From an uncultured Flavobacteriales bacterium (GTDB lineage: Bacteria > Bacteroidota > Bacteroidia > Flavobacteriales > BACL11): 64,000 nucleotides of DNA. The position numbers and the translations under genes are program-made. Location of the stretch: the NCBI GenBank assembly GCA_905478555.1, contig CAJQIZ010000021.1:13479-77478 (forward strand), read 5' to 3'. Shown here in pieces: positions 1 through 64,000 of the stretch (within the stretch, counting starts at the first letter, position 1; each line of letters opens with the position of its first letter). The notes under the pieces were generated by a model. It did no database searches, was not told the origin of the DNA, and saw only the letters and a program-made list of their open reading frames with translations.

Positions 1-1490
1 TGTGCTGGAGCAGGTAATTTACCTGACTTTAAGACATTCGCTAAATCTTGACCTTCATTAACATCAAAATTTCCAGAAATTTCAGATCTACCATTTGGAA
101 TTTCATCATTTACAGTTGGCCATGACTTCACATAACCATCTAAAACAATTGCAATAGACTTACCTCTGCCATCTGCACCTTTAGAAGCGGCAGCTCTTCC
201 AGTTGCCGCTTTCCAGATGTTAGCTCCATCTGCATTCATATTCATAGACACCTTTACTACTCCATTGTCTAATACTTGTTGAGCATCAGTAATTACCCCT
301 CCATCCATAATATATCCATTAGTACCTTTCTTTTTTAGTGCGATTACAACAAAAGATTCTTTTGAAGGATCATTAGGAGAGAAAGCTAGAGCAAATTTTA
401 AATCTGGATCAAAATTACTCATAAATGACTCGTCATTTATATAAGAATTTAACAATGATGTATCTTTTAATAAAGTGTAACCTACTATAGGACCATTACC
501 TTCAAAACCTTGAGGAATACCACAAACAGCAAACCATGGGTTCTCAAGAGCTGAGAAAGTAGAATCTGAATTAGTAGTATCTTTTTCTACACCTGACCTT
601 TCAGCTAAAAAAGAGTTAGCTAGTTGAATATCTTCAAATACTTCTGAAAAATCAAAAGTTTCCCAAAACTCTAATTGAGCAGAAGATTGTAATAATTTTT
701 TTGCTCTATCTGGATCTTCAATTCCTGGAAGTTCAACAATAATTCTACCAGGAACATTTGTTTTCTGAATATTTGGTTGTGTTACTCCAAATCTATCAAT
801 TCTACTTCTTAAAATTTCAAACGAACTTTCAATAGCATCATCCACTTCAGACTTAACAACAGACATAACATCTTTATTGTTTTTGCCTTGAACTTTTTCT
901 CTTAAAACTCTTGTCCCAAAAATAGAAGATAATTCAGTTCCTTCTTCAGAAAACTCTAAAGCAAACAAATCTACAAAACCTAATTGAGAACTTTCCATAT
1001 TCTTTTCAGCATTCTTAAGTGCTGTTCTGAATTCTGGATTTTTATTTTTTCCAGACAAAGAAACTAAGACATCCTTTACAGAAACCTCTAAAGTTACATT
1101 CATACCACCTTTAAGGTCAAGTCCTAAGTTTATTTCTCTTTCTTTACACTCCTGAAAAGTGTACATGCCCATAAAAACATCTCTTGCAGAACCATCTTCA
1201 TTTACAGATTCTTTCTTAATGTACTCTCTCTCTAAATATTGTAAAATCAGGTCTCGGTTATCATCATAGTTAGATTTTATCTCCTCTAATTTCACAGTTC
1301 TCTGCACAGAGTCAGAAATTGTGGAATCTAAAACAGCTAATTCATTGTTTAAATTTACATCAATGTTCTCTACAGCATATTCAACAGCAGCATCTTCAAC
1401 ATTACTTACTTTCCATGTAAATGACAATTGATAAACACAAACTAATGCAAACACAATCGCTAAATACAATATTGGTTTTCTACTTTTCAT
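1..1490 (-). CDS. secD: Protein translocase subunit SecD/SecDF, N-terminal part (runs off the window's left edge)
   Basis: Manual reverse-strand translation from the ATG at 1490..1488 gives MKSRKPILYLAIVFALVCVYQLSFTW..., LGLDLKGGMNVTLEVSVKDVL, RIDRFGVTQPNIQ...GRIIVELPGIEDPDRAKKLLQSSAQLEFWET and ...LKSGKLPAPA. These are classic SecD periplasmic-domain motifs. The frame stays open to position 1. It is absent from the ORF track because it is truncated. Confidence 0.85.
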   Translation of the reverse strand, partial: MKSRKPILYLAIVFALVCVYQLSFTWKVSNVEDAAVEYAVENIDVNLNNELAVLDSTISDSVQRTVKLEEIKSNYDDNRDLILQYLEREYIKKESVNEDGSARDVFMGMYTFQECKEREINLGLDLKGGMNVTLEVSVKDVLVSLSGKNKNPEFRTALKNAEKNMESSQLGFVDLFALEFSEEGTELSSIFGTRVLREKVQGKNNKDVMSVVKSEVDDAIESSFEILRSRIDRFGVTQPNIQKTNVPGRIIVELPGIEDPDRAKKLLQSSAQLEFWETFDFSEVFEDIQLANSFLAERSGVEKDTTNSDSTFSALENPWFAVCGIPQGFEGNGPIVGYTLLKDTSLLNSYINDESFMSNFDPDLKFALAFSPNDPSKESFVVIALKKKGTNGYIMDGGVITDAQQVLDNGVVKVSMNMNADGANIWKAATGRAAASKGADGRGKSIAIVLDGYVKSWPTVNDEIPNGRSEISGNFDVNEGQDLANVLKSGKLPAPA

Positions 1491-1624
1491 AATTTAATTT
1501 CATTAATTTTTTAGATCAGCAAATATAAACTTTCATATAAGAATACACAATAACAGAACATTCATTTTTTCATCTGTTTTATTCTGTAATTTTTCATAGA
1601 TTTGTTTTTTAAATTTATTTTATA

Positions 1625-3763
1625 ATGAAAAACCTATTTTACATTTTATTTATACTAATTTCATCTTACTTTAACTTATCTTCTCAAATCAACTTTACTA
1701 GAGATACAACCATCAAGATATTCGAAAACTCACAAGAACTATTAAACGCTTGGAATGGAGGAACAAACTCTGCTCAAATATCAGAAATAGACTTAAATTT
1801 AGATGGAATAAAAGACATAATTCTATTTGATAGATGCGGAAACAAACTATCTCCTTACTTAAATGTTAACGGTAATTTCATCTTTTCTCCACAATTCAGA
1901 ACTCAATTTCCAGACATAAAAAGCTGGATTCTTTTAGAGGATTATAATGGAGATGGTAAAAATGACATTTTTACTTATTCAACAGCAGGAATTAAAGTAT
2001 ATTTAAATAATTCAACATCTAATTTATCCTTCATATTAACTTCATCATTACTTCTTAATTCTTCAAGTGGAATAAATATTTATGTAAGTCCAATGGATTT
2101 ACCTGCATTTTCAGATATCGATTATGATGGAGATATTGATATCTTAACATTTGATATCAGTGGAGGATTTGTACACTATTATAAAAATATGTCAGTGGAA
2201 AACTATGGAGATTCTAACCACTTAGAATATGAAAATGTAAATAACTGTTGGGGGAATTTCTATGAAGGACTTAACACCTATGTTCTGAACTGTAATAATT
2301 GTTTATGCCCACCAATAAACATTTCTAGCACAAACAAAAGTAAACACGCAGGATCCTCATTAATGGCAATAGATGTTGATGGTGACAATGATAAAGATTT
2401 AATTTTAGGAGATGTAAGCTTCAATAATCTAAATCTATTAATTAATGGAGGGGATAATCAGAACGCTAATATTATAACGGTTGACAGTAGTTTTCCTCAG
2501 AATAATTTAAATACAATTCCTGCAGACATTCACATATTTCCTTCTGCATTTTATCTAGACGCTACCAATGATGGAATTAAAGATTTAATATTAACTACAA
2601 ATATGCAAAATAATTCTGAAAATAAAGAAAGTTGTTGGTTATATGAAAACTCCAACAATAACGAATCACCTGAATTCAATTTTATACAGAAAGATTTTAT
2701 CCAAACAGAAGGAGTAGACTTAGGAGAAAACGCACACCCTACATTTTACGATTTTGATGGAGATGGATTAAAAGATTTATTTATTGGAAATTACGGATAC
2801 CACGTTGCAAGCGGAACTCCAGTCTCTAAAATTGCTCATTTTAAAAACACAGGAACTCAACAACTAGCAAAATTCACTTTAATAACAGAAGATTTTATGG
2901 GGATTTCATCTATTAATTTGAATACAAGTTTGAATAGGGCAGTACTAAATCTTTACCCTACTTTTGGAGACTTAAATGGAGACGGCCTAAAAGACTTAAT
3001 ATTGGGAGATGCAGATGGGAAAATTCATTTCTTTACAAATAACGGAACAACATTTAATGTAAACACACCCAACTTTGAAAATATTGATGTAGGATATTTT
3101 GCAACTCCACAAATTATAGATGTAAATAGAGACGGTTTAAGAGATTTAATTATTGGAAATAAAAAAGGAACTATCTCCTACTTTCAGAATACAGGAACAC
3201 AAACCACCCCTAACTTCTCAACAGAAACAACTAATTGGGGAGGAATTGACATAGACTCCTCATACATTCAGAATGGGTTTAGCAGTCCTAAATTAGTAGA
3301 CATTAACGGAGAATACCATTTATTTTCTGGTTCTATTTCAGGCAGAACTTATTTACACAATAATATAGAAGGCAATTTATATGGATTATTCACTCAATTA
3401 AACAGCATCAATAATAATGTATGGGAAGGTGGAAAAACATCTATTTCACTTTCTTATCTAGATAACGACAGTTTAATAGATTTGATTATAGGGAACCAAT
3501 GTGGAGGAATAGCATACTTTAAAGGAGATTCTACTATTTACACCTCAAATAATGAGATTCAAAATACTTTCAGCATCTATCCGAATCCCGCAACAAAAAT
3601 TATATATATAGTCAACAACAAAAAAGAAACTATAAACATATACAACTCTATAGGTGAATTGGTGATTTCTACAAAAAAAGACAAGATAAATATTAAAAAT
3701 TTAGCTGTCGGAATATATTTTGTAAAAATAAAAAATAAAACTTCTCAATTTATTAAGCAATAA
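1625..3763 (+). CDS. FG-GAP/VCBS-repeat secreted protein with T9SS type A C-terminal sorting domain
   Basis: The protein has a signal peptide (MKNLFYILFILISSYFNLSSQ). It has many DxDxDGxxD / DxNGDGxxD calcium-loop repeats (DLNLDGIKDI, DYNGDGKNDI, DFDGDGLKDL, DLNGDGLKDL, DVNRDGLRDL). The C-terminus FSIYPNPATKIIYI...IYNSIGELV...LAVGIYFVKI is a typical Por_Secre_tail. Confidence 0.8.
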   Translation: MKNLFYILFILISSYFNLSSQINFTRDTTIKIFENSQELLNAWNGGTNSAQISEIDLNLDGIKDIILFDRCGNKLSPYLNVNGNFIFSPQFRTQFPDIKSWILLEDYNGDGKNDIFTYSTAGIKVYLNNSTSNLSFILTSSLLLNSSSGINIYVSPMDLPAFSDIDYDGDIDILTFDISGGFVHYYKNMSVENYGDSNHLEYENVNNCWGNFYEGLNTYVLNCNNCLCPPINISSTNKSKHAGSSLMAIDVDGDNDKDLILGDVSFNNLNLLINGGDNQNANIITVDSSFPQNNLNTIPADIHIFPSAFYLDATNDGIKDLILTTNMQNNSENKESCWLYENSNNNESPEFNFIQKDFIQTEGVDLGENAHPTFYDFDGDGLKDLFIGNYGYHVASGTPVSKIAHFKNTGTQQLAKFTLITEDFMGISSINLNTSLNRAVLNLYPTFGDLNGDGLKDLILGDADGKIHFFTNNGTTFNVNTPNFENIDVGYFATPQIIDVNRDGLRDLIIGNKKGTISYFQNTGTQTTPNFSTETTNWGGIDIDSSYIQNGFSSPKLVDINGEYHLFSGSISGRTYLHNNIEGNLYGLFTQLNSINNNVWEGGKTSISLSYLDNDSLIDLIIGNQCGGIAYFKGDSTIYTSNNEIQNTFSIYPNPATKIIYIVNNKKETINIYNSIGELVISTKKDKINIKNLAVGIYFVKIKNKTSQFIKQ

Positions 3764-3793
3764 AAAAAGTCCATCTTTTCAGATGGACTTTTT
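3764..3793. terminator. Bidirectional intrinsic terminator between convergent genes
   Basis: A perfect 13-bp inverted repeat, AAAAAGTCCATCT-tttc-AGATGGACTTTTT, has an A-run on the left and a T-run on the right. It lies between the + strand stop at 3763 and the - strand stop at 3812. Confidence 0.6.
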
Positions 3794-3811
3794 AATATTA
3801 TTAATCTTAAC

Positions 3812-4738
3812 TTAAGAATCTAATAAAGCATTAGTTTTCTTAACCCCTTCAGCAGACTCTTGTAGTTTTTCCATTTCAGAATCACTTAAGTCTAACTCAA
3901 CAATTTTTTCAATTCCATTTCTTCCTAAAATTACCGGAACACCAATACATAAATCCGACAAACCGTATTCTCCATCTAAAAGAACGGAACAAGGAAACAT
4001 TTTCTTTTGATTACAAGCAATAGAGTGAACTAATGAAGAAACTGCAGCTCCTGGAGCATACCACGCAGAAGTACCTAACATTCCTGTTAATGTAGCGCCC
4101 CCAACTTTAGTAGATTCTAACACTTCATACAATCTTTCTTCAGAAATAAATTCTGAAACTCTAACCGAATTTCTAGTTGCCAATCTTGTTAAAGGAAGCA
4201 TTCCTTTATCTGAATGACCACCAATAACCATTCCATCTACATCAGAAGAAGGACATTCCATTGCTTCTGATAACCTATATTTAAACCTAGCAGAATCTAA
4301 AGCTCCACCCATACCAATAATTCTGTTTTTTGGTAAATTTGTAGTTTGGTGTACTAAGTAAGTCATAGTATCCATAGGGTTACTTACAATAATAAGAATA
4401 ACATTAGGAGAATGTTTGATTAAGTTTTCTGAAACTATTTTCACGATTCCAGCATTAATACCAATCAACTCTTCTCTTGTCATACCTGGCTTTCTAGGAA
4501 TACCAGAAGTAATTACTGCAATATCAGAACCTGCTGTTTTTGAGTAATCGTTAGTACTACCAACAATTTTAGTGTCGAAATTATTTAAAGATGATGTTTG
4601 CATTAAGTCCATTGCTTTACCTTCAGCAAAGTTTTCTTTAATATCTACTAAAACCACTTCAGAAGCAAAGTTTTTTATTGCAATATACTCTGCACAACTC
4701 GCTCCAACTGCTCCAGCGCCTACTATTGTTACTTTCAT
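3812..4738 (-). CDS. mdh: Malate dehydrogenase (LDH-like, NAD-dependent)
   Basis: The N-terminus MKVTIVGAGAVGASCAEY is a Rossmann GxGxxG motif. Also present are ITSGIPRKPGMTREEL, the GGHSD catalytic His region, and a length of 308 aa. Confidence 0.9.
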   Translation of the reverse strand: MKVTIVGAGAVGASCAEYIAIKNFASEVVLVDIKENFAEGKAMDLMQTSSLNNFDTKIVGSTNDYSKTAGSDIAVITSGIPRKPGMTREELIGINAGIVKIVSENLIKHSPNVILIIVSNPMDTMTYLVHQTTNLPKNRIIGMGGALDSARFKYRLSEAMECPSSDVDGMVIGGHSDKGMLPLTRLATRNSVRVSEFISEERLYEVLESTKVGGATLTGMLGTSAWYAPGAAVSSLVHSIACNQKKMFPCSVLLDGEYGLSDLCIGVPVILGRNGIEKIVELDLSDSEMEKLQESAEGVKKTNALLDS

Positions 4739-4775
4739 TTTTTGTGTTTTATAATTAATGTATTTTATGACTTAT

Positions 4776-6821
<2,046 letters not shown>

Positions 6822-6846
6822 TTATCAACAAAAGTTAATAACTTTT

Positions 6847-8535
6847 TTAGAAAGAATAACTAAATCCTATCCTAGCATTTATACCTATTTCTTGGTATCC
6901 TTCCCACATATCTTGCTTAGAGTTAAAAATATTGTTAATTCTTAAATATGCTGAAATAGATTTTATGTAATTATAATCAATAGAAATGTTAGTATGAAAT
7001 TGATGACTTAAGTCAAAAATATCATTATAATTAATATGATAATTTTGCAATGAATCTTGTAATCCTCCAACTGATTTTCTTTTTCCTAAATACGAAACAG
7101 AAGTATTCACCTTTATCTTTTCATCTAAGTTTAAAGACACTCCTAAATTTCCATTAATATTTTCTTTATTAGAAACAATTGTATCATAATTAAAATAATT
7201 AGCAGACGCGTGAATTCCAACTAAATCATTTATTTGCCACTCATAATTTGCATTTGCATGCAATCTCCAAACATCTATATAAGATGAAAGATACTTTCCA
7301 TTTGGATAGTATGGTACTTTATAAAAGATAGGGGTGTTTACAATATAAGAATAAGATAATTTTCCTTCAAACAACTCATCTTTACCTATTATATTTTTCA
7401 TATAAAGGTACGCTTCATTTTCATCAGTAGTTCTTAAATCTAATGTGTTGAAATCATCAAACACTACATCTTGATTTGTTGTAAAAGCATATATATATGG
7501 ATTATCATCTGAGAGTGATTTAATTGTATTTCTATAACCATTATTCTCCAATCCTCCTTCAATGTACAGGATATTTTTTACTAAAAATTTACTTATATTA
7601 AGATAAGGAAATAAACCTATTTCAACACCATTTAGATCGTCTAAGATGTAATCAGAACTAAACCCTAAATCTATATCAAAATCATACTTCTCTATAGAAA
7701 TAAAAGAATTTAATGCAAAAATCTTGAATTCAGATCGATCTACATCATTCAACTCTGAATTTGCATAATTTATAAAATTATCAAATTCTATTTCCAATTG
7801 AATAGAATATCCTTTTATGTTTTTACTTAAATATGTATTCAGATGAATTTGATTTTCTGACAATTCATTTAAATCTGAAATAAAGAAATGTGTTCTGTGT
7901 TTTAATTTGTAATCAGAAAGCTCCCTTGAAAAGATAGTAGATCCAATTTTTGAATAAGAAAATCTATTTTTATCATTAGAAGAACTTATAGACCAATCAT
8001 TAAGTTCAGGTCTATATTCATGTTTTATTGATTTTCTATCATAATCAAGGTTTACTACAAAAATATTTTTCTCCTCTATTTTCTTTCCGAAAATATGTAT
8101 TTGATTAAGTGAGTTTCTATGTTTTTCTGAATTCTCATCCGAATATCTACTTGTAAAATGATTTAAGTTAAGTCCGTAGGAATAATTATCTTTCCTTAAA
8201 CTACTTACCGAGACAGATGAAACGGACGTTAAAGGAAATCCACCACCCAACATTATAGTAGATCTAAATAAATCAGATTTTTTTTCTCCACTTACATTAG
8301 CGGCCTTTATTGGTCTCGACTCATAATCTGCATCCAAAGTTTTATCAATAAAACTATAAGTTTGAATCTTATTTACCACAGTAGTATCGGTAAACTGAGT
8401 AGTTTCTTTTATTTTTTCTGATTGCGGAATTTCAGATTTAAACCCCTCAACAACCGTTACTTCTGTAGGATCAATATCCTGTGCAATAACCACAGAAAAA
8501 CAGAATACAAATACCCCAATATTTAATATTTTCAT
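6847..8535 (-). CDS. Putative outer-membrane beta-barrel (porin-like) protein
   Basis: With the start at ATG 8535 the protein has a signal peptide MKILNIGVFVFCFSVVIAQ. It shows alternating aromatic/hydrophilic beta-strand-like composition and ends in the aromatic ...RIGFSYSF typical of OMP barrels. The track's longer start (8607) would overlap the upstream gene. Confidence 0.6.
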   Translation of the reverse strand: MKILNIGVFVFCFSVVIAQDIDPTEVTVVEGFKSEIPQSEKIKETTQFTDTTVVNKIQTYSFIDKTLDADYESRPIKAANVSGEKKSDLFRSTIMLGGGFPLTSVSSVSVSSLRKDNYSYGLNLNHFTSRYSDENSEKHRNSLNQIHIFGKKIEEKNIFVVNLDYDRKSIKHEYRPELNDWSISSSNDKNRFSYSKIGSTIFSRELSDYKLKHRTHFFISDLNELSENQIHLNTYLSKNIKGYSIQLEIEFDNFINYANSELNDVDRSEFKIFALNSFISIEKYDFDIDLGFSSDYILDDLNGVEIGLFPYLNISKFLVKNILYIEGGLENNGYRNTIKSLSDDNPYIYAFTTNQDVVFDDFNTLDLRTTDENEAYLYMKNIIGKDELFEGKLSYSYIVNTPIFYKVPYYPNGKYLSSYIDVWRLHANANYEWQINDLVGIHASANYFNYDTIVSNKENINGNLGVSLNLDEKIKVNTSVSYLGKRKSVGGLQDSLQNYHINYNDIFDLSHQFHTNISIDYNYIKSISAYLRINNIFNSKQDMWEGYQEIGINARIGFSYSF

Positions 8536-8545
8536 TTTATTTATT

Positions 8546-11500
8546 TTAAAAGTCTTCCTCAATTTGTAAATCAGAATAGATAATAATATAATCTTTCGAA
8601 TCTCCAATTTCTATAGAAACTTCCTCTTCTACCAACACATTATTTTCTACTTGTTCCTCTTCTATTATTAACTCCCATTTCGACTTAGCCTCATTCACCA
8701 CATCCTCACTATCAGAGTTTTCAATGATACTCTCTAAAGTTGCTTTTGCCTGATAACTATTATCTTGTTTAAAGTAAATATCCGAAAGAAGAATAAAGGC
8801 TTTTGCAATCCAAAAATTAGAAGAGTACTTATCTGACATCTCAAAAACTATCCTTTCACACTCCTCATAATCTTCATCCAAAAAGGTGAAATACGATTTC
8901 ATATACATTGCTTCCGAACCATCTTTATTTGTTGTTAATCGTACAATTTCATTACATAAATCAGAAGACCTAGCGTAATTACCATTATCAAAATCAGAAC
9001 GAGCTATAATAATTTTAGCTCTCGATATAAGTCTATTATCTAACTTATCTAAAGAAAGTAATCGTTCTGCATAACGAACAGCAAGGTTCTGATTTGAATT
9101 TTCCATCCCAAACATTAATCTTGTAGTAGACTCCCTTTTTAATCCCTCTGAAGAAGCAATTGTATCTAATATCTGATAATACTTATTAGAAGAAACAATA
9201 TCATGAGAATCGTAAGAATAACGACAAATTCTAACCAAGGAAGGTTCATAGAAAACAGAAATATCAAAATCCAACACTCTCTTATAAGAACTTATTGCAT
9301 TTAAAGTATCCTTGGTTTTCCAACAAGATTCTGCATAATAATAAAAAGAATGTTTATCAAAGATTGCATCCTCCCCAAATTTATTTAAATAGTCCCCAAA
9401 ATTAACTTTAGACAATTCATAATCTCCCTTTTTAAAGTTATTATAAGAAACCTGATAACTTAAAGAATCCTTAGCTGTAACAGAAATATCTAGTTGGGGA
9501 ACCTTATTTATATAATCAAGATACTCACTTATATCTCCTTTTTTAACAAAGGCATTTTTCAAACCTATTTTGGCACCTTTAAACGAACTTGTTTTTGGGT
9601 ACATTTCTATCAAATTCATGAGATTAACAATAGAGGAGTCTAACTTGTTTTGATTATAATAAATTAATCCTTTATTTAACAATGATTGAGACAACACCTC
9701 CTCATCAGAGGATAGAGACAGAAGTAAGTTAAAGTAATTAATAGCTAGCTCATCTTTGTCTTGATTTTTATACAGATTAGCTAAGTCAAATAATGACCTT
9801 TCTAAATAAATCGAATTAGATTTATTATTTACTAATAACAATAAACAATCTTCCTGTTGTTTGTGACTAGATAGTAAAGAATAACATTTAGATTTTTGAT
9901 ACATAGCGTAATCTTCATCTAACTCCGACTCTATAGATTTTTCATAATATCTTACTGCATTTTTAAAATCACGAAGCATATAATAACTATCGGCCAATCT
10001 CAAATTTGCGTCATTCCACCTTTCTTTATCTAAGTTTGAATTAATAGATTTACGGAAATAATTAACTGATTTATCGTATTGTTTTGATTGAAAGTAAGAA
10101 TAGGCTAAATTATACTTTGCCGTTCCTATCTGATTCACTAAAGAATTTGAGGGAGTACTAATATATTCCGTATAGTAATTAGCAGACCTTCCATAATCCC
10201 TTAACTGATAATAACAATCTGCTAACAGATACAAACACATTACATCAATTTCTTTATTCTCTGGGTGTTTCCTAGCAAACTCAAACTTCACTAAGGCATT
10301 ATTATAATTAGCATTATTATAATGTTGCACACCAATATAATAAGCTAATCTCTGTAAAGTCACCTTTTCTTCTTTTTCTGGAAGATGATTGCTCTTTAAA
10401 AAATCAAAGGCTTGCTGATATTGATTAGTAGATTGAAACATATTAATTAACAATCTTTTTACCTCCGATTTATATTTAGACAAGTGATTAGTAGAAAACT
10501 CTTCTAAAACATAAGTTAAATTTGTATAAGGTAAATCCAATTCATAAGCAAGTTTAAAGTAATTATATAAAGACTCTTCTTTTAACTGCAAGTCTGAATT
10601 AACAGAAGCCGCTTTCTCAAAGGCATGTAAAGCAAAGTTTTTCTGATTATTCATTAAATATGATTTCCCTAAATAATAAGAATTATACTGAAATAAACTG
10701 TCAGAAACATTTTCTACTTTTTCTAAATAGACAATAGCTTCACTATAATCTTCTAAAAAAACATTTATCTGACCTAACTGAAAATAATCAGACATTTTAA
10801 TATCTTCATCAAAACCTATATATTTCTTAAAATAGATTTCTGAATTTTCATAATCTGCTAATTGATAATATGATTCCGCTATTATCCTATTCATCTCTAC
10901 CTCCCTGGATGATATAACAGATTCTAAAACTGGAATAGAATAATCCAGAACATCCTGATACATCTCCAAAGAAAAATATATTTGAGTAATATAATACGGA
11001 ACTATCCTTCCAAAAAAATTATCATTTTTTAGTAACATAAAAGTAGATAAGGATTTATTATATAGTTTTTGAAGATAGGAAATATGAGCATAATAATACA
11101 AAGATAAACTTCCATACTTTACTCCACTAACCTTTTGTAAGTGATATTTAGCATCATCCAATTGGTCAATAGAAAACATAGAGTATCCAATTTTAAAATA
11201 AAATTCATCATCTTTTAATTTACTATCTGTTACATTAGATAATAACTGAGAAACTTTTAAATAGTTTTTTTTTGAGAAATAGATATATGATAAATCAATA
11301 ACAGCAATCTGATAATAATTAGAATAGATATATTCTTTTAAGAAAGAGTTATACCAAAAAATAGCATCTGTATTATTTAAATTTTTAGAACAGTTTGCTA
11401 TTCTATAAACTAACAAGTCTGTATCAATTCCTTGCTCTAAAAGTGTGAGGTATTGATTTTGAGCAGCACTATACTCTTGTTTTGAAAAAAGAAGTTCTGC

Positions 11501-11581
11501 TGTTTCAAAAGTAACTTCTTGAGAAAAAACAGATGAAGACAACATCACAAGAGTCAGGTAAAAAGAAAGTGTTTTTTTCAT
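8546..11581 (-). CDS. Large secreted tetratricopeptide-repeat (TPR) protein
   Basis: It has a signal peptide (MKKTLSFYLTLVMLSSSVFSQ). About 1,000 aa of repeated 34-aa helical units are rich in A/Y/L, with recurrent 'Y..A...Y' and 'A..Y..S' patterns. It appears co-oriented and operonic with the beta-barrel gene. Confidence 0.75.
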   Translation of the reverse strand: MKKTLSFYLTLVMLSSSVFSQEVTFETAELLFSKQEYSAAQNQYLTLLEQGIDTDLLVYRIANCSKNLNNTDAIFWYNSFLKEYIYSNYYQIAVIDLSYIYFSKKNYLKVSQLLSNVTDSKLKDDEFYFKIGYSMFSIDQLDDAKYHLQKVSGVKYGSLSLYYYAHISYLQKLYNKSLSTFMLLKNDNFFGRIVPYYITQIYFSLEMYQDVLDYSIPVLESVISSREVEMNRIIAESYYQLADYENSEIYFKKYIGFDEDIKMSDYFQLGQINVFLEDYSEAIVYLEKVENVSDSLFQYNSYYLGKSYLMNNQKNFALHAFEKAASVNSDLQLKEESLYNYFKLAYELDLPYTNLTYVLEEFSTNHLSKYKSEVKRLLINMFQSTNQYQQAFDFLKSNHLPEKEEKVTLQRLAYYIGVQHYNNANYNNALVKFEFARKHPENKEIDVMCLYLLADCYYQLRDYGRSANYYTEYISTPSNSLVNQIGTAKYNLAYSYFQSKQYDKSVNYFRKSINSNLDKERWNDANLRLADSYYMLRDFKNAVRYYEKSIESELDEDYAMYQKSKCYSLLSSHKQQEDCLLLLVNNKSNSIYLERSLFDLANLYKNQDKDELAINYFNLLLSLSSDEEVLSQSLLNKGLIYYNQNKLDSSIVNLMNLIEMYPKTSSFKGAKIGLKNAFVKKGDISEYLDYINKVPQLDISVTAKDSLSYQVSYNNFKKGDYELSKVNFGDYLNKFGEDAIFDKHSFYYYAESCWKTKDTLNAISSYKRVLDFDISVFYEPSLVRICRYSYDSHDIVSSNKYYQILDTIASSEGLKRESTTRLMFGMENSNQNLAVRYAERLLSLDKLDNRLISRAKIIIARSDFDNGNYARSSDLCNEIVRLTTNKDGSEAMYMKSYFTFLDEDYEECERIVFEMSDKYSSNFWIAKAFILLSDIYFKQDNSYQAKATLESIIENSDSEDVVNEAKSKWELIIEEEQVENNVLVEEEVSIEIGDSKDYIIIYSDLQIEEDF

Positions 11582-11734
11582 AATAATGAGAGGTGTTTAT
11601 CAATTTTTAAAATTAAATAATAAGGAGTTAACCTACAATACACTAACTTTAAGTTTTCAACATCTTTTCTTAACAAGTATAAGTAGATTTTGCATACACT
11701 AACACAATAAAAACACTATTTTTGACTTAATATT

Positions 11735-11947
11735 ATGATACACATACTTAAAATAAAAGGAACCGACAAAATACCAGATTTTGTTCAGATAAGAGATAAT
11801 AATTTATCTTTAAAAGCCTATTTCAGAGCCGATCAAGTGGATAGAGGACTAAAGAAAAACAATATAAACGATCCAGAAGGGAAAATTAAAAAAGCAATCA
11901 TGGATAGTGACTTTGGTAAAATTTTTAAATTTGAAGAAGATGAATAA
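11735..11947 (+). CDS. Small hypothetical protein (70 aa), overlaps the ftsE start
   Basis: The ORF has an ATG start and its stop overlaps the ftsE ATG (ATGAATAA). I recognised no family, so the coding status is uncertain. Confidence 0.4.
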   Translation: MIHILKIKGTDKIPDFVQIRDNNLSLKAYFRADQVDRGLKKNNINDPEGKIKKAIMDSDFGKIFKFEEDE

Positions 11948-12617
11948 TCCAATAATTTCAATAAATAACTTACATATTTCTTACAATGAAAATGTGATTT
12001 TAAAGAATATTAACCTCAACATCAACAAAGGAGATTTTATATACTTTATTGGAGAAACAGGAAGTGGAAAAAGTTCATTACTAAAATCATTATATAAAGG
12101 AGTAGACATTTCTGAAGGAACAATATCAGTTGGTGAGTTTAATCTGAATACTATTAAGAAAAATAAAATAGCATATTTAAGAAGAGAATTAGGTATTATA
12201 TTTCAGGATTTTCAATTATTATCTGACAGAAATATTTATAAAAATTTAGATTTCGTACTCCGATCTACAGGATGGAAAGATAAACATAAGATAAAAAATA
12301 GAATTATAGAAGTATTAGAAACGGTACACTTAACTAATGTAGAAAAAAAGATGCCTTACGAACTTTCAGGAGGAGAACAACAAAGAGTATCTATTGCAAG
12401 AGCCTTACTAAATCATCCTAAAATAATTTTAGCAGACGAACCAACTGGGAATTTAGACCCAGAAAAATCAAATAGCATAATTGAAACCATGAAAGAAATA
12501 AACTTAAATGGAACAACTGTTGTTATTGCTACACACGATTATTCTATTATAAAAACCTTCCCAAGTACTACCTACCAATTTGAAAACAAGGAGATAAAAG
12601 AAGTAGCTATATCCTAA
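11940..12617 (+). CDS. ftsE: Cell-division-type ABC ATPase FtsE
   Basis: It has Walker A GETGSGKSS, the signature LSGGEQQRVSIARAL and Walker B ILADEPTGNLD, and is about 225 aa. I chose the start at ATG 11940 (MNNPIISINNL). Confidence 0.85.
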   Translation: MNNPIISINNLHISYNENVILKNINLNINKGDFIYFIGETGSGKSSLLKSLYKGVDISEGTISVGEFNLNTIKKNKIAYLRRELGIIFQDFQLLSDRNIYKNLDFVLRSTGWKDKHKIKNRIIEVLETVHLTNVEKKMPYELSGGEQQRVSIARALLNHPKIILADEPTGNLDPEKSNSIIETMKEINLNGTTVVIATHDYSIIKTFPSTTYQFENKEIKEVAIS

Positions 12618-13634
12618 ATGAAGTTTCAGAAAAACATACCTTTAAAAGAATTTAACACTTTTGGCATGGATGTAAATTGTGATTTATTTTACAATATTAG
12701 CTCAGTAAAAGAGGTTCTTTTAGTTTTAAAGTCAGAGGAATACAAAAAAAACAAACACTTAATTTTAAGTGGTGGTAGTAACCTATTATTTACAAGTAAT
12801 TTTAAAGGATTAATTCTAAAAAACAATATTAAAGGAATTGAAATTATTTCAGAAGAGGAAGATTATATCTATTTAAAAGTTGGAGCAGGTGAAAATTGGC
12901 ATGATTTCGTATTATGGACCATAAAAAAAGGACTTTCTGGACTAGAAAACATGTCTCTTATTCCTGGGAATGTAGGAACTTCACCAATACAAAATATTGG
13001 AGCATACGGAGTAGAAGTTAAAGATGTAATAACAGAAGTTAGTGGAGTTTATTTAGAGGAGATCAAAGAATTTACCCTTAACAATAAGGAATGTAATTTC
13101 GACTATAGAGATTCTATTTTTAAGAATAACTTAAAGAATAAAACTATAATAACTAAAGTTACATTTAAGCTAAGTAAAAACGCACAACACAACACAAAAT
13201 ACGGAGCAATATCAGAAGAATTAAAAGACTTAGGATTAGAAGTTTCTACAGAGAACATTAGCAAAGCAGTTATCAGAATTAGAGAAAGAAAACTTCCTAA
13301 TCCTGCAGAAATAGGAAATAGTGGAAGTTTCTTTAAAAACCCAATTATCAGCACTACACAGTTTACTGAATTACAACAATCCCATCCTAATATAGTTGGA
13401 TACCCATCTGACAACAAAAATACTAAAGTATCTGCAGGATGGTTAATTGACCAATGCGGATGGAAAGGATATAGAGAAAAAGACGCTGGAGTTCACAAAA
13501 ACCAAGCTTTAGTATTAGTAAATTATGGGAATGCATCTGGAGGGGAAATCATATCATTATCACAAAAAATTCAATCTTCTGTAAATGATAAATTTGGTAT
13601 TCAAATTCATCCTGAAGTAAATATAATAGGATGA
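12618..13634 (+). CDS. murB: UDP-N-acetylenolpyruvoylglucosamine reductase
   Basis: It shows the FAD-binding-domain pattern (LILSGGSNLLF, GAGENWHDFV), PGNVGTSPIQNIGAYGVE, and a C-terminal GSFFKNP...SAGWLIDQCGWKG motif. Confidence 0.9.
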   Translation: MKFQKNIPLKEFNTFGMDVNCDLFYNISSVKEVLLVLKSEEYKKNKHLILSGGSNLLFTSNFKGLILKNNIKGIEIISEEEDYIYLKVGAGENWHDFVLWTIKKGLSGLENMSLIPGNVGTSPIQNIGAYGVEVKDVITEVSGVYLEEIKEFTLNNKECNFDYRDSIFKNNLKNKTIITKVTFKLSKNAQHNTKYGAISEELKDLGLEVSTENISKAVIRIRERKLPNPAEIGNSGSFFKNPIISTTQFTELQQSHPNIVGYPSDNKNTKVSAGWLIDQCGWKGYREKDAGVHKNQALVLVNYGNASGGEIISLSQKIQSSVNDKFGIQIHPEVNIIG

Positions 13635-15046
13635 ATAAAAGTCAGAAACTTAAAGATAAACTAAGAGAAAATTTCGCATTTATCCCTACACCACAACAAG
13701 ATGAGTTAATAAATGAAATATCTGATTTCGTAACCACCCTAGGCAACAGAAGCATCTTTTTATTAAAAGGATATGCCGGTACAGGCAAAACAACCTTAGT
13801 ATCTGCACTTGTAAATAGCTTGTCAGTAGTTGCAAAAAGAAGTTCATTACTCGCTCCAACCGGAAGAGCTGCAAAGGTTCTATCTTCCTATTCTAAAAAA
13901 CAAGCTTTTACCATTCACAAAAAAATATACTGGATTAAAACAAATAGTAAAGGAAATACATCTGTTACTTTACAAGAAAACCTCAACTCTAATTGTGTTT
14001 TTATTGTGGATGAAGCATCTATGATTCCTTCACATACGGACAAAGGGTTTGGAAGTAGAAACCTTTTAGAAGATTTAATAAAATATGTATATTCTGGAAT
14101 AGATTGTAAATTAATTCTGATTGGAGATACAGCACAACTTCCACCTGTACATTTAGATGTAAGTCCTGCATTAGATGAATACATACTAGAAAACGATTTC
14201 AACAAACAGATAATTACAAAAGAACTAACTCAAGTAGTAAGACAACAAGGAGATTCTCTTATTTTAAAAAATGCAACAGATGTAAGAAACATGATTTCGG
14301 AGGGTATTTATAAATACCCGAAAGTAGAATGTAATAATGAGGTAAAACGACTAAAAGGAGGGGACGAACTCCAAGAAGATATAGAAAGGTCATACGACAG
14401 ATACGGCATTGAAGATACAATTGTTATTTGCAAATCTAATAAAAGAGCCTACCTTTATAACCAGCAAATAAGACATAAAATACTTTGGAAAGAAGAACGA
14501 ATATCTAATGGAGATTATTTAATGATAGTTAGAAACAACTACACTTGGTTAAATGAAGATAGTAAAGCAGGATTTATTGCGAACGGAGATACAGTGAAAA
14601 TAAAACACATCCGTAAATATGAAGAATTATACGGATTTAACTTTGCACATATTACAATAGAATTAGTAGATTATCCGCAAGAAGCAGAAATTGATGTGAT
14701 TGTAATGTTAGATACTTTAGAAAGCGAACAAGCCTCATTAAATTATGAACGATATAAAGAATTATATAATTTAATTTCTCAAGATTATAATTCTATAAAA
14801 ACCGCTTACAAAAGAAACAAAGCCATAAAAGAAGATAAATATTTAAATGCTTTACAAATAAAGTACGCTTACGCTATTACTTGTCATAAATCTCAAGGTG
14901 GTCAGTGGAAATCTGTTTTTGTAGAACAATCGTATTTCAAAGATGAAATGCTGAATAAAGAATACCTCAGATGGCTATATACTTCATTAACTCGTGCTTC
15001 AGAAAAACTACACCTAATTAATTTCTCAGATAAGTTTTTTCACTAA
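13631..15046 (+). CDS. RecD/Pif1-like SF1 DNA helicase (AAA_30 + UvrD_C_2 type)
   Basis: It has Walker A GYAGTGKTT and Walker B FIVDEASMI, plus LILIGDTAQLPPV and a C-terminal AITCHKSQGGQW motif. Its ATGA start overlaps the murB stop. Confidence 0.75.
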   Translation: MNKSQKLKDKLRENFAFIPTPQQDELINEISDFVTTLGNRSIFLLKGYAGTGKTTLVSALVNSLSVVAKRSSLLAPTGRAAKVLSSYSKKQAFTIHKKIYWIKTNSKGNTSVTLQENLNSNCVFIVDEASMIPSHTDKGFGSRNLLEDLIKYVYSGIDCKLILIGDTAQLPPVHLDVSPALDEYILENDFNKQIITKELTQVVRQQGDSLILKNATDVRNMISEGIYKYPKVECNNEVKRLKGGDELQEDIERSYDRYGIEDTIVICKSNKRAYLYNQQIRHKILWKEERISNGDYLMIVRNNYTWLNEDSKAGFIANGDTVKIKHIRKYEELYGFNFAHITIELVDYPQEAEIDVIVMLDTLESEQASLNYERYKELYNLISQDYNSIKTAYKRNKAIKEDKYLNALQIKYAYAITCHKSQGGQWKSVFVEQSYFKDEMLNKEYLRWLYTSLTRASEKLHLINFSDKFFH

Positions 15047-15048
15047 AA

Positions 15049-15624
15049 TTAGTATAATAATCCTACACAATCTTCAAAACCATCCATTTTTATCATATCT
15101 TCTTCTGTTAAAACTTCCATATCTTCAACAGTATAGTTTAACATAAGTTGTGTTAACATACAATTACAATAGGCTGTCATTTCTGAATCATCTCCTGAAC
15201 AACTTTCCATAAATTCATTTTTAAATTCTTCAGACCATTCTTGATCATTTTCTTCATTAGCTGATTCATCTTCCATTTCCATTCCTAATTTAATAAGATC
15301 TTCCATATCACCAAAACAACTTAAAATTAGCATTCCTGCCTCCTCCTCAGTCATTGATTCATCTGCATCTGCAATACTATAGGAGTCAAATAATTGGGAG
15401 ACTTTCTCACACGCGCAGGCAGCAAATTCTTCTAACGTAAAACCTGTTAAAGATAATATATTCTCAGATTCAGGGTCATCTTTCATTTCAGATATCATGT
15501 CAGATGTACATCTATCCATATCATTAGAATTCCAATGCCCTTTTTTTGATGACTCTCCTCCACAAGATGCTAGTAAGAAGGTGAAAGATAATAAGTAAAT
15601 GGATGTTTTCATTAAATTTTTCAT
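15049..15624 (-). CDS. Highly acidic Cys-patterned lipoprotein, unknown function
   Basis: It has a lipobox (LLASC|GG) and is very D/E/M-rich. It contains an internal duplication with a conserved C-x-C-x30-C spacing. Confidence 0.6.
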   Translation of the reverse strand: MKNLMKTSIYLLSFTFLLASCGGESSKKGHWNSNDMDRCTSDMISEMKDDPESENILSLTGFTLEEFAACACEKVSQLFDSYSIADADESMTEEEAGMLILSCFGDMEDLIKLGMEMEDESANEENDQEWSEEFKNEFMESCSGDDSEMTAYCNCMLTQLMLNYTVEDMEVLTEEDMIKMDGFEDCVGLLY

Positions 15625-15793
15625 TTTATTAATAGTTTGCTAATTTAGTGTAATTATTCTAAAACAACTTTTTTTCTCTATATTTCCATTATAAAAATAA
15701 AAAGTATAGTTTTTTTTGTAGATTTTTAAATTGGGTGAGTATTGTCTACTAATTTGAAAAATTTATTTAGTATTCTACAAATATACTTATTAA

Positions 15794-16186
15794 TTAATAA
15801 GTATCATTTCTAGTGTATTTAATAAAAAAATTAATCCAAATTAATCTGGAAAGATGATAATTCACTGGTGATACTAGTAAAATTGCAAGTACGATAATGA
15901 GTATCTCATTAAAAATATTAATTATCGGTAATAAAAAGGTTGTTAGGCTCCAAAATAGTACCATTACAGCAACACTAATAGCGTAACTAACATACATGGA
16001 ACCATACCAGAATCCTGTTTCTAATTCATAGAATAAACAGCAATTATCACAAGTTTTGCATGTCTCTACAGATCTTGAAAACATATTTTTAAATGGATTG
16101 TTACTAGCCCAAAATCTACCAATATGACATCTTGGACATTTATTATATAAAACACTATACATCTTTGATCCTATAAGTAATTTCAT
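15794..16186 (-). CDS. DUF983-like small membrane protein with N-terminal Cys-pair zinc-ribbon-like motif
   Basis: It has CPRCHIGRFW ... CKTCDNC motifs followed by two hydrophobic helices. The start could alternatively be ATG 16162. Confidence 0.55.
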   Translation of the reverse strand: MKLLIGSKMYSVLYNKCPRCHIGRFWASNNPFKNMFSRSVETCKTCDNCCLFYELETGFWYGSMYVSYAISVAVMVLFWSLTTFLLPIINIFNEILIIVLAILLVSPVNYHLSRLIWINFFIKYTRNDTY

Positions 16187-16242
16187 AATTTATGTTTCAA
16201 TAGCTACAAAACTATTTTTTTAAGTTACCAATGATAGTATAA

Positions 16243-18927
16243 TTATTCTAAAATAATTTGTTTTTCGATACTACCATCAGAGTAAATATAGAAAAGTGTA
16301 GTATTATCTATTACTTTTTCAGGATGTACTTCTCTACCTAAAAGATCTGTAATTTTTACTAATTGTCTTTGATCCGTATCAGTAATTGCAATTCTTACTG
16401 AAGATGGTTGAGTCCAGAATACTAATGGAGTCCAAGCTGCAGATCTGTAAAGACCAGCATTAGGATTACACCATGTTCTAGCTTGACCTCTATAAGTTTC
16501 TCCTGGAACAACACCCCACTTATTAACTGAAAGTGCAGGATAGTTAACTCCAAAGCCTCCTGCAGAGAACCAATCAGATCCTGTAGGAGCAGAGATACTA
16601 TCTACTCTCAACTTAACTCGAACAAAACTATAAGATGCTGTAGTATCCCATGAGAATACAACCTTATTTGTTTGTGGACCTGGAGTAGCAGTAAAGTTAG
16701 TTACATTAGGACAATCATCTGCTGTAGTAAACGTATATAAAGCAGTCCATCCTGAAGTACCAGTAGTATTACAGTAAGCTGCTTTCATTCTATACTCATA
16801 AGTAGTATTAGAAGCAAGTTGTGTAAACATTTTAGATGTAGTAGGTAAACCAAAGTTACATAAACCTGCATCTGAAGCTAATTTATTAGTCCAAGAAGTA
16901 GTTCCTACCTCTCTAAGCTGAATAAAATACTTAAGAGCCATACAAAGAGAATCACTCATATTATCCCAATGAACTTGAGCTTGACTATGAATAATGTTAT
17001 CAATGTATAAACCTGTTGGAATTGGTTTTGTACAATTTTGAGACACAACAGACACCACCACCTCAACAGTATCTAAAACAAAACAACTCCAATTATTATA
17101 ACCAACATAAACAGTGTAGATACCAGCAGTAATATTAGCTATATCTTCTGTATTTTGTCCGTTACTCCAATAGTATAAGTAAGGAGTTAGTCCACCGGAA
17201 ACCGTCATATCAATAGATGCGTCATTATAACCTACACTACTTTCGTTTGTCACATTATATGTTAGTGTTAAAGGTAAGGGTTCAGAAACTACAACAGCTA
17301 AACTTGAAGATTGACCACTATTATCAGTTACTGTTAAATTATAACTACCTGAGGATAAGTTAGATAAATCTTCAGAGGAAGATCCATTACTCCAGATGTA
17401 AGAATACGGCAAGGAACCTCCTGCAACAGAAACATCAACTGAACCATCAGCACCTCCATTACAATTAACATCTGTAACAGAATAAGAAACACTAAGAGGA
17501 ATCAGAACATCATCTATAACAGTAAGTACATTTGTTATATAACAATTATTTGCATCAATTACATATGAGGTATAACTACCTGCTGTCAAATTATAAATGG
17601 AAGGAGATGTAGAGGAACTTCCAATCCAATAATAAGAGTAAGTAGGAGTTCCTCCTGAAGGAGATACAGCAACACTACCATCATTCATTCCTAATCCAGA
17701 AGTGTTACTAATAATAAAGGTAGCAGATAAAGATGGAGGGTCTGTTAAAGTGTAATATTCCGTCTCTACCTGTCCCTGAGCATCAGTCACAGTAACCGAA
17801 TAACTACCAGAACTTAAACTTGACACATCTTGAGAGGAAGAACCGGTAGACCAAGAATAAGTAAAAGGAGGTAATCCTCCACTTACAGACAAATCAATTG
17901 AACCATTATTATCTCCGTTACATAAGGGATTTGTAACAAAAGAAGATAAAAGAATAGGAGTATTTACAGGAACACAACCAATAGAACTTAGTAAAGAAGA
18001 CCTACTTCCGTTTAAAGTTGCACGCATTCTTGTTTTTTGCCCAGAAGAAAACATATACATACAAGCATCATAAGTGTAGTCCATATAATTCATAAACATA
18101 TCTCCATTACTACCATTACCACTACAATTTGAAGTAGATGGAAAAGAGGGACATCCCCCATTTGAAGTAGATTGAGTAGGAGTATCAGAGACATAATCGG
18201 TACCACAAGTTGCATCTCCCCATATATGTCTTAAATTAAGCCAATGTCCTACTTCATGAGTAGCAGTCCTTCCTTTGTCATAAGGATAAGTAGCACCTAC
18301 ATCTCCAAAATAAGCATAATCACAAACTACTCCATCTTCATTAGAAGCTCCTGAGTTAGGAAATTGAGCATAACCTAAAATACCACCACTTATATTACAC
18401 ACCCAAATATTTAAATAATCGGAAGTATTCCAAGCATCTTTTCCCCCACTAGAATTATGTTTCACATCATCATTAGTAGAAAAAGAAGAGGAGGTAGTAT
18501 AAGTCCGTGTAATTCCTGTAGTCGTGTTTCCACTAGGATCTCTTACCGCCAAACAAAACTCAATCTGACAATCGGCAGCAACTCCAGAAAAAGCAGAAGG
18601 GACAGAAGAAGCGTCAGCATTTAATTTTCTAAAATCTTCATTTAAAACTGTGATTTGAGAATAAATTGCAGTATTACTAATATTTTGAGAAGAAGTTTTA
18701 TAAACTACATGAACTACTACTGGAATAGTAATAATGGATGAAGATGAACTTTCCGGATTATTATTTATCCAGTTCTGAACAGTAATCTCTTCCATCTGCA
18801 ACCTCTGATCTAATGTGGGATCATTTTGTCTTATCTGATTTAAATGATCCATTGTTCCACAATTTCGTGTTTGAGAAAATGAAAGAAAAGAGGAAATAGA
18901 GAGTAATAGAAATAATATATTTTTCAT
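16243..18927 (-). CDS. Secreted M43 (pappalysin/cytophagalysin-like) zinc metalloprotease fused to SprB repeats, FN3-like domains and a T9SS type A CTD
   Basis: With ATG 18927 the signal peptide is MKNILFLLLSISSFLSFSQ. The HEVGHWLNLRH zinc motif lies at 18226..18258. Four SprB-type repeats are present (CNGDNNGSIDLSVSGG..PFTYSWS...GSYSVTVTD and similar). The tail (VKITDLLGREV...) is Por_Secre_tail-like. Confidence 0.8.
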   Translation of the reverse strand: MKNILFLLLSISSFLSFSQTRNCGTMDHLNQIRQNDPTLDQRLQMEEITVQNWINNNPESSSSSIITIPVVVHVVYKTSSQNISNTAIYSQITVLNEDFRKLNADASSVPSAFSGVAADCQIEFCLAVRDPSGNTTTGITRTYTTSSSFSTNDDVKHNSSGGKDAWNTSDYLNIWVCNISGGILGYAQFPNSGASNEDGVVCDYAYFGDVGATYPYDKGRTATHEVGHWLNLRHIWGDATCGTDYVSDTPTQSTSNGGCPSFPSTSNCSGNGSNGDMFMNYMDYTYDACMYMFSSGQKTRMRATLNGSRSSLLSSIGCVPVNTPILLSSFVTNPLCNGDNNGSIDLSVSGGLPPFTYSWSTGSSSQDVSSLSSGSYSVTVTDAQGQVETEYYTLTDPPSLSATFIISNTSGLGMNDGSVAVSPSGGTPTYSYYWIGSSSTSPSIYNLTAGSYTSYVIDANNCYITNVLTVIDDVLIPLSVSYSVTDVNCNGGADGSVDVSVAGGSLPYSYIWSNGSSSEDLSNLSSGSYNLTVTDNSGQSSSLAVVVSEPLPLTLTYNVTNESSVGYNDASIDMTVSGGLTPYLYYWSNGQNTEDIANITAGIYTVYVGYNNWSCFVLDTVEVVVSVVSQNCTKPIPTGLYIDNIIHSQAQVHWDNMSDSLCMALKYFIQLREVGTTSWTNKLASDAGLCNFGLPTTSKMFTQLASNTTYEYRMKAAYCNTTGTSGWTALYTFTTADDCPNVTNFTATPGPQTNKVVFSWDTTASYSFVRVKLRVDSISAPTGSDWFSAGGFGVNYPALSVNKWGVVPGETYRGQARTWCNPNAGLYRSAAWTPLVFWTQPSSVRIAITDTDQRQLVKITDLLGREVHPEKVIDNTTLFYIYSDGSIEKQIILE

Positions 18928-18960
18928 AATACATTTAAGGTTTTTAGCAAAAATAGTCAT

Positions 18961-21747
18961 TTATCTATTACAAATATCTTTATAATCACAATAAACACAT
19001 CTTGATAATTCTGGAGTTTGAACAAAATCTTCTGTCATTATTTTTGTAATTATATTATGTAATAGTTCTTCTACCTCATCAATTACATCTGTTGTTATTT
19101 TTATGACTTCTTTTTTTCTTTTAATATTTTTTGAGACTACAATCAATCCCTCCTTTAAGTTTTTAAAAGAAAAATTACCAGCTATCACTTCTCTATCTAA
19201 ATACTGAGGTTTGTTTTTTAAATATAAATATGCGTAAACTAACAATTGAAAAGCTTTTGATTTTCCAGGTTTTTCATTTAACTCTTCCCATTCTGATATA
19301 CTTACATCATTTTTCTGAACTATGCCTGTTTTATAATCAATTATTCTAATCTGATTACCCAACTCATCTACCCTATCTACCTTTCCTTTTATATTAAATA
19401 TCTTATTATTTACATCAATTTCATAATTAAACACTCCTTCAGATTCCAATATATTCAAATTAACAGACTGAGAGTTCATCCTCTTCACAAACTGCTCTTC
19501 AAACAATAAAAAGTTATGTGCTAATTTTTTAGAAATCTGTAAACTTAAATAATTTTTTCCTTCACTTAAGTTTTCTCCTTTCATTAATCTAGAAAACTCC
19601 TGTTCTACATTCTGTAATAAATCAGAAGTAACCATCCTAATATCTGAAGATGACATAATTCCTTTTGGATATGTTTTATCAAAAGCATCATGAACTGCAG
19701 AACCTATAATATTAGATTCTGCAAACTCAGAAACTTCCTCACCTTTTCTAAGTTTTGCTAAATAATGATAATAAAATGATAAACTACAATTATTATACAT
19801 ACTTAATGCGGAAGGGGAAACATAAGAACTCCAATCCTCTATTTGTTTCTCTAAATCTTTATTCTCAATTATAATTTTACACTCTTCTTTAATCAACAAC
19901 TTTTCTCCTCCAAAAACAAAATTATTTATTTTTCCTTTATACTCTGATAATAACTGGGTAATAAATCTACTTTTCTCTCCACTACCAAAATCATCTGTTT
20001 CGGTATTATATAGAATACTAATATTATCAGCTCTTTGCAATAACCTATAAAAATGATAAGAAAATACAGCATCACTCTCCCTATATGTTGGCATCTTAAA
20101 ATGAACCTTCATATCATAAGGAACAAACGAATTTAAAGTTTTCCCTTGAGGAAGAATCCCTTCATTTACATTAAGAAGAATTACATTTTTAAAATCTAAT
20201 GTTCTACTCTCTAATATCCCCATTAACTGAATCCCCTTTAAAGGTTCTCCCTGAAAAGGAACTACTTCTTTTGAAAGTAATTGATTATAAATAGAATGTA
20301 ATGTTTTTAACTCCACAACAAAATCGCATTCTGAAAATAAGTTTCTTATTAAATTAAAAGAAGTATTAAACGCAAATAAAATCTCTGATTCTATACTATT
20401 TTTCTTGCCAGAAAGAGTCTCTCTGAAAATAGCAATCATATTATCTACACACAAAATAGCGTCCTCTTTAACTTTCCAAAAAGAGAAAACAGAATCTATC
20501 TGATTAAAGTCAAAATTTAGATGATTGATAATAGTTTCTTTTTCAATATATACTTTATTATTTACTGAAATATCATTTCTTAATTGCATTATATTTTCAA
20601 TTTTTACAACTTGAGAGAACAAAGGATGATTAATAATATTTAAAACATCTTTATAATAAAACACAGAGTTTCCTAAATTTAACGAACGGAGTTGCATATC
20701 AAAAATATTATCTATAAAAGAATAAAAAGGAGTGTTTTTCAAAGGACTTCCCATAGTAACATTTATATCTTTCACATTGGAAGGAAGGTGATTTAAAACC
20801 GGATACAATAAACCTTCATTTGCTAAAACAATTGCAGTTTTACTTTCTGATAAATCAGTTTCAGAAAAAGAAGATAAAATTTTAGAAGCAACTTTAGCTT
20901 GGGAAATATTTTTTGGACAAGCAATAATATTAAAACTACTTTTCTCTTTTTCAAAATAATTACCAACTCCTTTAAAATCTATCTCCCTCCACTTTTCTCT
21001 TTGTATTCTTAAAAACTCCCCTGCTTCATGGTTTTTATTATTATAATAATATTCATCAGCATCCCAAAAAACACGAGCAATATTCTTTTTTTTAAGATGA
21101 TCAATAATTAATTGTTCTGATTTGGTAAGAGCGTTTAATCCCACAAACCAAACTTTACTCCAATCTAAAGACAACTCCTCCATTTCGCAGGAAACCTTAC
21201 GATAAGCCATTCCCTGATAAGACAGTTTTTTATCAGACAACAAACTATTAAAATTACAATACCACTGATAAATTTGAGAGTAAAAAGTAACATAATTTTC
21301 CTGAGATTGAGTAAGAGGTTCTGAAGTAAAACTCCAATCTTCTAAATCCCAATTCTCTAATTGTTTCACTTCTTTTAAATTAGAAAAAATATCTTTTGCT
21401 TCAACTAAATTTCTATCTACTTCATTAAAGTCATGCAACAACATACTACTCCAACTCATAAATTTTTCAAAAGAATCAACTTGAGATGGAGGATTTTTTA
21501 AATAAGCTTCATATAAATAAAACTGAAGAGATAAATTATCTAAAACTTTATATCCAGATAATTTTTCAATAAATTCTTCTATAGAAAAAAATTGAGGAAG
21601 GAATATTGGTTTATCAATTAACTTTGACAAATACGACTTTAAAAAAACAACCGATCTTTTACTTGGCAGAACTACAGCAACTTCCTCCATTGAATCTGGA
21701 AACTTCTTAACTAACCTTTCTGCTATAACTTCTAAAAACGCTTTCAT
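18961..21747 (-). CDS. PD-(D/E)XK nuclease family protein, AddB-like subunit
   Basis: The C-terminal nuclease region has IDYKTG and a terminal Cys cluster, CVYCDYKDIC. It is coupled by a 4-nt overlap to the upstream UvrD-like gene. Confidence 0.75.
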   Translation of the reverse strand: MKAFLEVIAERLVKKFPDSMEEVAVVLPSKRSVVFLKSYLSKLIDKPIFLPQFFSIEEFIEKLSGYKVLDNLSLQFYLYEAYLKNPPSQVDSFEKFMSWSSMLLHDFNEVDRNLVEAKDIFSNLKEVKQLENWDLEDWSFTSEPLTQSQENYVTFYSQIYQWYCNFNSLLSDKKLSYQGMAYRKVSCEMEELSLDWSKVWFVGLNALTKSEQLIIDHLKKKNIARVFWDADEYYYNNKNHEAGEFLRIQREKWREIDFKGVGNYFEKEKSSFNIIACPKNISQAKVASKILSSFSETDLSESKTAIVLANEGLLYPVLNHLPSNVKDINVTMGSPLKNTPFYSFIDNIFDMQLRSLNLGNSVFYYKDVLNIINHPLFSQVVKIENIMQLRNDISVNNKVYIEKETIINHLNFDFNQIDSVFSFWKVKEDAILCVDNMIAIFRETLSGKKNSIESEILFAFNTSFNLIRNLFSECDFVVELKTLHSIYNQLLSKEVVPFQGEPLKGIQLMGILESRTLDFKNVILLNVNEGILPQGKTLNSFVPYDMKVHFKMPTYRESDAVFSYHFYRLLQRADNISILYNTETDDFGSGEKSRFITQLLSEYKGKINNFVFGGEKLLIKEECKIIIENKDLEKQIEDWSSYVSPSALSMYNNCSLSFYYHYLAKLRKGEEVSEFAESNIIGSAVHDAFDKTYPKGIMSSSDIRMVTSDLLQNVEQEFSRLMKGENLSEGKNYLSLQISKKLAHNFLLFEEQFVKRMNSQSVNLNILESEGVFNYEIDVNNKIFNIKGKVDRVDELGNQIRIIDYKTGIVQKNDVSISEWEELNEKPGKSKAFQLLVYAYLYLKNKPQYLDREVIAGNFSFKNLKEGLIVVSKNIKRKKEVIKITTDVIDEVEELLHNIITKIMTEDFVQTPELSRCVYCDYKDICNR

Positions 21748-24700
21748 ATTTTATGTACTAGTTTATCATCATTAGTATAAATAAGATATTTTTCAATATT
21801 ATTATATCCCATTTTTTGCAATACATTAGCATAGTTTATTATCTGATTTTTATGAGAATCATCAGGAGCTCCTGTCTTATAATCTACCACCCAAGTTTTA
21901 TCTTCAGAAAACAATATCCTATCTGGAATATAAGATTCTCCTGAAGGAGTTAAAATTTCTCTTTCATTTTTTACACTCCATTTATTATCAAAAAACACAT
22001 TCAATTCTGTATGAGAAAACAACTCCCTTACTTTAACTTCTATATCCTCTATTTTCTCCTTACTACATAAACCTTCCAAATATATTTGCTTACAAACTTG
22101 AGATATCTCTTTTTCTGATGTGATTTTAGAGAGAGCTAAATGCAATAATTTACCCCAATCTTTTTTAGAGTCATTATCATCCATCTCCCAAGATTTCTCT
22201 GAGGATCTTTTTAAAGAAACTACTTTCTCCCAATCTATTTTATCTTGAGTATCACACTTAAATACACCTAATTTATCTTTTTCTTTCAGATGGGGATTTT
22301 CATTTGCATCTCCATCAATATAAATATCTGATAAACCATATAAATGAAAAAATGAATTTAATTTCCCTGAATTCAGAAAACTATCACTTATAGTTTTCGG
22401 ATATTCTTTAGCGTAAACATATAATCGTTCCACAGGACGAGTCATAGCAACATATAACTTATTTAAACTATCCATAAAACTAAGTTCATTTTCTTTACTA
22501 TAATCTTTTTCAAAATCAGATTGTTCTAACTTTTTACTAGTACGGATAAGAGAAGAATTTAACATAGAGTTAGTCTGAGTTGAAGAATCTACCCAAATTT
22601 CAGAATATTTTCTTCCTCCTTCCCAATTAAAAGGAATCATAACTACATTAAAAGCCAAACCTTTCGACTTATGAATAGTCATTACCTGAACGGCATTAGT
22701 TCCTTCCGGAACAACAATAGATTCTTTATCTTTTTTATCCTCCCACCACTCCATAAAGTGAGATAAATTACTTCCATTTTTATCTGAAAAACTTAATACT
22801 ACATCTAAAAAGAAAGAAGTATATACATCTTCTTTTATATTAAAAATCTTATTTAATTTTTCCACTACCTCATACAGCGGAAGTCTCAATAATTTATTTT
22901 TATTAATATTTATTTTATACTTCTTTAAAATTACAGAAAAGTCAGTACAACTTTTTATTTTCAAGTATAAAGAATGAATGTCCTCCAAAATAGGAGTAGT
23001 ATTCTGTAAATAATTTACAATTGACACTTTAGGCAAATCATCATTTCCATCTAATAAAAAACTCATTACTGAAATTATCAACCTTACTTTTTCAGAAGAA
23101 TTAATAAGTAAACCCTCATTAGAAACAACATTTATACCATTTTGAGAGAATCGTTCTGCAACTAAAGAAACTCTTTTTCTACTATTACATAAAATAGTAA
23201 TATCCTTATACTCGAACCCATTCTCATTAGTAAGTTTGGTAATCTCTGCAATCATTTTATCAATAATATTCTCCTTAAAACCATCCCCCTCCTCTTTTAC
23301 TAATTCCAGATGAATATACCCACCATCTTTCGCTACATCGGTATTCTGAGCAGCATCCATATAAATTTGTTGTAAATCAGTAGTTAATTTATTTTTTAAA
23401 CTCCTGAAAAACTTATTGTTAAAATCAATAATATTTTTTCTACTTCTATAATTCTGATTCTCACCATGATCTTGCTTATAATGATGAAAAAATTTTTGTT
23501 CCCACACCGTTTTTTCTGGCAAATTATCTCCTTTAAAAATTTCAGGGATTTTCATAAACTGTTCTACCTCTCCACCTCTCCATCTATAGATAGATTGTTT
23601 TCCATCACCAACTATAAAACAACTACCATAATCTACTACATCAGTAATTAAGGGCATTAAATTTTGCCATTGCAAAATAGAAGTATCCTGAAATTCATCT
23701 ATTAAAAAATGATTGTATCGTTCTCCTATTCTCTCATATATAAAATTAGAAGGTTGTTTTACTATCACATCATTTATCTTCTTATTAAAAACAGAAATTT
23801 GTTCTATATTTTGTTCCTTTTTATACAAATTAACTTCCTCCATTAATTTATTTAAAACTGCTATAGAATAGATATTTGTAAACAGTGCATTTACAGTATT
23901 ATATTCTGAAATAAATTTCATTAAATCCTCATAAAACGAAACTAATTTCAGCTTATGTAAATCTATTAAATCCTTAATATCATCTGCTTTTGTTTTAGAA
24001 TACCATACATCTTCCGCTATGTTTTTTACAATAGAAGAAGAGGGAGTCCATTTCTTTTCGTCCGATAAATTCATAGTAAAATGATTAAAAAAAGAACCTC
24101 TAATAAAATGATCTTTTGTAAAACCAAAAGCAATAAAAAACTGACTAATTACATTTGAATGAGACTGAATATCAGAAGAAATATTTTTCTTTTGTTGTAA
24201 TAAATGATCTTTTATTTTTATGCAATCCGAAACAGAAATATTGTTAGAAGTAATAAAAGGAATAGCATCTTCATTAAACAGGTTTCTAGAAAAATCTTCT
24301 AAATCTGTTTCTATATTAGTGCTTTTACCATCTTCTGCTTTTTGTAAAGCAAAATTTACTAAAGCTTCTGAAAGAGAGCCTCCCTTTTCCGACATTTTAG
24401 AAAGCAGAGCCGCAACCACAGGCTGAATAATTTTATTATTATCCATTTCTAACTCAAAATTATGAGATAAACCTAAATCAGAAGAGAAAGTACGGACAAT
24501 ATTATAAGTAAATTTATCTATTGTTGAAATTCTTAAATCAGCATAATTATGGATAATACTACTTTTTACATCTCCTGCATTTTTCACAATCTGACTTTCA
24601 GAAAGTGGGGTATTCTTTTTTAACCAATCTAAAACTCCATCTTCATTTTTTCCTTCTGAAAGAACTTCTAAATATTCTAATACTCTTTCTTTCATTTCGG

Positions 24701-24866
24701 CAGCAGCCTTATTAGTAAAGGTAATAGCCAAAATACTTCTATAATAGAAAACTGAAAACTTAGTTGCACCAACCAGAGCCAAAGCAATGAAATTTAAGCA
24801 AAGAGTATAAGTCTTACCTGAACCTGCAGAGGAACGATTAACAATAAAATTTTTGGAGTCAGACAT
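21744..24866 (-). CDS. UvrD/PcrA-type SF1 helicase with C-terminal nuclease, AddA-like subunit
   Basis: It has Walker A SAGSGKTYTL, the LIDEFQDTS (DExx) motif and VGDGKQSIYRWRGG. TIHKSKGL and a C-terminal VVDYKTG nuclease motif are also present. Confidence 0.8.
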   Translation of the reverse strand: MSDSKNFIVNRSSAGSGKTYTLCLNFIALALVGATKFSVFYYRSILAITFTNKAAAEMKERVLEYLEVLSEGKNEDGVLDWLKKNTPLSESQIVKNAGDVKSSIIHNYADLRISTIDKFTYNIVRTFSSDLGLSHNFELEMDNNKIIQPVVAALLSKMSEKGGSLSEALVNFALQKAEDGKSTNIETDLEDFSRNLFNEDAIPFITSNNISVSDCIKIKDHLLQQKKNISSDIQSHSNVISQFFIAFGFTKDHFIRGSFFNHFTMNLSDEKKWTPSSSIVKNIAEDVWYSKTKADDIKDLIDLHKLKLVSFYEDLMKFISEYNTVNALFTNIYSIAVLNKLMEEVNLYKKEQNIEQISVFNKKINDVIVKQPSNFIYERIGERYNHFLIDEFQDTSILQWQNLMPLITDVVDYGSCFIVGDGKQSIYRWRGGEVEQFMKIPEIFKGDNLPEKTVWEQKFFHHYKQDHGENQNYRSRKNIIDFNNKFFRSLKNKLTTDLQQIYMDAAQNTDVAKDGGYIHLELVKEEGDGFKENIIDKMIAEITKLTNENGFEYKDITILCNSRKRVSLVAERFSQNGINVVSNEGLLINSSEKVRLIISVMSFLLDGNDDLPKVSIVNYLQNTTPILEDIHSLYLKIKSCTDFSVILKKYKININKNKLLRLPLYEVVEKLNKIFNIKEDVYTSFFLDVVLSFSDKNGSNLSHFMEWWEDKKDKESIVVPEGTNAVQVMTIHKSKGLAFNVVMIPFNWEGGRKYSEIWVDSSTQTNSMLNSSLIRTSKKLEQSDFEKDYSKENELSFMDSLNKLYVAMTRPVERLYVYAKEYPKTISDSFLNSGKLNSFFHLYGLSDIYIDGDANENPHLKEKDKLGVFKCDTQDKIDWEKVVSLKRSSEKSWEMDDNDSKKDWGKLLHLALSKITSEKEISQVCKQIYLEGLCSKEKIEDIEVKVRELFSHTELNVFFDNKWSVKNEREILTPSGESYIPDRILFSEDKTWVVDYKTGAPDDSHKNQIINYANVLQKMGYNNIEKYLIYTNDDKLVHKI

Positions 24867-24940
24867 TTAAATAATTTAAACCCACAATATACAAAAAGAG
24901 ATTTAAATATTTAAAACAAAAACAAGCTTGTGAATAAGTT

Positions 24941-27700
24941 TTACCGGATAATATAAATATTACCAAAATCTTGGTGTTTCCATCCTTCAAAATCTTGAAA
25001 GTAAATTTCGTAAACATACATTCCCATAGGTAATTCCTTTCCGGAAGTTTGGTGTTTTCCATTCCAACCATTATCATTTAAGAAACACTCAATTTCTGTA
25101 ATAATAGAAGTAGAGAAAACTACTTCAGAAACACGATTATAAACCGTAAACAAGAAAGTTTCTGTTCGTATTCCGTTATAAGAAATACAAAACACATCAT
25201 TTATCTGATCGTTATCTGGAGTGAAAGAATTCGGAACATACATCCAATATTCATCTGTAATCCAGATATGTTTAAAAGTAGTATCTGTACAACCAACATT
25301 ATCTTTTATTATTAATGAAACTTCAAAAATTCCTGTCTCGCTTTCAAAAACATGTTCCGGGTTTTGAAGATTCTCATCAAAAGAATTATCTCCAAAACTC
25401 CAAGTCCATTCTGAAATATTGGCAGTACCAATTATAGAATTATCAGTAAATTGAGCATTCGGATAGATAATAGAAAGTGTGTCAGATATTAAACTAAATA
25501 GAGCCTCCGGAGCTTTTAATACAGTCACTAATGCAGAGCCTGAAAACCACCCTACCTCATTAGCATCTGAAAACGAAACTAAATCATAAACACCTGATTC
25601 ATAAGTGGAAATTATATAGGGGTTTAAATTAGTCGTAATTGGAGATTTATTCACTCCATTATGAGAATACACAAATGTATTAGGAGAAACTGATCCAGAA
25701 AAAGAAATTTTTACCTCTGCTTTCTGATCTGAATTATCACAAATAGTATCGTTTCCTGAAATAAATGCTACTAAATCAGGCTTAGGGTAGGTAATCAGAA
25801 TTACAGAATCTGAACTCACCGCATTAAAGTTTACAGTCAAACTGGTATTTGATGGTAGAATTGGATTAGTATTCGATTGCCACTGACTAAAAAGCCAAGT
25901 TGGGTTTAATTGTGCTTGCAACGTAATATTTTCTCCGTACCAATAGTTTTGCGAATAGGGCAAAGCTTGCACAACACCATCAATAGTTACCGTTGCAGAT
26001 CCAACATTATTAATATCGTAAATAATTTGTATTCCTAATTTTTGATGAACGACAGAATCTACAAAAGAAGTATCACAACCATCAATAATAAAACCTGAAT
26101 TAGTGAAAATACCCGTATCAGAGGGATTAAAGACCATGCTATCAACAGTATATACCGTGTCAAAAGTATTATTATAAGTAAAACTACCAGGTGTCATACT
26201 CATTTTCCATACAAAAATATCTTTTTTCCTTCCAGTTGCATCTAGTATTGTGCCATCAAAATCTGCTAAATCTTCAAAAAATCCAATTGCGTATACATTC
26301 CCAAAACCATCAGCACATATATCATTCGTTCTATCATCATCATCTGTATCAGATCCTGCCGTTTTTGCCCAAAGCCAATCTCCATTGTTAGAGGCCCCAT
26401 CAATTTGTGCTACCCAAGCAGAAGCGGTAGTGTCTCCAGGAATTTGGGGGCCAACTACTAAGTTATTTGAAAAAGTCATTTCTCCTCTAGCAGTACCTCC
26501 TATAAAAACCTGTTTATTATCATCTACAGACATTTGATATGGTTTATCAGTACCTGCACTCCTTGCTCTTTTTACCCACTTCCAATCACCTTGATTATTC
26601 ATCTTTGCAACAAAAACATCTCTTTTTTGTTTATGACTTAGAGTGTCTGTTCCATTAGAAGCATTAGCACCAGGGAAAACCATAGGGTTACGATATTCTC
26701 CACAAATATAAATATCATCACAAACATCAATAGCTATACTATTTGCCCTATCTGCTTTATTACTACCAAATCCTTCTGCCCAAAGCCAATTTCCATTCTT
26801 ATCCATTTTAAAAACAAAAGCATCCCATTCACCATTTGAAGTAATTGAATAAGGTCCATAATTAGCATTCTGACTTGCTCCTCTATTTTGAAAACCTCCA
26901 ACAACATAAATATTTGAGAATTTATCAATAGCTAATCTATTATCTCTTGATCCTCTTTGGTCCTTAATACCATCAAATTTATCAATCCAAAGCCAATTTC
27001 CATTAGAATCTAATTTGCCAATATAACCCATAGGCTGACAATCATTATTCCACTCAGGATTTGTAATAGTAAACCCATCAAAATCTGCATCAAATCCAGA
27101 GAAAAAACCAGTAATATATATAAATCCATCCGCATCTACTTTCACATCATAAGAATGATCATCAGCATCATAAATTGGATAAGGACAGCCACCAGAAGTG
27201 TTATTTCCTCCAAAACCAATTACCCATTCAGGATTTCCATCTGTATCAATTTTAGCAAGTAGAGAATTATCATGATTATTTATACCTGTATTTGCAGTTA
27301 TAGTGCCAGGAGCTCCATTAACACCTAATTTATAAGAACTCCAAAAAGTTCCTGTAATAAATACATCACCTCCTGGAGTGACATGCATTCCTAGTGCTCT
27401 ATCATCACAACATCCACCATTTTGATTACCTCCTGGAATCGCCCAAAGAACATTTCCATTTGAATCTAGTTTAGCGATAAAATTTTCTTTATTAGTGCCT
27501 GGATTTCCATTAGAAAAACTAATAGCATCAAATGTAGCTTCACTATTATAAAACCCACTTATATAAACGAAACCCAAAGAATCTGTGTCTATACTTATTC
27601 CTTTATCTGAATTAGTACCACCAAAGGACTTTACCCAATCAGTAGTTTGTGAAAAAGATACAAAAGGAACAAAAAAAATTATAAATAAATATTTTCTCAT
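24941..27700 (-). CDS. T9SS type B cargo: SBBP-like beta-propeller repeats + PKD domain + type B CTD
   Basis: It has a signal peptide. Repeated units match 'D..GN.Y..G.F....F' (SBBP-like). A PKD-like segment reads WTWSFGDNS...NPEHVFE..GIFEVSLIIKDNVGC. The C-terminal VPNSFTPDNDQINDVF...GWNG motif marks the type B CTD. Confidence 0.75.
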   Translation of the reverse strand: MRKYLFIIFFVPFVSFSQTTDWVKSFGGTNSDKGISIDTDSLGFVYISGFYNSEATFDAISFSNGNPGTNKENFIAKLDSNGNVLWAIPGGNQNGGCCDDRALGMHVTPGGDVFITGTFWSSYKLGVNGAPGTITANTGINNHDNSLLAKIDTDGNPEWVIGFGGNNTSGGCPYPIYDADDHSYDVKVDADGFIYITGFFSGFDADFDGFTITNPEWNNDCQPMGYIGKLDSNGNWLWIDKFDGIKDQRGSRDNRLAIDKFSNIYVVGGFQNRGASQNANYGPYSITSNGEWDAFVFKMDKNGNWLWAEGFGSNKADRANSIAIDVCDDIYICGEYRNPMVFPGANASNGTDTLSHKQKRDVFVAKMNNQGDWKWVKRARSAGTDKPYQMSVDDNKQVFIGGTARGEMTFSNNLVVGPQIPGDTTASAWVAQIDGASNNGDWLWAKTAGSDTDDDDRTNDICADGFGNVYAIGFFEDLADFDGTILDATGRKKDIFVWKMSMTPGSFTYNNTFDTVYTVDSMVFNPSDTGIFTNSGFIIDGCDTSFVDSVVHQKLGIQIIYDINNVGSATVTIDGVVQALPYSQNYWYGENITLQAQLNPTWLFSQWQSNTNPILPSNTSLTVNFNAVSSDSVILITYPKPDLVAFISGNDTICDNSDQKAEVKISFSGSVSPNTFVYSHNGVNKSPITTNLNPYIISTYESGVYDLVSFSDANEVGWFSGSALVTVLKAPEALFSLISDTLSIIYPNAQFTDNSIIGTANISEWTWSFGDNSFDENLQNPEHVFESETGIFEVSLIIKDNVGCTDTTFKHIWITDEYWMYVPNSFTPDNDQINDVFCISYNGIRTETFLFTVYNRVSEVVFSTSIITEIECFLNDNGWNGKHQTSGKELPMGMYVYEIYFQDFEGWKHQDFGNIYIIR

Positions 27701-27703
27701 ATC

Positions 27704-29770
27704 TTAATAAATTACATTAATAACACCCTGCTTTACAAATTTTTCACTATCCTTACCTAAAAGTTCTATAGAGTACATATAATCTCCTTGAGGAACTAAT
27801 TTTCCATTATACTTCCCGTCCCAAAACTTCTCTATCTTATCTGTTTCAAATATCATCTCCCCCCATCTATTCATAATTATCATAGAGAAGGTTTTAATAT
27901 TTAATCCATAGATTTCAAATAGTTCGTTGTGATCGTCTCCATTAGGAGTAAAAGTATTAGGAATATATAATTCTGTTAGAGGAACCGTATAAACAATAGT
28001 AATTTCAGAAGTATCTGTACAATTATTTTCATCCGTTACAAAAACATAAAATATACCTGCATCCGAAACTGTTAAATCAGAATAAACCGAAAGTAAAGAA
28101 TCTTCAGTATTATACCACTCATAATACTGATAAGCACCTACTTCTAGAAGAATTTCTTCACCTTCATAAATAGTAATTTCAGCAGGAGTAATTACAGCAA
28201 TTGGCAATTCATAAGTATTTACAATTACAGAATCTTGCAATACGGAAACACAATTATTTACATCTTCTACTAAAGTAGGATAATAAGTCCCCTCATCAGA
28301 AGTAACTAATATAAAAGTAGAGGAATTAATTCCATTCTGATTAAATAAAGAGGTGCCGTCAGAATAAGTTAAATCCCAAGGAGTTTCTGTACCATTAAAG
28401 TTAAAAGTAATAGTAGCAGTTGTACCATCTTTGCAAATATTACCACCTCCACTAACAATAGTAGTTGGAGGATTTGATTCCGTAATAGTTATAGAATCTT
28501 TTGCCAAACAGCCCGTTCCATCATCTATAGTTAGTTTATAAAATCCTGAAGAAACCGTAATAGAAGGGTCAGTGCTATCTAAATCATTTGTATTCCATAA
28601 ATATTGATACGCACCAGTACCACCTGTTACTAAAGGAGTAAGAGTGAAATTTGTATTACACGGAATAACAACATCAATACCTAAATCGAAAACCGGAGGA
28701 ACATCTCCAATAATTGTAATGGTGTCTGAATTTACAGCACAACCAACAGAAGTAGCAGAAACTAAATACTTTCCAGGTCCAACAATTATAAAGGAATCTA
28801 AACTCAATACAGTACCAACAGAATCTACCCATTGATAGGTTGCTCCCAGACCTGCAGAAGCAGAAAGTATTACTGAAGAATTACAGGGTATTTCCATATA
28901 ATTAGAATCAACACCAAGATCATCCGTAACATCTAAAACAGGAGATTTGAAACTTCCTGATTCTAACCAAACGTACGAACTTAGACCAGAGTCTGTACCA
29001 TCTGCAATAGCTAATTTTATATGATAGGTTTGTCCACATTGAACTACAGCAACTGCAGTAAGTACAGTAGTTAAACCATCTGCATCTGCTATGGTGTCTA
29101 ATCCTGTACCTTGATTGGCTACAAAATACTGTTGATTTATTGGAGTAATTGCTCCGTTCTGCCCATTATGAATAGTAGATATTGTAATTGGTAAAGGAGG
29201 ATTTGAATTTGGAACAACAGCTAAATTAATAGCTCCGTTTGCATACGGACCAGCAATACCAGGACCAGATAAAAAGAAGCCAAATACATCATTATATTGT
29301 GAGTTTTCATAGGTAAAGTATTCTTGAGAACCAAAAACATATCGGAAAGTAATAGTATCTGAAGTTGGCACAAAATCAAACTCTAATTTTGCAATATCAT
29401 TTACACTACTTACCGTAAAAGTTTGTCCGATTAAAGCAGGTACAGAATTTGCTACAGTTAATAAATCTGGATCGGTAACTATATTTGCAGGACCATTAAA
29501 ATTATTAATACCAGGAACTAAATTTTCTACATCACCAGTAGCCATAACAATTCCGCTATCCAAACCTAAGTTTGTATTTACTGCATTAAAAAAACCAATT
29601 TGCATACTATCTCCTTCATAAGAATGATTAGAAGCAATAACACCTCCACCTAATAAAACATTGTCTATTAAATAAATTGGATTGTCGTTCGGAGCATTTC
29701 TATCTACTGTGATCTGAGAGAAAGAAATAAGACTACAGAAAACAAATAAAAAAGATAAGGTTTTTTTCAT
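27704..29770 (-). CDS. T9SS type B cargo: choice-of-anchor-L-like N-terminal domain + Ig-like modules + type B CTD
   Basis: With ATG 29770 the signal peptide is MKKTLSFLFVFCSLISFSQ. The N-terminal LIDNVLLGGGVIASN...GFF...LGLDSGIVMATG resembles the choice-of-anchor L domain. The C-terminal IPNTFTPNGDDHNELFEI...FWDGKYNG marks the type B CTD. Confidence 0.75.
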   Translation of the reverse strand: MKKTLSFLFVFCSLISFSQITVDRNAPNDNPIYLIDNVLLGGGVIASNHSYEGDSMQIGFFNAVNTNLGLDSGIVMATGDVENLVPGINNFNGPANIVTDPDLLTVANSVPALIGQTFTVSSVNDIAKLEFDFVPTSDTITFRYVFGSQEYFTYENSQYNDVFGFFLSGPGIAGPYANGAINLAVVPNSNPPLPITISTIHNGQNGAITPINQQYFVANQGTGLDTIADADGLTTVLTAVAVVQCGQTYHIKLAIADGTDSGLSSYVWLESGSFKSPVLDVTDDLGVDSNYMEIPCNSSVILSASAGLGATYQWVDSVGTVLSLDSFIIVGPGKYLVSATSVGCAVNSDTITIIGDVPPVFDLGIDVVIPCNTNFTLTPLVTGGTGAYQYLWNTNDLDSTDPSITVSSGFYKLTIDDGTGCLAKDSITITESNPPTTIVSGGGNICKDGTTATITFNFNGTETPWDLTYSDGTSLFNQNGINSSTFILVTSDEGTYYPTLVEDVNNCVSVLQDSVIVNTYELPIAVITPAEITIYEGEEILLEVGAYQYYEWYNTEDSLLSVYSDLTVSDAGIFYVFVTDENNCTDTSEITIVYTVPLTELYIPNTFTPNGDDHNELFEIYGLNIKTFSMIIMNRWGEMIFETDKIEKFWDGKYNGKLVPQGDYMYSIELLGKDSEKFVKQGVINVIY

Positions 29771-29832
29771 CAATTGCAAATATACAAAACTAAAATAGAA
29801 AAAACAAACTCACATTCTCTCATCTTATCCGT

Positions 29833-31593
29833 TCATAGCTTGTCAGATATTTGAGTATTATACATCTGAGCATATTCACCTTTTTTATTCATTAATTTTG
29901 AATGACTACCCTCTTCCAAAACTTTCCCGTTTTCTAACAGTAGAATTTTATCGGAATTTACGATAGTAGAAAGGCGGTGTGCAATAACAATGGTAGTCCT
30001 ACCTTCTGATATTTTTTGCAAGGCGTTTTGTAGGATCTGTTCTGTATGAGAATCTATTGAAGAGGTAGCTTCATCTAAAATAAGAATTTTAGGATTTCGT
30101 AAATACACTCTCAAAAAGGAAATAAGTTGTCGTTGCCCTGTAGAAAGGGTAACTCCTCTTTCCCCTACTACATAATTATATCCTGCTGGTAAACTCATAA
30201 TAAAATTATGAATACCGATTTCTTTTGCTGCATCTATTACACTTTCCTCTTTTATATTTTCATCAAACAAAATAATGTTTTCCATAATAGAAGAAGAAAA
30301 CAAATGTACCTCTTGCTGTACTACCGCAATATGTTTCCTTAAATTACTTAACTTAAAATCTCTTATCTTTACTCCATCAATACATATTTCTCCTTCTTGT
30401 ATTTCGTAAAAACGGTTGAGGATGTTTATAATGGAAGTTTTACCAGCACCAGTCCTACCCACCAATGCTAAGTTTTTTCCTTTTTCAATTTTAAACGAAA
30501 GACCATTAAGCACCCAATCTTCATTTTTATAAGCAAACTTCACGTTTTTATATTCTACTTCCCCATCAATATTTTCCTTTTCAACACTCCCTTCATCTGT
30601 AATAAAATCTTCTGTATCCAAAACCTTAAACACCCTTTCCGAACCTACAATTCCCATTTGCAAAACATTAAATCTATCTGCTAATTGTCGGATTGGTCGG
30701 AACATCATATGGATATAAAGAATAAAAGCAACTAATTCCCCAAGAGTTACATCTTTGCCAGAAACAATAGCTTCCCCACCATACCAAATAATCATACCGA
30801 TAGAAAGAGCAGATAGAATTTCTACTACAGGAAAAAAGACGGAATAATAGAATACCGATTTGAGGTGTGCTGATAAATGACTTTTATTAATATCCTGAAA
30901 TTTCTTTAATTCCGCATCTTCACGATTAAAAATCTGAACCAAATTCATTCCAACAATATGTTCCTGTACAAAAGTATTTATGTTCGACACTTCTTTCCTT
31001 ACATTCTGAAAAGCAGCTTTTATATTTTTTTTGAACCAAGCTGTAGCTACCAACAAAATAGGAATAGCAATCATACTAATAAGTGCCAAACGCCAATCGG
31101 TGTAAAACATCATACTTATTACTACAATCAGTTTTAGGAGTTCCCCAATAATAACGAACAGTCCTTGAGAGAAAATATCCGAAATAGTTTCAATATCAGA
31201 AACGGCACGAGTAACCAAAGATCCGATTGGAGTATTATCGAAATAGGTCATTTTTAGTTTTAGGATGTGTTGGTACACTTTTGCACGCATATCTTGTATT
31301 ACATGCTGCCCTAACCAAGTAGCTAAATAAATATAAAAAAACTGAAATATGGCCTCTAAAAATAAAATCCCTAACAAAATAATACAGATAAAATGAAGCT
31401 GATCTGCATTTTCAATCATGATGTAATTATCCACCGCATAGTTGATAAGAAAAGGGCGAATAGGACTTAAAAAGGAAAGCACTATAGAAAAAAACATAGA
31501 AAGATACAATACCTTTTTATAAGGTTTAGTAAAAGTCATCACTCTCTTTAGGAGTTTAAAATCAATTGCTTTTCCGGTTTTTGTTTGTGACAT
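29833..31593 (-). CDS. ABC transporter, fused permease/ATPase (MsbA/multidrug-exporter type)
   Basis: A six-helix N-terminal domain is followed by Walker A GRTGAGKTS, the signature LSTGQRQLISFLR and Walker B LILDEATSSID. Confidence 0.85.
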   Translation of the reverse strand: MSQTKTGKAIDFKLLKRVMTFTKPYKKVLYLSMFFSIVLSFLSPIRPFLINYAVDNYIMIENADQLHFICIILLGILFLEAIFQFFYIYLATWLGQHVIQDMRAKVYQHILKLKMTYFDNTPIGSLVTRAVSDIETISDIFSQGLFVIIGELLKLIVVISMMFYTDWRLALISMIAIPILLVATAWFKKNIKAAFQNVRKEVSNINTFVQEHIVGMNLVQIFNREDAELKKFQDINKSHLSAHLKSVFYYSVFFPVVEILSALSIGMIIWYGGEAIVSGKDVTLGELVAFILYIHMMFRPIRQLADRFNVLQMGIVGSERVFKVLDTEDFITDEGSVEKENIDGEVEYKNVKFAYKNEDWVLNGLSFKIEKGKNLALVGRTGAGKTSIINILNRFYEIQEGEICIDGVKIRDFKLSNLRKHIAVVQQEVHLFSSSIMENIILFDENIKEESVIDAAKEIGIHNFIMSLPAGYNYVVGERGVTLSTGQRQLISFLRVYLRNPKILILDEATSSIDSHTEQILQNALQKISEGRTTIVIAHRLSTIVNSDKILLLENGKVLEEGSHSKLMNKKGEYAQMYNTQISDKL

Positions 31594-32328
31594 TTATATT
31601 TCTTTTGGATATTTTATTTCAGTTAAAAACAATGCCTTTGCCGGAACTGAAGTTCCTGCCGCACCTCTGTCTTTCTTTTCTATAATTTGTTGTACTGTAT
31701 CTACTTGTATTTTTCCTGTCCCAACATCCAACAAAGTACCTACCACCGACCTTACCATATTTCTAAGAAAACGATTGGCCGAAATAGTAAATACAAAAAT
31801 ATCACTTTCTTTAGTCCAAACTGCTTTTGTAATATGGCAATTATTGGTAAAAGTATCTGTATTTAATTTTGAGAAGGAAGTAAAATCTTGCTCTCCCATT
31901 AAATAAGTACAGGCGGCATTCATTTTATCCAAATCTAAATCTTTAATTACCAAGTGTAGGTTAGTATTAAAAATATCGTTTTTGGTTGAAACAAAATATT
32001 GATAAGTACGGGCAGTAGCTGTAAAACGAGCATGAGTATCTTCCTTCACTTTATATAAGGACAACACCAAAATATCGTTAGGTAAAAAAGAATTCAGTTT
32101 GGTAACTATTTTATCGGAATTAAATTTAGAAGAGGTGTCAAAATGGGCAAACATTTGATGAGCATGTACTCCGGAATCTGTTCTTCCTGCTCCCATCAAT
32201 TCTAGCTCTTCTTTTAGCAAAACTGACATACATTTTGTCAACTGTTCTTGTACAGTATTAGCATTGGGTTGCTTTTGCCAACCATGGTAGTTGGTTCCGT
32301 TATAAGAAAATTCTATAAAGTATCTCAT
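31594..32328 (-). CDS. truA: tRNA pseudouridine(38-40) synthase
   Basis: MRYFIEFSYNGTNYHGWQKQPN and GAGRTDSGVHA (catalytic Asp) are present, plus FLRNMVR. It is 244 aa. Confidence 0.9.
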   Translation of the reverse strand: MRYFIEFSYNGTNYHGWQKQPNANTVQEQLTKCMSVLLKEELELMGAGRTDSGVHAHQMFAHFDTSSKFNSDKIVTKLNSFLPNDILVLSLYKVKEDTHARFTATARTYQYFVSTKNDIFNTNLHLVIKDLDLDKMNAACTYLMGEQDFTSFSKLNTDTFTNNCHITKAVWTKESDIFVFTISANRFLRNMVRSVVGTLLDVGTGKIQVDTVQQIIEKKDRGAAGTSVPAKALFLTEIKYPKEI

Positions 32329-32508
32329 TGGGGCAAAGATAGTTTTTAGTTATTAGGGAATATAAAATATTAGACAATTTTATACTAAATCTAGTTTTTT
32401 GTAGTTTTACAATGTAATAAAAAAAAAATCTCTTTATTTTTTTAGACTCTTCATTTAATTTAGTATGAAAATTAATAAATAATAACTTAAAAATAATATC
32501 ATTTGTTT

Positions 32509-32539
32509 TTTGGTAATTCCAGAAACAATTTTATTTTTG
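32509..32539 (+). promoter_or_regulatory. Candidate Bacteroidota sigma-A promoter for the moxR/bat operon
   Basis: TTTG (32509..32512), a 19-nt spacer and TATTTTTG (32532..32539) match the -33 TTTG / -7 TAnnTTTG consensus. The site lies 20 nt upstream of the ATG at 32559. It is a pattern match only. Confidence 0.3.
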
Positions 32540-32558
32540 TTCCCCTAAAACGAATACA

Positions 32559-33557
32559 ATGGAAGACACAACAATTGACATAAAACAGCTGAACGATAAA
32601 ATAAACAAAGAAAGTGCTATTATCGACTTACTTACAATGGAACTAAGTAAGGTAATTGTAGGACAAAAAGAAATGGTAGATCGACTTTTAGTAGCCCTAT
32701 TGTCGGACGGACACATATTATTAGAAGGAGTACCAGGACTAGCAAAAACCCTTGCCATTAGCACTCTTGCTAAAACAATTGATGCTGAATTTAGTAGATT
32801 GCAATTTACTCCAGACCTTTTACCTGCCGATATTTTAGGAACACAAATATACAGCCCGAAAAAGGAAACATTCTCTATTAAGAAAGGACCAATTTTTTCT
32901 AACTTTATACTTTCAGATGAGATAAACAGAGCTCCTGCCAAAGTACAATCGGCACTATTAGAGGCCATGCAAGAACGGCAAATAACCATTGGAGATGAAA
33001 CCTTTAAATTAGAAGAACCTTTTTTGGTAATGGCAACCCAAAACCCGGTTGAACAAGAAGGAACTTACCCTTTACCAGAAGCGCAAGTAGACCGATTTAT
33101 GTTAAAAGTAATTATTGACTATCCGAAAAAGGAAGAAGAAAAAATAATTATGCGTCATAACTTAGCAAAGGAATTTCCACAAGCTAAAACTATATTAAAA
33201 ACCGAAAGTATCTTATCAGCAAGAAATGTGGTGAAGGAAGTTTATATGGACGAAAAAATTGAACAATATATTTTAGATATCATTTTTGCTACCAGAAACC
33301 CTGAGGAATACGGACTAGAAAAAATAAAAGATTTTATTTCTTTTGGAGGATCTCCAAGAGCGAGTATCAACTTAGCAAAAGCAAGTAAAGCATTTGCTTT
33401 TATAAAAAGAAGAGGATATGTAATTCCGGAAGATGTAAGAGCTATGTGTTATGATGTTTTAAGACACAGAATAGGACTTACTTATGAAGCAGAAGCAGAA
33501 AACATTTCCACAGAAGATATTATTACTGAAATACTAAACACAGTAGAAATTCCATAA
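32559..33557 (+). CDS. moxR: MoxR-family AAA+ ATPase
   Basis: Motifs are LLEGVPGLAKT (Walker A), ILSDEINRAPAKVQSALLEAMQERQ and ATQNPVEQEGTYPLPEAQVDRF. Confidence 0.9.
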   Translation: MEDTTIDIKQLNDKINKESAIIDLLTMELSKVIVGQKEMVDRLLVALLSDGHILLEGVPGLAKTLAISTLAKTIDAEFSRLQFTPDLLPADILGTQIYSPKKETFSIKKGPIFSNFILSDEINRAPAKVQSALLEAMQERQITIGDETFKLEEPFLVMATQNPVEQEGTYPLPEAQVDRFMLKVIIDYPKKEEEKIIMRHNLAKEFPQAKTILKTESILSARNVVKEVYMDEKIEQYILDIIFATRNPEEYGLEKIKDFISFGGSPRASINLAKASKAFAFIKRRGYVIPEDVRAMCYDVLRHRIGLTYEAEAENISTEDIITEILNTVEIP

Positions 33558-34429
33558 TGAGTACAATCGAACTTCTTAAAAAAGTACGAAAGATTGAAAT
33601 AAAAACCAAAGGACTTTCCAACCACATTTTTTCTGGAGAGTACCATACGGCTTTTAAAGGGAAGGGTATGGCTTTTTCGGAAGTGAGAGAATATCAACCA
33701 GGAGATGATGTTCGCTCTATAGATTGGAATGTAACGGCTCGATACAACAGTCCGTTTGTAAAGGTTTTTGAAGAGGAACGTGAAATGACTGTTATCCTTT
33801 TAATAGATGTAAGTGGAAGCTCGGATTTTGGTACACAAACACAACTAAAAAGAGAAGTAGCCACAGAAATAGCGGCTGTCCTGTCCTTTTCGGCTATCAA
33901 CAACAACGATAAAATTGGAGTCCTCTTTTTCTCGGATAAAATAGAAAAATTTATTCCTCCAAAAAAAGGGAAATCCCATATTCTACGAATAATAAGAGAA
34001 TTGATTACTTTTGAATCGGAAAGTAAAAAAACTAATATTGAATTAGCATTAAAGTACTTCAACAATGTAATAAAAAAGAGAGCCGTTTGCTTTATCCTCT
34101 CCGATTTTATGGATACTAATTTTGATAAATCCTTAAAAATTGCCCGAAACAAACACGATATTATCGCCCTCCGAATACATGACGAAAGAGAGGAAAAACT
34201 GCCAAATGTGGGACTCATAAAAGTAGAAGATGCCGAAAGCGGCCAAACAAGATGGATGGACAGCAGCAACAAACAAGTAAGAACAAATTACAACAATAAC
34301 TACAGAGAATTTGAAAAAGAATTAAAACAAACTCTACAAAGTTCAGGGGTAGACCATATTGATATAAAAACCGGAAAGGACTACATAAAGCCTCTAATCA
34401 GTTTCTTTAAAAATAGAGGAAAAAGATAA
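33557..34429 (+). CDS. DUF58 domain protein (MoxR partner)
   Basis: REYQPGDDVRSIDWNVTAR is the DUF58 hallmark, followed by a VWA-like LLIDVSGS. Its start overlaps the moxR stop. Confidence 0.85.
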   Translation: MSTIELLKKVRKIEIKTKGLSNHIFSGEYHTAFKGKGMAFSEVREYQPGDDVRSIDWNVTARYNSPFVKVFEEEREMTVILLIDVSGSSDFGTQTQLKREVATEIAAVLSFSAINNNDKIGVLFFSDKIEKFIPPKKGKSHILRIIRELITFESESKKTNIELALKYFNNVIKKRAVCFILSDFMDTNFDKSLKIARNKHDIIALRIHDEREEKLPNVGLIKVEDAESGQTRWMDSSNKQVRTNYNNNYREFEKELKQTLQSSGVDHIDIKTGKDYIKPLISFFKNRGKR

Positions 34430-35343
34430 TGAGGAAAATAGTTTATGTATTTTTATTTTTAAGTCAGTGGTCTTTTTCTCAAACTGCAATTTTAGATACC
34501 AACAGTATTTTAATTGGAGACCAAATAAAACTAAATATATCTTTAGAATTAGAAGAAAATGAATCCTATAACTGGCCCAAATTTACCGATACTGTATTTA
34601 ATAAAGTAGAAATACTTAAAAGAGGAAAAATAATAGAAACGAAAACAGAAACTACTAAAATTTTCTCTCAGCAACTTACCATCACTAGTTTTGATAGTGG
34701 AAGCTATTATATTCCTCCTTTTGTTTTTAATGAAAATAAAAAAACAAACGGATTACTATTAAATGTAAATACCATACTAATTACAGACAGTAGCGGAATG
34801 GCAGATATTAGTCTCCCAATTAAAGGAACAGAGGAGGATTTTACTGAAGAAGAGTTAGCTGAAATGAGAAAAGAAAAATGGAATATCTTTTTTATAATTA
34901 TAGCAGCATTACTATTGTGTACTTTAGTTTATTATATAATAAAAAAATATAAAAAGGATGGAGTCTTATTGACACCTAAAAAAATAATAGCCGCACATAT
35001 CACCGCACTAAATAAGTTGCAAAATTTAAACAAACAAAAACTGTGGCAGAAAGGAGAACTGAAAGAATATTATTCAGAAATATCTACAATTATTAGAGAG
35101 TATACAGAATTACGATTTGGGTTTAATGCGTTAGAACTTCCAACATCTGATATTTTATTAAAATTAACTCAAATTAAAATAGAGAAAGAAACAATACAAA
35201 ATATAGAAACAATTCTTAAAAGATCAGACAATATTAAGTACGCAAAAGGATTTTCGATAGAAGAAGAAAACAAACAAACAATGGACCTATCAGTTGATTT
35301 TATTAAGAAAACTAAAATAGAGAATCATGGATTTTCTAAATAA
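34429..35343 (+). CDS. Bat-operon hypothetical membrane-anchored protein
   Basis: It has a signal peptide and one central TM helix (WNIFFIIIAALLLCTLVYYII). It occupies the position of the uncharacterised third ORF in the Bacteroides bat operon. Confidence 0.55.
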   Translation: MRKIVYVFLFLSQWSFSQTAILDTNSILIGDQIKLNISLELEENESYNWPKFTDTVFNKVEILKRGKIIETKTETTKIFSQQLTITSFDSGSYYIPPFVFNENKKTNGLLLNVNTILITDSSGMADISLPIKGTEEDFTEEELAEMRKEKWNIFFIIIAALLLCTLVYYIIKKYKKDGVLLTPKKIIAAHITALNKLQNLNKQKLWQKGELKEYYSEISTIIREYTELRFGFNALELPTSDILLKLTQIKIEKETIQNIETILKRSDNIKYAKGFSIEEENKQTMDLSVDFIKKTKIENHGFSK

Positions 35344-36337
35344 AATATCTTTATATAACCCAGAATATTTATTATTATTAGTTTTAGTAATAGCACATCT
35401 TATTTGGTTTTTAATACTAAAAAAAAACAGAGTATCTACTATACTATTTTCAGAATTAAAATTTTTCAATAATAAAAAAACAATTAAAGAACGACTTGTT
35501 AACACTCCCTATATTTTGCAAATTTTATCTATTTGTTTTATTATTATCTCTATATCCCGACCACAAAGCACTATAAGCTGGGAAGAAAGTAAAACGGAAG
35601 GAATAGACATTATAATAGCAATGGATGTTTCTGGTAGCATGCTAGCACAAGATTTAAAACCAAGCAGATTAGAATCCACTAAAAAAATTGCTATCGATTT
35701 TATCCGTCAAAGAAAAAATGACAGAATTGGAATAGTAGTGTTTAGTGGAGAGAGTTTTACTCAATGCCCTCTAACTACCGACCATAATTCTCTTATCAAT
35801 TTATTTAATGATATAGAATACGGAATGATAAAAGACGGAACAGCAATTGGAGACGGACTTGGTAATGCTATAAACCGATTAATAGATTCAGACTCTAAAA
35901 GTAAAATTGTAATTCTACTTACAGATGGAGAAAACACTACAGGTAAAATTTCTCCTTTTACAGCAGCTGAAATTGCTGCTTCTGATTCTGTAAACATAAA
36001 AGTGTATACCATTGGAGTAGGAACAAAAGGAATGGCAAAATCACCAGTAGCTATTGATTTTAACGGTAAGTTTATTTACGACTATGTAGAAGTGAAAATT
36101 GATGAAGAAACACTTACTGAGATAGCAGTTAAAACAGGTGGAGAATACTACAGAGCTACTAACAATAAAAGCTTAAAAAATATTTATGAAGAAATAAATA
36201 AATTAGAAACTTCTGAAATAGAAACACAGAAATTTAGCAGCAAAACAGAAGAATTCTACTTGTTTGCACAACTATCACTAAGTCTATTTTTAATCTCTAT
36301 TTTGTTACAAATAACTTATTTCAGAAAAATAAACTAG
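35327..36337 (+). CDS. batA: VWA-domain membrane protein BatA
   Basis: N-terminal TM helices are followed by a VWA MIDAS motif (IIIAMDVSGSM) and LLTDGENTTG, with a C-terminal TM helix. Confidence 0.8.
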   Translation: MDFLNKISLYNPEYLLLLVLVIAHLIWFLILKKNRVSTILFSELKFFNNKKTIKERLVNTPYILQILSICFIIISISRPQSTISWEESKTEGIDIIIAMDVSGSMLAQDLKPSRLESTKKIAIDFIRQRKNDRIGIVVFSGESFTQCPLTTDHNSLINLFNDIEYGMIKDGTAIGDGLGNAINRLIDSDSKSKIVILLTDGENTTGKISPFTAAEIAASDSVNIKVYTIGVGTKGMAKSPVAIDFNGKFIYDYVEVKIDEETLTEIAVKTGGEYYRATNNKSLKNIYEEINKLETSEIETQKFSSKTEEFYLFAQLSLSLFLISILLQITYFRKIN

Positions 36338-37351
36338 ATGATTAAATTTGGAAATACAGACAATTTTTACTTATTGATATTAATACCGATATTGTCCCTT
36401 TTTCTATTTTTATTTTTAAAATGGAGAAAGAGAAACTTACTTAAATTCTCCACTAAAAACCTACAAAAAAACACCCTTAAAAACAAATCTGTATTTAGAG
36501 AAAAACTAAAATATTTAATTCAATTTCTTGGAATTTTATTTTTAATAATAGGACTAACAAACCCACAAATAGGAACCAACCTAGAAGAGGTGAAAAGAGA
36601 AGGGATTGAGATAGTAATAGCTATCGACTTATCCAATTCTATGTTATGTGAAGACATAAAACCAAACCGACTGTTAAGATCGAAACAAGCGATAAACAAA
36701 CTAATAGACCAGTTAGAAGGAGACAGAATTGGAATAGTAATTTTTGCAGGAGAATCATACACTCAACTACCCATAACCTCCGACTATTCTGCTGCTAAAA
36801 TGATTCTTTCTAATATAAATACAAAAAGTATTAATACACAAGGAACTAATATTGCGAAAGCGATACGACAAAGTGTAAAATCATTTAATTTTGAGAACGA
36901 GTACAATAAATCTATAATTATAATAACTGATGGTGAAGATCATGAGGAAGGAGCAATTACAGAATCTAATAAAGCGGCAGAAAAGGGAGTATTTATCCAT
37001 ACACTTGCTATTGGAAGTGAAAATGGTGGACCTATTCCTTTATCAAAAGAACGAGGATACAAAAAAGACAGAGAAGGAAATACCATTGTAACCAAACCAA
37101 ACTTTGTATTCCTATCAGAATTATCTAATGCAGGAAACGGAATAAACATTAACGCTAACAATAGTGATTTAGGATTAACAACACTGTTCAACGAAATAAG
37201 TAAAATAGAAAAGAAGGAGATAAGTAGCTTAATTTTCACTGACTACACCCACCGATTTCAACTATTTTTATTTATTTCATTATTCTTTTTTATGCTGAAT
37301 TTAATAATTTCAGAAAAACAAAATCTATTTCTTAAAAAATGGTTTCTATAA
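36338..37351 (+). CDS. batB: VWA-domain membrane protein BatB
   Basis: It has the same architecture as BatA (VIAIDLSNSM, IITDGEDHEEG, terminal TM helix). Confidence 0.8.
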   Translation: MIKFGNTDNFYLLILIPILSLFLFLFLKWRKRNLLKFSTKNLQKNTLKNKSVFREKLKYLIQFLGILFLIIGLTNPQIGTNLEEVKREGIEIVIAIDLSNSMLCEDIKPNRLLRSKQAINKLIDQLEGDRIGIVIFAGESYTQLPITSDYSAAKMILSNINTKSINTQGTNIAKAIRQSVKSFNFENEYNKSIIIITDGEDHEEGAITESNKAAEKGVFIHTLAIGSENGGPIPLSKERGYKKDREGNTIVTKPNFVFLSELSNAGNGININANNSDLGLTTLFNEISKIEKKEISSLIFTDYTHRFQLFLFISLFFFMLNLIISEKQNLFLKKWFL

Positions 37352-38025
37352 TGAAAAAAATACTTGTCCTATTATTTATTACTTCCTCATTTAATTTGTG
37401 GTCGCAAAACAAAGTAGAACTCCTAAACAAAGGAATTGAAATGTACGAACAGGAAAACTATGGCGAAGCGGAAGATTATTTTAAACAATCAGTAGAAAAA
37501 GACAATCAATATTATAAGGCAAACTTAAATGCTGGACACTCTCTTTTCCGACAAGCAATAAGCTTATTAAAATCAAAAGACACTTTAGCAGTTAAAAAAT
37601 TAGAAGAAGCCCAAATGTTTTACAAAAATTCTAGCAGCTTAACAGAAAATGACAATCAGAAAGCAGAAAGCTTATATAATGAAGGAAATAGTCAACTTTT
37701 ATCCCAAGAATTAGATAAAGCCATTGAATCCTATAAAAAATCACTAAGATTACAACCTGAAAACTATAACACAAAACACAACTTGGCTTTAGCACAATCC
37801 TTAAAAAAGAAACAAGAAAAAAAAGAAGAGGAGAAAGAAGAGGAGAAAGAAGAGGAGAGAAACGAAAAAAAAGAAGAGGAGAAACAAGAACCAAAGGAAC
37901 AAGAATTAAGTAAAGAAGAAATTGAGCAAATATTACAAGCTTTGGAAACAGAGGAAAAAGAAGTGCAAGAAGATTTACAGAAAAAGAAAGCAATTGGAAA
38001 CAATAAATTACTAAAAGATTGGTAA
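37351..38025 (+). CDS. batC: TPR protein BatC with K/E-rich C-terminal tail
   Basis: With ATG 37351 (TAATG overlap with batB) the signal peptide is MKKILVLLFITSSFNLWSQ. TPR units follow, then a KKQEKKEEEKEEEKEEE tail. Confidence 0.7.
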   Translation: MKKILVLLFITSSFNLWSQNKVELLNKGIEMYEQENYGEAEDYFKQSVEKDNQYYKANLNAGHSLFRQAISLLKSKDTLAVKKLEEAQMFYKNSSSLTENDNQKAESLYNEGNSQLLSQELDKAIESYKKSLRLQPENYNTKHNLALAQSLKKKQEKKEEEKEEEKEEERNEKKEEEKQEPKEQELSKEEIEQILQALETEEKEVQEDLQKKKAIGNNKLLKDW

Positions 38026-39764
38026 TAAAAAAAATACTTACTTTCCTTATCTTACTGCTTCATTTAAATTCTTTTTCACAAGAGTTAAATGTGATCATTA
38101 ATAAAAACCCAGCATTAACTAATGAGATAATAACACTTCAATATACAATTAATGCAAATGGGGATGACTTTAGACCACCTAACTTATCTAATTTTCATAT
38201 TTTAAGTGGTCCTAGCCAAGGTTTCACACAAAGTTACTCTAACCAAAACGGGAAAACTACAAGAGAGATAAAAACTACTATATCTTACACCATACAAGCA
38301 AAAAAAGTAGGAACCTTTATTATTCCCTCAGCTAGTGTAAAGGTAAATGGAAAAAATATAAAAAGTAAAGTTCTAAAAGTTAAAGTTGAAAAAGGGGCAG
38401 AAACAAATGACAATAATTTAACTAATGTTTATATAAAGTTAGTCACCAATAAATCTGAAATATTTGTAGGAGAACAAATTAGTTCTATTTCAAAAATATA
38501 CATTAAAAATGGAACAAATATTCAGAATTCAAATATCCTCCCAATAACTTATAACGGATTTTGGGAAGATGAAGTAAAGGTAAATACAAATAAACAAAAA
38601 AGAGAAATTATTGATGGAGTTGCTTACACATCTATAAAGTTTCGACATTCCGTACTAACCTCACAAAAATCTGGAAAACTGTATATTCCCTCATCAGAAA
38701 TGGATGTTTCTATCCCGCAAAGAGGTAGATTAATTTCTAATCATCCATTTTTCGGACCTCAATACGAAACTATTTTAAGTAGTTTAAACCTCAGCAGTAA
38801 GTCAAAAACAATTAATGTAAAAAAACTACCCTTACCAATTCCAACTAATTTTCATGGTACTGTAAGTGAAAATTTTACTTTAAAAACCACAGTAGATAAA
38901 ACAACACTCAAAACTTCCGAAGCTATTAGCTTTAAAGTAATTTTTAGAGGAGAGGGTAATATAAACCTACTAGAACCATTTAACATTACATTTCCAGATG
39001 CATTTGAAGTTTTTGAACCAACAATAACCGATAAAACTTTTACAGGAAACTATAATACAAACGGAACAAAAACATTTGAGTATATATTAATTGCAAGGCA
39101 AGTAGGTAACTTTGAGATAGATGAAATTAATTTCACTTATCTGAACCCTAAAACAGGAAAATATCAAAATATCAAAAGTGAAAAATATTCCTTTAAAATA
39201 GAAAAAGGAAAACAATATTTCCCAATAGATAGTACTCAAATAAATCAAGAAAAGATAGAGTTATTAAAATTTAATGGTGGTTCAAAAATTAGTACCCGAA
39301 TTCTAATTTACCATTGGTTTCCTAAATTATTCTGGGGAGGAATACTTATTATACTTATTATATATCTAACTTCTTTTATTCAGAACAAAAGAAACTCAAA
39401 ACCTGAACATACAAAAAGAAGGAAATCTACAAAAATAGCAATAAAAAGACTGAAAAACGCTCAATTATGTTTAAATAATAATGATTTTGATGTCTTTTTT
39501 GAAGAAATTGAAAAATCACTTTGGGGATATCTAACGGATAAATTTGGAGTGAAATCTGCAGAATTATCAAAAGAAAATATTGACATTCATTTCAACAATA
39601 ATAATATTGATAACGATTTTAAAAATAAGTTTATTGAAGTCTTAAATGTTTGCGAATTTGCTAGATATTCTCCAACCCAAGACCACAACAAAAAGATGCA
39701 AGAAACACTAGACAATGCAAAAGAAATAATAATAAAAATAGAAAGTAATTTATCCAAAAAATGA
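38019..39764 (+). CDS. batD: BatD-like protein (oxygen-tolerance family)
   Basis: It has a signal peptide, a beta-rich extracytoplasmic region, a late TM helix (WGGILIILIIYLTSFI) and a helical tail. There is no in-frame ATG near the 5' end, so an apparent TTG start at 38019 overlapping the batC stop is inferred. Confidence 0.7.
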   Translation: MVIKKILTFLILLLHLNSFSQELNVIINKNPALTNEIITLQYTINANGDDFRPPNLSNFHILSGPSQGFTQSYSNQNGKTTREIKTTISYTIQAKKVGTFIIPSASVKVNGKNIKSKVLKVKVEKGAETNDNNLTNVYIKLVTNKSEIFVGEQISSISKIYIKNGTNIQNSNILPITYNGFWEDEVKVNTNKQKREIIDGVAYTSIKFRHSVLTSQKSGKLYIPSSEMDVSIPQRGRLISNHPFFGPQYETILSSLNLSSKSKTINVKKLPLPIPTNFHGTVSENFTLKTTVDKTTLKTSEAISFKVIFRGEGNINLLEPFNITFPDAFEVFEPTITDKTFTGNYNTNGTKTFEYILIARQVGNFEIDEINFTYLNPKTGKYQNIKSEKYSFKIEKGKQYFPIDSTQINQEKIELLKFNGGSKISTRILIYHWFPKLFWGGILIILIIYLTSFIQNKRNSKPEHTKRRKSTKIAIKRLKNAQLCLNNNDFDVFFEEIEKSLWGYLTDKFGVKSAELSKENIDIHFNNNNIDNDFKNKFIEVLNVCEFARYSPTQDHNKKMQETLDNAKEIIIKIESNLSKK

Positions 39765-40309
39765 GACTATTAATTTTTTTATTCTTTGTTATTTTTTACA
39801 ATAACTCTCAATCTGCCGAACGGTTATTTAACAAAGCGGACTCTCTATTCAATATCCCAAATTATGAAGAAGCGATATCTACTTACAATAGTATTTTAGA
39901 GAATAATCTAGAAAGTTCAGAAATATATTATAATATGGGACTTTGTTATTTTCAAATAAAAGAATTCCAAAAAGCAAAACATCAATTCAAAAAATCGATT
40001 ATACTAAATCCGGAACTAAAGATTGCTGAAGAAAGAATAATACATTGTAACAACAAGTTATTAAAACAAAAAAGACCTAAACTTTTAACACAAATATGGA
40101 GAAATAAAATAAGAAACTTATGGACTGTAACTATCTGGTTTTCTGTAACAATCTTAGTTCAAACTCTACTAATATTACTTATAGTATTAAAACTATTTTA
40201 CAATAAAAAAATTCCGAATACTTATTTAATTTTACTCTTATTTAGCTCTATCCTTTTTTACTATTTCGTAAGTTCATTAATTATACATAATACTAATATT
40301 TTATCTTAA
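39761..40309 (+). CDS. batE: TPR + TM protein in the BatE position
   Basis: It has a signal peptide, TPR motifs (YEEAISTYNSIL, YYNMGLCYFQIKEFQKAKHQFKKSI) and C-terminal TM helices. It is shorter than the classical BatE and I saw no obvious SH3 region. Confidence 0.55.
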   Translation: MRLLIFLFFVIFYNNSQSAERLFNKADSLFNIPNYEEAISTYNSILENNLESSEIYYNMGLCYFQIKEFQKAKHQFKKSIILNPELKIAEERIIHCNNKLLKQKRPKLLTQIWRNKIRNLWTVTIWFSVTILVQTLLILLIVLKLFYNKKIPNTYLILLLFSSILFYYFVSSLIIHNTNILS

Positions 40310-40410
40310 AACAGTAAAAACTCCTCAATCAAGAAATATTTACTTTTGACGATATAATACAACTACAAAAAACCAAACTTATCAACTATCTGTAAAACAG
40401 ATAATTACAC

Positions 40411-40443
40411 TTTGTTAAAATATGTTTTTTTTCGTTACATTTG
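40411..40443 (+). promoter_or_regulatory. Candidate promoter of the adhesin locus, with a T8 tract in the spacer
   Basis: TTTG (40411..40414), a 21-nt spacer containing T8 (40425..40432) and TACATTTG (40436..40443) are present. The site lies about 28 nt upstream of ATG 40471. It is a pattern match only. Confidence 0.3.
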
Positions 40444-40470
40444 TTGCTATCTAAAACGAAACGAAACGAC

Positions 40471-40917
40471 ATGAAAAAAACTTTACTTAATGCAACTTTA
40501 TTTTGCGGGTTTCTCCTATTATCAAATACCCTGTTTTCTCAGAACAATAGTTGGGAAGAATACTTTACAGACAACAATATAAAAATTGAATTTAACTATC
40601 AAGTATGTGACTTCAGTTCCACTGCAAGTCAGGAGTTTTTAGTGTTCCGTTTCACCAACCTAACTAACAATAACATTACTTTAGATTATAGTATTGATCT
40701 ATGGAACAATTCCAAAGAAGTAAATACAGAACTAAACACAGATGAATTCCGTAAGACTGTTAAATTGGAGGCTAACGAAACATTAAGTTCTTCTTGTGAA
40801 AATAATGAAATGAAGAAATTTACAGTATTCTCCTCTTTTGTTCACAATACAACAGGAGAGAAATATGTAACACTTACAAAATTTGAATTAACGAATATAA
40901 CTACAACACATGAATAA
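40471..40917 (+). CDS. Small secreted beta-rich protein of unknown function, overlapping the start of giant adhesin 1
   Basis: With ATG 40471 the signal peptide is MKKTLLNATLFCGFLLLSNTLFSQ. Its stop overlaps the ATG of the next gene (ATGAATAA at 40910..40917). I recognised no family. Confidence 0.55.
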   Translation: MKKTLLNATLFCGFLLLSNTLFSQNNSWEEYFTDNNIKIEFNYQVCDFSSTASQEFLVFRFTNLTNNNITLDYSIDLWNNSKEVNTELNTDEFRKTVKLEANETLSSSCENNEMKKFTVFSSFVHNTTGEKYVTLTKFELTNITTTHE

Positions 40918-43900
40918 ATTCTACTTTAAAAGTTTATCGATACTAACAATATTTCTATTATCATTTACTACGGCGCATTCTCAGTGTGTTGTTTGTATTG
41001 AATCTCCAAGTTTAATAACCTGTGGAGAATCTGCAGACTTAATTGGAGACGGATACATAACATCTGTTTATTCTGATGATTTTAACAGTTGGACTAATGC
41101 TACAACTCCTAACCCAAGTTTATGGGCAATGTTAAGTACAGGAGGAACAACTAACTCCAATTGCACAGGATCTCCAACAACAACTAGTTCTTGCGCAGGA
41201 GCTTCTTCAGGAGGAGATTTCTTATGGTTTCCACAAGGATCAGCATTAGCTAGAGAGATAAGGACCATACAAATTCCAGTACCTTTAGGAGGAACTATTT
41301 TCTTTGAATTTAAAATGGAAGGACAAGGAGGAAGTTGTGATGGTCCTGATCAAACTAATGAAGGAATAATGATTCAATATAAAACAGGAGGGATATGGCA
41401 AGATATGGGAGCTCCTCAAGTTCCATTTAGTTCGAATCCTCCTCCCTACAACAATGAAGCTTACTTTATTCCACCAGGAAACGGAAATCCACTATCTCCT
41501 CAATATAATACTTGGGCTCAATATTCTATTCCAATCCCAGCTGCTGCATGGTCTGCTAACACCCAATTTAGATGGATACAAACTAGCCCAACATCTGCCT
41601 CTTGGGATTTCTGGGGAATAGAAAATGTAAACATTGTACCAACAGGACCCGGAGGAGCAAACTTCCTATGGTCTGCTGGAGGGCAAACAACACAAAACAT
41701 TACGGTAAGTCCAATAACATTAACAAATTACACATTAACATATTCTGACGGAGTATCTACATGTAGTACAACCGTCGCTGTAGATGTTTCTCCCCCAGTA
41801 GTTACACCTGCAATTGTACCGAACCCACTAAACCCTTGCCCCTCTGCTACAGATTTAACTGCTGATGTAAACTTTAATACCTGTAATTACAATGTTTACA
41901 TGTTTGATAATGGTGGGGATGGATGGGTAACTATTCCACAAACCTCCTCTTCAATTGACAGCAGAATTGAGGTGTTTGTAGATGGAATCTCTCAAGGTAC
42001 ATATACTCTTAATAATGGATACGGACCTTCCGTGTATTCCTTCCCAGTAACAAATGGAGGAACAATGTCAGTCAACTTTTTAAGTGGAGGACCAAATCCT
42101 GCAGAATGTGTATATGTCGTAGAGGATCCGAACGGAAACTATGTAAACGCTCAAGGAATAACAACATCCCCTAATATACCTGTATGGCCACCACCATTAC
42201 CAATGCCAAATGGTGCATTTGGTGTAAACCCTTTAAATGTAGCTCCTTTTCCAACAACATGTCCTACTACAAATCCTTATAATTACAGCTGGTCAATAAT
42301 CCCAGGAGGATCTACTGCTGGTATAGGTAATCCAAATTCACAAAACACAACCGTAACTACTGCTGTTACACAAGATTATTTAGTTACAGTTACAGATGCA
42401 AACAACCCAGGATGTGTAGCAGATAGTTTTATAACAGTAACAGGATCAGGAGGTAGTTGGGATTTCTCTACTATTACACCCAACCCTGCTTGCCAAGGAG
42501 ATTGTATTGATTTAAATTTCACTTCTACTGTATCTTCTGGTAATTATAATATTATTATAGAAATGATAGACGCAAACGGATCTTCCTCCTCTATGTTTAC
42601 CATTGATAATAATGGAATAAACATTGCTACTGGAAATCCAATCAACTTATGCCCTACAATTTCACTAGCGATTCCTAATGTTACTTTCAACATCACCTCA
42701 CTTGTGGATGCTGCAGATCCAAATAATTGTGAGATTCCTATCACTAACGCATCACAAGTTGTCAGTTTTAACACCTTACCTAATGCAGGAAATACACCTT
42801 TAACTCCTACAACATTCTGTACAGTAGATGCTATTACTGATCTTTCTACTTTTCTAAGCAACTCTCCAGACGCAAATGGAACCTGGACCTACACTGGGAC
42901 AGGAATACCCCCAGTAAACTTACCATTTGTTGGTTTAAATTATAATTTCGATCCAGCAAATTATCCTGCAGGAGATTACACTTATACAGTAAGTAATTCA
43001 CCTTGCCCTACAGACCTAAGTACGATTACAATTAACTTAGAAACTCCACCAGAAGCAGGTCAGTTACCTCCATTCACTACTAATATGTGTATGGGATCTA
43101 TACTAGATTTAAATTCATTATTCATTGTTAACCCTGTACCTAACACACCTGTTTGGACAGACGTAACTTCAGGAATACCTGGAACTAGTGTTTCATCTAA
43201 TTTTAATCCTATTACATCCGGAACCTATACTTTAAGAAACACAATTGTGGCAACGGCTAACTGCCCATCTGATTTTGTAGAAACAACAGTTATTGTTAAC
43301 GATTTACCTACAGTAACATTTAGCACAATTAATCAGATATGTTTAGGAGAATCATTAGACTTAAACTTTTTCGTTACTGGTTCTGCACCATTTTTTATGA
43401 CAGTTACAGATAACATCAACCCAGCATTTTTTGTTATTTCTGATCAAAATGGAAATGACAACATAACAGGAAACCCCATAACGTTTTCTCCTAATACAAC
43501 AGGGATTACTAATTTAACCATTACAAATATTTCAGATTTGTTTTGTAGTGCTACAGTATCAGGACAAAACTCTGTGGTAAATGTTTTAACTCCTCCCAAC
43601 TCTGGAGTTCTTACTTTACCTCTTTCTGTTTGTTCGGATGACTTAACAATATACGACCTAGCTAATCAGATTTCAGGACAAGATTTAAATGGATACTGGT
43701 TAGATGAAAACAACTTTCAGCAACCTCCAAGTTCATCCTTTAACTTTAACACATCAATGTCAGGTGGAAACTACACTTATGTAGTAGAGTCTGCAGCTTG
43801 TCCTGATGCACAAACAATAGTTCCTGTAACAGTAATTACAGCTCCTAATGTTGGAACTGCAAATCCTCAATCTATCTGTATAAACAATTATGGTCTTGGA

Positions 43901-46306
43901 AATCTATTTGACTTAGATAATTTATTAAACGGAAGTCCGAATCTAGGAACTTGGTACGAAAACGGAATTCCTGTACCATCAAATATTAATCCTAATACTT
44001 ATGGTGTTGGTACTACTACTTTTACTTATCAAGTAAATGGAATATCCCCTTGTTCTAACCAATCTATTAGTGTTGATTTAACTATAAACCCAGAACCAGT
44101 TGTCTCTTCTTTTACCTCTTCTGGTCCATCAACAACCCAAGGATATCAGATTGGGTTAGATGTAACTATGTTAGTAGGTACTGCTCCTTTTACGATTGAT
44201 ATTTTTGATGATGAAGTTCCTTTCAACACTGCATCTATATTTATAGCTGCCGGAATGAGTGGATCAGTAAATATGACTCCGAATGTTATTCCAACAACAA
44301 CATACGCAATAAGTTTAATAACAGACGGAAACGGTTGTACTACAACTTTCGGAAGTACAGTTCCTGTTGGAGTTATTCCTTACCCAATAATTGATCCGTT
44401 TACAACCCTTACTCCAGAAATTTGTGAAGGGGATGTATCTAGCATACAGTTTGATATGACCCAAGGAGTTGTTCCAGTTACAGTAGATTATACTATTAAT
44501 GGAATTCCTTATACTGAAATATTAGTTTCAACAGGAGTTACTTCAGTTATAATACCAAACACAAATTTAAATTTTGGAATAAATACATTTAGTATTGTAA
44601 GTATTATTGATGTTAATAATGAAGCAGCTCCAAATATCCCTAACGATATTCAGATTATTTACAATCCTAATCCATCTGCAACATTTACAACTACAACCCC
44701 TATTATTTGTTTTAAAGAAGATGCAATTTTAGAGTTTGATTTTTTATCAGGAACAGCACCATTTACTGTAAACTATAATGATAATTTAATAATTCAAATC
44801 CCGTCATTAATATTTAACAATTTAGGAACTACTTTTAAAATATTAACTCCTAACCCAACAGTTGGAAACCATTCTTATTCTATTATTAATATAATTGATG
44901 CAGAAGGTTGTACAGCAAACATTGCTGCCACTTCTAATATTTTAGTAAGAGCTTTACCTGATTTAGACCTTACAATTAACGGAGCTAATCCTATTTGTTT
45001 CGGACAAAATTCTGAGCTTTCTTTTCCAGTATTATCTGGATTAGCACCATTTAACTTAAATTTATTAGAAGGAAGTACTAACAATACATTAACTGTAGAT
45101 GCAAGTGGACTAATTGGAGGAAGTACTTACTTAGTTTCTCCACCAAATACTACAACTTACACGTTAACATCAGTAACGGATGCAAACGGATGTATGCAAA
45201 CACTTATCGATAGTAAAACACTAATTGTAAACGAATTACCTATAGTAGATGCAACAGGAACTACAGAAATTTGTAATGAAGAAATTACTCAAATTTATTT
45301 TGATTTCAGTGCAGGTCTTTCACCATGGACATTGTCTTATGATGTTAGTGGAACAATATCTGCTCCATTCCTATTAAGTAATACCTCTGACTCTGTTTCT
45401 GTTAGCCCTTCTACTACTTCAGTATACACTTACACAACAGTAACAGATGCTAATAATTGTGTTAATAATTTTACAGATGCTGTTACTATTACTGTTAATC
45501 AATTACCAGAAGTTATTGTTTCTGGTGGTGGAGAAATATGTGATGATGGATCGACAGTAGAAGTTATCTTTAACACATCTAACGGTACACCTACTTTTAA
45601 CTTTGAATACACAATTGGTATAACAGAAAAAATAGTTTCTAATGTTGGATATCAACACATTATTACAACAAATGAATCTGGTATATATACCGTTACTAAT
45701 ATAGTAGACAGTAAGGGTTGTAATGGTAAAAACATAAACGGAACTGCTAATGTAATTGTAAATCCGGTTCCGGTCGCTGACTTTACTGCTTATCCACAAC
45801 CAGCTGATGTCACAAACCCTGTTATTCATTTTATTGACCAATCTACCAATCACACATTAGGTATTTGGGATTTTGACGACAACAGCAATCTTACCTCTAC
45901 TAATTTTGGAGAACTTACACATAGATTTTCGGATGTAGATAGTGGAACCTATTTTGTGGAACTTTATGTAGAATCTAACAAGGGATGTTTCAGTATACAA
46001 ATACAAGAAATTGTAATTGACAATGCGTTTATTTTCTACATTCCGAATGCCTTTACTCCAAATAAAGATCAAGTAAATGATATTTTTAAACCTTATGTAG
46101 ATGGTGTTTCAGAATATGACTTTTATATTTATAGCAGACAAGGTCAAGAAATTTTCCATACTACTGACATAACTGAAGGATGGGACGGTTATGTAGATGG
46201 GAGTGATGAATATGCGATTTCTGGGAAATATGCCTATGCAATTTACATTATAGATTTACACGGAAAAGAGAGAGTATTTCAAGGAAACTTCTTATTAATA
46301 CGATAA
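40910..46306 (+). CDS. Giant T9SS type B cargo / adhesin 1 (1,798 aa)
   Basis: It has a signal peptide and a Cys-rich N-terminal jelly-roll-like module ending in WDFWGIENVNIV. A long series of ~90-100-aa Ig-like modules follows, then a PKD-like domain (FIDQSTNHTLGIWDFDDNS...GTYFVELYVESNKGC). The type B CTD reads IPNAFTPNKDQVNDIFKP...GWDGY. Confidence 0.8.
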   Translation: MNKFYFKSLSILTIFLLSFTTAHSQCVVCIESPSLITCGESADLIGDGYITSVYSDDFNSWTNATTPNPSLWAMLSTGGTTNSNCTGSPTTTSSCAGASSGGDFLWFPQGSALAREIRTIQIPVPLGGTIFFEFKMEGQGGSCDGPDQTNEGIMIQYKTGGIWQDMGAPQVPFSSNPPPYNNEAYFIPPGNGNPLSPQYNTWAQYSIPIPAAAWSANTQFRWIQTSPTSASWDFWGIENVNIVPTGPGGANFLWSAGGQTTQNITVSPITLTNYTLTYSDGVSTCSTTVAVDVSPPVVTPAIVPNPLNPCPSATDLTADVNFNTCNYNVYMFDNGGDGWVTIPQTSSSIDSRIEVFVDGISQGTYTLNNGYGPSVYSFPVTNGGTMSVNFLSGGPNPAECVYVVEDPNGNYVNAQGITTSPNIPVWPPPLPMPNGAFGVNPLNVAPFPTTCPTTNPYNYSWSIIPGGSTAGIGNPNSQNTTVTTAVTQDYLVTVTDANNPGCVADSFITVTGSGGSWDFSTITPNPACQGDCIDLNFTSTVSSGNYNIIIEMIDANGSSSSMFTIDNNGINIATGNPINLCPTISLAIPNVTFNITSLVDAADPNNCEIPITNASQVVSFNTLPNAGNTPLTPTTFCTVDAITDLSTFLSNSPDANGTWTYTGTGIPPVNLPFVGLNYNFDPANYPAGDYTYTVSNSPCPTDLSTITINLETPPEAGQLPPFTTNMCMGSILDLNSLFIVNPVPNTPVWTDVTSGIPGTSVSSNFNPITSGTYTLRNTIVATANCPSDFVETTVIVNDLPTVTFSTINQICLGESLDLNFFVTGSAPFFMTVTDNINPAFFVISDQNGNDNITGNPITFSPNTTGITNLTITNISDLFCSATVSGQNSVVNVLTPPNSGVLTLPLSVCSDDLTIYDLANQISGQDLNGYWLDENNFQQPPSSSFNFNTSMSGGNYTYVVESAACPDAQTIVPVTVITAPNVGTANPQSICINNYGLGNLFDLDNLLNGSPNLGTWYENGIPVPSNINPNTYGVGTTTFTYQVNGISPCSNQSISVDLTINPEPVVSSFTSSGPSTTQGYQIGLDVTMLVGTAPFTIDIFDDEVPFNTASIFIAAGMSGSVNMTPNVIPTTTYAISLITDGNGCTTTFGSTVPVGVIPYPIIDPFTTLTPEICEGDVSSIQFDMTQGVVPVTVDYTINGIPYTEILVSTGVTSVIIPNTNLNFGINTFSIVSIIDVNNEAAPNIPNDIQIIYNPNPSATFTTTTPIICFKEDAILEFDFLSGTAPFTVNYNDNLIIQIPSLIFNNLGTTFKILTPNPTVGNHSYSIINIIDAEGCTANIAATSNILVRALPDLDLTINGANPICFGQNSELSFPVLSGLAPFNLNLLEGSTNNTLTVDASGLIGGSTYLVSPPNTTTYTLTSVTDANGCMQTLIDSKTLIVNELPIVDATGTTEICNEEITQIYFDFSAGLSPWTLSYDVSGTISAPFLLSNTSDSVSVSPSTTSVYTYTTVTDANNCVNNFTDAVTITVNQLPEVIVSGGGEICDDGSTVEVIFNTSNGTPTFNFEYTIGITEKIVSNVGYQHIITTNESGIYTVTNIVDSKGCNGKNINGTANVIVNPVPVADFTAYPQPADVTNPVIHFIDQSTNHTLGIWDFDDNSNLTSTNFGELTHRFSDVDSGTYFVELYVESNKGCFSIQIQEIVIDNAFIFYIPNAFTPNKDQVNDIFKPYVDGVSEYDFYIYSRQGQEIFHTTDITEGWDGYVDGSDEYAISGKYAYAIYIIDLHGKERVFQGNFLLIR

Positions 46307-46345
46307 ACCAAATGAAATTTACAAATTCAGATAATATATTATTCT

Positions 46346-49300
46346 ATGATTAAAAGAGTATTTAGTATATTATTTTTGTTATACTGTACAAACACTGTTT
46401 ATGCTCAATCCTCTACTTGTAATACTGCATTACCATTTTGTACTGGTAGCACCTATACATTTCCGGCATCTACAAATACTGCAGCTCCAACTGGAGCATA
46501 TTTTGATTGTTTATTTTCTCAACCAAATCCTGCTTTCTATTATTGTGAAATAGATAACCCAGGCAACATGACAATTAATATTCAAGGAGGTTCAGCGGGT
46601 AATACAAACGATATTGATTTTATATGTTGGGGACCATTTACTAATCCCACTATTATGTGTAATCAACTAACTGCTGCCAACGTGGAAGATTGTAGTTATT
46701 CAGGAACATGGAACGAATTTTGCGATATCAATGGTGCTTCAACAGGAGATTATTATGTAATCTTGATTACTAATTATTCAAATCAAAACTGTAATATTAC
46801 TTTTTCACAAACGAGTGGTACTGCAACAACAAACTGCTGTATTTTAGGTGGAGATGCTGGAGATGATAACACATTAAACATTTGTGACTCTGATCCTGTT
46901 TTTAATATGGAAACTCATTTATTAGGGACCCCAGACAATGGTGGAATCTGGTATGACGCAAGTTGGAATGCTGTATCAAATCAGTTTAATCCTTCTGTAA
47001 ACACAACTAGTACCTACGCATATATTGTACAAGGTTCTTCTGCCGCATGCCCAGATGACACTTCATATTTATCAGTAAACATTACCACTAGTCCTATTGT
47101 AAGTATACCAATTTATGCTAGTATGTGTGATAATGCAGGAATATTAACACTAAACACTGCAACTCCAATAGGTGGAACTTACTTAGTAAACGGTAATATT
47201 TCCACAACATTTACTCCATCAGTACTAAATGTAGGTAGTAACATAATAGATTATACTTATACAGATGGAAATGGATGTTCTGCAACAACATCACAAAACT
47301 TAATTGTTGACCCATCCCCTTTTGCAACCGCAACAACAACTAACGCAAGTTGTAATGGATTTACAGACGGAACAGCTATTTTAAATATCACAACAGGACA
47401 AACTCCATTCATTGAAGATTGGGGAATAGCAAATCCTACTGCTCTTTCTGCAGGAAGCTATACATATACGGTGACAGATGCAAATAATTGTAGTTTTACA
47501 GATAGTATTATAATATACGAACCTATTAACTTCAACATTAATGTTGTAACAACTGATGTTAGTTGTAATGGATTAAATAATGGAACAGCAGTAGTGAAAA
47601 TTCAAGGGAATAACACTCCAACAGGTACCGTTTCAACTCAAAGTTATTGCAGTTCTACACCAGGTTCTAGTTCCTACTCTAATATCGAATTAGTTCAATT
47701 ATTTGGTGATAATTTTAATATTGATAATAATACTGCGGGAATCTGTGATCAGTATGAAGATTATACAACAGCTATGTATGCAGATATTACAGAAGGACAG
47801 AATTACAACTTAACAATAAATTTAGGAGATTGTAGTAATTTGAACTATTCTGCAGGTGCTAAAGTTTATATAGATTGGAATATTGATGGAGATTTTAATG
47901 ATCCAGGTGAGGAAGTAGGAACGATTCCTTATGGAGTATCTTCCGTAGCAACAATTCCTATTAATGTACCTCTTTCTGGAGCATCAGGAGCTACTAGAAT
48001 GAGAGTAGTTGCACAATATTTAAGTACTAGTGATAATAGTCTAGTAGGCCCTTGTGATGTTGGGTTATGGTCTCCTTCATATACGGAACCATGGTTTGGA
48101 GCTACAGAAGATTATTCTATCGTAGTTACTGCTGCAACTATTTCAGCATCATATATTTGGTCTTCTGGACAGACTACCGACAGTGTTTTCGGATTAGCTG
48201 CTGGGCCATATTCTGTTGATGTAATAGATGCGAATGGATGTATCAACTCCGGTTTTTTTAACATTACTGAACCTAACCCAATGACTGTTTTAACTAGTCA
48301 GAACAATATAAGTTGTGATGGAGGATCAGATGGGTCTATCACTCTAAATATATTTGGAGGTATTACAAATTACACTATTACAGCTGCAGGATTATCTCAA
48401 ACTCTTTCTGGAGGAATTTCAACTTTTACAACACTAAATGTCTTATCAGCAGCTAACTATCCTTACACTATTAGTGATTCAAACGGATGTGTTTATACAG
48501 ATAATATTACTCTGACTTCTCCCTCTCCTATCTCAGTAACAGAAACAATAAATAATGTAAATTGTTATGCAGGAAATGATGGAAATGTTATTTTATCAAT
48601 TTCAGGAGGTATCCCAACTTACACTGAAAATTGGGGATTAAATAATTCCTCATCTCTTTCTGTTGGAACTTATAACTATACTGTTACAGACAATAATGGA
48701 TGTAACTTTACAAATTCTGTATCTATTACAGAACCTACTGAAATACAAATTAGCTCTACACAAAACAATGTAAGTACTTGTGGAGCTACAGATGGAAATA
48801 TTGACATTACTACTAGCGGAGGAACTTCACCCTACATATTCAGCTGGAATAGTGGGCAAACTACAGAAGATATTGCTTCTCTTTCAGCTGGAACTTATAC
48901 TCTAACTATTACAGATGCTAATTTATGCAACAATACAATTAGCATTACTTTAACAGAACCCACTTCACCCATTGTTAGTTTTACTCAAATAAATACAAAC
49001 TGTAATGCAGCTACTAACGGAAGTATTGATATTACTGTTTCATCAGGATTAAGTCCATATCAATTCGCATGGTCTAATCTAGAAACAACAGAGGATATTT
49101 TTAATTTAAATGCAGGAAATTATTCTGTAAATATTACTGATGCTAATAATTGTGTAATAATAGAAAACATTACTATTACAGAACCAACAGCAATAAATGT
49201 TATTTCTACACAAACTAATGTAACTAATTGTAATGGAAATGATGGAAGTGTAGACATATCTGCAAGTGGAGGCACTGGAAACTACACTTATCTTTGGTCC

Positions 49301-51724
49301 AATGGAGAAATAACAGAGGATGTCTTTAATCTTATTTCAGGTATTCATTTTGTAGATGTAACTGATGCAAATGGTTGCACTTACAACTTTAGTTTTACAA
49401 TAAACGAACCTTCTGGAATCACCTCTTCCGAAACGATAACTAATGTAAATTGTTATGGAGAAAATTCAGGATCAGTTATCTTAAATGTTTCTGGAGGACA
49501 ATCACCATATATTGAAAATTGGAATGGATACAACTCCTTAAATTTAAGTGTTGGTACTTATACTTATATTGTAACAGATAACCAAAATTGTAATTACACA
49601 AACAGCATTACCATTACAGAACCACAAGAATTATTAGTAACTGAGAATATTACTAATGTATTCTGCAAGGATGAAAACACAGGAAATGTGACTCTAAATA
49701 TTAGTGGTGGAACATCCCCATTTAATGAAAATTGGGGAGCATTTAATCCTTCATCTCTTATAGACGGAAGTTATTCCTATACTGTTACAGATGTAAATGG
49801 ATGTACTTTTAATAATAATATAATTATAACTGAACCCGATTCACTACTATCTAATATCACTACAACGGATGCGATTTGTTTCGGATATAATAACGGGACT
49901 GCTTTGATATCTTCTTCTGGAGGAACAAATCCTTATACAATAGATTGGTTTGGACAAAACAATTTATCTCTTACTGCAAACAATTACAGTGTTTTAGTTG
50001 TAGATTTAAATGGATGTACAAACGCAATCAATTTTACAATTTCAGAACCAACTGAAATTTCTATTACTACAAATACTACATTTACATCCTGTTTCGGATA
50101 CAATGACGGAACGGCAATTCTTACTATTTCAGGAGGATTCCCTCCATTCACAGAAAATTGGTTCGGACAAAACCCTTTAAATTTAGCAGCTGGAAATCAT
50201 CCTTTTTCTGTAACAGATTCCAATAATTGCGTACAACAAGATATAGCTGTAATTTCAGAACCAACAGTAATCACTACAAATGAAATTACATCTGATGTAT
50301 TATGTAGTGGAGAAAATAATGGAACTGCATTCTTGCAAATTACTGGAGGAACTTCTCCTTATTCAGAAAACTGGAATTCAGCAGATATCACACAACTTCC
50401 TAAAGGGAATTATACTTACACGGTTACAGATGCAAATGGATGTACTTTTAACGAATATGTAATTATAAACGAACCAACTCCAATTAGCGTTTCCGAAATG
50501 GTTTCTGATGCGAATTGTTTTAATAGTGGAGACGGACAAGCTATACTTACAATTAATGGAGGAACATCTCCATATATTGAAGATTGGGGAACTGAAAATC
50601 CTTTTTCACTTTCTGCAGGAATTTACAACTATATCATTACCGATTTGAATTCTTGTACTTATTCTGACAGTGTTTTAATCAACCAATCTAATCAAGTTTT
50701 TATGAATTTCAGTTTAGAATCTCCTATTTGTATTAACGATACTTCCGCCCTTACAGTTAATGTTGAAGATCCACTTTCATCACAATATACTGTAGAAATA
50801 AATGACGGAACAATTAGCAGTTATTTACTCATTGATTCTTTAGGAAATGATGTTGTCACGGGAGAAAAATTTACATTTACTCCTGTTACTTCAACTACTT
50901 TTACGATTATTTCTATTACAGATGAAAATGGATGTAATAGTCCCGTAAATCAACCTTTTGATGTAGTGATAAATCCTTTACCAATATTAAATTTAGATAT
51001 CCCAAACTACTGTACACAAGATAGTAGCAGAATATTAAATCAAGGTACACCCCAAGGAGGAAATTATTTTATTAATGGAATACCTAATAGTTATTTTGAT
51101 ATTGAAAAACTAGAAGTAGAAACATACACTATTCAATATAGTTATACCGAACCTATAACTACTTGTTTTAATTCAATTACAACATCAGTTAAAATAAATT
51201 CTAGTCCATATGCTGATTTTGCTTTCGGCCCTCAACCAGTAAACATTGATAAGCCGGAAGTGTTTTTTGAAAATAAATCTGATTATTACAACTACCAAAT
51301 TTGGACTATAGAGGATGGAACTACAATAATAAATCAAGACAAATTTTCTCATATATTCTCAGATACAGGTACTTTTAACACGCAATTATATATTGAAAAT
51401 CAATATGGATGTTCGGACTCTGTAAATTATAATGTAGTAATAAATCCAGTTTTCACAATTCATATACCTACCGCTTTCACTCCAAATAATGATGGAGATA
51501 ACGACACATTCGGACCGGTACTAAGAGCCGGTGGGTATACTAATTTTAGTATAAAAATCTTTAATCAGTGGGGAGAAAAAATATTTGATGAAGAAAATCT
51601 ATTCTGGAACGGGAAAGTAAATGAGGAGTTAGCACAAAACGGAGCATATACCTACACTATTATCGCATTCGATTTCCTAGATAAACCATACATCTTTACA
51701 GGAAATTTCCTATTAATACAATAA
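46346..51724 (+). CDS. Giant SprB-repeat adhesin 2 (1,792 aa): Cys-rich head, GEVED domain, 13 SprB repeats, type B CTD
   Basis: It has a signal peptide. The head reads QSSTCNTALPFCTGSTYTF...YYVILITNYSNQNC. SprB repeats match C.G..[DN]G...L...GG..PY...W......L.AG.Y.[YV].V.D.NGC. The GEVED-type domain runs YC...IDWNIDGDF.DPGEEV...TRMRV...GATEDYSIVV. The type B CTD reads IPTAFTPNNDGDNDTF...FWNGK. Confidence 0.85.
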   Translation: MIKRVFSILFLLYCTNTVYAQSSTCNTALPFCTGSTYTFPASTNTAAPTGAYFDCLFSQPNPAFYYCEIDNPGNMTINIQGGSAGNTNDIDFICWGPFTNPTIMCNQLTAANVEDCSYSGTWNEFCDINGASTGDYYVILITNYSNQNCNITFSQTSGTATTNCCILGGDAGDDNTLNICDSDPVFNMETHLLGTPDNGGIWYDASWNAVSNQFNPSVNTTSTYAYIVQGSSAACPDDTSYLSVNITTSPIVSIPIYASMCDNAGILTLNTATPIGGTYLVNGNISTTFTPSVLNVGSNIIDYTYTDGNGCSATTSQNLIVDPSPFATATTTNASCNGFTDGTAILNITTGQTPFIEDWGIANPTALSAGSYTYTVTDANNCSFTDSIIIYEPINFNINVVTTDVSCNGLNNGTAVVKIQGNNTPTGTVSTQSYCSSTPGSSSYSNIELVQLFGDNFNIDNNTAGICDQYEDYTTAMYADITEGQNYNLTINLGDCSNLNYSAGAKVYIDWNIDGDFNDPGEEVGTIPYGVSSVATIPINVPLSGASGATRMRVVAQYLSTSDNSLVGPCDVGLWSPSYTEPWFGATEDYSIVVTAATISASYIWSSGQTTDSVFGLAAGPYSVDVIDANGCINSGFFNITEPNPMTVLTSQNNISCDGGSDGSITLNIFGGITNYTITAAGLSQTLSGGISTFTTLNVLSAANYPYTISDSNGCVYTDNITLTSPSPISVTETINNVNCYAGNDGNVILSISGGIPTYTENWGLNNSSSLSVGTYNYTVTDNNGCNFTNSVSITEPTEIQISSTQNNVSTCGATDGNIDITTSGGTSPYIFSWNSGQTTEDIASLSAGTYTLTITDANLCNNTISITLTEPTSPIVSFTQINTNCNAATNGSIDITVSSGLSPYQFAWSNLETTEDIFNLNAGNYSVNITDANNCVIIENITITEPTAINVISTQTNVTNCNGNDGSVDISASGGTGNYTYLWSNGEITEDVFNLISGIHFVDVTDANGCTYNFSFTINEPSGITSSETITNVNCYGENSGSVILNVSGGQSPYIENWNGYNSLNLSVGTYTYIVTDNQNCNYTNSITITEPQELLVTENITNVFCKDENTGNVTLNISGGTSPFNENWGAFNPSSLIDGSYSYTVTDVNGCTFNNNIIITEPDSLLSNITTTDAICFGYNNGTALISSSGGTNPYTIDWFGQNNLSLTANNYSVLVVDLNGCTNAINFTISEPTEISITTNTTFTSCFGYNDGTAILTISGGFPPFTENWFGQNPLNLAAGNHPFSVTDSNNCVQQDIAVISEPTVITTNEITSDVLCSGENNGTAFLQITGGTSPYSENWNSADITQLPKGNYTYTVTDANGCTFNEYVIINEPTPISVSEMVSDANCFNSGDGQAILTINGGTSPYIEDWGTENPFSLSAGIYNYIITDLNSCTYSDSVLINQSNQVFMNFSLESPICINDTSALTVNVEDPLSSQYTVEINDGTISSYLLIDSLGNDVVTGEKFTFTPVTSTTFTIISITDENGCNSPVNQPFDVVINPLPILNLDIPNYCTQDSSRILNQGTPQGGNYFINGIPNSYFDIEKLEVETYTIQYSYTEPITTCFNSITTSVKINSSPYADFAFGPQPVNIDKPEVFFENKSDYYNYQIWTIEDGTTIINQDKFSHIFSDTGTFNTQLYIENQYGCSDSVNYNVVINPVFTIHIPTAFTPNNDGDNDTFGPVLRAGGYTNFSIKIFNQWGEKIFDEENLFWNGKVNEELAQNGAYTYTIIAFDFLDKPYIFTGNFLLIQ

Positions 51725-51741
51725 ATGAAGAAAATAATATT
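48305..51741 (+). repeat. Copy A of a 3,437-bp perfect direct repeat
   Basis: It is identical to 53957..57393 (offset 5,652). The two ORFs translate identically over their last 1,139 aa. The off-frame track ORFs 50280..50462 and 55932..56114 are also identical. DNA lines spot-checked at several positions matched. Confidence 0.9.
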
Positions 51742-54700
51742 TATAATACTTCATTTACCAATATTCATGTGGGGACAAAGTACAGTGACTATTTGCAATG
51801 GAGATAGTGTGTTGTTATATAGTAATTGGGAAACACAAAATGGTATTTATACAGATGGATTGACGACTACAACATTGATAGTTAACCCTACCCCAACAGT
51901 AACGGGTAGTTTCATTTTAAATGGTAATGCTGTGCAGACAATACCCAATACTTTTAGATTAACTCAAGCGATTAATTCTCAATCAGGTTCTGCCTGGAAT
52001 AGTGTTACATTAAATTTAACACAACCATTTAATTTTAATGTTGATATGTTTTTTGGTTATAATAATGGTGGGGCGGATGGAATAGCTTTTGTATTACAAC
52101 CTATCAGTACATCAATAGGAACTGGTGGTGGTGGAATGGGATATCAAGGTGTAAGTCCATCATTTGCGGTTGAATTTGACACCTGGCAAAACGCTTCTGA
52201 CCCATCATATGATCATATTGCAATACAAAAAAATGGAGATCTTAATCATAATGGAGGGAATAATTTAGCAGGACCTCTAGGATTTCCTACTGGAAATATC
52301 AATATAGAAGATGGTCAATGGCATAATGTTATTTTTTCCTGGGATCCATCATCATTTAATTTTAAGGTTATTTTTGATGGAGCGTTACTGGTTAATTATA
52401 CTAATAATATTATGGCTAATATCTTTAGTAATAACCCAAACGTCTATTGGGGATTTACCGCTGCAACAGGAGGAGCTAATAATGTTCAGCAATTTCGAGT
52501 AAACGCACTTGGAGTACAATTATCTGATGTAACAATTTGCAGTTATGACTCTGTACAGGTTAACCCACAGATTAACACCTCTGCATATACATATCTTTGG
52601 TCACCCAATTATAACATATCTAATAACACAATTTCTTCTCCTTATTTTTCTCCAGATACCACTACAACATATACATTAGCAATCACAAACTCTTATGGAT
52701 GTACATATATTGATTCGTTGACAATTAATGTAGATACTTCTGCTTCTAGCATTATATTTCCATTTGTATCACAATTCTGTCTTGGAGATCTACCAATAAA
52801 TCTTAATTCTGCAACACCTATAGGCGGGAATTATTTAGTTAATAATATTGCTTCAACTATTTTTAATCCTAATATAAATGATATTGGAATCAATACAATA
52901 ACATATTCCTATACAAGTTCCAATGGATGCTCTAATTCTCTTACAAATAATATAAATGTTTATGATTCGCCAAATGTTTTGTGCGTACCCACTAATGTTT
53001 CTTGTAATGGCCTTACAGATGGTAGCGCAACACTTACAATTTCTGGGGGGACAGCTAGCTACACTACTAATTGGGGAGGCAATAACCCTACGGCATTAAG
53101 TGCGGGAAATTATGGTTACACTGTAACTGATATTAATGGTTGTGCTTTTTCAGATAGTATAATTATTTATGAGCCTGGCATCTTTACAGCTTCTGTTAAC
53201 ACAACAAATGTAAGTTGTAATGGAGCTAATAATGGTACTGCAAGTGTACAATTAATAGGATCTTCTAATCCTCCTGGAACTGTATCAACACTTAATTATT
53301 GCACATCTGAACCTGGATCAAATACTTATTCAAATATTGAATTAGTTCAATTATTTGGTGATAATTTTAATATTGATAATAATACTGCGGGAATCTGTGA
53401 TCAGTATGAAGATTATACAACATCTATGTATGCAGATATTACAGAAGGGCAAAATTACAACTTAACAATAAATTTAGGAGATTGTAGTAATATGAATTAC
53501 TCAGCTGGAGGTAAGATATTTATAGACTGGAATATTGATGGAGACTTTAGTGATCCAGGTGAAGAGGTTGCTACAATACCTTATGGAATAAATTCAACTA
53601 TATCTATACCTATCACCGTTCCATATAGCGGAGTATCCGGCCCAACAAGAATGAGAGTGGTTTCTCAATATATTAGTACTCAAGATGTTTCTTTAATAGG
53701 ATCATGTGATGCAGGAGTTTGGGCTCCTTTATATACTGAACCATGGTTTGGAGCTACAGAAGATTATTCAATTGTAATATCAGCTGCTAGTATTACAGCA
53801 TCATATATATGGTCAAATGGACTAATATCAGATAGTATTAGTGGATTATCTGCTGGAATTTACATAATAGATATTACTAATGGAAATGGATGTATAATTA
53901 CAGATTCCATTATCATTACTCAACCATCTGCTATATCTACAGTTACATCACAAAATAATATAAGTTGTGATGGAGGATCAGATGGGTCTATCACTCTAAA
54001 TATATTTGGAGGTATTACAAATTACACTATTACAGCTGCAGGATTATCTCAAACTCTTTCTGGAGGAATTTCAACTTTTACAACACTAAATGTCTTATCA
54101 GCAGCTAACTATCCTTACACTATTAGTGATTCAAACGGATGTGTTTATACAGATAATATTACTCTGACTTCTCCCTCTCCTATCTCAGTAACAGAAACAA
54201 TAAATAATGTAAATTGTTATGCAGGAAATGATGGAAATGTTATTTTATCAATTTCAGGAGGTATCCCAACTTACACTGAAAATTGGGGATTAAATAATTC
54301 CTCATCTCTTTCTGTTGGAACTTATAACTATACTGTTACAGACAATAATGGATGTAACTTTACAAATTCTGTATCTATTACAGAACCTACTGAAATACAA
54401 ATTAGCTCTACACAAAACAATGTAAGTACTTGTGGAGCTACAGATGGAAATATTGACATTACTACTAGCGGAGGAACTTCACCCTACATATTCAGCTGGA
54501 ATAGTGGGCAAACTACAGAAGATATTGCTTCTCTTTCAGCTGGAACTTATACTCTAACTATTACAGATGCTAATTTATGCAACAATACAATTAGCATTAC
54601 TTTAACAGAACCCACTTCACCCATTGTTAGTTTTACTCAAATAAATACAAACTGTAATGCAGCTACTAACGGAAGTATTGATATTACTGTTTCATCAGGA

Positions 54701-57376
54701 TTAAGTCCATATCAATTCGCATGGTCTAATCTAGAAACAACAGAGGATATTTTTAATTTAAATGCAGGAAATTATTCTGTAAATATTACTGATGCTAATA
54801 ATTGTGTAATAATAGAAAACATTACTATTACAGAACCAACAGCAATAAATGTTATTTCTACACAAACTAATGTAACTAATTGTAATGGAAATGATGGAAG
54901 TGTAGACATATCTGCAAGTGGAGGCACTGGAAACTACACTTATCTTTGGTCCAATGGAGAAATAACAGAGGATGTCTTTAATCTTATTTCAGGTATTCAT
55001 TTTGTAGATGTAACTGATGCAAATGGTTGCACTTACAACTTTAGTTTTACAATAAACGAACCTTCTGGAATCACCTCTTCCGAAACGATAACTAATGTAA
55101 ATTGTTATGGAGAAAATTCAGGATCAGTTATCTTAAATGTTTCTGGAGGACAATCACCATATATTGAAAATTGGAATGGATACAACTCCTTAAATTTAAG
55201 TGTTGGTACTTATACTTATATTGTAACAGATAACCAAAATTGTAATTACACAAACAGCATTACCATTACAGAACCACAAGAATTATTAGTAACTGAGAAT
55301 ATTACTAATGTATTCTGCAAGGATGAAAACACAGGAAATGTGACTCTAAATATTAGTGGTGGAACATCCCCATTTAATGAAAATTGGGGAGCATTTAATC
55401 CTTCATCTCTTATAGACGGAAGTTATTCCTATACTGTTACAGATGTAAATGGATGTACTTTTAATAATAATATAATTATAACTGAACCCGATTCACTACT
55501 ATCTAATATCACTACAACGGATGCGATTTGTTTCGGATATAATAACGGGACTGCTTTGATATCTTCTTCTGGAGGAACAAATCCTTATACAATAGATTGG
55601 TTTGGACAAAACAATTTATCTCTTACTGCAAACAATTACAGTGTTTTAGTTGTAGATTTAAATGGATGTACAAACGCAATCAATTTTACAATTTCAGAAC
55701 CAACTGAAATTTCTATTACTACAAATACTACATTTACATCCTGTTTCGGATACAATGACGGAACGGCAATTCTTACTATTTCAGGAGGATTCCCTCCATT
55801 CACAGAAAATTGGTTCGGACAAAACCCTTTAAATTTAGCAGCTGGAAATCATCCTTTTTCTGTAACAGATTCCAATAATTGCGTACAACAAGATATAGCT
55901 GTAATTTCAGAACCAACAGTAATCACTACAAATGAAATTACATCTGATGTATTATGTAGTGGAGAAAATAATGGAACTGCATTCTTGCAAATTACTGGAG
56001 GAACTTCTCCTTATTCAGAAAACTGGAATTCAGCAGATATCACACAACTTCCTAAAGGGAATTATACTTACACGGTTACAGATGCAAATGGATGTACTTT
56101 TAACGAATATGTAATTATAAACGAACCAACTCCAATTAGCGTTTCCGAAATGGTTTCTGATGCGAATTGTTTTAATAGTGGAGACGGACAAGCTATACTT
56201 ACAATTAATGGAGGAACATCTCCATATATTGAAGATTGGGGAACTGAAAATCCTTTTTCACTTTCTGCAGGAATTTACAACTATATCATTACCGATTTGA
56301 ATTCTTGTACTTATTCTGACAGTGTTTTAATCAACCAATCTAATCAAGTTTTTATGAATTTCAGTTTAGAATCTCCTATTTGTATTAACGATACTTCCGC
56401 CCTTACAGTTAATGTTGAAGATCCACTTTCATCACAATATACTGTAGAAATAAATGACGGAACAATTAGCAGTTATTTACTCATTGATTCTTTAGGAAAT
56501 GATGTTGTCACGGGAGAAAAATTTACATTTACTCCTGTTACTTCAACTACTTTTACGATTATTTCTATTACAGATGAAAATGGATGTAATAGTCCCGTAA
56601 ATCAACCTTTTGATGTAGTGATAAATCCTTTACCAATATTAAATTTAGATATCCCAAACTACTGTACACAAGATAGTAGCAGAATATTAAATCAAGGTAC
56701 ACCCCAAGGAGGAAATTATTTTATTAATGGAATACCTAATAGTTATTTTGATATTGAAAAACTAGAAGTAGAAACATACACTATTCAATATAGTTATACC
56801 GAACCTATAACTACTTGTTTTAATTCAATTACAACATCAGTTAAAATAAATTCTAGTCCATATGCTGATTTTGCTTTCGGCCCTCAACCAGTAAACATTG
56901 ATAAGCCGGAAGTGTTTTTTGAAAATAAATCTGATTATTACAACTACCAAATTTGGACTATAGAGGATGGAACTACAATAATAAATCAAGACAAATTTTC
57001 TCATATATTCTCAGATACAGGTACTTTTAACACGCAATTATATATTGAAAATCAATATGGATGTTCGGACTCTGTAAATTATAATGTAGTAATAAATCCA
57101 GTTTTCACAATTCATATACCTACCGCTTTCACTCCAAATAATGATGGAGATAACGACACATTCGGACCGGTACTAAGAGCCGGTGGGTATACTAATTTTA
57201 GTATAAAAATCTTTAATCAGTGGGGAGAAAAAATATTTGATGAAGAAAATCTATTCTGGAACGGGAAAGTAAATGAGGAGTTAGCACAAAACGGAGCATA
57301 TACCTACACTATTATCGCATTCGATTTCCTAGATAAACCATACATCTTTACAGGAAATTTCCTATTAATACAATAA
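51725..57376 (+). CDS. Giant SprB-repeat adhesin 3 (1,883 aa): L-type lectin head, GEVED domain, SprB repeats, type B CTD
   Basis: It has a signal peptide. A legume/L-type lectin-like domain lies at about 51905..52510 (FILNGNA...RLTQA...QSGSAW...GADGIAFVLQP...GGGMGYQG...FAVEFDTWQN..DPSYDHIAI...WGFTAATGG). The C-terminal 1,139 aa are identical to adhesin 2. Confidence 0.85.
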   Translation: MKKIIFIILHLPIFMWGQSTVTICNGDSVLLYSNWETQNGIYTDGLTTTTLIVNPTPTVTGSFILNGNAVQTIPNTFRLTQAINSQSGSAWNSVTLNLTQPFNFNVDMFFGYNNGGADGIAFVLQPISTSIGTGGGGMGYQGVSPSFAVEFDTWQNASDPSYDHIAIQKNGDLNHNGGNNLAGPLGFPTGNINIEDGQWHNVIFSWDPSSFNFKVIFDGALLVNYTNNIMANIFSNNPNVYWGFTAATGGANNVQQFRVNALGVQLSDVTICSYDSVQVNPQINTSAYTYLWSPNYNISNNTISSPYFSPDTTTTYTLAITNSYGCTYIDSLTINVDTSASSIIFPFVSQFCLGDLPINLNSATPIGGNYLVNNIASTIFNPNINDIGINTITYSYTSSNGCSNSLTNNINVYDSPNVLCVPTNVSCNGLTDGSATLTISGGTASYTTNWGGNNPTALSAGNYGYTVTDINGCAFSDSIIIYEPGIFTASVNTTNVSCNGANNGTASVQLIGSSNPPGTVSTLNYCTSEPGSNTYSNIELVQLFGDNFNIDNNTAGICDQYEDYTTSMYADITEGQNYNLTINLGDCSNMNYSAGGKIFIDWNIDGDFSDPGEEVATIPYGINSTISIPITVPYSGVSGPTRMRVVSQYISTQDVSLIGSCDAGVWAPLYTEPWFGATEDYSIVISAASITASYIWSNGLISDSISGLSAGIYIIDITNGNGCIITDSIIITQPSAISTVTSQNNISCDGGSDGSITLNIFGGITNYTITAAGLSQTLSGGISTFTTLNVLSAANYPYTISDSNGCVYTDNITLTSPSPISVTETINNVNCYAGNDGNVILSISGGIPTYTENWGLNNSSSLSVGTYNYTVTDNNGCNFTNSVSITEPTEIQISSTQNNVSTCGATDGNIDITTSGGTSPYIFSWNSGQTTEDIASLSAGTYTLTITDANLCNNTISITLTEPTSPIVSFTQINTNCNAATNGSIDITVSSGLSPYQFAWSNLETTEDIFNLNAGNYSVNITDANNCVIIENITITEPTAINVISTQTNVTNCNGNDGSVDISASGGTGNYTYLWSNGEITEDVFNLISGIHFVDVTDANGCTYNFSFTINEPSGITSSETITNVNCYGENSGSVILNVSGGQSPYIENWNGYNSLNLSVGTYTYIVTDNQNCNYTNSITITEPQELLVTENITNVFCKDENTGNVTLNISGGTSPFNENWGAFNPSSLIDGSYSYTVTDVNGCTFNNNIIITEPDSLLSNITTTDAICFGYNNGTALISSSGGTNPYTIDWFGQNNLSLTANNYSVLVVDLNGCTNAINFTISEPTEISITTNTTFTSCFGYNDGTAILTISGGFPPFTENWFGQNPLNLAAGNHPFSVTDSNNCVQQDIAVISEPTVITTNEITSDVLCSGENNGTAFLQITGGTSPYSENWNSADITQLPKGNYTYTVTDANGCTFNEYVIINEPTPISVSEMVSDANCFNSGDGQAILTINGGTSPYIEDWGTENPFSLSAGIYNYIITDLNSCTYSDSVLINQSNQVFMNFSLESPICINDTSALTVNVEDPLSSQYTVEINDGTISSYLLIDSLGNDVVTGEKFTFTPVTSTTFTIISITDENGCNSPVNQPFDVVINPLPILNLDIPNYCTQDSSRILNQGTPQGGNYFINGIPNSYFDIEKLEVETYTIQYSYTEPITTCFNSITTSVKINSSPYADFAFGPQPVNIDKPEVFFENKSDYYNYQIWTIEDGTTIINQDKFSHIFSDTGTFNTQLYIENQYGCSDSVNYNVVINPVFTIHIPTAFTPNNDGDNDTFGPVLRAGGYTNFSIKIFNQWGEKIFDEENLFWNGKVNEELAQNGAYTYTIIAFDFLDKPYIFTGNFLLIQ

Positions 57377-57393
57377 ATGAAGAAAATAATATT
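53957..57393 (+). repeat. Copy B of a 3,437-bp perfect direct repeat
   Basis: See copy A. The first mismatch upstream is C48304 versus T53956. The first mismatch downstream is T51742 versus A57394. Confidence 0.9.
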
Positions 57394-57877
57394 ACTTTCA
57401 GATACTCATCATACTTTAGATGAACGCATTTTCCCACACCTTGAGACATGTGATGAAATATGGCATGCAGGAGACATAGGAAAATTAGAAGTAACAGATC
57501 AACTTAAAAAATTTGCACCACTAAGGGCAGTTTGGGGTAACATTGATGACCATTCTGCAAGAAAAGAATTCCGTGAAACTACTTATTTTAAATGTGAACA
57601 AGTAAAAGTAATGATGACGCATATTGGTGGTTATCCTGGAAGGTATTCAAAAGGAATTAAAGATATACTTATCAGTAAACAACCTGATTTATTTATTTCT
57701 GGACATTCTCATATACTTAAGGTAATGCACGATAAAAAACTAAATATATTACATATGAATCCTGGAGCAATTGGAAATTACGGATGGCATAAGGTAAAAA
57801 CAATACTTGCTTTTGATGTAGAAGGAAAAGACATCAAAAACTTAAGAGTAATAGAATTTACTAGAAAAGAAAACTAA
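57377..57877 (+). CDS. Metallophosphoesterase, YfcE/MJ0936 family
   Basis: Motifs are LLSDTHH, WHAGDIG, GNIDD and GHSH, and the protein is 166 aa. Confidence 0.8.
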   Translation: MKKIILLSDTHHTLDERIFPHLETCDEIWHAGDIGKLEVTDQLKKFAPLRAVWGNIDDHSARKEFRETTYFKCEQVKVMMTHIGGYPGRYSKGIKDILISKQPDLFISGHSHILKVMHDKKLNILHMNPGAIGNYGWHKVKTILAFDVEGKDIKNLRVIEFTRKEN

Positions 57878-58266
57878 CGAATCCTATCAGAAGACCTTAC
57901 TAATTTCTCATCTTTCTTAATGTAATATGCGGAGAGAAATAAAATTAAATAAGGAAACAGAAGTAAAACTCCTCCATAATACACTTCATTTAATTCATCT
58001 CTAGTAAAAATAGTTAGAAAAAAAGAAATTGTTATAGCTAGCCTAGCAAAAGAAACTACCTTAATTTGATTTAATCTATTCTTAAATTGAAAAATAGAAT
58101 AGAATGAAAGTAAAACGGATAGTAATAAAAACAAAGCCGGATACTGTAAATCCTTTATTACAATGTACTCTCCTTCCGGATTTACAAGTATTGGAGCATA
58201 AAATAAAATAATTAAACTTACTATAGCAGCAAAAAACAAAAACAGGGATTGTACTCTTTGTATCAT
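57874..58266 (-). CDS. DUF4293-like four-helix membrane protein
   Basis: The N-terminus MIQRVQSLFLFFAAIV is characteristic of the family, and four hydrophobic segments are present. Confidence 0.6.
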   Translation of the reverse strand: MIQRVQSLFLFFAAIVSLIILFYAPILVNPEGEYIVIKDLQYPALFLLLSVLLSFYSIFQFKNRLNQIKVVSFARLAITISFFLTIFTRDELNEVYYGGVLLLFPYLILFLSAYYIKKDEKLVRSSDRIR

Positions 58267-58426
58267 AATATATAATTTTATGCAAATATAGATTTTTTCA
58301 TCAAAATGAGAGAATTAGAAAAATATTTGTATTATTGCATAGTAATACGATACAGAAACACAAACTCACACTTACTTATTATTCTATAAAATTGACAAAC
58401 CGTCAATAAAATTCTAAAATATACAT

Positions 58427-60070
58427 ATGCACAAATTAGACGATCTTCAGAAGAAGAAAGTTTCAGATTTAAAAGAAATCGCAACAACACTTAATCTGAA
58501 AAAATTCGAAAAGTTAACCAAAACAGATTTAATATATAAAATATTAGATGAACAAGCTACTAATTCTGCAAAGGAGAATACTGTAGCAATAAATGAAGAA
58601 AAACCTGCTCCGAAAAAACCAAGAGCAAGAACATATAAAAAAGAAACTCCTAAAAAAGAAGAACCAAAAAAGGAGGAAACAAAAAAAGTAGAAAGCATTA
58701 AAAATGTGAATCCTTCAATAATAAAGAAAGAGGTGAAAAAAGAAACTGAAAATAAGCCAGAACAAAATAAAATTCAGACTCCTAATAACATTAAAAGAAA
58801 TCAAAAACAGATTCAAAATAACCAAAAAGCGAATCAAAACAACCCGAATCAAAAGGCAAACAAAAATAATCCTAATCAGAAAAAGAAAAACCCTAATCAG
58901 GATCCTAACTTTAATTCTCAAAATAAAAAAGGACTAGATTACGATTATGACTTTGATGGAATCATTCCTATAGAGGGAGTAATAGAAATTCTTCCTGATG
59001 GATACGGATTTATCCGTTCTTCCGATTACCATTACCTAACTTCTCCAGACGATATTTATGTGTCTCAATCTCAAATTAAATTATTAGGATTAAAAACAGG
59101 AGACTCTGTAGAAGGAAATGTGCGTCCTCCAAAATCTGGAGAAAAATATTTCCCGCTTATAAAAGTAGAAAAAATTAATGGTCGTCACCCTAATATTGTT
59201 AGGGATAGAGTTCCTTTCGAACATTTAACTCCATTATTTCCGTACCAAAAATTTAATCTGGTAGGAAACGGACACAACAAAATAGCTACAAGAATGTTAG
59301 ATTTGTTTACTCCTATAGGAAAAGGACAAAGGGGACTGATTGTAGCACAACCAAAAACAGGTAAAACAGTTCTTTTAAAAAATATTGCAAATGCTATTGC
59401 AGATAATCATCCTGAAGTTTACATGATTATTTTACTAATTGATGAAAGACCAGAGGAAGTTACCGACATGGAGCGTTCTGTAAATGCAGAAGTTATTGCT
59501 TCTACTTTTGACGAACCTGCTTCTCGTCATGTAAAAGTGGCCGATTTAGTATTAGAAAAAGCAAAAAGAATGGTAGAATGCGGACATGATGTAGTAATTC
59601 TTTTAGATTCTATTACTCGTTTGGCAAGAGCTTATAATACGGTTCAACCTGCATCAGGAAAAGTTCTTTCTGGAGGAGTAGATGCAAATGCACTACATAA
59701 ACCAAAAAGATTTTTTGGAGCAGCTAGAAAAATTGAAGATGGTGGTTCACTAACTATTTTAGCAACTGCTCTTACCGAAACAGGAAGTAAAATGGATGAG
59801 GTAATATTTGAAGAATTTAAAGGAACAGGAAACATGGAGCTTCAATTAGATAGAAAAATATCGAATAGAAGAATTTATCCAGCTATCGATTTAATTTCTT
59901 CCTCCACTAGAAGAGAAGACTTACTTATTGCAGATGGAATGGAAAAAAGAATTTGGGCTTTAAGAAATTACCTTGCAGATATGAATCCTGTAGAAGCTAT
60001 GGAATTCATGAAAGATAGAATAAATAAGACTAAGGATAATGATGAATTTTTAATAACTATGAATGGATAA
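58427..60070 (+). CDS. rho: Transcription termination factor Rho with ~125-aa K/E- and N/Q/P-rich insertion
   Basis: It has a Rho_N domain ([18 protein letters not shown]) and a CSD-like RNA-binding domain ([15 protein letters not shown]). Walker A is AQPKTGKT, followed by [12 protein letters not shown] and a C-terminal [14 protein letters not shown]. Confidence 0.93.
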
Positions 60071-60087
60071 CTCGTGTTACAAGAATT

Positions 60088-60210
60088 ATGAATCAAGAAT
60101 GTAAACTCTCGGGTAATTCTGGCAATCTATTTATAATAGGACTTTTAATTAGCCCAATAGTAGCAACTATACTTGCAACTATCTATGCTTATGTTATTGA
60201 AAAAAAATAA
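60088..60210 (+). CDS. Possible 40-aa single-TM peptide (speculative)
   Basis: Manual translation gives MNQECKLSGNSGNLFIIGLLISPIVATILATIYAYVIEKK*. It has one hydrophobic helix and starts 18 nt after the rho stop. There is no other support. Confidence 0.2.
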   Translation: MNQECKLSGNSGNLFIIGLLISPIVATILATIYAYVIEKK

Positions 60211-60499
60211 CTGAACTGTCAAATCTTTAGATTGCAAAAGAAGGAGAATCTCAATATTTTAAAATAAACTTACACCATTTTCAGGAGTGTCATAATCTAT
60301 CAACTATCCATGTTAAGCTGGTAAAAATAAAAGGAAATGAAAAAGGGAAAAAAGAAATACATGCAGAATCCTATAGTCCAGTCTTTATTCTAAATAAACA
60401 GAATACTCCCATTTTGATAATCTTATTTCAAATCATTTCGTTTAAAGAATTTATAATCAATAAAAAACTTAAACGTAAAAAGATAGATAAAATAAATAT

Positions 60500-61249
60500 T
60501 TACAGATATTTAATACTAAAAATAACACTACCACTTCCAGTCATAGATACATAAATAGATCCTTCTTTATAAAGTTCATCTTTTATACCTTCTAATTGCA
60601 GATGTTTTTCAAAGATAGATTCTTCAAAATCATTCTTTAGTTTTCCTTTCCATTCGATTATTGGAAGTTCTATTATTTTCTCTACAGATAACACAGGAGT
60701 TTTTAGAACTAAGTCACTATATGCTTCTTTTGTAGAAACATGAATTCCTGGGTTTATTAATCTAATATTATATTCCGACAAATCTAAATCAATAGAGGTC
60801 ATCTTCTCTCCTATTCCTTCTACTAACTTTGGAGTATTATCGATAAAAAAAGGACAATCCGCACCCAATCGCAAAGCGTACTTCTCTAATTCAGTAACAG
60901 ATAAATTCAAATCAAAAAGATCATCTAAAACTTTTAAAGTAAAAGATGCATCTGCTGAACCACCACCCAAACCAGCTCCAATTGCTATTTGTTTATGTAA
61001 ATGAATCTTTACATTTCCAATTCCAAAATCGGTATGCAATAAATTCCATGCTTTTTCGCAAATATTCTCTCCATTAGGGATTTCAATTCCACTTTTGGTA
61101 AACTCAAAATTATCTGATTTTACAATTTCTAAAACATCTACACACTCCTTTACAGGGTAAAACACAGAGGATATATCATGATATCCATCTTCTCTCTTTC
61201 GTAGGATATTCAACCCCAAATTTATTTTAGCGTTCGGATATACAATCAT
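60500..61249 (-). CDS. ispE: 4-diphosphocytidyl-2-C-methyl-D-erythritol kinase
   Basis: The N-terminus is YPNAKINLGLNILRKREDGYHDI, and the GHMP kinase motif is IAIGAGLGGGSADAS. Confidence 0.88.
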   Translation of the reverse strand: MIVYPNAKINLGLNILRKREDGYHDISSVFYPVKECVDVLEIVKSDNFEFTKSGIEIPNGENICEKAWNLLHTDFGIGNVKIHLHKQIAIGAGLGGGSADASFTLKVLDDLFDLNLSVTELEKYALRLGADCPFFIDNTPKLVEGIGEKMTSIDLDLSEYNIRLINPGIHVSTKEAYSDLVLKTPVLSVEKIIELPIIEWKGKLKNDFEESIFEKHLQLEGIKDELYKEGSIYVSMTGSGSVIFSIKYL

Positions 61250-61354
61250 TCATTCATTAATTAGTTTTCAACAACAAATATAAACACATCCTTTTTTATA
61301 GGCTTAAGGAAATCATTTTATTTAACTTTGTTTTCGAAAATAATTAAAAAAACT

Positions 61355-62308
61355 ATGAATTATTTAGATTTTGAAAAACCAATAGAAGACCTAATAGAAA
61401 AATTAGATCAAGCAATTCAATTAGGAAAAGAAGGAGATGTAGACGTTAGCACTACATTAGAAGGATTAGAAAAGAAAATTAAAAAAACAAGGAAAGAAAT
61501 ATACGAAAATCTTTCTCCTTGGCAAAAAGTGCAAATGTCTCGTCATCCACAACGTCCTTACACACTAGACTATATAAACGAACTTACCAAAGGTGATTTT
61601 GTAGAATTACATGGAGATAGAAATGTAAAAGACGACAAAGCCATGGTTGGAGGTTGGGGTACAATTGATGGAGAAACAGTTATGTTTATCGGTCAGCAAA
61701 AGGGGAGAAATACAAAACAAAGACAATACAGAAATTTTGGAATGGCAAATCCAGAGGGATACAGAAAGGCACTCCGTTTAATGAAAATGGCGGAAAAGTT
61801 TGGGAAACCAGTAGTTTCTTTAATTGATACACCAGGTGCATTTCCAGGATTAGAAGCAGAAGAAAGAGGACAAGGAGAAGCAATAGCACGAAACCTTATT
61901 GAAATGACAAAACTAAAAGTACCAATCATTTGTGTTATTATTGGTGAAGGTGCTTCTGGTGGTGCATTAGGTATAGGTATTGGAGATAAGGTTTTAATGA
62001 TGGAAAACTCTTGGTATTCTGTAATTTCTCCTGAAAATTGTTCTACTATTTTGTGGAAAAGTTGGGAGTTTAAAGAGAAGGCTGCAACGGCTCTGAAACT
62101 AACTTCTGAAGATATGATGAAAAATAAATTGATTGATGGAGTAATAAAAGAACCTCTTGGAGGAGCACATACTTTCCCTAATCAATGTTATAAAAATGTA
62201 AAAAAAGCAATTAAAGATAGTATAGCAGAATGTCAGTCACTTACTGCAGAGAAATTAGTTAAAATAAGAATGGATAAATTCTCAAACATGGGAGTTTACA
62301 ACGAATAA
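61355..62308 (+). CDS. accA: Acetyl-CoA carboxylase carboxyltransferase subunit alpha
   Basis: Motifs are [46 protein letters not shown] and [13 protein letters not shown] chose the start at ATG 61355. Confidence 0.92.
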
Positions 62309-62310
62309 AT

Positions 62311-63786
62311 ATGGCAAAAAAGCTTCAAGACAACAAAAAACCAGCTGACATCAATGGTAAAATGCAACCTCAAGCAATTGACTTAGAGATATCAGTTTTA
62401 GGAGCAATATTAATTGATAATGAAGCTTTATCTGACAGTATTGATATCCTGAAACAAGAATATTTTTATAAAACAGAGCACCAATATATTTATGAAGCAA
62501 TAGCTAATCTATTTCAAGCATCAAACCCTATTGATATTTTAACAGTAACAGAAGAGTTAAAAAGATTAGGAAATTTAAAAAAATCAGGCGGAGTAGCTTA
62601 TGTTTCCAGCCTTACATCAAGAGTTTCTTCATCTGCAAATACTGAATATCACGCTCGTATTATTTCAGAAAAATTTATTCAAAGAAAACTTATAAATATC
62701 TCTAGTGGAATTATTGAAGAAAGTTTAGATGATACCATTGATGTTTTTGAAACACTAAATAAAGCAGAACAAGAACTCTTTAATGTTACAGAAGGTACAC
62801 TAAGAAAGAGTTACGACACAATGAGTGATTTAATTAAAATATCACTTAAAAATATTGAAGATTTAAAAAACCAAAAAGAAGGTTTAAGTGGGGTTCCTTC
62901 AGGATTTTCAAACTTAGATAGAATTACTTCTGGATGGCAAAAATCTGATTTAATTATCTGTGCTGCTCGTCCTGGAATGGGAAAAACTGCTTTCGCACTT
63001 ACCATGGCCAGAAATATTGCCGTACAACACAATATGCCTGTAGCTGTTTTTTCCTTAGAGATGTCCTCTGAACAATTAGTAAACCGTTTAATTTCTTCAG
63101 AATCTGAAATTGAAGCTGGAAAATTAAGAAAAGGGGATTTAGCCGATCATGAATGGATACAACTACATTCCAAAATAAAAGGACTCTCAAAAGCACCTAT
63201 TTTTATTGATGACACACCTGCAATTTCTGTTTTCGAACTAAGAGCAAAAGCCAGAAGATTAGTGAAAAAACATGGTGTAAAAATGTTAGTTATTGACTAC
63301 CTCCAATTAATGACTGCAGGAGGAAAGGGAGGGAATAGAGAACAAGAAATTTCAACTATTTCTAGATCTCTAAAAGGAATTGCTAAAGAATTATCTATAC
63401 CTGTAATGGCACTTTCTCAAGTAAACCGTTCTTTAGAACAGAGATCAGGAGTTGGTAGTAAACGACCAATGTTATCAGATTTGAGAGAGTCAGGAGCAAT
63501 TGAACAAGATGCAGATATTGTAACATTTATTTATCGTCCTGAATATTACAAAATTCAAGAATGGGAAGATGGAGAAAATTGCCTTGGACAAGGAGAAATA
63601 ATTATTGCAAAACATAGAAATGGAGGATTAGATAATATTCGACTTAAATTTAAAGCACAATTTGCAAAATTCTCAGACCTAGATGAATTTGAACATGAAG
63701 CAGATTCTGTAACTAATGAAACTATGGTATCTATGTCTTCATCAATGAATAATGATGAGGATTTTGATGATGAAGATGATATTTAA
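62311..63786 (+). CDS. dnaB: Replicative DNA helicase DnaB
   Basis: It has PQAIDLEISVLGAILIDNEAL and Walker A ARPGMGKTAFAL. FSLEMS, VIDYLQLM, SQVNRSLEQR, LRESGAIEQDADIV and KHRNG are also present. Confidence 0.93.
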   Translation: MAKKLQDNKKPADINGKMQPQAIDLEISVLGAILIDNEALSDSIDILKQEYFYKTEHQYIYEAIANLFQASNPIDILTVTEELKRLGNLKKSGGVAYVSSLTSRVSSSANTEYHARIISEKFIQRKLINISSGIIEESLDDTIDVFETLNKAEQELFNVTEGTLRKSYDTMSDLIKISLKNIEDLKNQKEGLSGVPSGFSNLDRITSGWQKSDLIICAARPGMGKTAFALTMARNIAVQHNMPVAVFSLEMSSEQLVNRLISSESEIEAGKLRKGDLADHEWIQLHSKIKGLSKAPIFIDDTPAISVFELRAKARRLVKKHGVKMLVIDYLQLMTAGGKGGNREQEISTISRSLKGIAKELSIPVMALSQVNRSLEQRSGVGSKRPMLSDLRESGAIEQDADIVTFIYRPEYYKIQEWEDGENCLGQGEIIIAKHRNGGLDNIRLKFKAQFAKFSDLDEFEHEADSVTNETMVSMSSSMNNDEDFDDEDDI

Positions 63787-64000
63787 TGAGAAAAACTCTT
63801 TTATTAATATTACTTCTTTTTAATCTCGAAATTTTTTCGTCCTACATCCTTATTCCAATGGATGACTCTCAAACTAATCATTTAAAATCATACGGAATAG
63901 CATTTTTAGCTATTGAGAATGAAATAAAAGTAGATTGGTTACTCAATTACAGAGGAGGATCGTTTCTTATTAAAAATTATCCAGAAATTGAGAAAGAATG
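63786..64000 (+). CDS. Secreted protein, N-terminal fragment (runs off the right edge); resembles a conserved Bacteroidota family often labelled asparagine synthetase B-like
   Basis: Manual translation from ATG 63786 (TAATG overlap with the dnaB stop) gives MRKTLLLILLLFNLEIFSSYILIPMDDSQTNHLKSYGIAFLAIENEIKVDWLLNYRGGSFLIK... The family label is from memory only. Confidence 0.45.
   Translation, partial: MRKTLLLILLLFNLEIFSSYILIPMDDSQTNHLKSYGIAFLAIENEIKVDWLLNYRGGSFLIKNYPEIEKE

Follow-up and report, generated by a model that had tools for sequence, protein, structure and literature searches.

How two adjacent genes for giant surface proteins can end in the same 3.4 kb of DNA, letter for letter, while beginning with unrelated heads is the question raised by a locus in the window analyzed here (the whole stretch of 64,000 nt) from an uncultured marine Flavobacteriales bacterium known from MAGs only. 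We refer to the window strain as W, to its ORF2 and ORF3 as gene 2 and gene 3, to the repeat as R, and to related contigs by L-numbers. The initial annotation reported R as a perfect direct repeat, and a pairwise comparison of the two copies (Table 1) confirmed this over 3,437 nt with 0 mismatches and with no extension possible at either end. The described extent also agrees with the coordinates, since R spans the last 1,139 codons of both ORFs, the stop codon and 17 nt more. The repeat period, 5,652 nt, is also exactly how long ORF3 is. The best explanation is probably the concerted evolution of the tails of two old paralogues by gene conversion, a process deduced here from contig comparison.

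The locus had been described as two adjacent giant adhesin genes. The tandem giant T9SS genes number three, although it is true that the repeat pairs gene 2 and gene 3 only: gene 1 is ~23% identical to genes 2 and 3 and has no share in the repeat. All three genes match TIGR04131 (38.8-39.2 bits, cut-off 35) and PF13585, CHU_C (42.8-48.8 bits, cut-off 27). Their N-termini, inspected by eye only, combine a basic n-region with a hydrophobic core, and Gln follows the likely cleavage site (AHS-Q, VYA-Q and MWG-Q). SprB repeats (PF13573) form 11 stretches in gene 2 (197 bits) and 12 in gene 3 (209 bits), with zero stretches in gene 1. Gene 2 runs from a signal peptide (assigned by eye) through a Cys-rich head (aa 1-254), a GEVED-bearing middle, the SprB repeats and a PKD-like segment to CHU_C. 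Its head is 70-84% conserved among orthologues; Pfam and PDB sequence searches with this head gave zero matches to a known domain, and an AlphaFold2 single-sequence model (pLDDT 32) was unusable. The head of gene 3 is a predicted L-type (legume-like) lectin domain with putative sugar binding, its residues 59-260 matching PF18483 with 152.8 bits against a cut-off of 78.3, and homologues of this head are widespread. On the basis of these domain matches, the products of genes 2 and 3 are predicted to be cell-surface, adhesin-like T9SS type B CTD substrates. The ATG of the phosphoesterase gene directly adjoins the adhesin stop codon, and the same abutment is present in species without gene 3. A sigma-70 promoter and terminator scan of positions 40200-58500 returned nothing over shuffled expectation, Bacteroidota promoters being outside the model of the tool; genes 1-3 and the phosphoesterase gene may be co-transcribed.

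Table 1. Genes, repeat copies and shorter tracts of the locus, in window coordinates.
Feature	Position	Strand	Description
Gene 1	40910-46306	+	Third giant type B CTD gene, Reelin-subrepeat-B-like head; outside the repeat
Gene 2	46346-51724	+	1,792 aa; T9SS type B CTD adhesin-like protein (ORF, Pfam and NCBIfam matches)
Gene 2 middle	47108-48304	+	Homologous to 52760-53956, anciently diverged (dS 1.1-2.1, 53-64% aa identity); GEVED and SprB matches
Block S, gene 2	47687-47839	+	Near-identical to the gene 3 partner; exact runs of 84, 25 and 39 nt
Repeat copy 1 (R)	48305-51741	+	Codons 654-1792 of gene 2, stop codon and 17 nt more
Hypervariable patch in R	48600-49250 (copy 54252-54902)	+	76.5% identical between W and L004; remaining R 96.8%
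Right end of R, 17 nt	51725-51741	+	ATGAAGAAAATAATATT; opens gene 3, identical to the phosphoesterase gene start
Gene 3	51725-57376	+	1,883-aa paralogue; L-type lectin head, SprB/GEVED middle, tail same as that of gene 2
Gene 3 middle	52760-53956	+	Orthologous to the corresponding regions in gene 3 of L004 and in the L020 stand-alone gene
Block S partner, gene 3	53339-53491	+	
Repeat copy 2 (R)	53957-57393	+	Codons 745-1883 of gene 3, stop codon and 17 nt more
YfcE-type phosphoesterase gene	57377-57877	+	Pfam and NCBIfam matches; first 17 nt inside repeat copy 2

Within R, Pfam gives 10 SprB stretches and not the 11 first counted. The type B CTD assigned to this segment was recovered (CHU_C/TIGR04131), but the PKD-like segment stays under the Pfam cut-off (22.9 vs 27 bits). 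The reported lack of synonymous change was confirmed, with 0 differences at 761 synonymous sites compared to a dS of 1.1-2.1 in the flanking homologous codons. Perfect identity that includes synonymous sites is what would be expected if the copies were simply young, that is, if gene 2 had undergone a very recent tandem duplication without conversion, and the presence of a single unit at the locus in related species is in line with this as well. However, such a duplication should make the whole 5,652-nt unit match, whereas 2.2 kb per unit is unrelated or anciently diverged. The sequence upstream of R, earlier called clearly diverged, is indeed 51-77% identical in register from position 47100, but it is a mosaic that includes the 153-nt near-identical block S. 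The dS of this block is 0.26, compared to > 1.1 around it, and its first exact run, of 84 nt, lies at 47687-47770. Since block S is only 64-66% identical at the amino acid level to L004, it represents an older, short conversion tract and not an effect of purifying selection.

A comparison with related genomes, which had been proposed as a check, was run, and it demonstrated that the middle regions group by gene type and the tails by lineage. Middle regions are 80-88% identical within a gene type and 53-66% across types. The first part of the gene 3 middle (gene 2 aa 255-442) is 80-88% identical at the amino acid level to gene-3-type middles vs 53-60% to gene-2 types, and the middles of genes 2 and 3 of W are 53-64% identical to each other, whereas gene 2 is 70-73% identical to its orthologues in other species. 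The gene-3-type tail of L020 shares 87% identity with the gene-2-type tail of L021 but only 70% with the tail of W. In the related species represented by L020, the orthologue of the lectin-headed gene 3 is a stand-alone gene. Gene-3-type heads and middles have orthologues in other lineages, and the two-unit layout is common to strains whose tails differ by 7% while the copies are identical within each strain. Both observations speak against a recent duplication, which we regard as extremely improbable.

Evidence for conversion also comes from strains close to W. A scan of species-representative genomes found zero genomes of the same species, with relatives at <=69% amino acid identity only, and a metagenome scan found the same species in two short contigs only. 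The contig L004, from a different sample, has flanks 96.5% identical to those of W and the same three-gene layout. The two tails of L004 are identical over 4,249 nt, and they differ from those of W at 246 of 3,437 nt (7%; 92.8% identical). The left edge of identity is at 48305 in W and at about 47493 in L004. The additional identical stretch in L004 is of the gene-2 type (at the amino acid level, 87% identical to the L021 orthologue of gene 2 and 61% to gene 3 of W), which indicates that gene 2 overwrote gene 3 there. Within the 17 nt past the stop codon, one site is A in both W copies and C in both L004 copies; this site is within one k-mer length of unique flank, so that collapse by the assembler is impossible there. 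The contigs L005, L006 and L008 differ from W at six sites scattered over R. The copy-1 tail in L005 and L006 is the same as the tail of L008, the latter being linked to a gene 3 middle and the phosphoesterase gene. Between the L005/L006 and L008 tails, ~6 differences would be expected without conversion, and the probability of observing none is 0.0025, with contigs of different samples pooled as one sub-strain.

These comparisons also bear on the possibility that the tail was replaced only once per lineage, either by import of a cassette or by a single ectopic recombination when gene 3 arrived. A single recent event per lineage fits much of the data, given at least three independent events. 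It would account for the lectin head being joined to at least three tail types, namely those of W and L049 (the latter at 46-50% amino acid identity) and, in P0062, a tail with a type A CTD, and for the remnants of a phosphoesterase start described below, which imply that the tail module was copied between genes. However, W and L004 were homogenised separately after their divergence, with the 246 differences lying between the strains and 0 within them; a further event between W and L005/L006/L008 is probable from the six co-varying sites; and block S adds another tract, which is older and less extensive. A minimum of three or four events within one species-level group amounts to an ongoing process, and a one-off replacement is therefore very unlikely. 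Of the two origins first proposed for R, a very recent duplication or ongoing gene conversion, we rejected the former because of the saturated dS upstream and the stand-alone gene 3 orthologue, and retained the latter because of the identity within genomes, the shifting left edge and the incongruence of the trees.

All sources used here are metagenome assemblies, most or all of them short-read (SPAdes NODE contigs with a coverage of 5.7-8x, MEGAHIT k127/k141 contigs and MAG scaffolds), and a de Bruijn graph assembler may write one collapsed repeat node twice. For this reason, the copies in W and L004 are best described as nearly or fully identical, as a few real differences may be hidden. The same properties of the data could mean that a genome with only one copy of the tail, or with two distinctly different copies, was given the present layout by a collapsed node walked twice or by a join between strains. 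In agreement with such an artefact, L005 and L006 end 55 and 96 nt into the second copy, as is typical for an unresolved repeat, and several contigs follow a one-unit path. On the other hand, six or more assemblies, which come from five or more samples and were made with two or more assemblers, place the gene 3 head between a tail end on its left and a tail start on its right, and only a genome with two tail copies can yield contigs in which this head is flanked by tail on both sides. For strains to be joined, a k-mer must be shared, whereas the overlap with the start of the phosphoesterase gene amounts to 17 nt only, and the sequence that precedes the stand-alone gene 3 is a different one. 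Sites beside the unique flanks, which cannot be collapsed, co-vary between the copies, and the tail of the one-unit contig L008 is the tail found in the two-unit contig L005. Collapse moreover requires copies that are already ~99% identical, so the biological conclusion stands anyway. We consider an assembly artefact unlikely. In short-read MAGs, such loci are systematically fragmented or wrongly assembled: contigs stop at the repeat, and one-unit and two-unit paths disagree with each other. This makes adhesin repertoires inferred from MAGs unreliable.

Duplicates such as tufA/tufB in Salmonella and the rRNA operons are kept identical by homologous recombination, the efficiency of conversion falling sharply where sequences diverge. 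There, strong purifying selection acts and homogenisation extends over entire genes; at the present locus it is confined to the 3' two-thirds, and the 5' heads are unrelated. Under gene conversion, genes 2 and 3 would keep their distinct N-terminal heads, the Cys-rich domain and the L-type lectin, while the 3' 3.4 kb (SprB stalk, PKD-like module and CTD) would be repeatedly overwritten from copy to copy by homologous recombination between the tandem copies. Once a stretch had become identical, conversion would be efficient within it and identity would be maintained. Shifts of the left boundary would be rare, the divergence upstream of it being too great for pairing. Dependence on RecA is to be expected from general knowledge, and the direction of most conversion events is likewise one that we infer.

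At the right end, the tract would extend as far as similarity does. It thereby includes the 17 nt that follow the stop codon, over which the start of gene 3 resembles the start of the phosphoesterase gene. In L004, both copies of these 17 nt read ATGAAGAAAATCATATT. The native gene-3-type start, as found in the stand-alone orthologue, is ATGAGAAAAATAATATT (MRKIIFIILFLPVFMWGQ) and has its own upstream region. The starts of gene 3 and the phosphoesterase gene are natively alike at ~14 of 17 positions and became identical later. We also considered the 17 nt as a duplication junction inside the phosphoesterase gene, from which gene 3 would have borrowed its start codon. This reading was rejected, as the stand-alone gene 3 orthologue has its own start and upstream region, and it is also contradicted by distant homologues of the head, which bear the same kind of signal peptide on other tails. 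In L019/L020 and L049, where the tails lack a phosphoesterase neighbour, the stop codon is followed by a remnant like the phosphoesterase start, and from these remnants a weaker form of the borrowed-start idea survives.

The homology that supports conversion would sometimes be resolved as a crossover, leading to a hybrid gene and to the loss of one 5,652-nt unit. Contig L008 has this structure: 245 gene-2-type diagnostic sites are followed by about 150 gene-3-type sites, the switch point is inside the 84-nt exact block, and the contig lacks exactly one 5,652-nt unit. Neither part shows a single mismatch when compared with the matching gene of L005/L006 (different samples pooled as one sub-strain), and the hybrid ORF is intact at 1,792 aa. 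The initial annotation had anticipated both loss and gain of a unit by crossover in the repeat. Loss is borne out by L008, but the switch occurred in the 84-nt block upstream of the 3.4-kb repeat. As for gain, no three-unit variant of this species was present among the contigs found, the multi-unit contig L049 belonging to another, related lineage. In L049, whose contig name suggests a long-read assembly, the array comprises four or more tail-bearing genes, of which two have a lectin head. Its units are 84-92% identical and enclose exact blocks of 2,507 and 1,077 nt; this is the same mosaic pattern and adds to the case for conversion. The expected heterogeneity of unit number agrees with the existence of one-unit and two-unit contigs, the one-unit layout being present also in other contigs, e.g., in JGI sample 3300072015; however, all of these come from different samples, and some one-unit paths may be choices of the assembler. 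As a different source of variation, we considered a diversity-generating retroelement or an invertase shufflon. The window contains no inverted repeats of >=60 nt, the ORFs scanned gave no match to a reverse transcriptase or recombinase family, and this candidate was rejected.

The closest known system to the gene 2/gene 3 pair is babA/babB of Helicobacter pylori. The 3' segments of babA and babB (and also of babC and homA/homB) are reported to evolve in concert (Pride & Blaser 2002, as cited in PMC4552749; PMC3444412), and the bab/hom outer-membrane adhesin paralogues to form chimeras by intragenomic recombination (as described in PMC4552749; PMC3444412). In both systems the C-terminal part is homogenised while the other parts stay distinct (receptor-binding N-terminal or middle parts in bab, heads here), paralogues within a strain are closer than orthologues between strains, natural chimeric genes occur, and the occupancy of the locus varies among isolates. 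The systems differ in that the bab loci are dispersed whereas genes 2 and 3 are directly in tandem, stop abutting start, and in that the bab proteins are beta-barrel outer-membrane proteins whereas the products of genes 2 and 3 are predicted T9SS type B CTD substrates. Variation in bab is coupled to phase variation at CT repeats, and no such repeat was seen here. In addition, the present tract exceeds that of bab in length (3.4-4.2 kb), its copies read as perfectly identical, and its host is a free-living marine bacterium and not a pathogen under immune pressure. In a literature search, no paper was found that deals with identical tails or gene conversion in paralogues of T9SS or SprB-family adhesins. 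Concerted evolution of adhesin paralogues is well established in pathogens, and our results extend it to a new gene family without introducing a new principle.

With respect to secretion, the relevant comparison is with Flavobacterium johnsoniae, where SprB-family type B CTD adhesins use PorP/SprF shuttles, 'orphan' substrates use one common shuttle, and closely related CTDs cross-talk (PMC9143113, PMC12618676). Like that adhesin and gliding family, genes 2 and 3 encode putative surface proteins that are giant and repetitive, carry SprB repeats and end in a type B CTD (TIGR04131/CHU_C), with several paralogues per genome and a lectin-bearing member. The F. johnsoniae lectin RemA, a mobile adhesin (Shrivastava et al. 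2012, as cited in PMC12618676), has a type A CTD (PMC12618676), whereas gene 3 combines a putative L-type lectin head with a type B CTD. Unlike the shuttle pairing in F. johnsoniae, no porP/sprF-like neighbour of genes 2 and 3 exists in the 64-kb window, where none of the ORFs scanned gave a PorP/SprF-like match, and genes 2 and 3 would therefore count as 'orphan' substrates. A possible selective benefit of a uniform tail is that both heads would stay compatible with a single PorP/SprF-type shuttle.

The locus represents a clean natural case of modular evolution, in which the heads are distinct, the stalk and secretion signal are kept uniform via recombination, and short identical blocks give rise to hybrid genes with an intact ORF and to the loss of units. 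Attachment of marine Flavobacteriales to algal particles and polysaccharides is probably mediated by giant T9SS adhesins, whose genes rank with the most variable in the genomes of these bacteria. We tentatively suggest, as a doubtful but conceivable extension, that the shared tail is not merely a side effect of the tandem homology but serves T9SS adhesins as a portable recombination arm, within a modular system by which heads are exchanged. This module, made up of stalk, CTD, stop codon and 13-17 nt left over from a phosphoesterase start, would have been copied onto several genes, and crossovers in short identical blocks would create new head-stalk hybrids and alter the number of displayed heads. 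If such an exchange is real, then natural populations would be mixtures of adhesin repertoires, with switching of particle or glycan attachment at the population level or evasion of phages that use adhesins as receptors. The lectin head itself, at 95% amino acid identity, is joined to three or more unrelated tails in different lineages.

A base-by-base comparison of the two copies of the direct repeat (table below) found all 3,437 nt identical, with not one further base extendable at either end, and the gene 3 ORF is as long as the repeat period, 5,652 nt. The window contains no N and has a G+C content of about 30%. The perfect repeat described in the initial annotation is thus confirmed as assembled, and it does lie in two adjacent giant adhesin genes (genes 2 and 3), but the tandem giant ORFs number three. 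All three carry a T9SS type B sorting domain (TIGR04131, PF13585) at the C-terminal end; gene 1 shares only ~23% identity with genes 2 and 3 and lies outside the repeat. Gene 2 contains 11 SprB stretches, a GEVED domain, and a PKD-like segment, and gene 3 has the same set plus an L-type lectin domain at aa 59-260 (152.8 bits vs. a cut-off of 78.3). The repeat, or tail, codes for 10 SprB stretches rather than the 11 first annotated, the PKD-like segment (under the Pfam cut-off), and the CTD. Upstream of the tail, genes 2 and 3 are homologous in register back to ~47100 with a dS of 1.1-2.1 and an amino acid identity of 53-64%, and the divergence reported there holds except in a short block (block S) with few mismatches and one 84-nt exact run. 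The heads of the two genes (first 250-340 codons) are unrelated. In all three giant proteins, Gln directly follows the likely signal-peptide cleavage site (AHS-Q, VYA-Q, and MWG-Q; N-termini at 40910, 46346, and 51725), which fits the N-terminal glutamine pattern described for secreted proteins of Bacteroidota. The position of the small ORF preceding gene 1 is conserved in related assemblies, where it encodes 148 aa, and it had no Pfam or NCBIfam match.

Coordinates of the adhesin locus, its repeated segments, and other features of the window
Feature	Position	Strand	Remarks
T9SS cargo candidate	1625-3763	+	
T9SS cargo candidate	16243-18960	-	
Nuclease/helicase pair	18961-24866	-	PD-(D/E)XK nuclease (928 aa), UvrD-type helicase (1,040 aa)
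T9SS cargo candidate	24941-29779	-	
Short direct repeat	35720-35785; 36722-36787		66 nt, 71% identity, spacing 1,002 nt
Small ORF	40441-40917	+	158 aa, 8-nt overlap with gene 1 start
Gene 1	40910-46306	+	ORF, 1,798 aa
Gene 2	46346-51724	+	ORF, 1,792 aa
Gene 3	51725-57376	+	ORF, 1,883 aa
Block S	47687-47839; 53339-53491		153 nt
Tail (repeat)	48305-51741; 53957-57393		3,437 nt
Stalk patch within tail	48600-49250; 54252-54902		651 nt
Phosphoesterase gene	57377-57877		YfcE-type

The identity of the tails had been attributed either to a very recent duplication or to ongoing gene conversion. The first explanation is ruled out by the relatives and by the middle regions, which lie between head and tail. 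In related species with tails 64-73% identical at the amino acid level, the locus consists of gene 1 plus one gene-2-type gene and the phosphoesterase gene, the ATG of which adjoins the stop codon of the adhesin gene; one unit is therefore the ancestral layout. In a related lineage (contigs L019 and L020), gene 3 has a lectin-headed orthologue that stands alone at another genomic locus; its head is 84% identical to the gene 3 head at the amino acid level, while its middle region is 74.5% identical to that of gene 3 vs. 58.8% to that of gene 2. Moreover, gene 2 is closer to its orthologues in other species than the middle regions of genes 2 and 3 are to each other. Genes 2 and 3 are therefore old paralogues, with youth confined to the tails. 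In L019 (1-11350) and L020 (1-6479), the stand-alone lectin gene is followed by unrelated minus-strand genes, none of which is present in the window.

The second explanation, gene conversion homogenising the tails in concerted evolution, is correct, and the finding is real. Strain L004 (ERZ23495666) shares the three-gene layout, and its flanks match the window at 96.5% identity. The two tails of L004 are identical to each other along 4,249 nt but differ from the tail of the window strain (W) at 246 of 3,437 sites; 153 of these differences fall within the stalk patch, and the remainder of the tail is 96.8% identical. The patch itself is 76.5% identical between W and L004, each genome having its own version in both copies, which points to a piece of stalk that was imported or evolves fast and was then spread to both copies by conversion. 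The left boundary has moved: in L004 the identity starts at ~47493 (W coordinate), ~810 nt upstream of the boundary in W, and the additional length of conversion is of gene 2 type, so the overwriting there went from gene 2 to gene 3. The right boundary is common to both strains, and the 17 nt past the stop codon read ATGAAGAAAATAATATT in both W copies and ATGAAGAAAATCATATT in both L004 copies; since this co-variation adjoins unique sequence, it is not an assembly artefact. A sub-strain closer to W (contigs L005, L006, and L008) differs from it at six sites spread over the tail, and the tail following gene 2 in L005/L006 is identical to that of L008, which is linked to a gene 3 middle region and the phosphoesterase gene. 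Without conversion since the split from W, ~6 inter-copy differences would be expected in the sub-strain, and the probability of finding none is 0.0025. Finally, the trees are incongruent across lineages, the middle regions clustering by gene type and the tails by lineage; the gene-3-type tail of L020 is 87% identical to the gene-2-type tail of L021, another contig from the relatives (95% in the first third, 71% in the last third), vs. 70% to the tail of W.

All sources of the locus are metagenome assemblies. Its exact proteins occur in an 80.7-kb NCBI MAG contig and in ENA metagenome assemblies, and Tara Oceans samples are among the sources. The locus was reproduced, again with identical tails, in two SPAdes contigs from other samples, ERZ1764457 (8x) and ERZ1764452 (5.7x), which differ from the window at only two bases, both in rho; these lie 2 nt apart, at 59698 and 59700, and are the sole differences over 22-25 kb of the same strain. 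Because a graph assembler may collapse a repeat and write it twice, the identity of the repeat interior is identity as assembled and is not independently established, while sites no farther than the k-mer length from unique sequence are not collapsible. At least six assemblies, produced by two or more assemblers from five or more samples, place the gene 3 head between the tail end on its left and the tail start on its right, so two tail copies are present in one genome.

On the right, the homogenisation extends to the end of the similarity between the starts of gene 3 and the phosphoesterase gene, which are natively ~14/17 alike. The 17 nt were also considered as a duplication junction inside the phosphoesterase gene; this reading was rejected, as gene-3-type genes natively start with M(K/R)KIIF... 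(ATGAGAAAAATAATATT in L020), and distant head homologues with other tails share this kind of signal peptide. Tails with no phosphoesterase gene nearby are still trailed by a start-like remnant, TAA-ATGAAAAAAAT... in L019/L020 and TAA-ATGAAGCAAATAG in L049, a contig from another relative. From these remnants in other contexts, the tail module seems to have been copied onto other genes from the gene 2/phosphoesterase junction. A 33-nt deletion between two ATGA motifs would turn the L049 junction into the stop-ATG abutment seen in W, which might have arisen in this way. In the stand-alone lectin gene of L019/L020, the stop codon is followed by ATGAAAAAAATATTC, which is similar to the phosphoesterase start.

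The sub-strain contig L008 (MEGAHIT k141, sample ERZ1283867) contains a single 1,792-aa gene with the phosphoesterase gene directly 3' of it. This gene is a clean hybrid, with 245 consecutive gene-2-type diagnostic sites up to 47686 and ~150 consecutive gene-3-type sites from 47771, the switch point lying within the 84-nt exact run. No mismatch separates its gene-2-type part from gene 2 of L005/L006, its gene-3-type part from gene 3 of L005/L006, or its tail from the L005 tail. Judged by these matches, L008 is the exact product expected of a homologous crossover between genes 2 and 3 with the loss of one 5,652-nt unit, although conversion reaching block S could give the same hybrid if the gene 3 copy were present but unassembled. 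On the crossover reading, the earlier proposal that one crossover deletes one unit is borne out by a contig that lacks exactly one unit, but the crossover fell in the short block and not in the 3.4-kb repeat. Gene-2-type sequence runs throughout the further one-unit contigs, namely L007, L048, and a JGI contig that encodes the gene 2 protein of L005/L006; some of the one-unit contigs could be assembler path choices. In gene 1 of L008, a single-base indel (window 45345-45545 equivalent) results in ORFs of 1,488 and 116 aa. L007 (ERZ1699695 contig_7334; window 40415-49199) has 26 single-base indels, none in homopolymers, which affect only the small upstream ORF, gene 1, and gene 2 over its first two-thirds, with all flanking genes intact; the pattern reflects either decay of the adhesin genes into pseudogenes in that strain or a poor consensus across a hypervariable region.

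Unit numbers above two occur in relatives, as seen in L049 (ERZ26051151 ctg159815_1x_c, 1-16325), a 16.3-kb contig with a name in the style of a long-read assembler. Its tandem array contains at least four genes with a tail, of which two have lectin heads. These heads are 95-96% identical to the gene 3 head of W at the amino acid level, and the tails only 46-50% to the W tail; thus, one head rides different tails across lineages. Exact blocks of 2,507 and 1,077 nt in units otherwise 84-92% identical demonstrate that exact multi-kb blocks do occur in such arrays. In unit X of the array, as in the middle region of lectin gene a, the reading frame is split into small ORFs.

The closest known case to genes 2 and 3 is babA/babB of H. 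pylori, whose 3' parts evolve in concert and which form chimeras by intragenomic recombination, according to PMC4552749 (citing Pride & Blaser 2002) and PMC3444412. Genes 2 and 3 differ in being tandem T9SS cargo genes with another tract length in a free-living marine host. Our literature searches found no paper on concerted evolution or chimeras in T9SS or SprB-type adhesins.

No porP/sprF-like gene was found among the scanned ORFs across the window, making genes 1-3 'orphan' type B substrates. Type B CTDs of F. johnsoniae require a cognate PorP/SprF shuttle, one shuttle is common to orphan substrates, and closely related CTDs cross-talk (PMC12618676); SprF is bound by SprB (PMC9143113). By analogy, one shuttle would be able to serve both heads via the identical CTD, an arrangement that may be under selection or may follow neutrally from the tandem homology. 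A scan found no terminator-like site between the genes, which makes their co-transcription plausible.

Judging from its predicted proteins, the window region appears rich in secreted surface proteins. The additional T9SS cargo candidates are an M43 peptidase that has SprB repeats, two proteins of the CHU_C (type B CTD) kind, and an FG-GAP protein whose CTD is of type A. The adjoining nuclease and helicase genes look like an AddAB-type double-strand-break processing pair. The short direct repeat sits in adjacent VWA-domain (BatA/BatB-like) paralogues upstream of BatD.

Follow-up and report, generated by a model that had tools for sequence, protein, structure and literature searches.

An old tandem pair of adhesin-like genes with unrelated N-terminal heads and a probably homogenised stalk in an uncultured marine Flavobacteriales bacterium

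The locus comes from an uncultured marine Flavobacteriales bacterium, and positions are counted within the window, the 64,000-nt stretch of DNA that was analysed. Three large genes follow one another on the + strand. Gene 1 (40910..46306) encodes a 1798-aa protein with a Reelin-subrepeat-B-like head and is a third type IX secretion system (T9SS) type-B cargo protein of the locus (PF21471, E=6e-13 and CHU_C, E=6e-11 in Pfam; TIGR04131 score 38.8 against a cutoff of 35). SprB repeats were absent from its domain scan. It lies directly before the following pair as a conserved upstream gene and is syntenic in four other assemblies (L002, L008, L009, and L084). Gene 2 (46346..51724) encodes a Cys-head adhesin-like protein of 1792 aa, and gene 3 (51725..57376) a lectin-head adhesin-like protein of 1883 aa. 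The ATG of gene 3 directly adjoins the stop codon of gene 2 (TAAATG). Downstream of the pair lie genes for a YfcE-family phosphodiesterase (Metallophos; 57377..57877, + strand; TIGR00040, E=1e-19), a DUF4293 protein, and Rho. The first 17 nt of gene 3 are also the first 17 nt of the YfcE gene (ATGAAGAAAATAATATT), and this copy of the YfcE gene start marks the 3' edge of a duplicated unit.

Genes 2 and 3 share the same plan. A head is followed by an Ig-like linker, two SprB repeats, a GEVED domain, about nine more SprB modules (nine in gene 2), a PKD domain, and a type-B C-terminal sorting domain (CTD). The SprB repeats (PF13573) are matched with E=2e-59 in gene 2 and 5e-63 in gene 3, over 11 and 12 stretches respectively. 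Both proteins begin with a hydrophobic segment, ending ...VYAQ in gene 2 and ...MWGQ in gene 3, which by eye is a putative signal peptide. The predicted type-B sorting domain spans the last ~87 residues of both proteins, at their extreme C termini (51458..51718, + strand, aa 1705-1791, PF13585 E=9e-13 in gene 2; PF13585 E ~1e-12 in both), with TIGR04131 scores of 39.2 and 39.1 bits against a cutoff of 35. Type-B cargo is usually encoded with a cognate PorP/SprF gene directly downstream, and orphan type-B cargo with a distant shuttle has been documented (PMC12618676). No PorP/SprF-like gene adjoins the pair or is present among the scanned ORFs of the window.

The preliminary description of this DNA had a Cys-rich module open the gene 2 protein, and such a domain does lie at aa 22-166 (head A; 46409..46843, + strand). 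With about 11 cysteines it is described as disulfide-rich, and it carries the motif DxDFxCWGPF...TN. In an alignment of 44 homologues D89, D91, F92, W95, G96, P97, F98, C105, C116, Y137, T142, and N143 are invariant. Head A has no significant match in Pfam; the PPC family (PF04151) reached just E=0.97 and 10.8 bits against a cutoff of 25.9, below what membership requires, and was ruled out as its family. An AlphaFold2 (AF2) model with a pLDDT of 81 nevertheless matched 3jqw, 2o8o, 1nqd, and 5sv5 in a Foldseek search of the PDB (TMt 0.70-0.77, E 2e-4 to 1e-3), which places its predicted fold with the β-sandwiches of PPC and collagenase collagen-binding domains such as those of ColG and ColH. 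Although the fold class is the same, the non-significant sequence match to PF04151, the cysteines, and an invariant motif of its own suggest that head A is best treated as a separate, unannotated family. A profile search retrieved 2,912 representatives of 50 %-identity clusters, with the domain mostly N-terminal. The domain is thus widespread though without annotation.

Gene 3 was said to start with an L-type lectin-like domain at about 51905..52510, and this is essentially where it was found (head B; 51899..52504, + strand, aa 59-260). Pfam PF18483 (Lectin_L-type_dom) matches with E=1.6e-44 and 152.8 bits against a cutoff of 78.3, over profile positions 6-214 of 215. In phmmer searches of the PDB the sequence matched 7elv (E=8e-33, 35 % identity), and its ADG and VEFDTWQN..D...DH segments aligned with plant lectins, including winged-bean agglutinin. 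Across 40 homologues G116, A117, D118, G119, G132, G135, and G139 are invariant, and E150, D152, N156, D159, and H164 are kept in at least 90 %. From established knowledge of legume lectins, we take the E, D, N, D, and H of VEFDT..N..D...H to be metal-binding and the Asp/Gly/Asn to be sugar-binding. The AF2 model (pLDDT 81 overall, >90 across most of aa 61-260) again matched 7elv in Foldseek (E=1.4e-19, TMt 0.83), together with SraP (4m00/4m01), YwfG (7yl4-6), and mostly legume lectins among 410 PDB matches at E<=1e-3. Head B is a genuine L-type lectin by profile, ConA-like β-sandwich, and conserved metal and sugar residues. It would be of the Ca/Mn type and is predicted to bind glycans. Its closest solved relative, the legume lectin domain of Methanocaldococcus jannaschii (7elv/7exo), is archaeal and occurs in another context.

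The two heads were described as non-homologous, and profile-profile comparison of their alignments (hhalign) agrees, with a probability of 10.7 % and only the Ig-like linker behind the heads aligned. As the heads are unrelated, the pair should present two different ligand specificities on one type of stalk tip, and one of these should be for a glycan.

Collinear but diverged sequence behind the heads had also been reported, with an onset at 47.1 and 52.7 kb. Such sequence is present, but it begins right behind the heads, at ~46856 and 52511. The linkers (46856..47335, + strand, aa 171-330 of gene 2; 52511-52987 in gene 3) are ~31-35 % identical at the amino acid level with saturated dS, and linker A gives weak Big_9 and Cadherin_5 matches. 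Next comes the neck, with two SprB repeats and GEVED (neck A, 47336..48304, + strand, aa 331-653, GEVED at aa 506-592; neck B, 52988-53956). The necks are diverged except for a 153-nt island (47687..47839 and 53339..53491, both + strand), the copies of which are 98 % identical with a longest exact run of 84 nt. Nucleotide identity is 45-66 % in linker and neck, 98 % in the island, 63-76 % in the next stretch, and then 100 %. The corresponding dS values are 1.84 for the linker, 2.27 for the 5' neck, 0.08 for the island, 1.39 for the 3' neck, and 0 across 1,139 codons. The profile is a stepwise mosaic and not the smooth gradient that had been proposed. The island resembles a short conversion tract of slightly greater age, and with its dS of 0.08 the window would hold at least two events of different age. 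It is also the crossover point of a hybrid gene in L009.

Identity had been placed from 48305 and 53957 onward, and the exact repeat starts precisely there. Positions 48305-51724 equal 53957-57376 over 3,420 nt up to the stop codons, and the match continues for 17 nt beyond. The two repeat copies (48305..51741 and 53957..57393, + strand) thus comprise the stalk of SprB modules and PKD, the type-B CTD, the stop codon, and the 17 nt, which in the second copy run into the Metallophos gene start. The length is far beyond chance. Within the stalk the SprB modules are just 66-74 % identical among themselves, so the identity is in register between the two genes, where homogenisation acts, and is not generic repeat similarity.

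A near-identical tandem repeat can also come from one collapsed graph edge used twice, so the exact identity is not independently established by these data. All assemblies used here, of metagenomes or single cells, were built on de Bruijn graphs, as metaSPAdes NODE contigs at 6-8x coverage or with MEGAHIT, and L025 is a hybrid metaSPAdes assembly with CCS reads. Similar stalks may have been collapsed to one edge, bubbles popped, and the consensus written twice, in which case the assembler would have produced both the sharp plateau at 100 % and its precise limit. Low-coverage SPAdes or MEGAHIT contigs would be prone to this, and the 'long-read' LRMED MAG, too, came from hybrid de Bruijn assembly. 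Many cluster members are fragments that break within these genes. The window and the independent assembly L084 differ at only two positions in 22 kb, 51553 and 57205, which are the same stalk position in both copies. This is exactly what a collapsed edge or a suppressed inter-copy difference would produce, and the assembled 100 % may mask a few differences. Collapse, however, requires copies that were nearly identical beforehand. By our own estimate it tolerates a few per cent of divergence at most, whereas strains of 96-98 % ANI show up to 30 % difference in orthologous stalk segments. As similarity within a genome is far above that between genomes, concerted evolution holds even with collapse. 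In addition, the junction of stalk end and lectin start recurs in the window, L001, L008, and L084. The sequence it has in common with the alternative junction is only 17 nt long, below the length of any assembly k-mer, so this junction must have read support. An assembly artefact as the full explanation is possible but, on this balance, doubtful.

In a second strain, L008, the three-gene array recurs, and its flanking genes match those of the window at 96-98 % identity. The gene pair there is exact over 4,232 nt starting at aa 380, as compared with aa 654 in the window, and again includes the 17-nt identity, with a strain-specific SNP present in both 17-nt copies. The L008 stalk differs from that of the window by 1-30 % depending on the segment. 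Tandem pairs in the same order, Cys head then lectin head, were found in L011, L012, L013, L020, L024, L025, and L071, and overall in at least six species-level MAGs. Besides the second strain, four of these again have exact 3' parts. The tracts in L012 (4,029 nt), L020 (2,279 nt), and L025 (2,272 nt) start at aa 285, 736, and 672, respectively, and end at the stop codon; the L024 pair is exact in part. Homogenisation is absent in L011, L013, and L071, where the two genes are 50-69 % identical along their whole length. With diverged and homogenised pairs spread across species, the pair predates homogenisation and is ancient and conserved.

Across these genomes identity between orthologous heads is 57-90 % for head A and 62-84 % for head B. 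Neck, stalk, and tail cluster by lineage and not by head type. The Cys-head protein P0235, for example, is closest to the lectin-head protein P0187, at 79-85 % in all segments. In L083 the lectin head is 91-97 % identical to that of the window at the nucleotide level, yet the stalk is just 63-77 % identical, suggesting that head and stalk evolution are decoupled. The last 38 aa of the upstream neighbour in L083 equal the lectin gene's own tail, and a longer remnant of the Metallophos gene start, ~33 nt, is followed by a spacer. Tract identity reaches 100 % within the window, L008, L012, L020, and L025, as against 70-99 % between strains and 36-72 % (aa) between species. Within-genome paralogues are therefore more alike than between-genome orthologues across a delimited tract with boundaries that vary by lineage (starts from aa 285 to 736) and with stepped dS, the pattern expected of concerted evolution as judged from sequence comparison.

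The earlier reading of different heads grafted onto one stalk corresponds to a recent tandem duplication after which one copy acquired a foreign head and neck by recombination. The duplicated unit does include the first 17 nt of the Metallophos gene (~33 nt in L083) in a scar-like way. At this locus L002 and L014 carry the Cys-head gene alone, and lone lectin-head genes occur at unrelated loci in L006/L016 and L007/L026. A recent event is hard to reconcile with the same gene order in at least six species-level genomes, with heads as diverged as given above, or with the three fully diverged pairs. Tract lengths also vary among genomes and strains of one species (3,420, 4,232, and possibly ~4,040 nt), which requires repeated events, and the island points to events of unlike age. 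We consider recent grafting improbable. A duplication long ago may have founded the pair but does not account for the present identity.

Purifying selection alone, under which a constrained stalk and CTD simply never diverged, fits the overlap of the neck island with the family's most conserved protein columns. Synonymous sites would have diverged under such a regime, yet dS is 0 along 3.4 kb of a stalk that varies between strains by 1-30 % of its nucleotides and shows just 59-72 % protein identity to its closest other lineages. Since differences at synonymous sites are erased as well, protein-level constraint cannot account for the 3' identity. This explanation is effectively refuted and has a negligible chance of being correct.

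Taken together, we consider it probable that genes 2 and 3 form a tandem pair of ancient origin with unrelated heads, in which the stalk and type-B T9SS signal have been homogenised by recurrent gene conversion. Under gene conversion, in-register exchange, presumably RecA-type recombination between tandem paralogues, would have held the 3' two-thirds of an old pair of large surface-protein genes at or near full identity, from the stalk through the CTD and stop codon into the first bases downstream. The conversion tracts would be anchored 3', with their other end at differing places in the neck and the 153-nt island as a separate short tract. Heads and linkers would lie outside the tracts and retain their old divergence. 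The stalks would thus have been overwritten repeatedly and the heads not newly grafted. Both proteins are probably exported by Sec and then by the T9SS for surface display, and identical CTDs would allow one common, non-adjacent shuttle of the PorP/SprF type.

We also examined what other N-terminal modules occur on this scaffold, as the preliminary description had suggested. In the wider family, SprB/GEVED proteins bear Cys-rich, L-lectin, fn3, cupredoxin-like, and fn3 plus C-type lectin modules. The variety makes a 'cassette' description fair. What stands of that logic is a shared homogenised stalk and secretion signal behind many N-terminal modules; recent grafting does not, as the pair appears ancient and its stalk overwritten. 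Lectin heads on SprB-like proteins were thought to be uncharacterised, which is true experimentally, but they are abundant in databases, with dozens of full-length homologues of lectin+GEVED+SprB+CHU_C architecture and hundreds of shorter lectin+CHU_C proteins.

The label 'SprB-like gliding adhesin' applies only at the domain level. SprB, the gliding-motility adhesin and T9SS type-B cargo of Flavobacterium johnsoniae, has PF13573 repeats and a TIGR04131/CHU_C sorting domain in common with genes 2 and 3, and all are predicted filamentous surface proteins of Bacteroidota. The two proteins differ from SprB in size (~1,800 against ~6,500 aa) and in their discrete N-terminal heads and GEVED. No sprC/D/F-like genes adjoin the pair. 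With sizes of 1,792 and 1,883 aa and unrelated neighbours in place of an sprCDBF-type operon, orthology to SprB was rejected. RemA, a mobile adhesin of F. johnsoniae, is T9SS-secreted with a lectin module, as predicted for gene 3, but its lectin is of the SUEL/rhamnose-binding class and not L-type. RemA also carries a type-A CTD and is served by PorV as its shuttle (PMC12618676), unlike the type-B CTD of genes 2 and 3.

L-type lectin heads on repetitive stalks are already well known in Gram-positive adhesins. SraP of S. aureus, YwfG of L. lactis, and the 'periscope' proteins Aap, SasG, and Pls carry a legume-lectin-fold module distally on a repetitive rod (PMC9999234). Gene 3 shares this arrangement but differs in phylum, in stalk modules, and in a T9SS type-B CTD in place of aSec or sortase, and its lectin is only 20-22 % identical to the Gram-positive ones. 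The gene 2/3 pair is a clear, not unprecedented, example of bacterial adhesin diversification. In Porphyromonas gingivalis, which offers a precedent from the same phylum, rgpA, kgp, and hagA have identical adhesin repeats behind different N-terminal domains; these C-terminal repeats are identical within and between genes, were made by recombination, and break short-read assemblies (PMC5266723). Like genes 2 and 3 they encode T9SS cargo of Bacteroidota with unlike N termini and the same C-terminal repeats, whereas they are dispersed and not in tandem and have protease N-terminal domains, cleaved-adhesin repeats, and a type-A CTD.

The window derives from a MAG of an uncultured marine member of the Flavobacteriales. 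Three large open reading frames are arranged head to tail on its + strand, with a Bat (aerotolerance-type) operon upstream and genes for a YfcE-family phosphodiesterase, DUF4293 and rho downstream. The product of gene 1 (40910-46306) is a type-B T9SS protein; it has Ig-like repeats and an N-terminal domain resembling Reelin subrepeat B, but lacks SprB repeats. Gene 2 (46346-51724) starts with a Cys-rich head (head A) and gene 3 (51725-57376) with an L-type lectin head (head B). All three close with a type-B T9SS sorting domain, TIGR04131 and PF13585 both scoring above cutoff. Identical copies of the three proteins are present in NCBI and ENA records (longest contig 80.7 kb), in metaSPAdes contigs of two further ENA samples and among the Tara/JGI members of the same clusters. 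Gene 1 lies directly upstream of the gene 2/3 pair and is kept in all close relatives; a small conserved ORF (40441-40917), to which no family was assigned, overlaps its start. Further T9SS cargo is encoded in the window on the - strand (16243-18960, 24941-27700 and 27704-29779), namely an M43 metallopeptidase that combines four SprB repeats with a type-A CTD signal, together with two other CHU_C (type-B) proteins. Secreted surface proteins abound in this region.

The preliminary description had read the start of gene 3 as lectin-like and the two heads as non-homologous, and both points hold. Pfam places an L-type lectin domain at residues 59-260 of the gene 3 product (E=1.6e-44), and the closest solved relative is the legume-lectin domain 7elv of Methanocaldococcus jannaschii (phmmer E=8e-33). 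The AlphaFold model of head B (pLDDT 81) matches 7elv (TMt 0.83), plant lectins and, among adhesins, the lectin modules of SraP and YwfG. Across 40 homologues, conservation extends to the metal-binding E/D/N/D/H set and to the sugar-binding elements (Ala-Asp-Gly and Gly loop). Head B is expected to bind carbohydrate in a metal-dependent manner. Head A is an N-terminal Cys-rich module of about 145 residues, for which a search against Pfam gave no match. Its model (pLDDT 81) is similar in fold to PPC and clostridial collagen-binding domains (TMt 0.70-0.77). When the profiles of the two heads were compared with each other, the probability was 10.7 %, and the alignment was confined to the Ig-like linker that both proteins share.

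Head A is part of a large N-terminal domain family (more than 2,900 50 %-identity clusters) without a Pfam model; the profile search returned 2,912 representatives of such clusters at E<=1e-3, which is an upper estimate as the profile partly covers the Ig-like linker. In this family the module is mostly N-terminal, in T9SS-type proteins of widely differing length, and some members also have a type-A CTD or Ig or PKD domains. Lectin+CHU_C proteins of ~540 aa are very common (659 matches), a count obtained with a short head query, and such queries retrieved nothing longer than ~1.7 times their own length. With the full-length query needed to recover full-length architectures, lectin+GEVED+SprB+CHU_C proteins were found to be common in metagenomes. 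Related MAGs also hold a 938-aa L-lectin+GEVED+Ig_7 protein without the SprB stalk and tail.

Behind the heads, where collinear homology of the two genes directly starts, lie the linker, a neck of two SprB repeats and GEVED, the stalk and the CTD. The identical 3,420-nt suffix starts at 48305 in gene 2 and 53957 in gene 3, exactly the coordinates first proposed, and identity continues 17 nt beyond the stop codons. As the SprB modules within the stalk share no more than 66-74 % identity, the identity of genes 2 and 3 is an in-register relation between the genes. It had been described as a gradient from the heads to the stalk; Nei-Gojobori dS values between the genes reveal a step mosaic instead. 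The linker has a dS of 1.84 and the first two SprB repeats one of 2.27, followed by a 153-nt island in the neck (47687-47839 / 53339-53491) with a dS of 0.08, 98 % identity and a longest exact run of 84 nt. The GEVED part of the neck again has a dS of 1.39, and in the remaining 1,139 codons dS is 0. Synonymous differences are erased in the island and stalk and saturated elsewhere, which argues for sequence transfer between the copies and not for protein-level constraint; purifying selection as the cause of the identity is ruled out by these data. Genes 2 and 3 fall into one 90 %-identity protein cluster though their heads are unrelated, and several members of that cluster are fragments broken inside the repeat.

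Contigs of relatives are numbered with L. A neck-profile scan of one genome per species had matches only in uncultured marine Flavobacteriales and related Bacteroidota MAGs. ORF classification identified tandem pairs of a Cys-head gene followed by a lectin-head gene in L011, L012, L013, L020, L024, L025 and L071. Exact 3' tracts are found in L012 (4,029 nt), L020 (2,279 nt) and L025 (2,272 nt), and the pair in L024 is partly exact, while the pairs in L011, L013 and L071 have 50-69 % identity over their whole length. The 5' boundaries of the tracts vary (residues 285, 380, 654, 672 and 736); the 3' boundary is the stop codon. L002/L014 encode the Cys-head gene alone at the syntenic locus, and a lone lectin-head gene is found at unrelated loci in L006/L016 and on the 2.1-Mb chromosome L007/L026. 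Among the related MAGs L040, L045, L047, L051, L057 and L052/L061, which also include that of the 938-aa protein, SprB/GEVED scaffolds have other N-terminal modules (fn3, plastocyanin-like cupredoxin, or fn3 with a C-type lectin).

Neck, stalk and tail group by lineage and not by head type. The shared stalk is 72 % identical to that of a lectin-head homologue (P0183), 70 % to that of a Cys-head homologue (P0186) and 67 % to that of another lectin-head protein (P0184). In L083 the lectin head is 91-97 % identical to that of the window at the nucleotide level and the stalk 63-77 %; the final 38 residues of its upstream gene are the same as those of its lectin gene. The strain represented by L008 has the same three-gene array, between flanking genes that match the window at 96-98 % identity, and its gene pair shares an exact tract of 4,232 nt from residue 380, longer than that of the window. 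Between the window (46346-57376) and L008 (4589-15616) the adhesin genes are a mosaic of segments at 69-79 % and segments at 99 % identity, which implies that divergent pieces of stalk and neck are often imported or shuffled. The segments of low identity (69-79 %) include 47540-48134 and 48734-49334. Together, the comparisons of sequences show an old tandem pair, its 3' portion homogenised repeatedly, and we infer that the process is concerted evolution by gene conversion. The preliminary description is confirmed in its observation of an exact shared suffix, a lectin head and unrelated heads; its interpretation is supported in part, and neither the gradient nor grafting of the heads as a recent event is borne out.

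All sequences used are de Bruijn-graph assemblies, including the hybrid CCS assembly of L025 ('LRMED'); being a hybrid product of metaSPAdes, the latter was rejected as long-read proof of exact identity. An assembler can emit a near-identical tandem repeat twice out of a single collapsed edge of the graph, inflating exact identity. Over 22 kb only two differences separate the window from the independent assembly L084, both A>G at the same stalk position, one per copy (51553 and 57205). This is the outcome expected of a collapsed edge, or else a paralogue-specific variant, that is a real difference between the copies, may have been suppressed at this site. Collapse itself needs near-identity, however, whereas the divergence of orthologous stalks between strains reaches 30 %. 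The 17-nt overlap cannot create the tandem junction, which recurs in four assemblies. The near-identity of the stalks and the signal of concerted evolution are therefore safe, though the 100 % figure may hide a few differences. Heads A and B as allelic alternatives misjoined by the assembler were likewise rejected, given the mere 17 nt shared at this recurrent junction.

One contig, L009 (10001-15379; ENA ERZ1283867 k141_851666, MEGAHIT), has a single hybrid gene and no lectin gene. The hybrid begins with head A and neck A; precisely at the 153-nt island neck B takes over (junction at 47687-47770 of the window), and after the stalk comes the phosphodiesterase gene without interruption. Either unequal crossing-over has produced a real deletion variant in the population, or MEGAHIT took a shortcut in assembly. 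As the final k was 141 and the island has no exact match longer than 84 nt, a real variant is slightly favored.

The first 17 nt of gene 3 (51725-51741) are the same as those of the phosphodiesterase gene (57377-57393), and in L008 both copies (9959-9975 and 15617-15633) carry a strain-specific SNP. In L012, L020 and L025 identity stops at the stop codon and a 24-35-nt spacer containing TTTTATGTAACTTTGT precedes the lectin gene. The motif is conserved 5-10 nt ahead of the lectin ATG in these three and in L083, and it resembles the Bacteroidetes -7 promoter element TAnnTTTG. L083 has, behind the upstream stop, a ~33-nt remnant of the phosphodiesterase 5' end (119-152), next a spacer and then the motif. 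The spacer is gone in the window and L008, where gene 3 begins right after the gene 2 stop, and the motif is absent in the window. The shared bases have the look of a scar left by duplication or conversion. These junctions suggest that the duplicated unit takes in the start of the downstream phosphodiesterase gene, and that a microhomology deletion in the lineage of the window fused the remnant to the lectin gene, removing its promoter region. With this region lost, genes 2 and 3 probably share one transcript. Scans of 40.2-58.6 kb for sigma-70 promoters (82 found, 99 expected) and terminators (6 found, 6.9 expected) were at chance level, and the Bacteroidetes-type pattern TAnnTTTG-N20-ATG did not occur in the gene 1-3 region. 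The operon structure is therefore inferred from the TAAATG junction, where the two genes abut.

Export of both proteins would go through Sec, after which the T9SS would recognize the type-B CTD and a PorP/SprF-type shuttle would take the proteins over. On the surface each would form a rod built of SprB, GEVED and PKD modules, its head at the far end. The pairing of type-B CTDs with their shuttles is specific, and a single shuttle can serve more than one orphan cargo (PMC12618676). No shuttle gene was found adjacent to genes 2 and 3, among the neighbouring genes and the scanned ORFs of the window, so the identical CTDs would let both proteins share one distant shuttle. It is conceivable, though we consider it improbable, that the identical 3.4-kb stalks are a recombination substrate for switching the adhesin repertoire, with a shared orphan shuttle and track keeping stalk and CTD identical. 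Unequal crossing-over would then delete, restore or hybridise the lectin-head gene, with L009 a candidate product, and selection would favor an identical stalk and CTD, both heads needing the same orphan PorP/SprF-type shuttle and surface track. If true, this would be recombination-based head switching of T9SS adhesins in abundant marine Flavobacteriales.

Marine Flavobacteriales, free-living and particle-associated, are major degraders of algal glycans, and to our knowledge their attachment proteins are almost wholly uncharacterised. The locus offers a concrete, testable pair: the same stalk and secretion signal carry a Ca/Mn-type lectin in one protein and a disulfide-rich PPC-like domain in the other, and this pair is conserved in several uncultured lineages. 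The locus is also a record of T9SS type-B cargo genes evolving in concert, and the limits of the tracts shift even from one strain to another. Homogenised tracts affect assembly, as such genes break or collapse in short-read MAGs, and they affect protein clustering and orthology calls.

The proteins had been called SprB-like, which is apt at the domain level, as both have SprB repeats and a type-B CTD. Their size, neighbours and heads are all unlike those of SprB, and they are therefore not SprB orthologues. RemA, a known lectin-bearing T9SS adhesin, has a type-A CTD (PMC12618676). Gram-positive bacteria provide well-studied cases of L-lectin heads on repetitive stalks, among them SraP, YwfG and Aap/SasG/Pls (PMC9999234). 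In P. gingivalis, the T9SS cargo genes rgpA, kgp and hagA differ in their N-terminal domains and have identical C-terminal adhesin regions, which arose by recombination (PMC5266723). Genes 2 and 3 are a new, well-documented example of two known phenomena, the modularity of adhesins and the concerted evolution of tandem paralogues, in an uncharacterised and ecologically important group.
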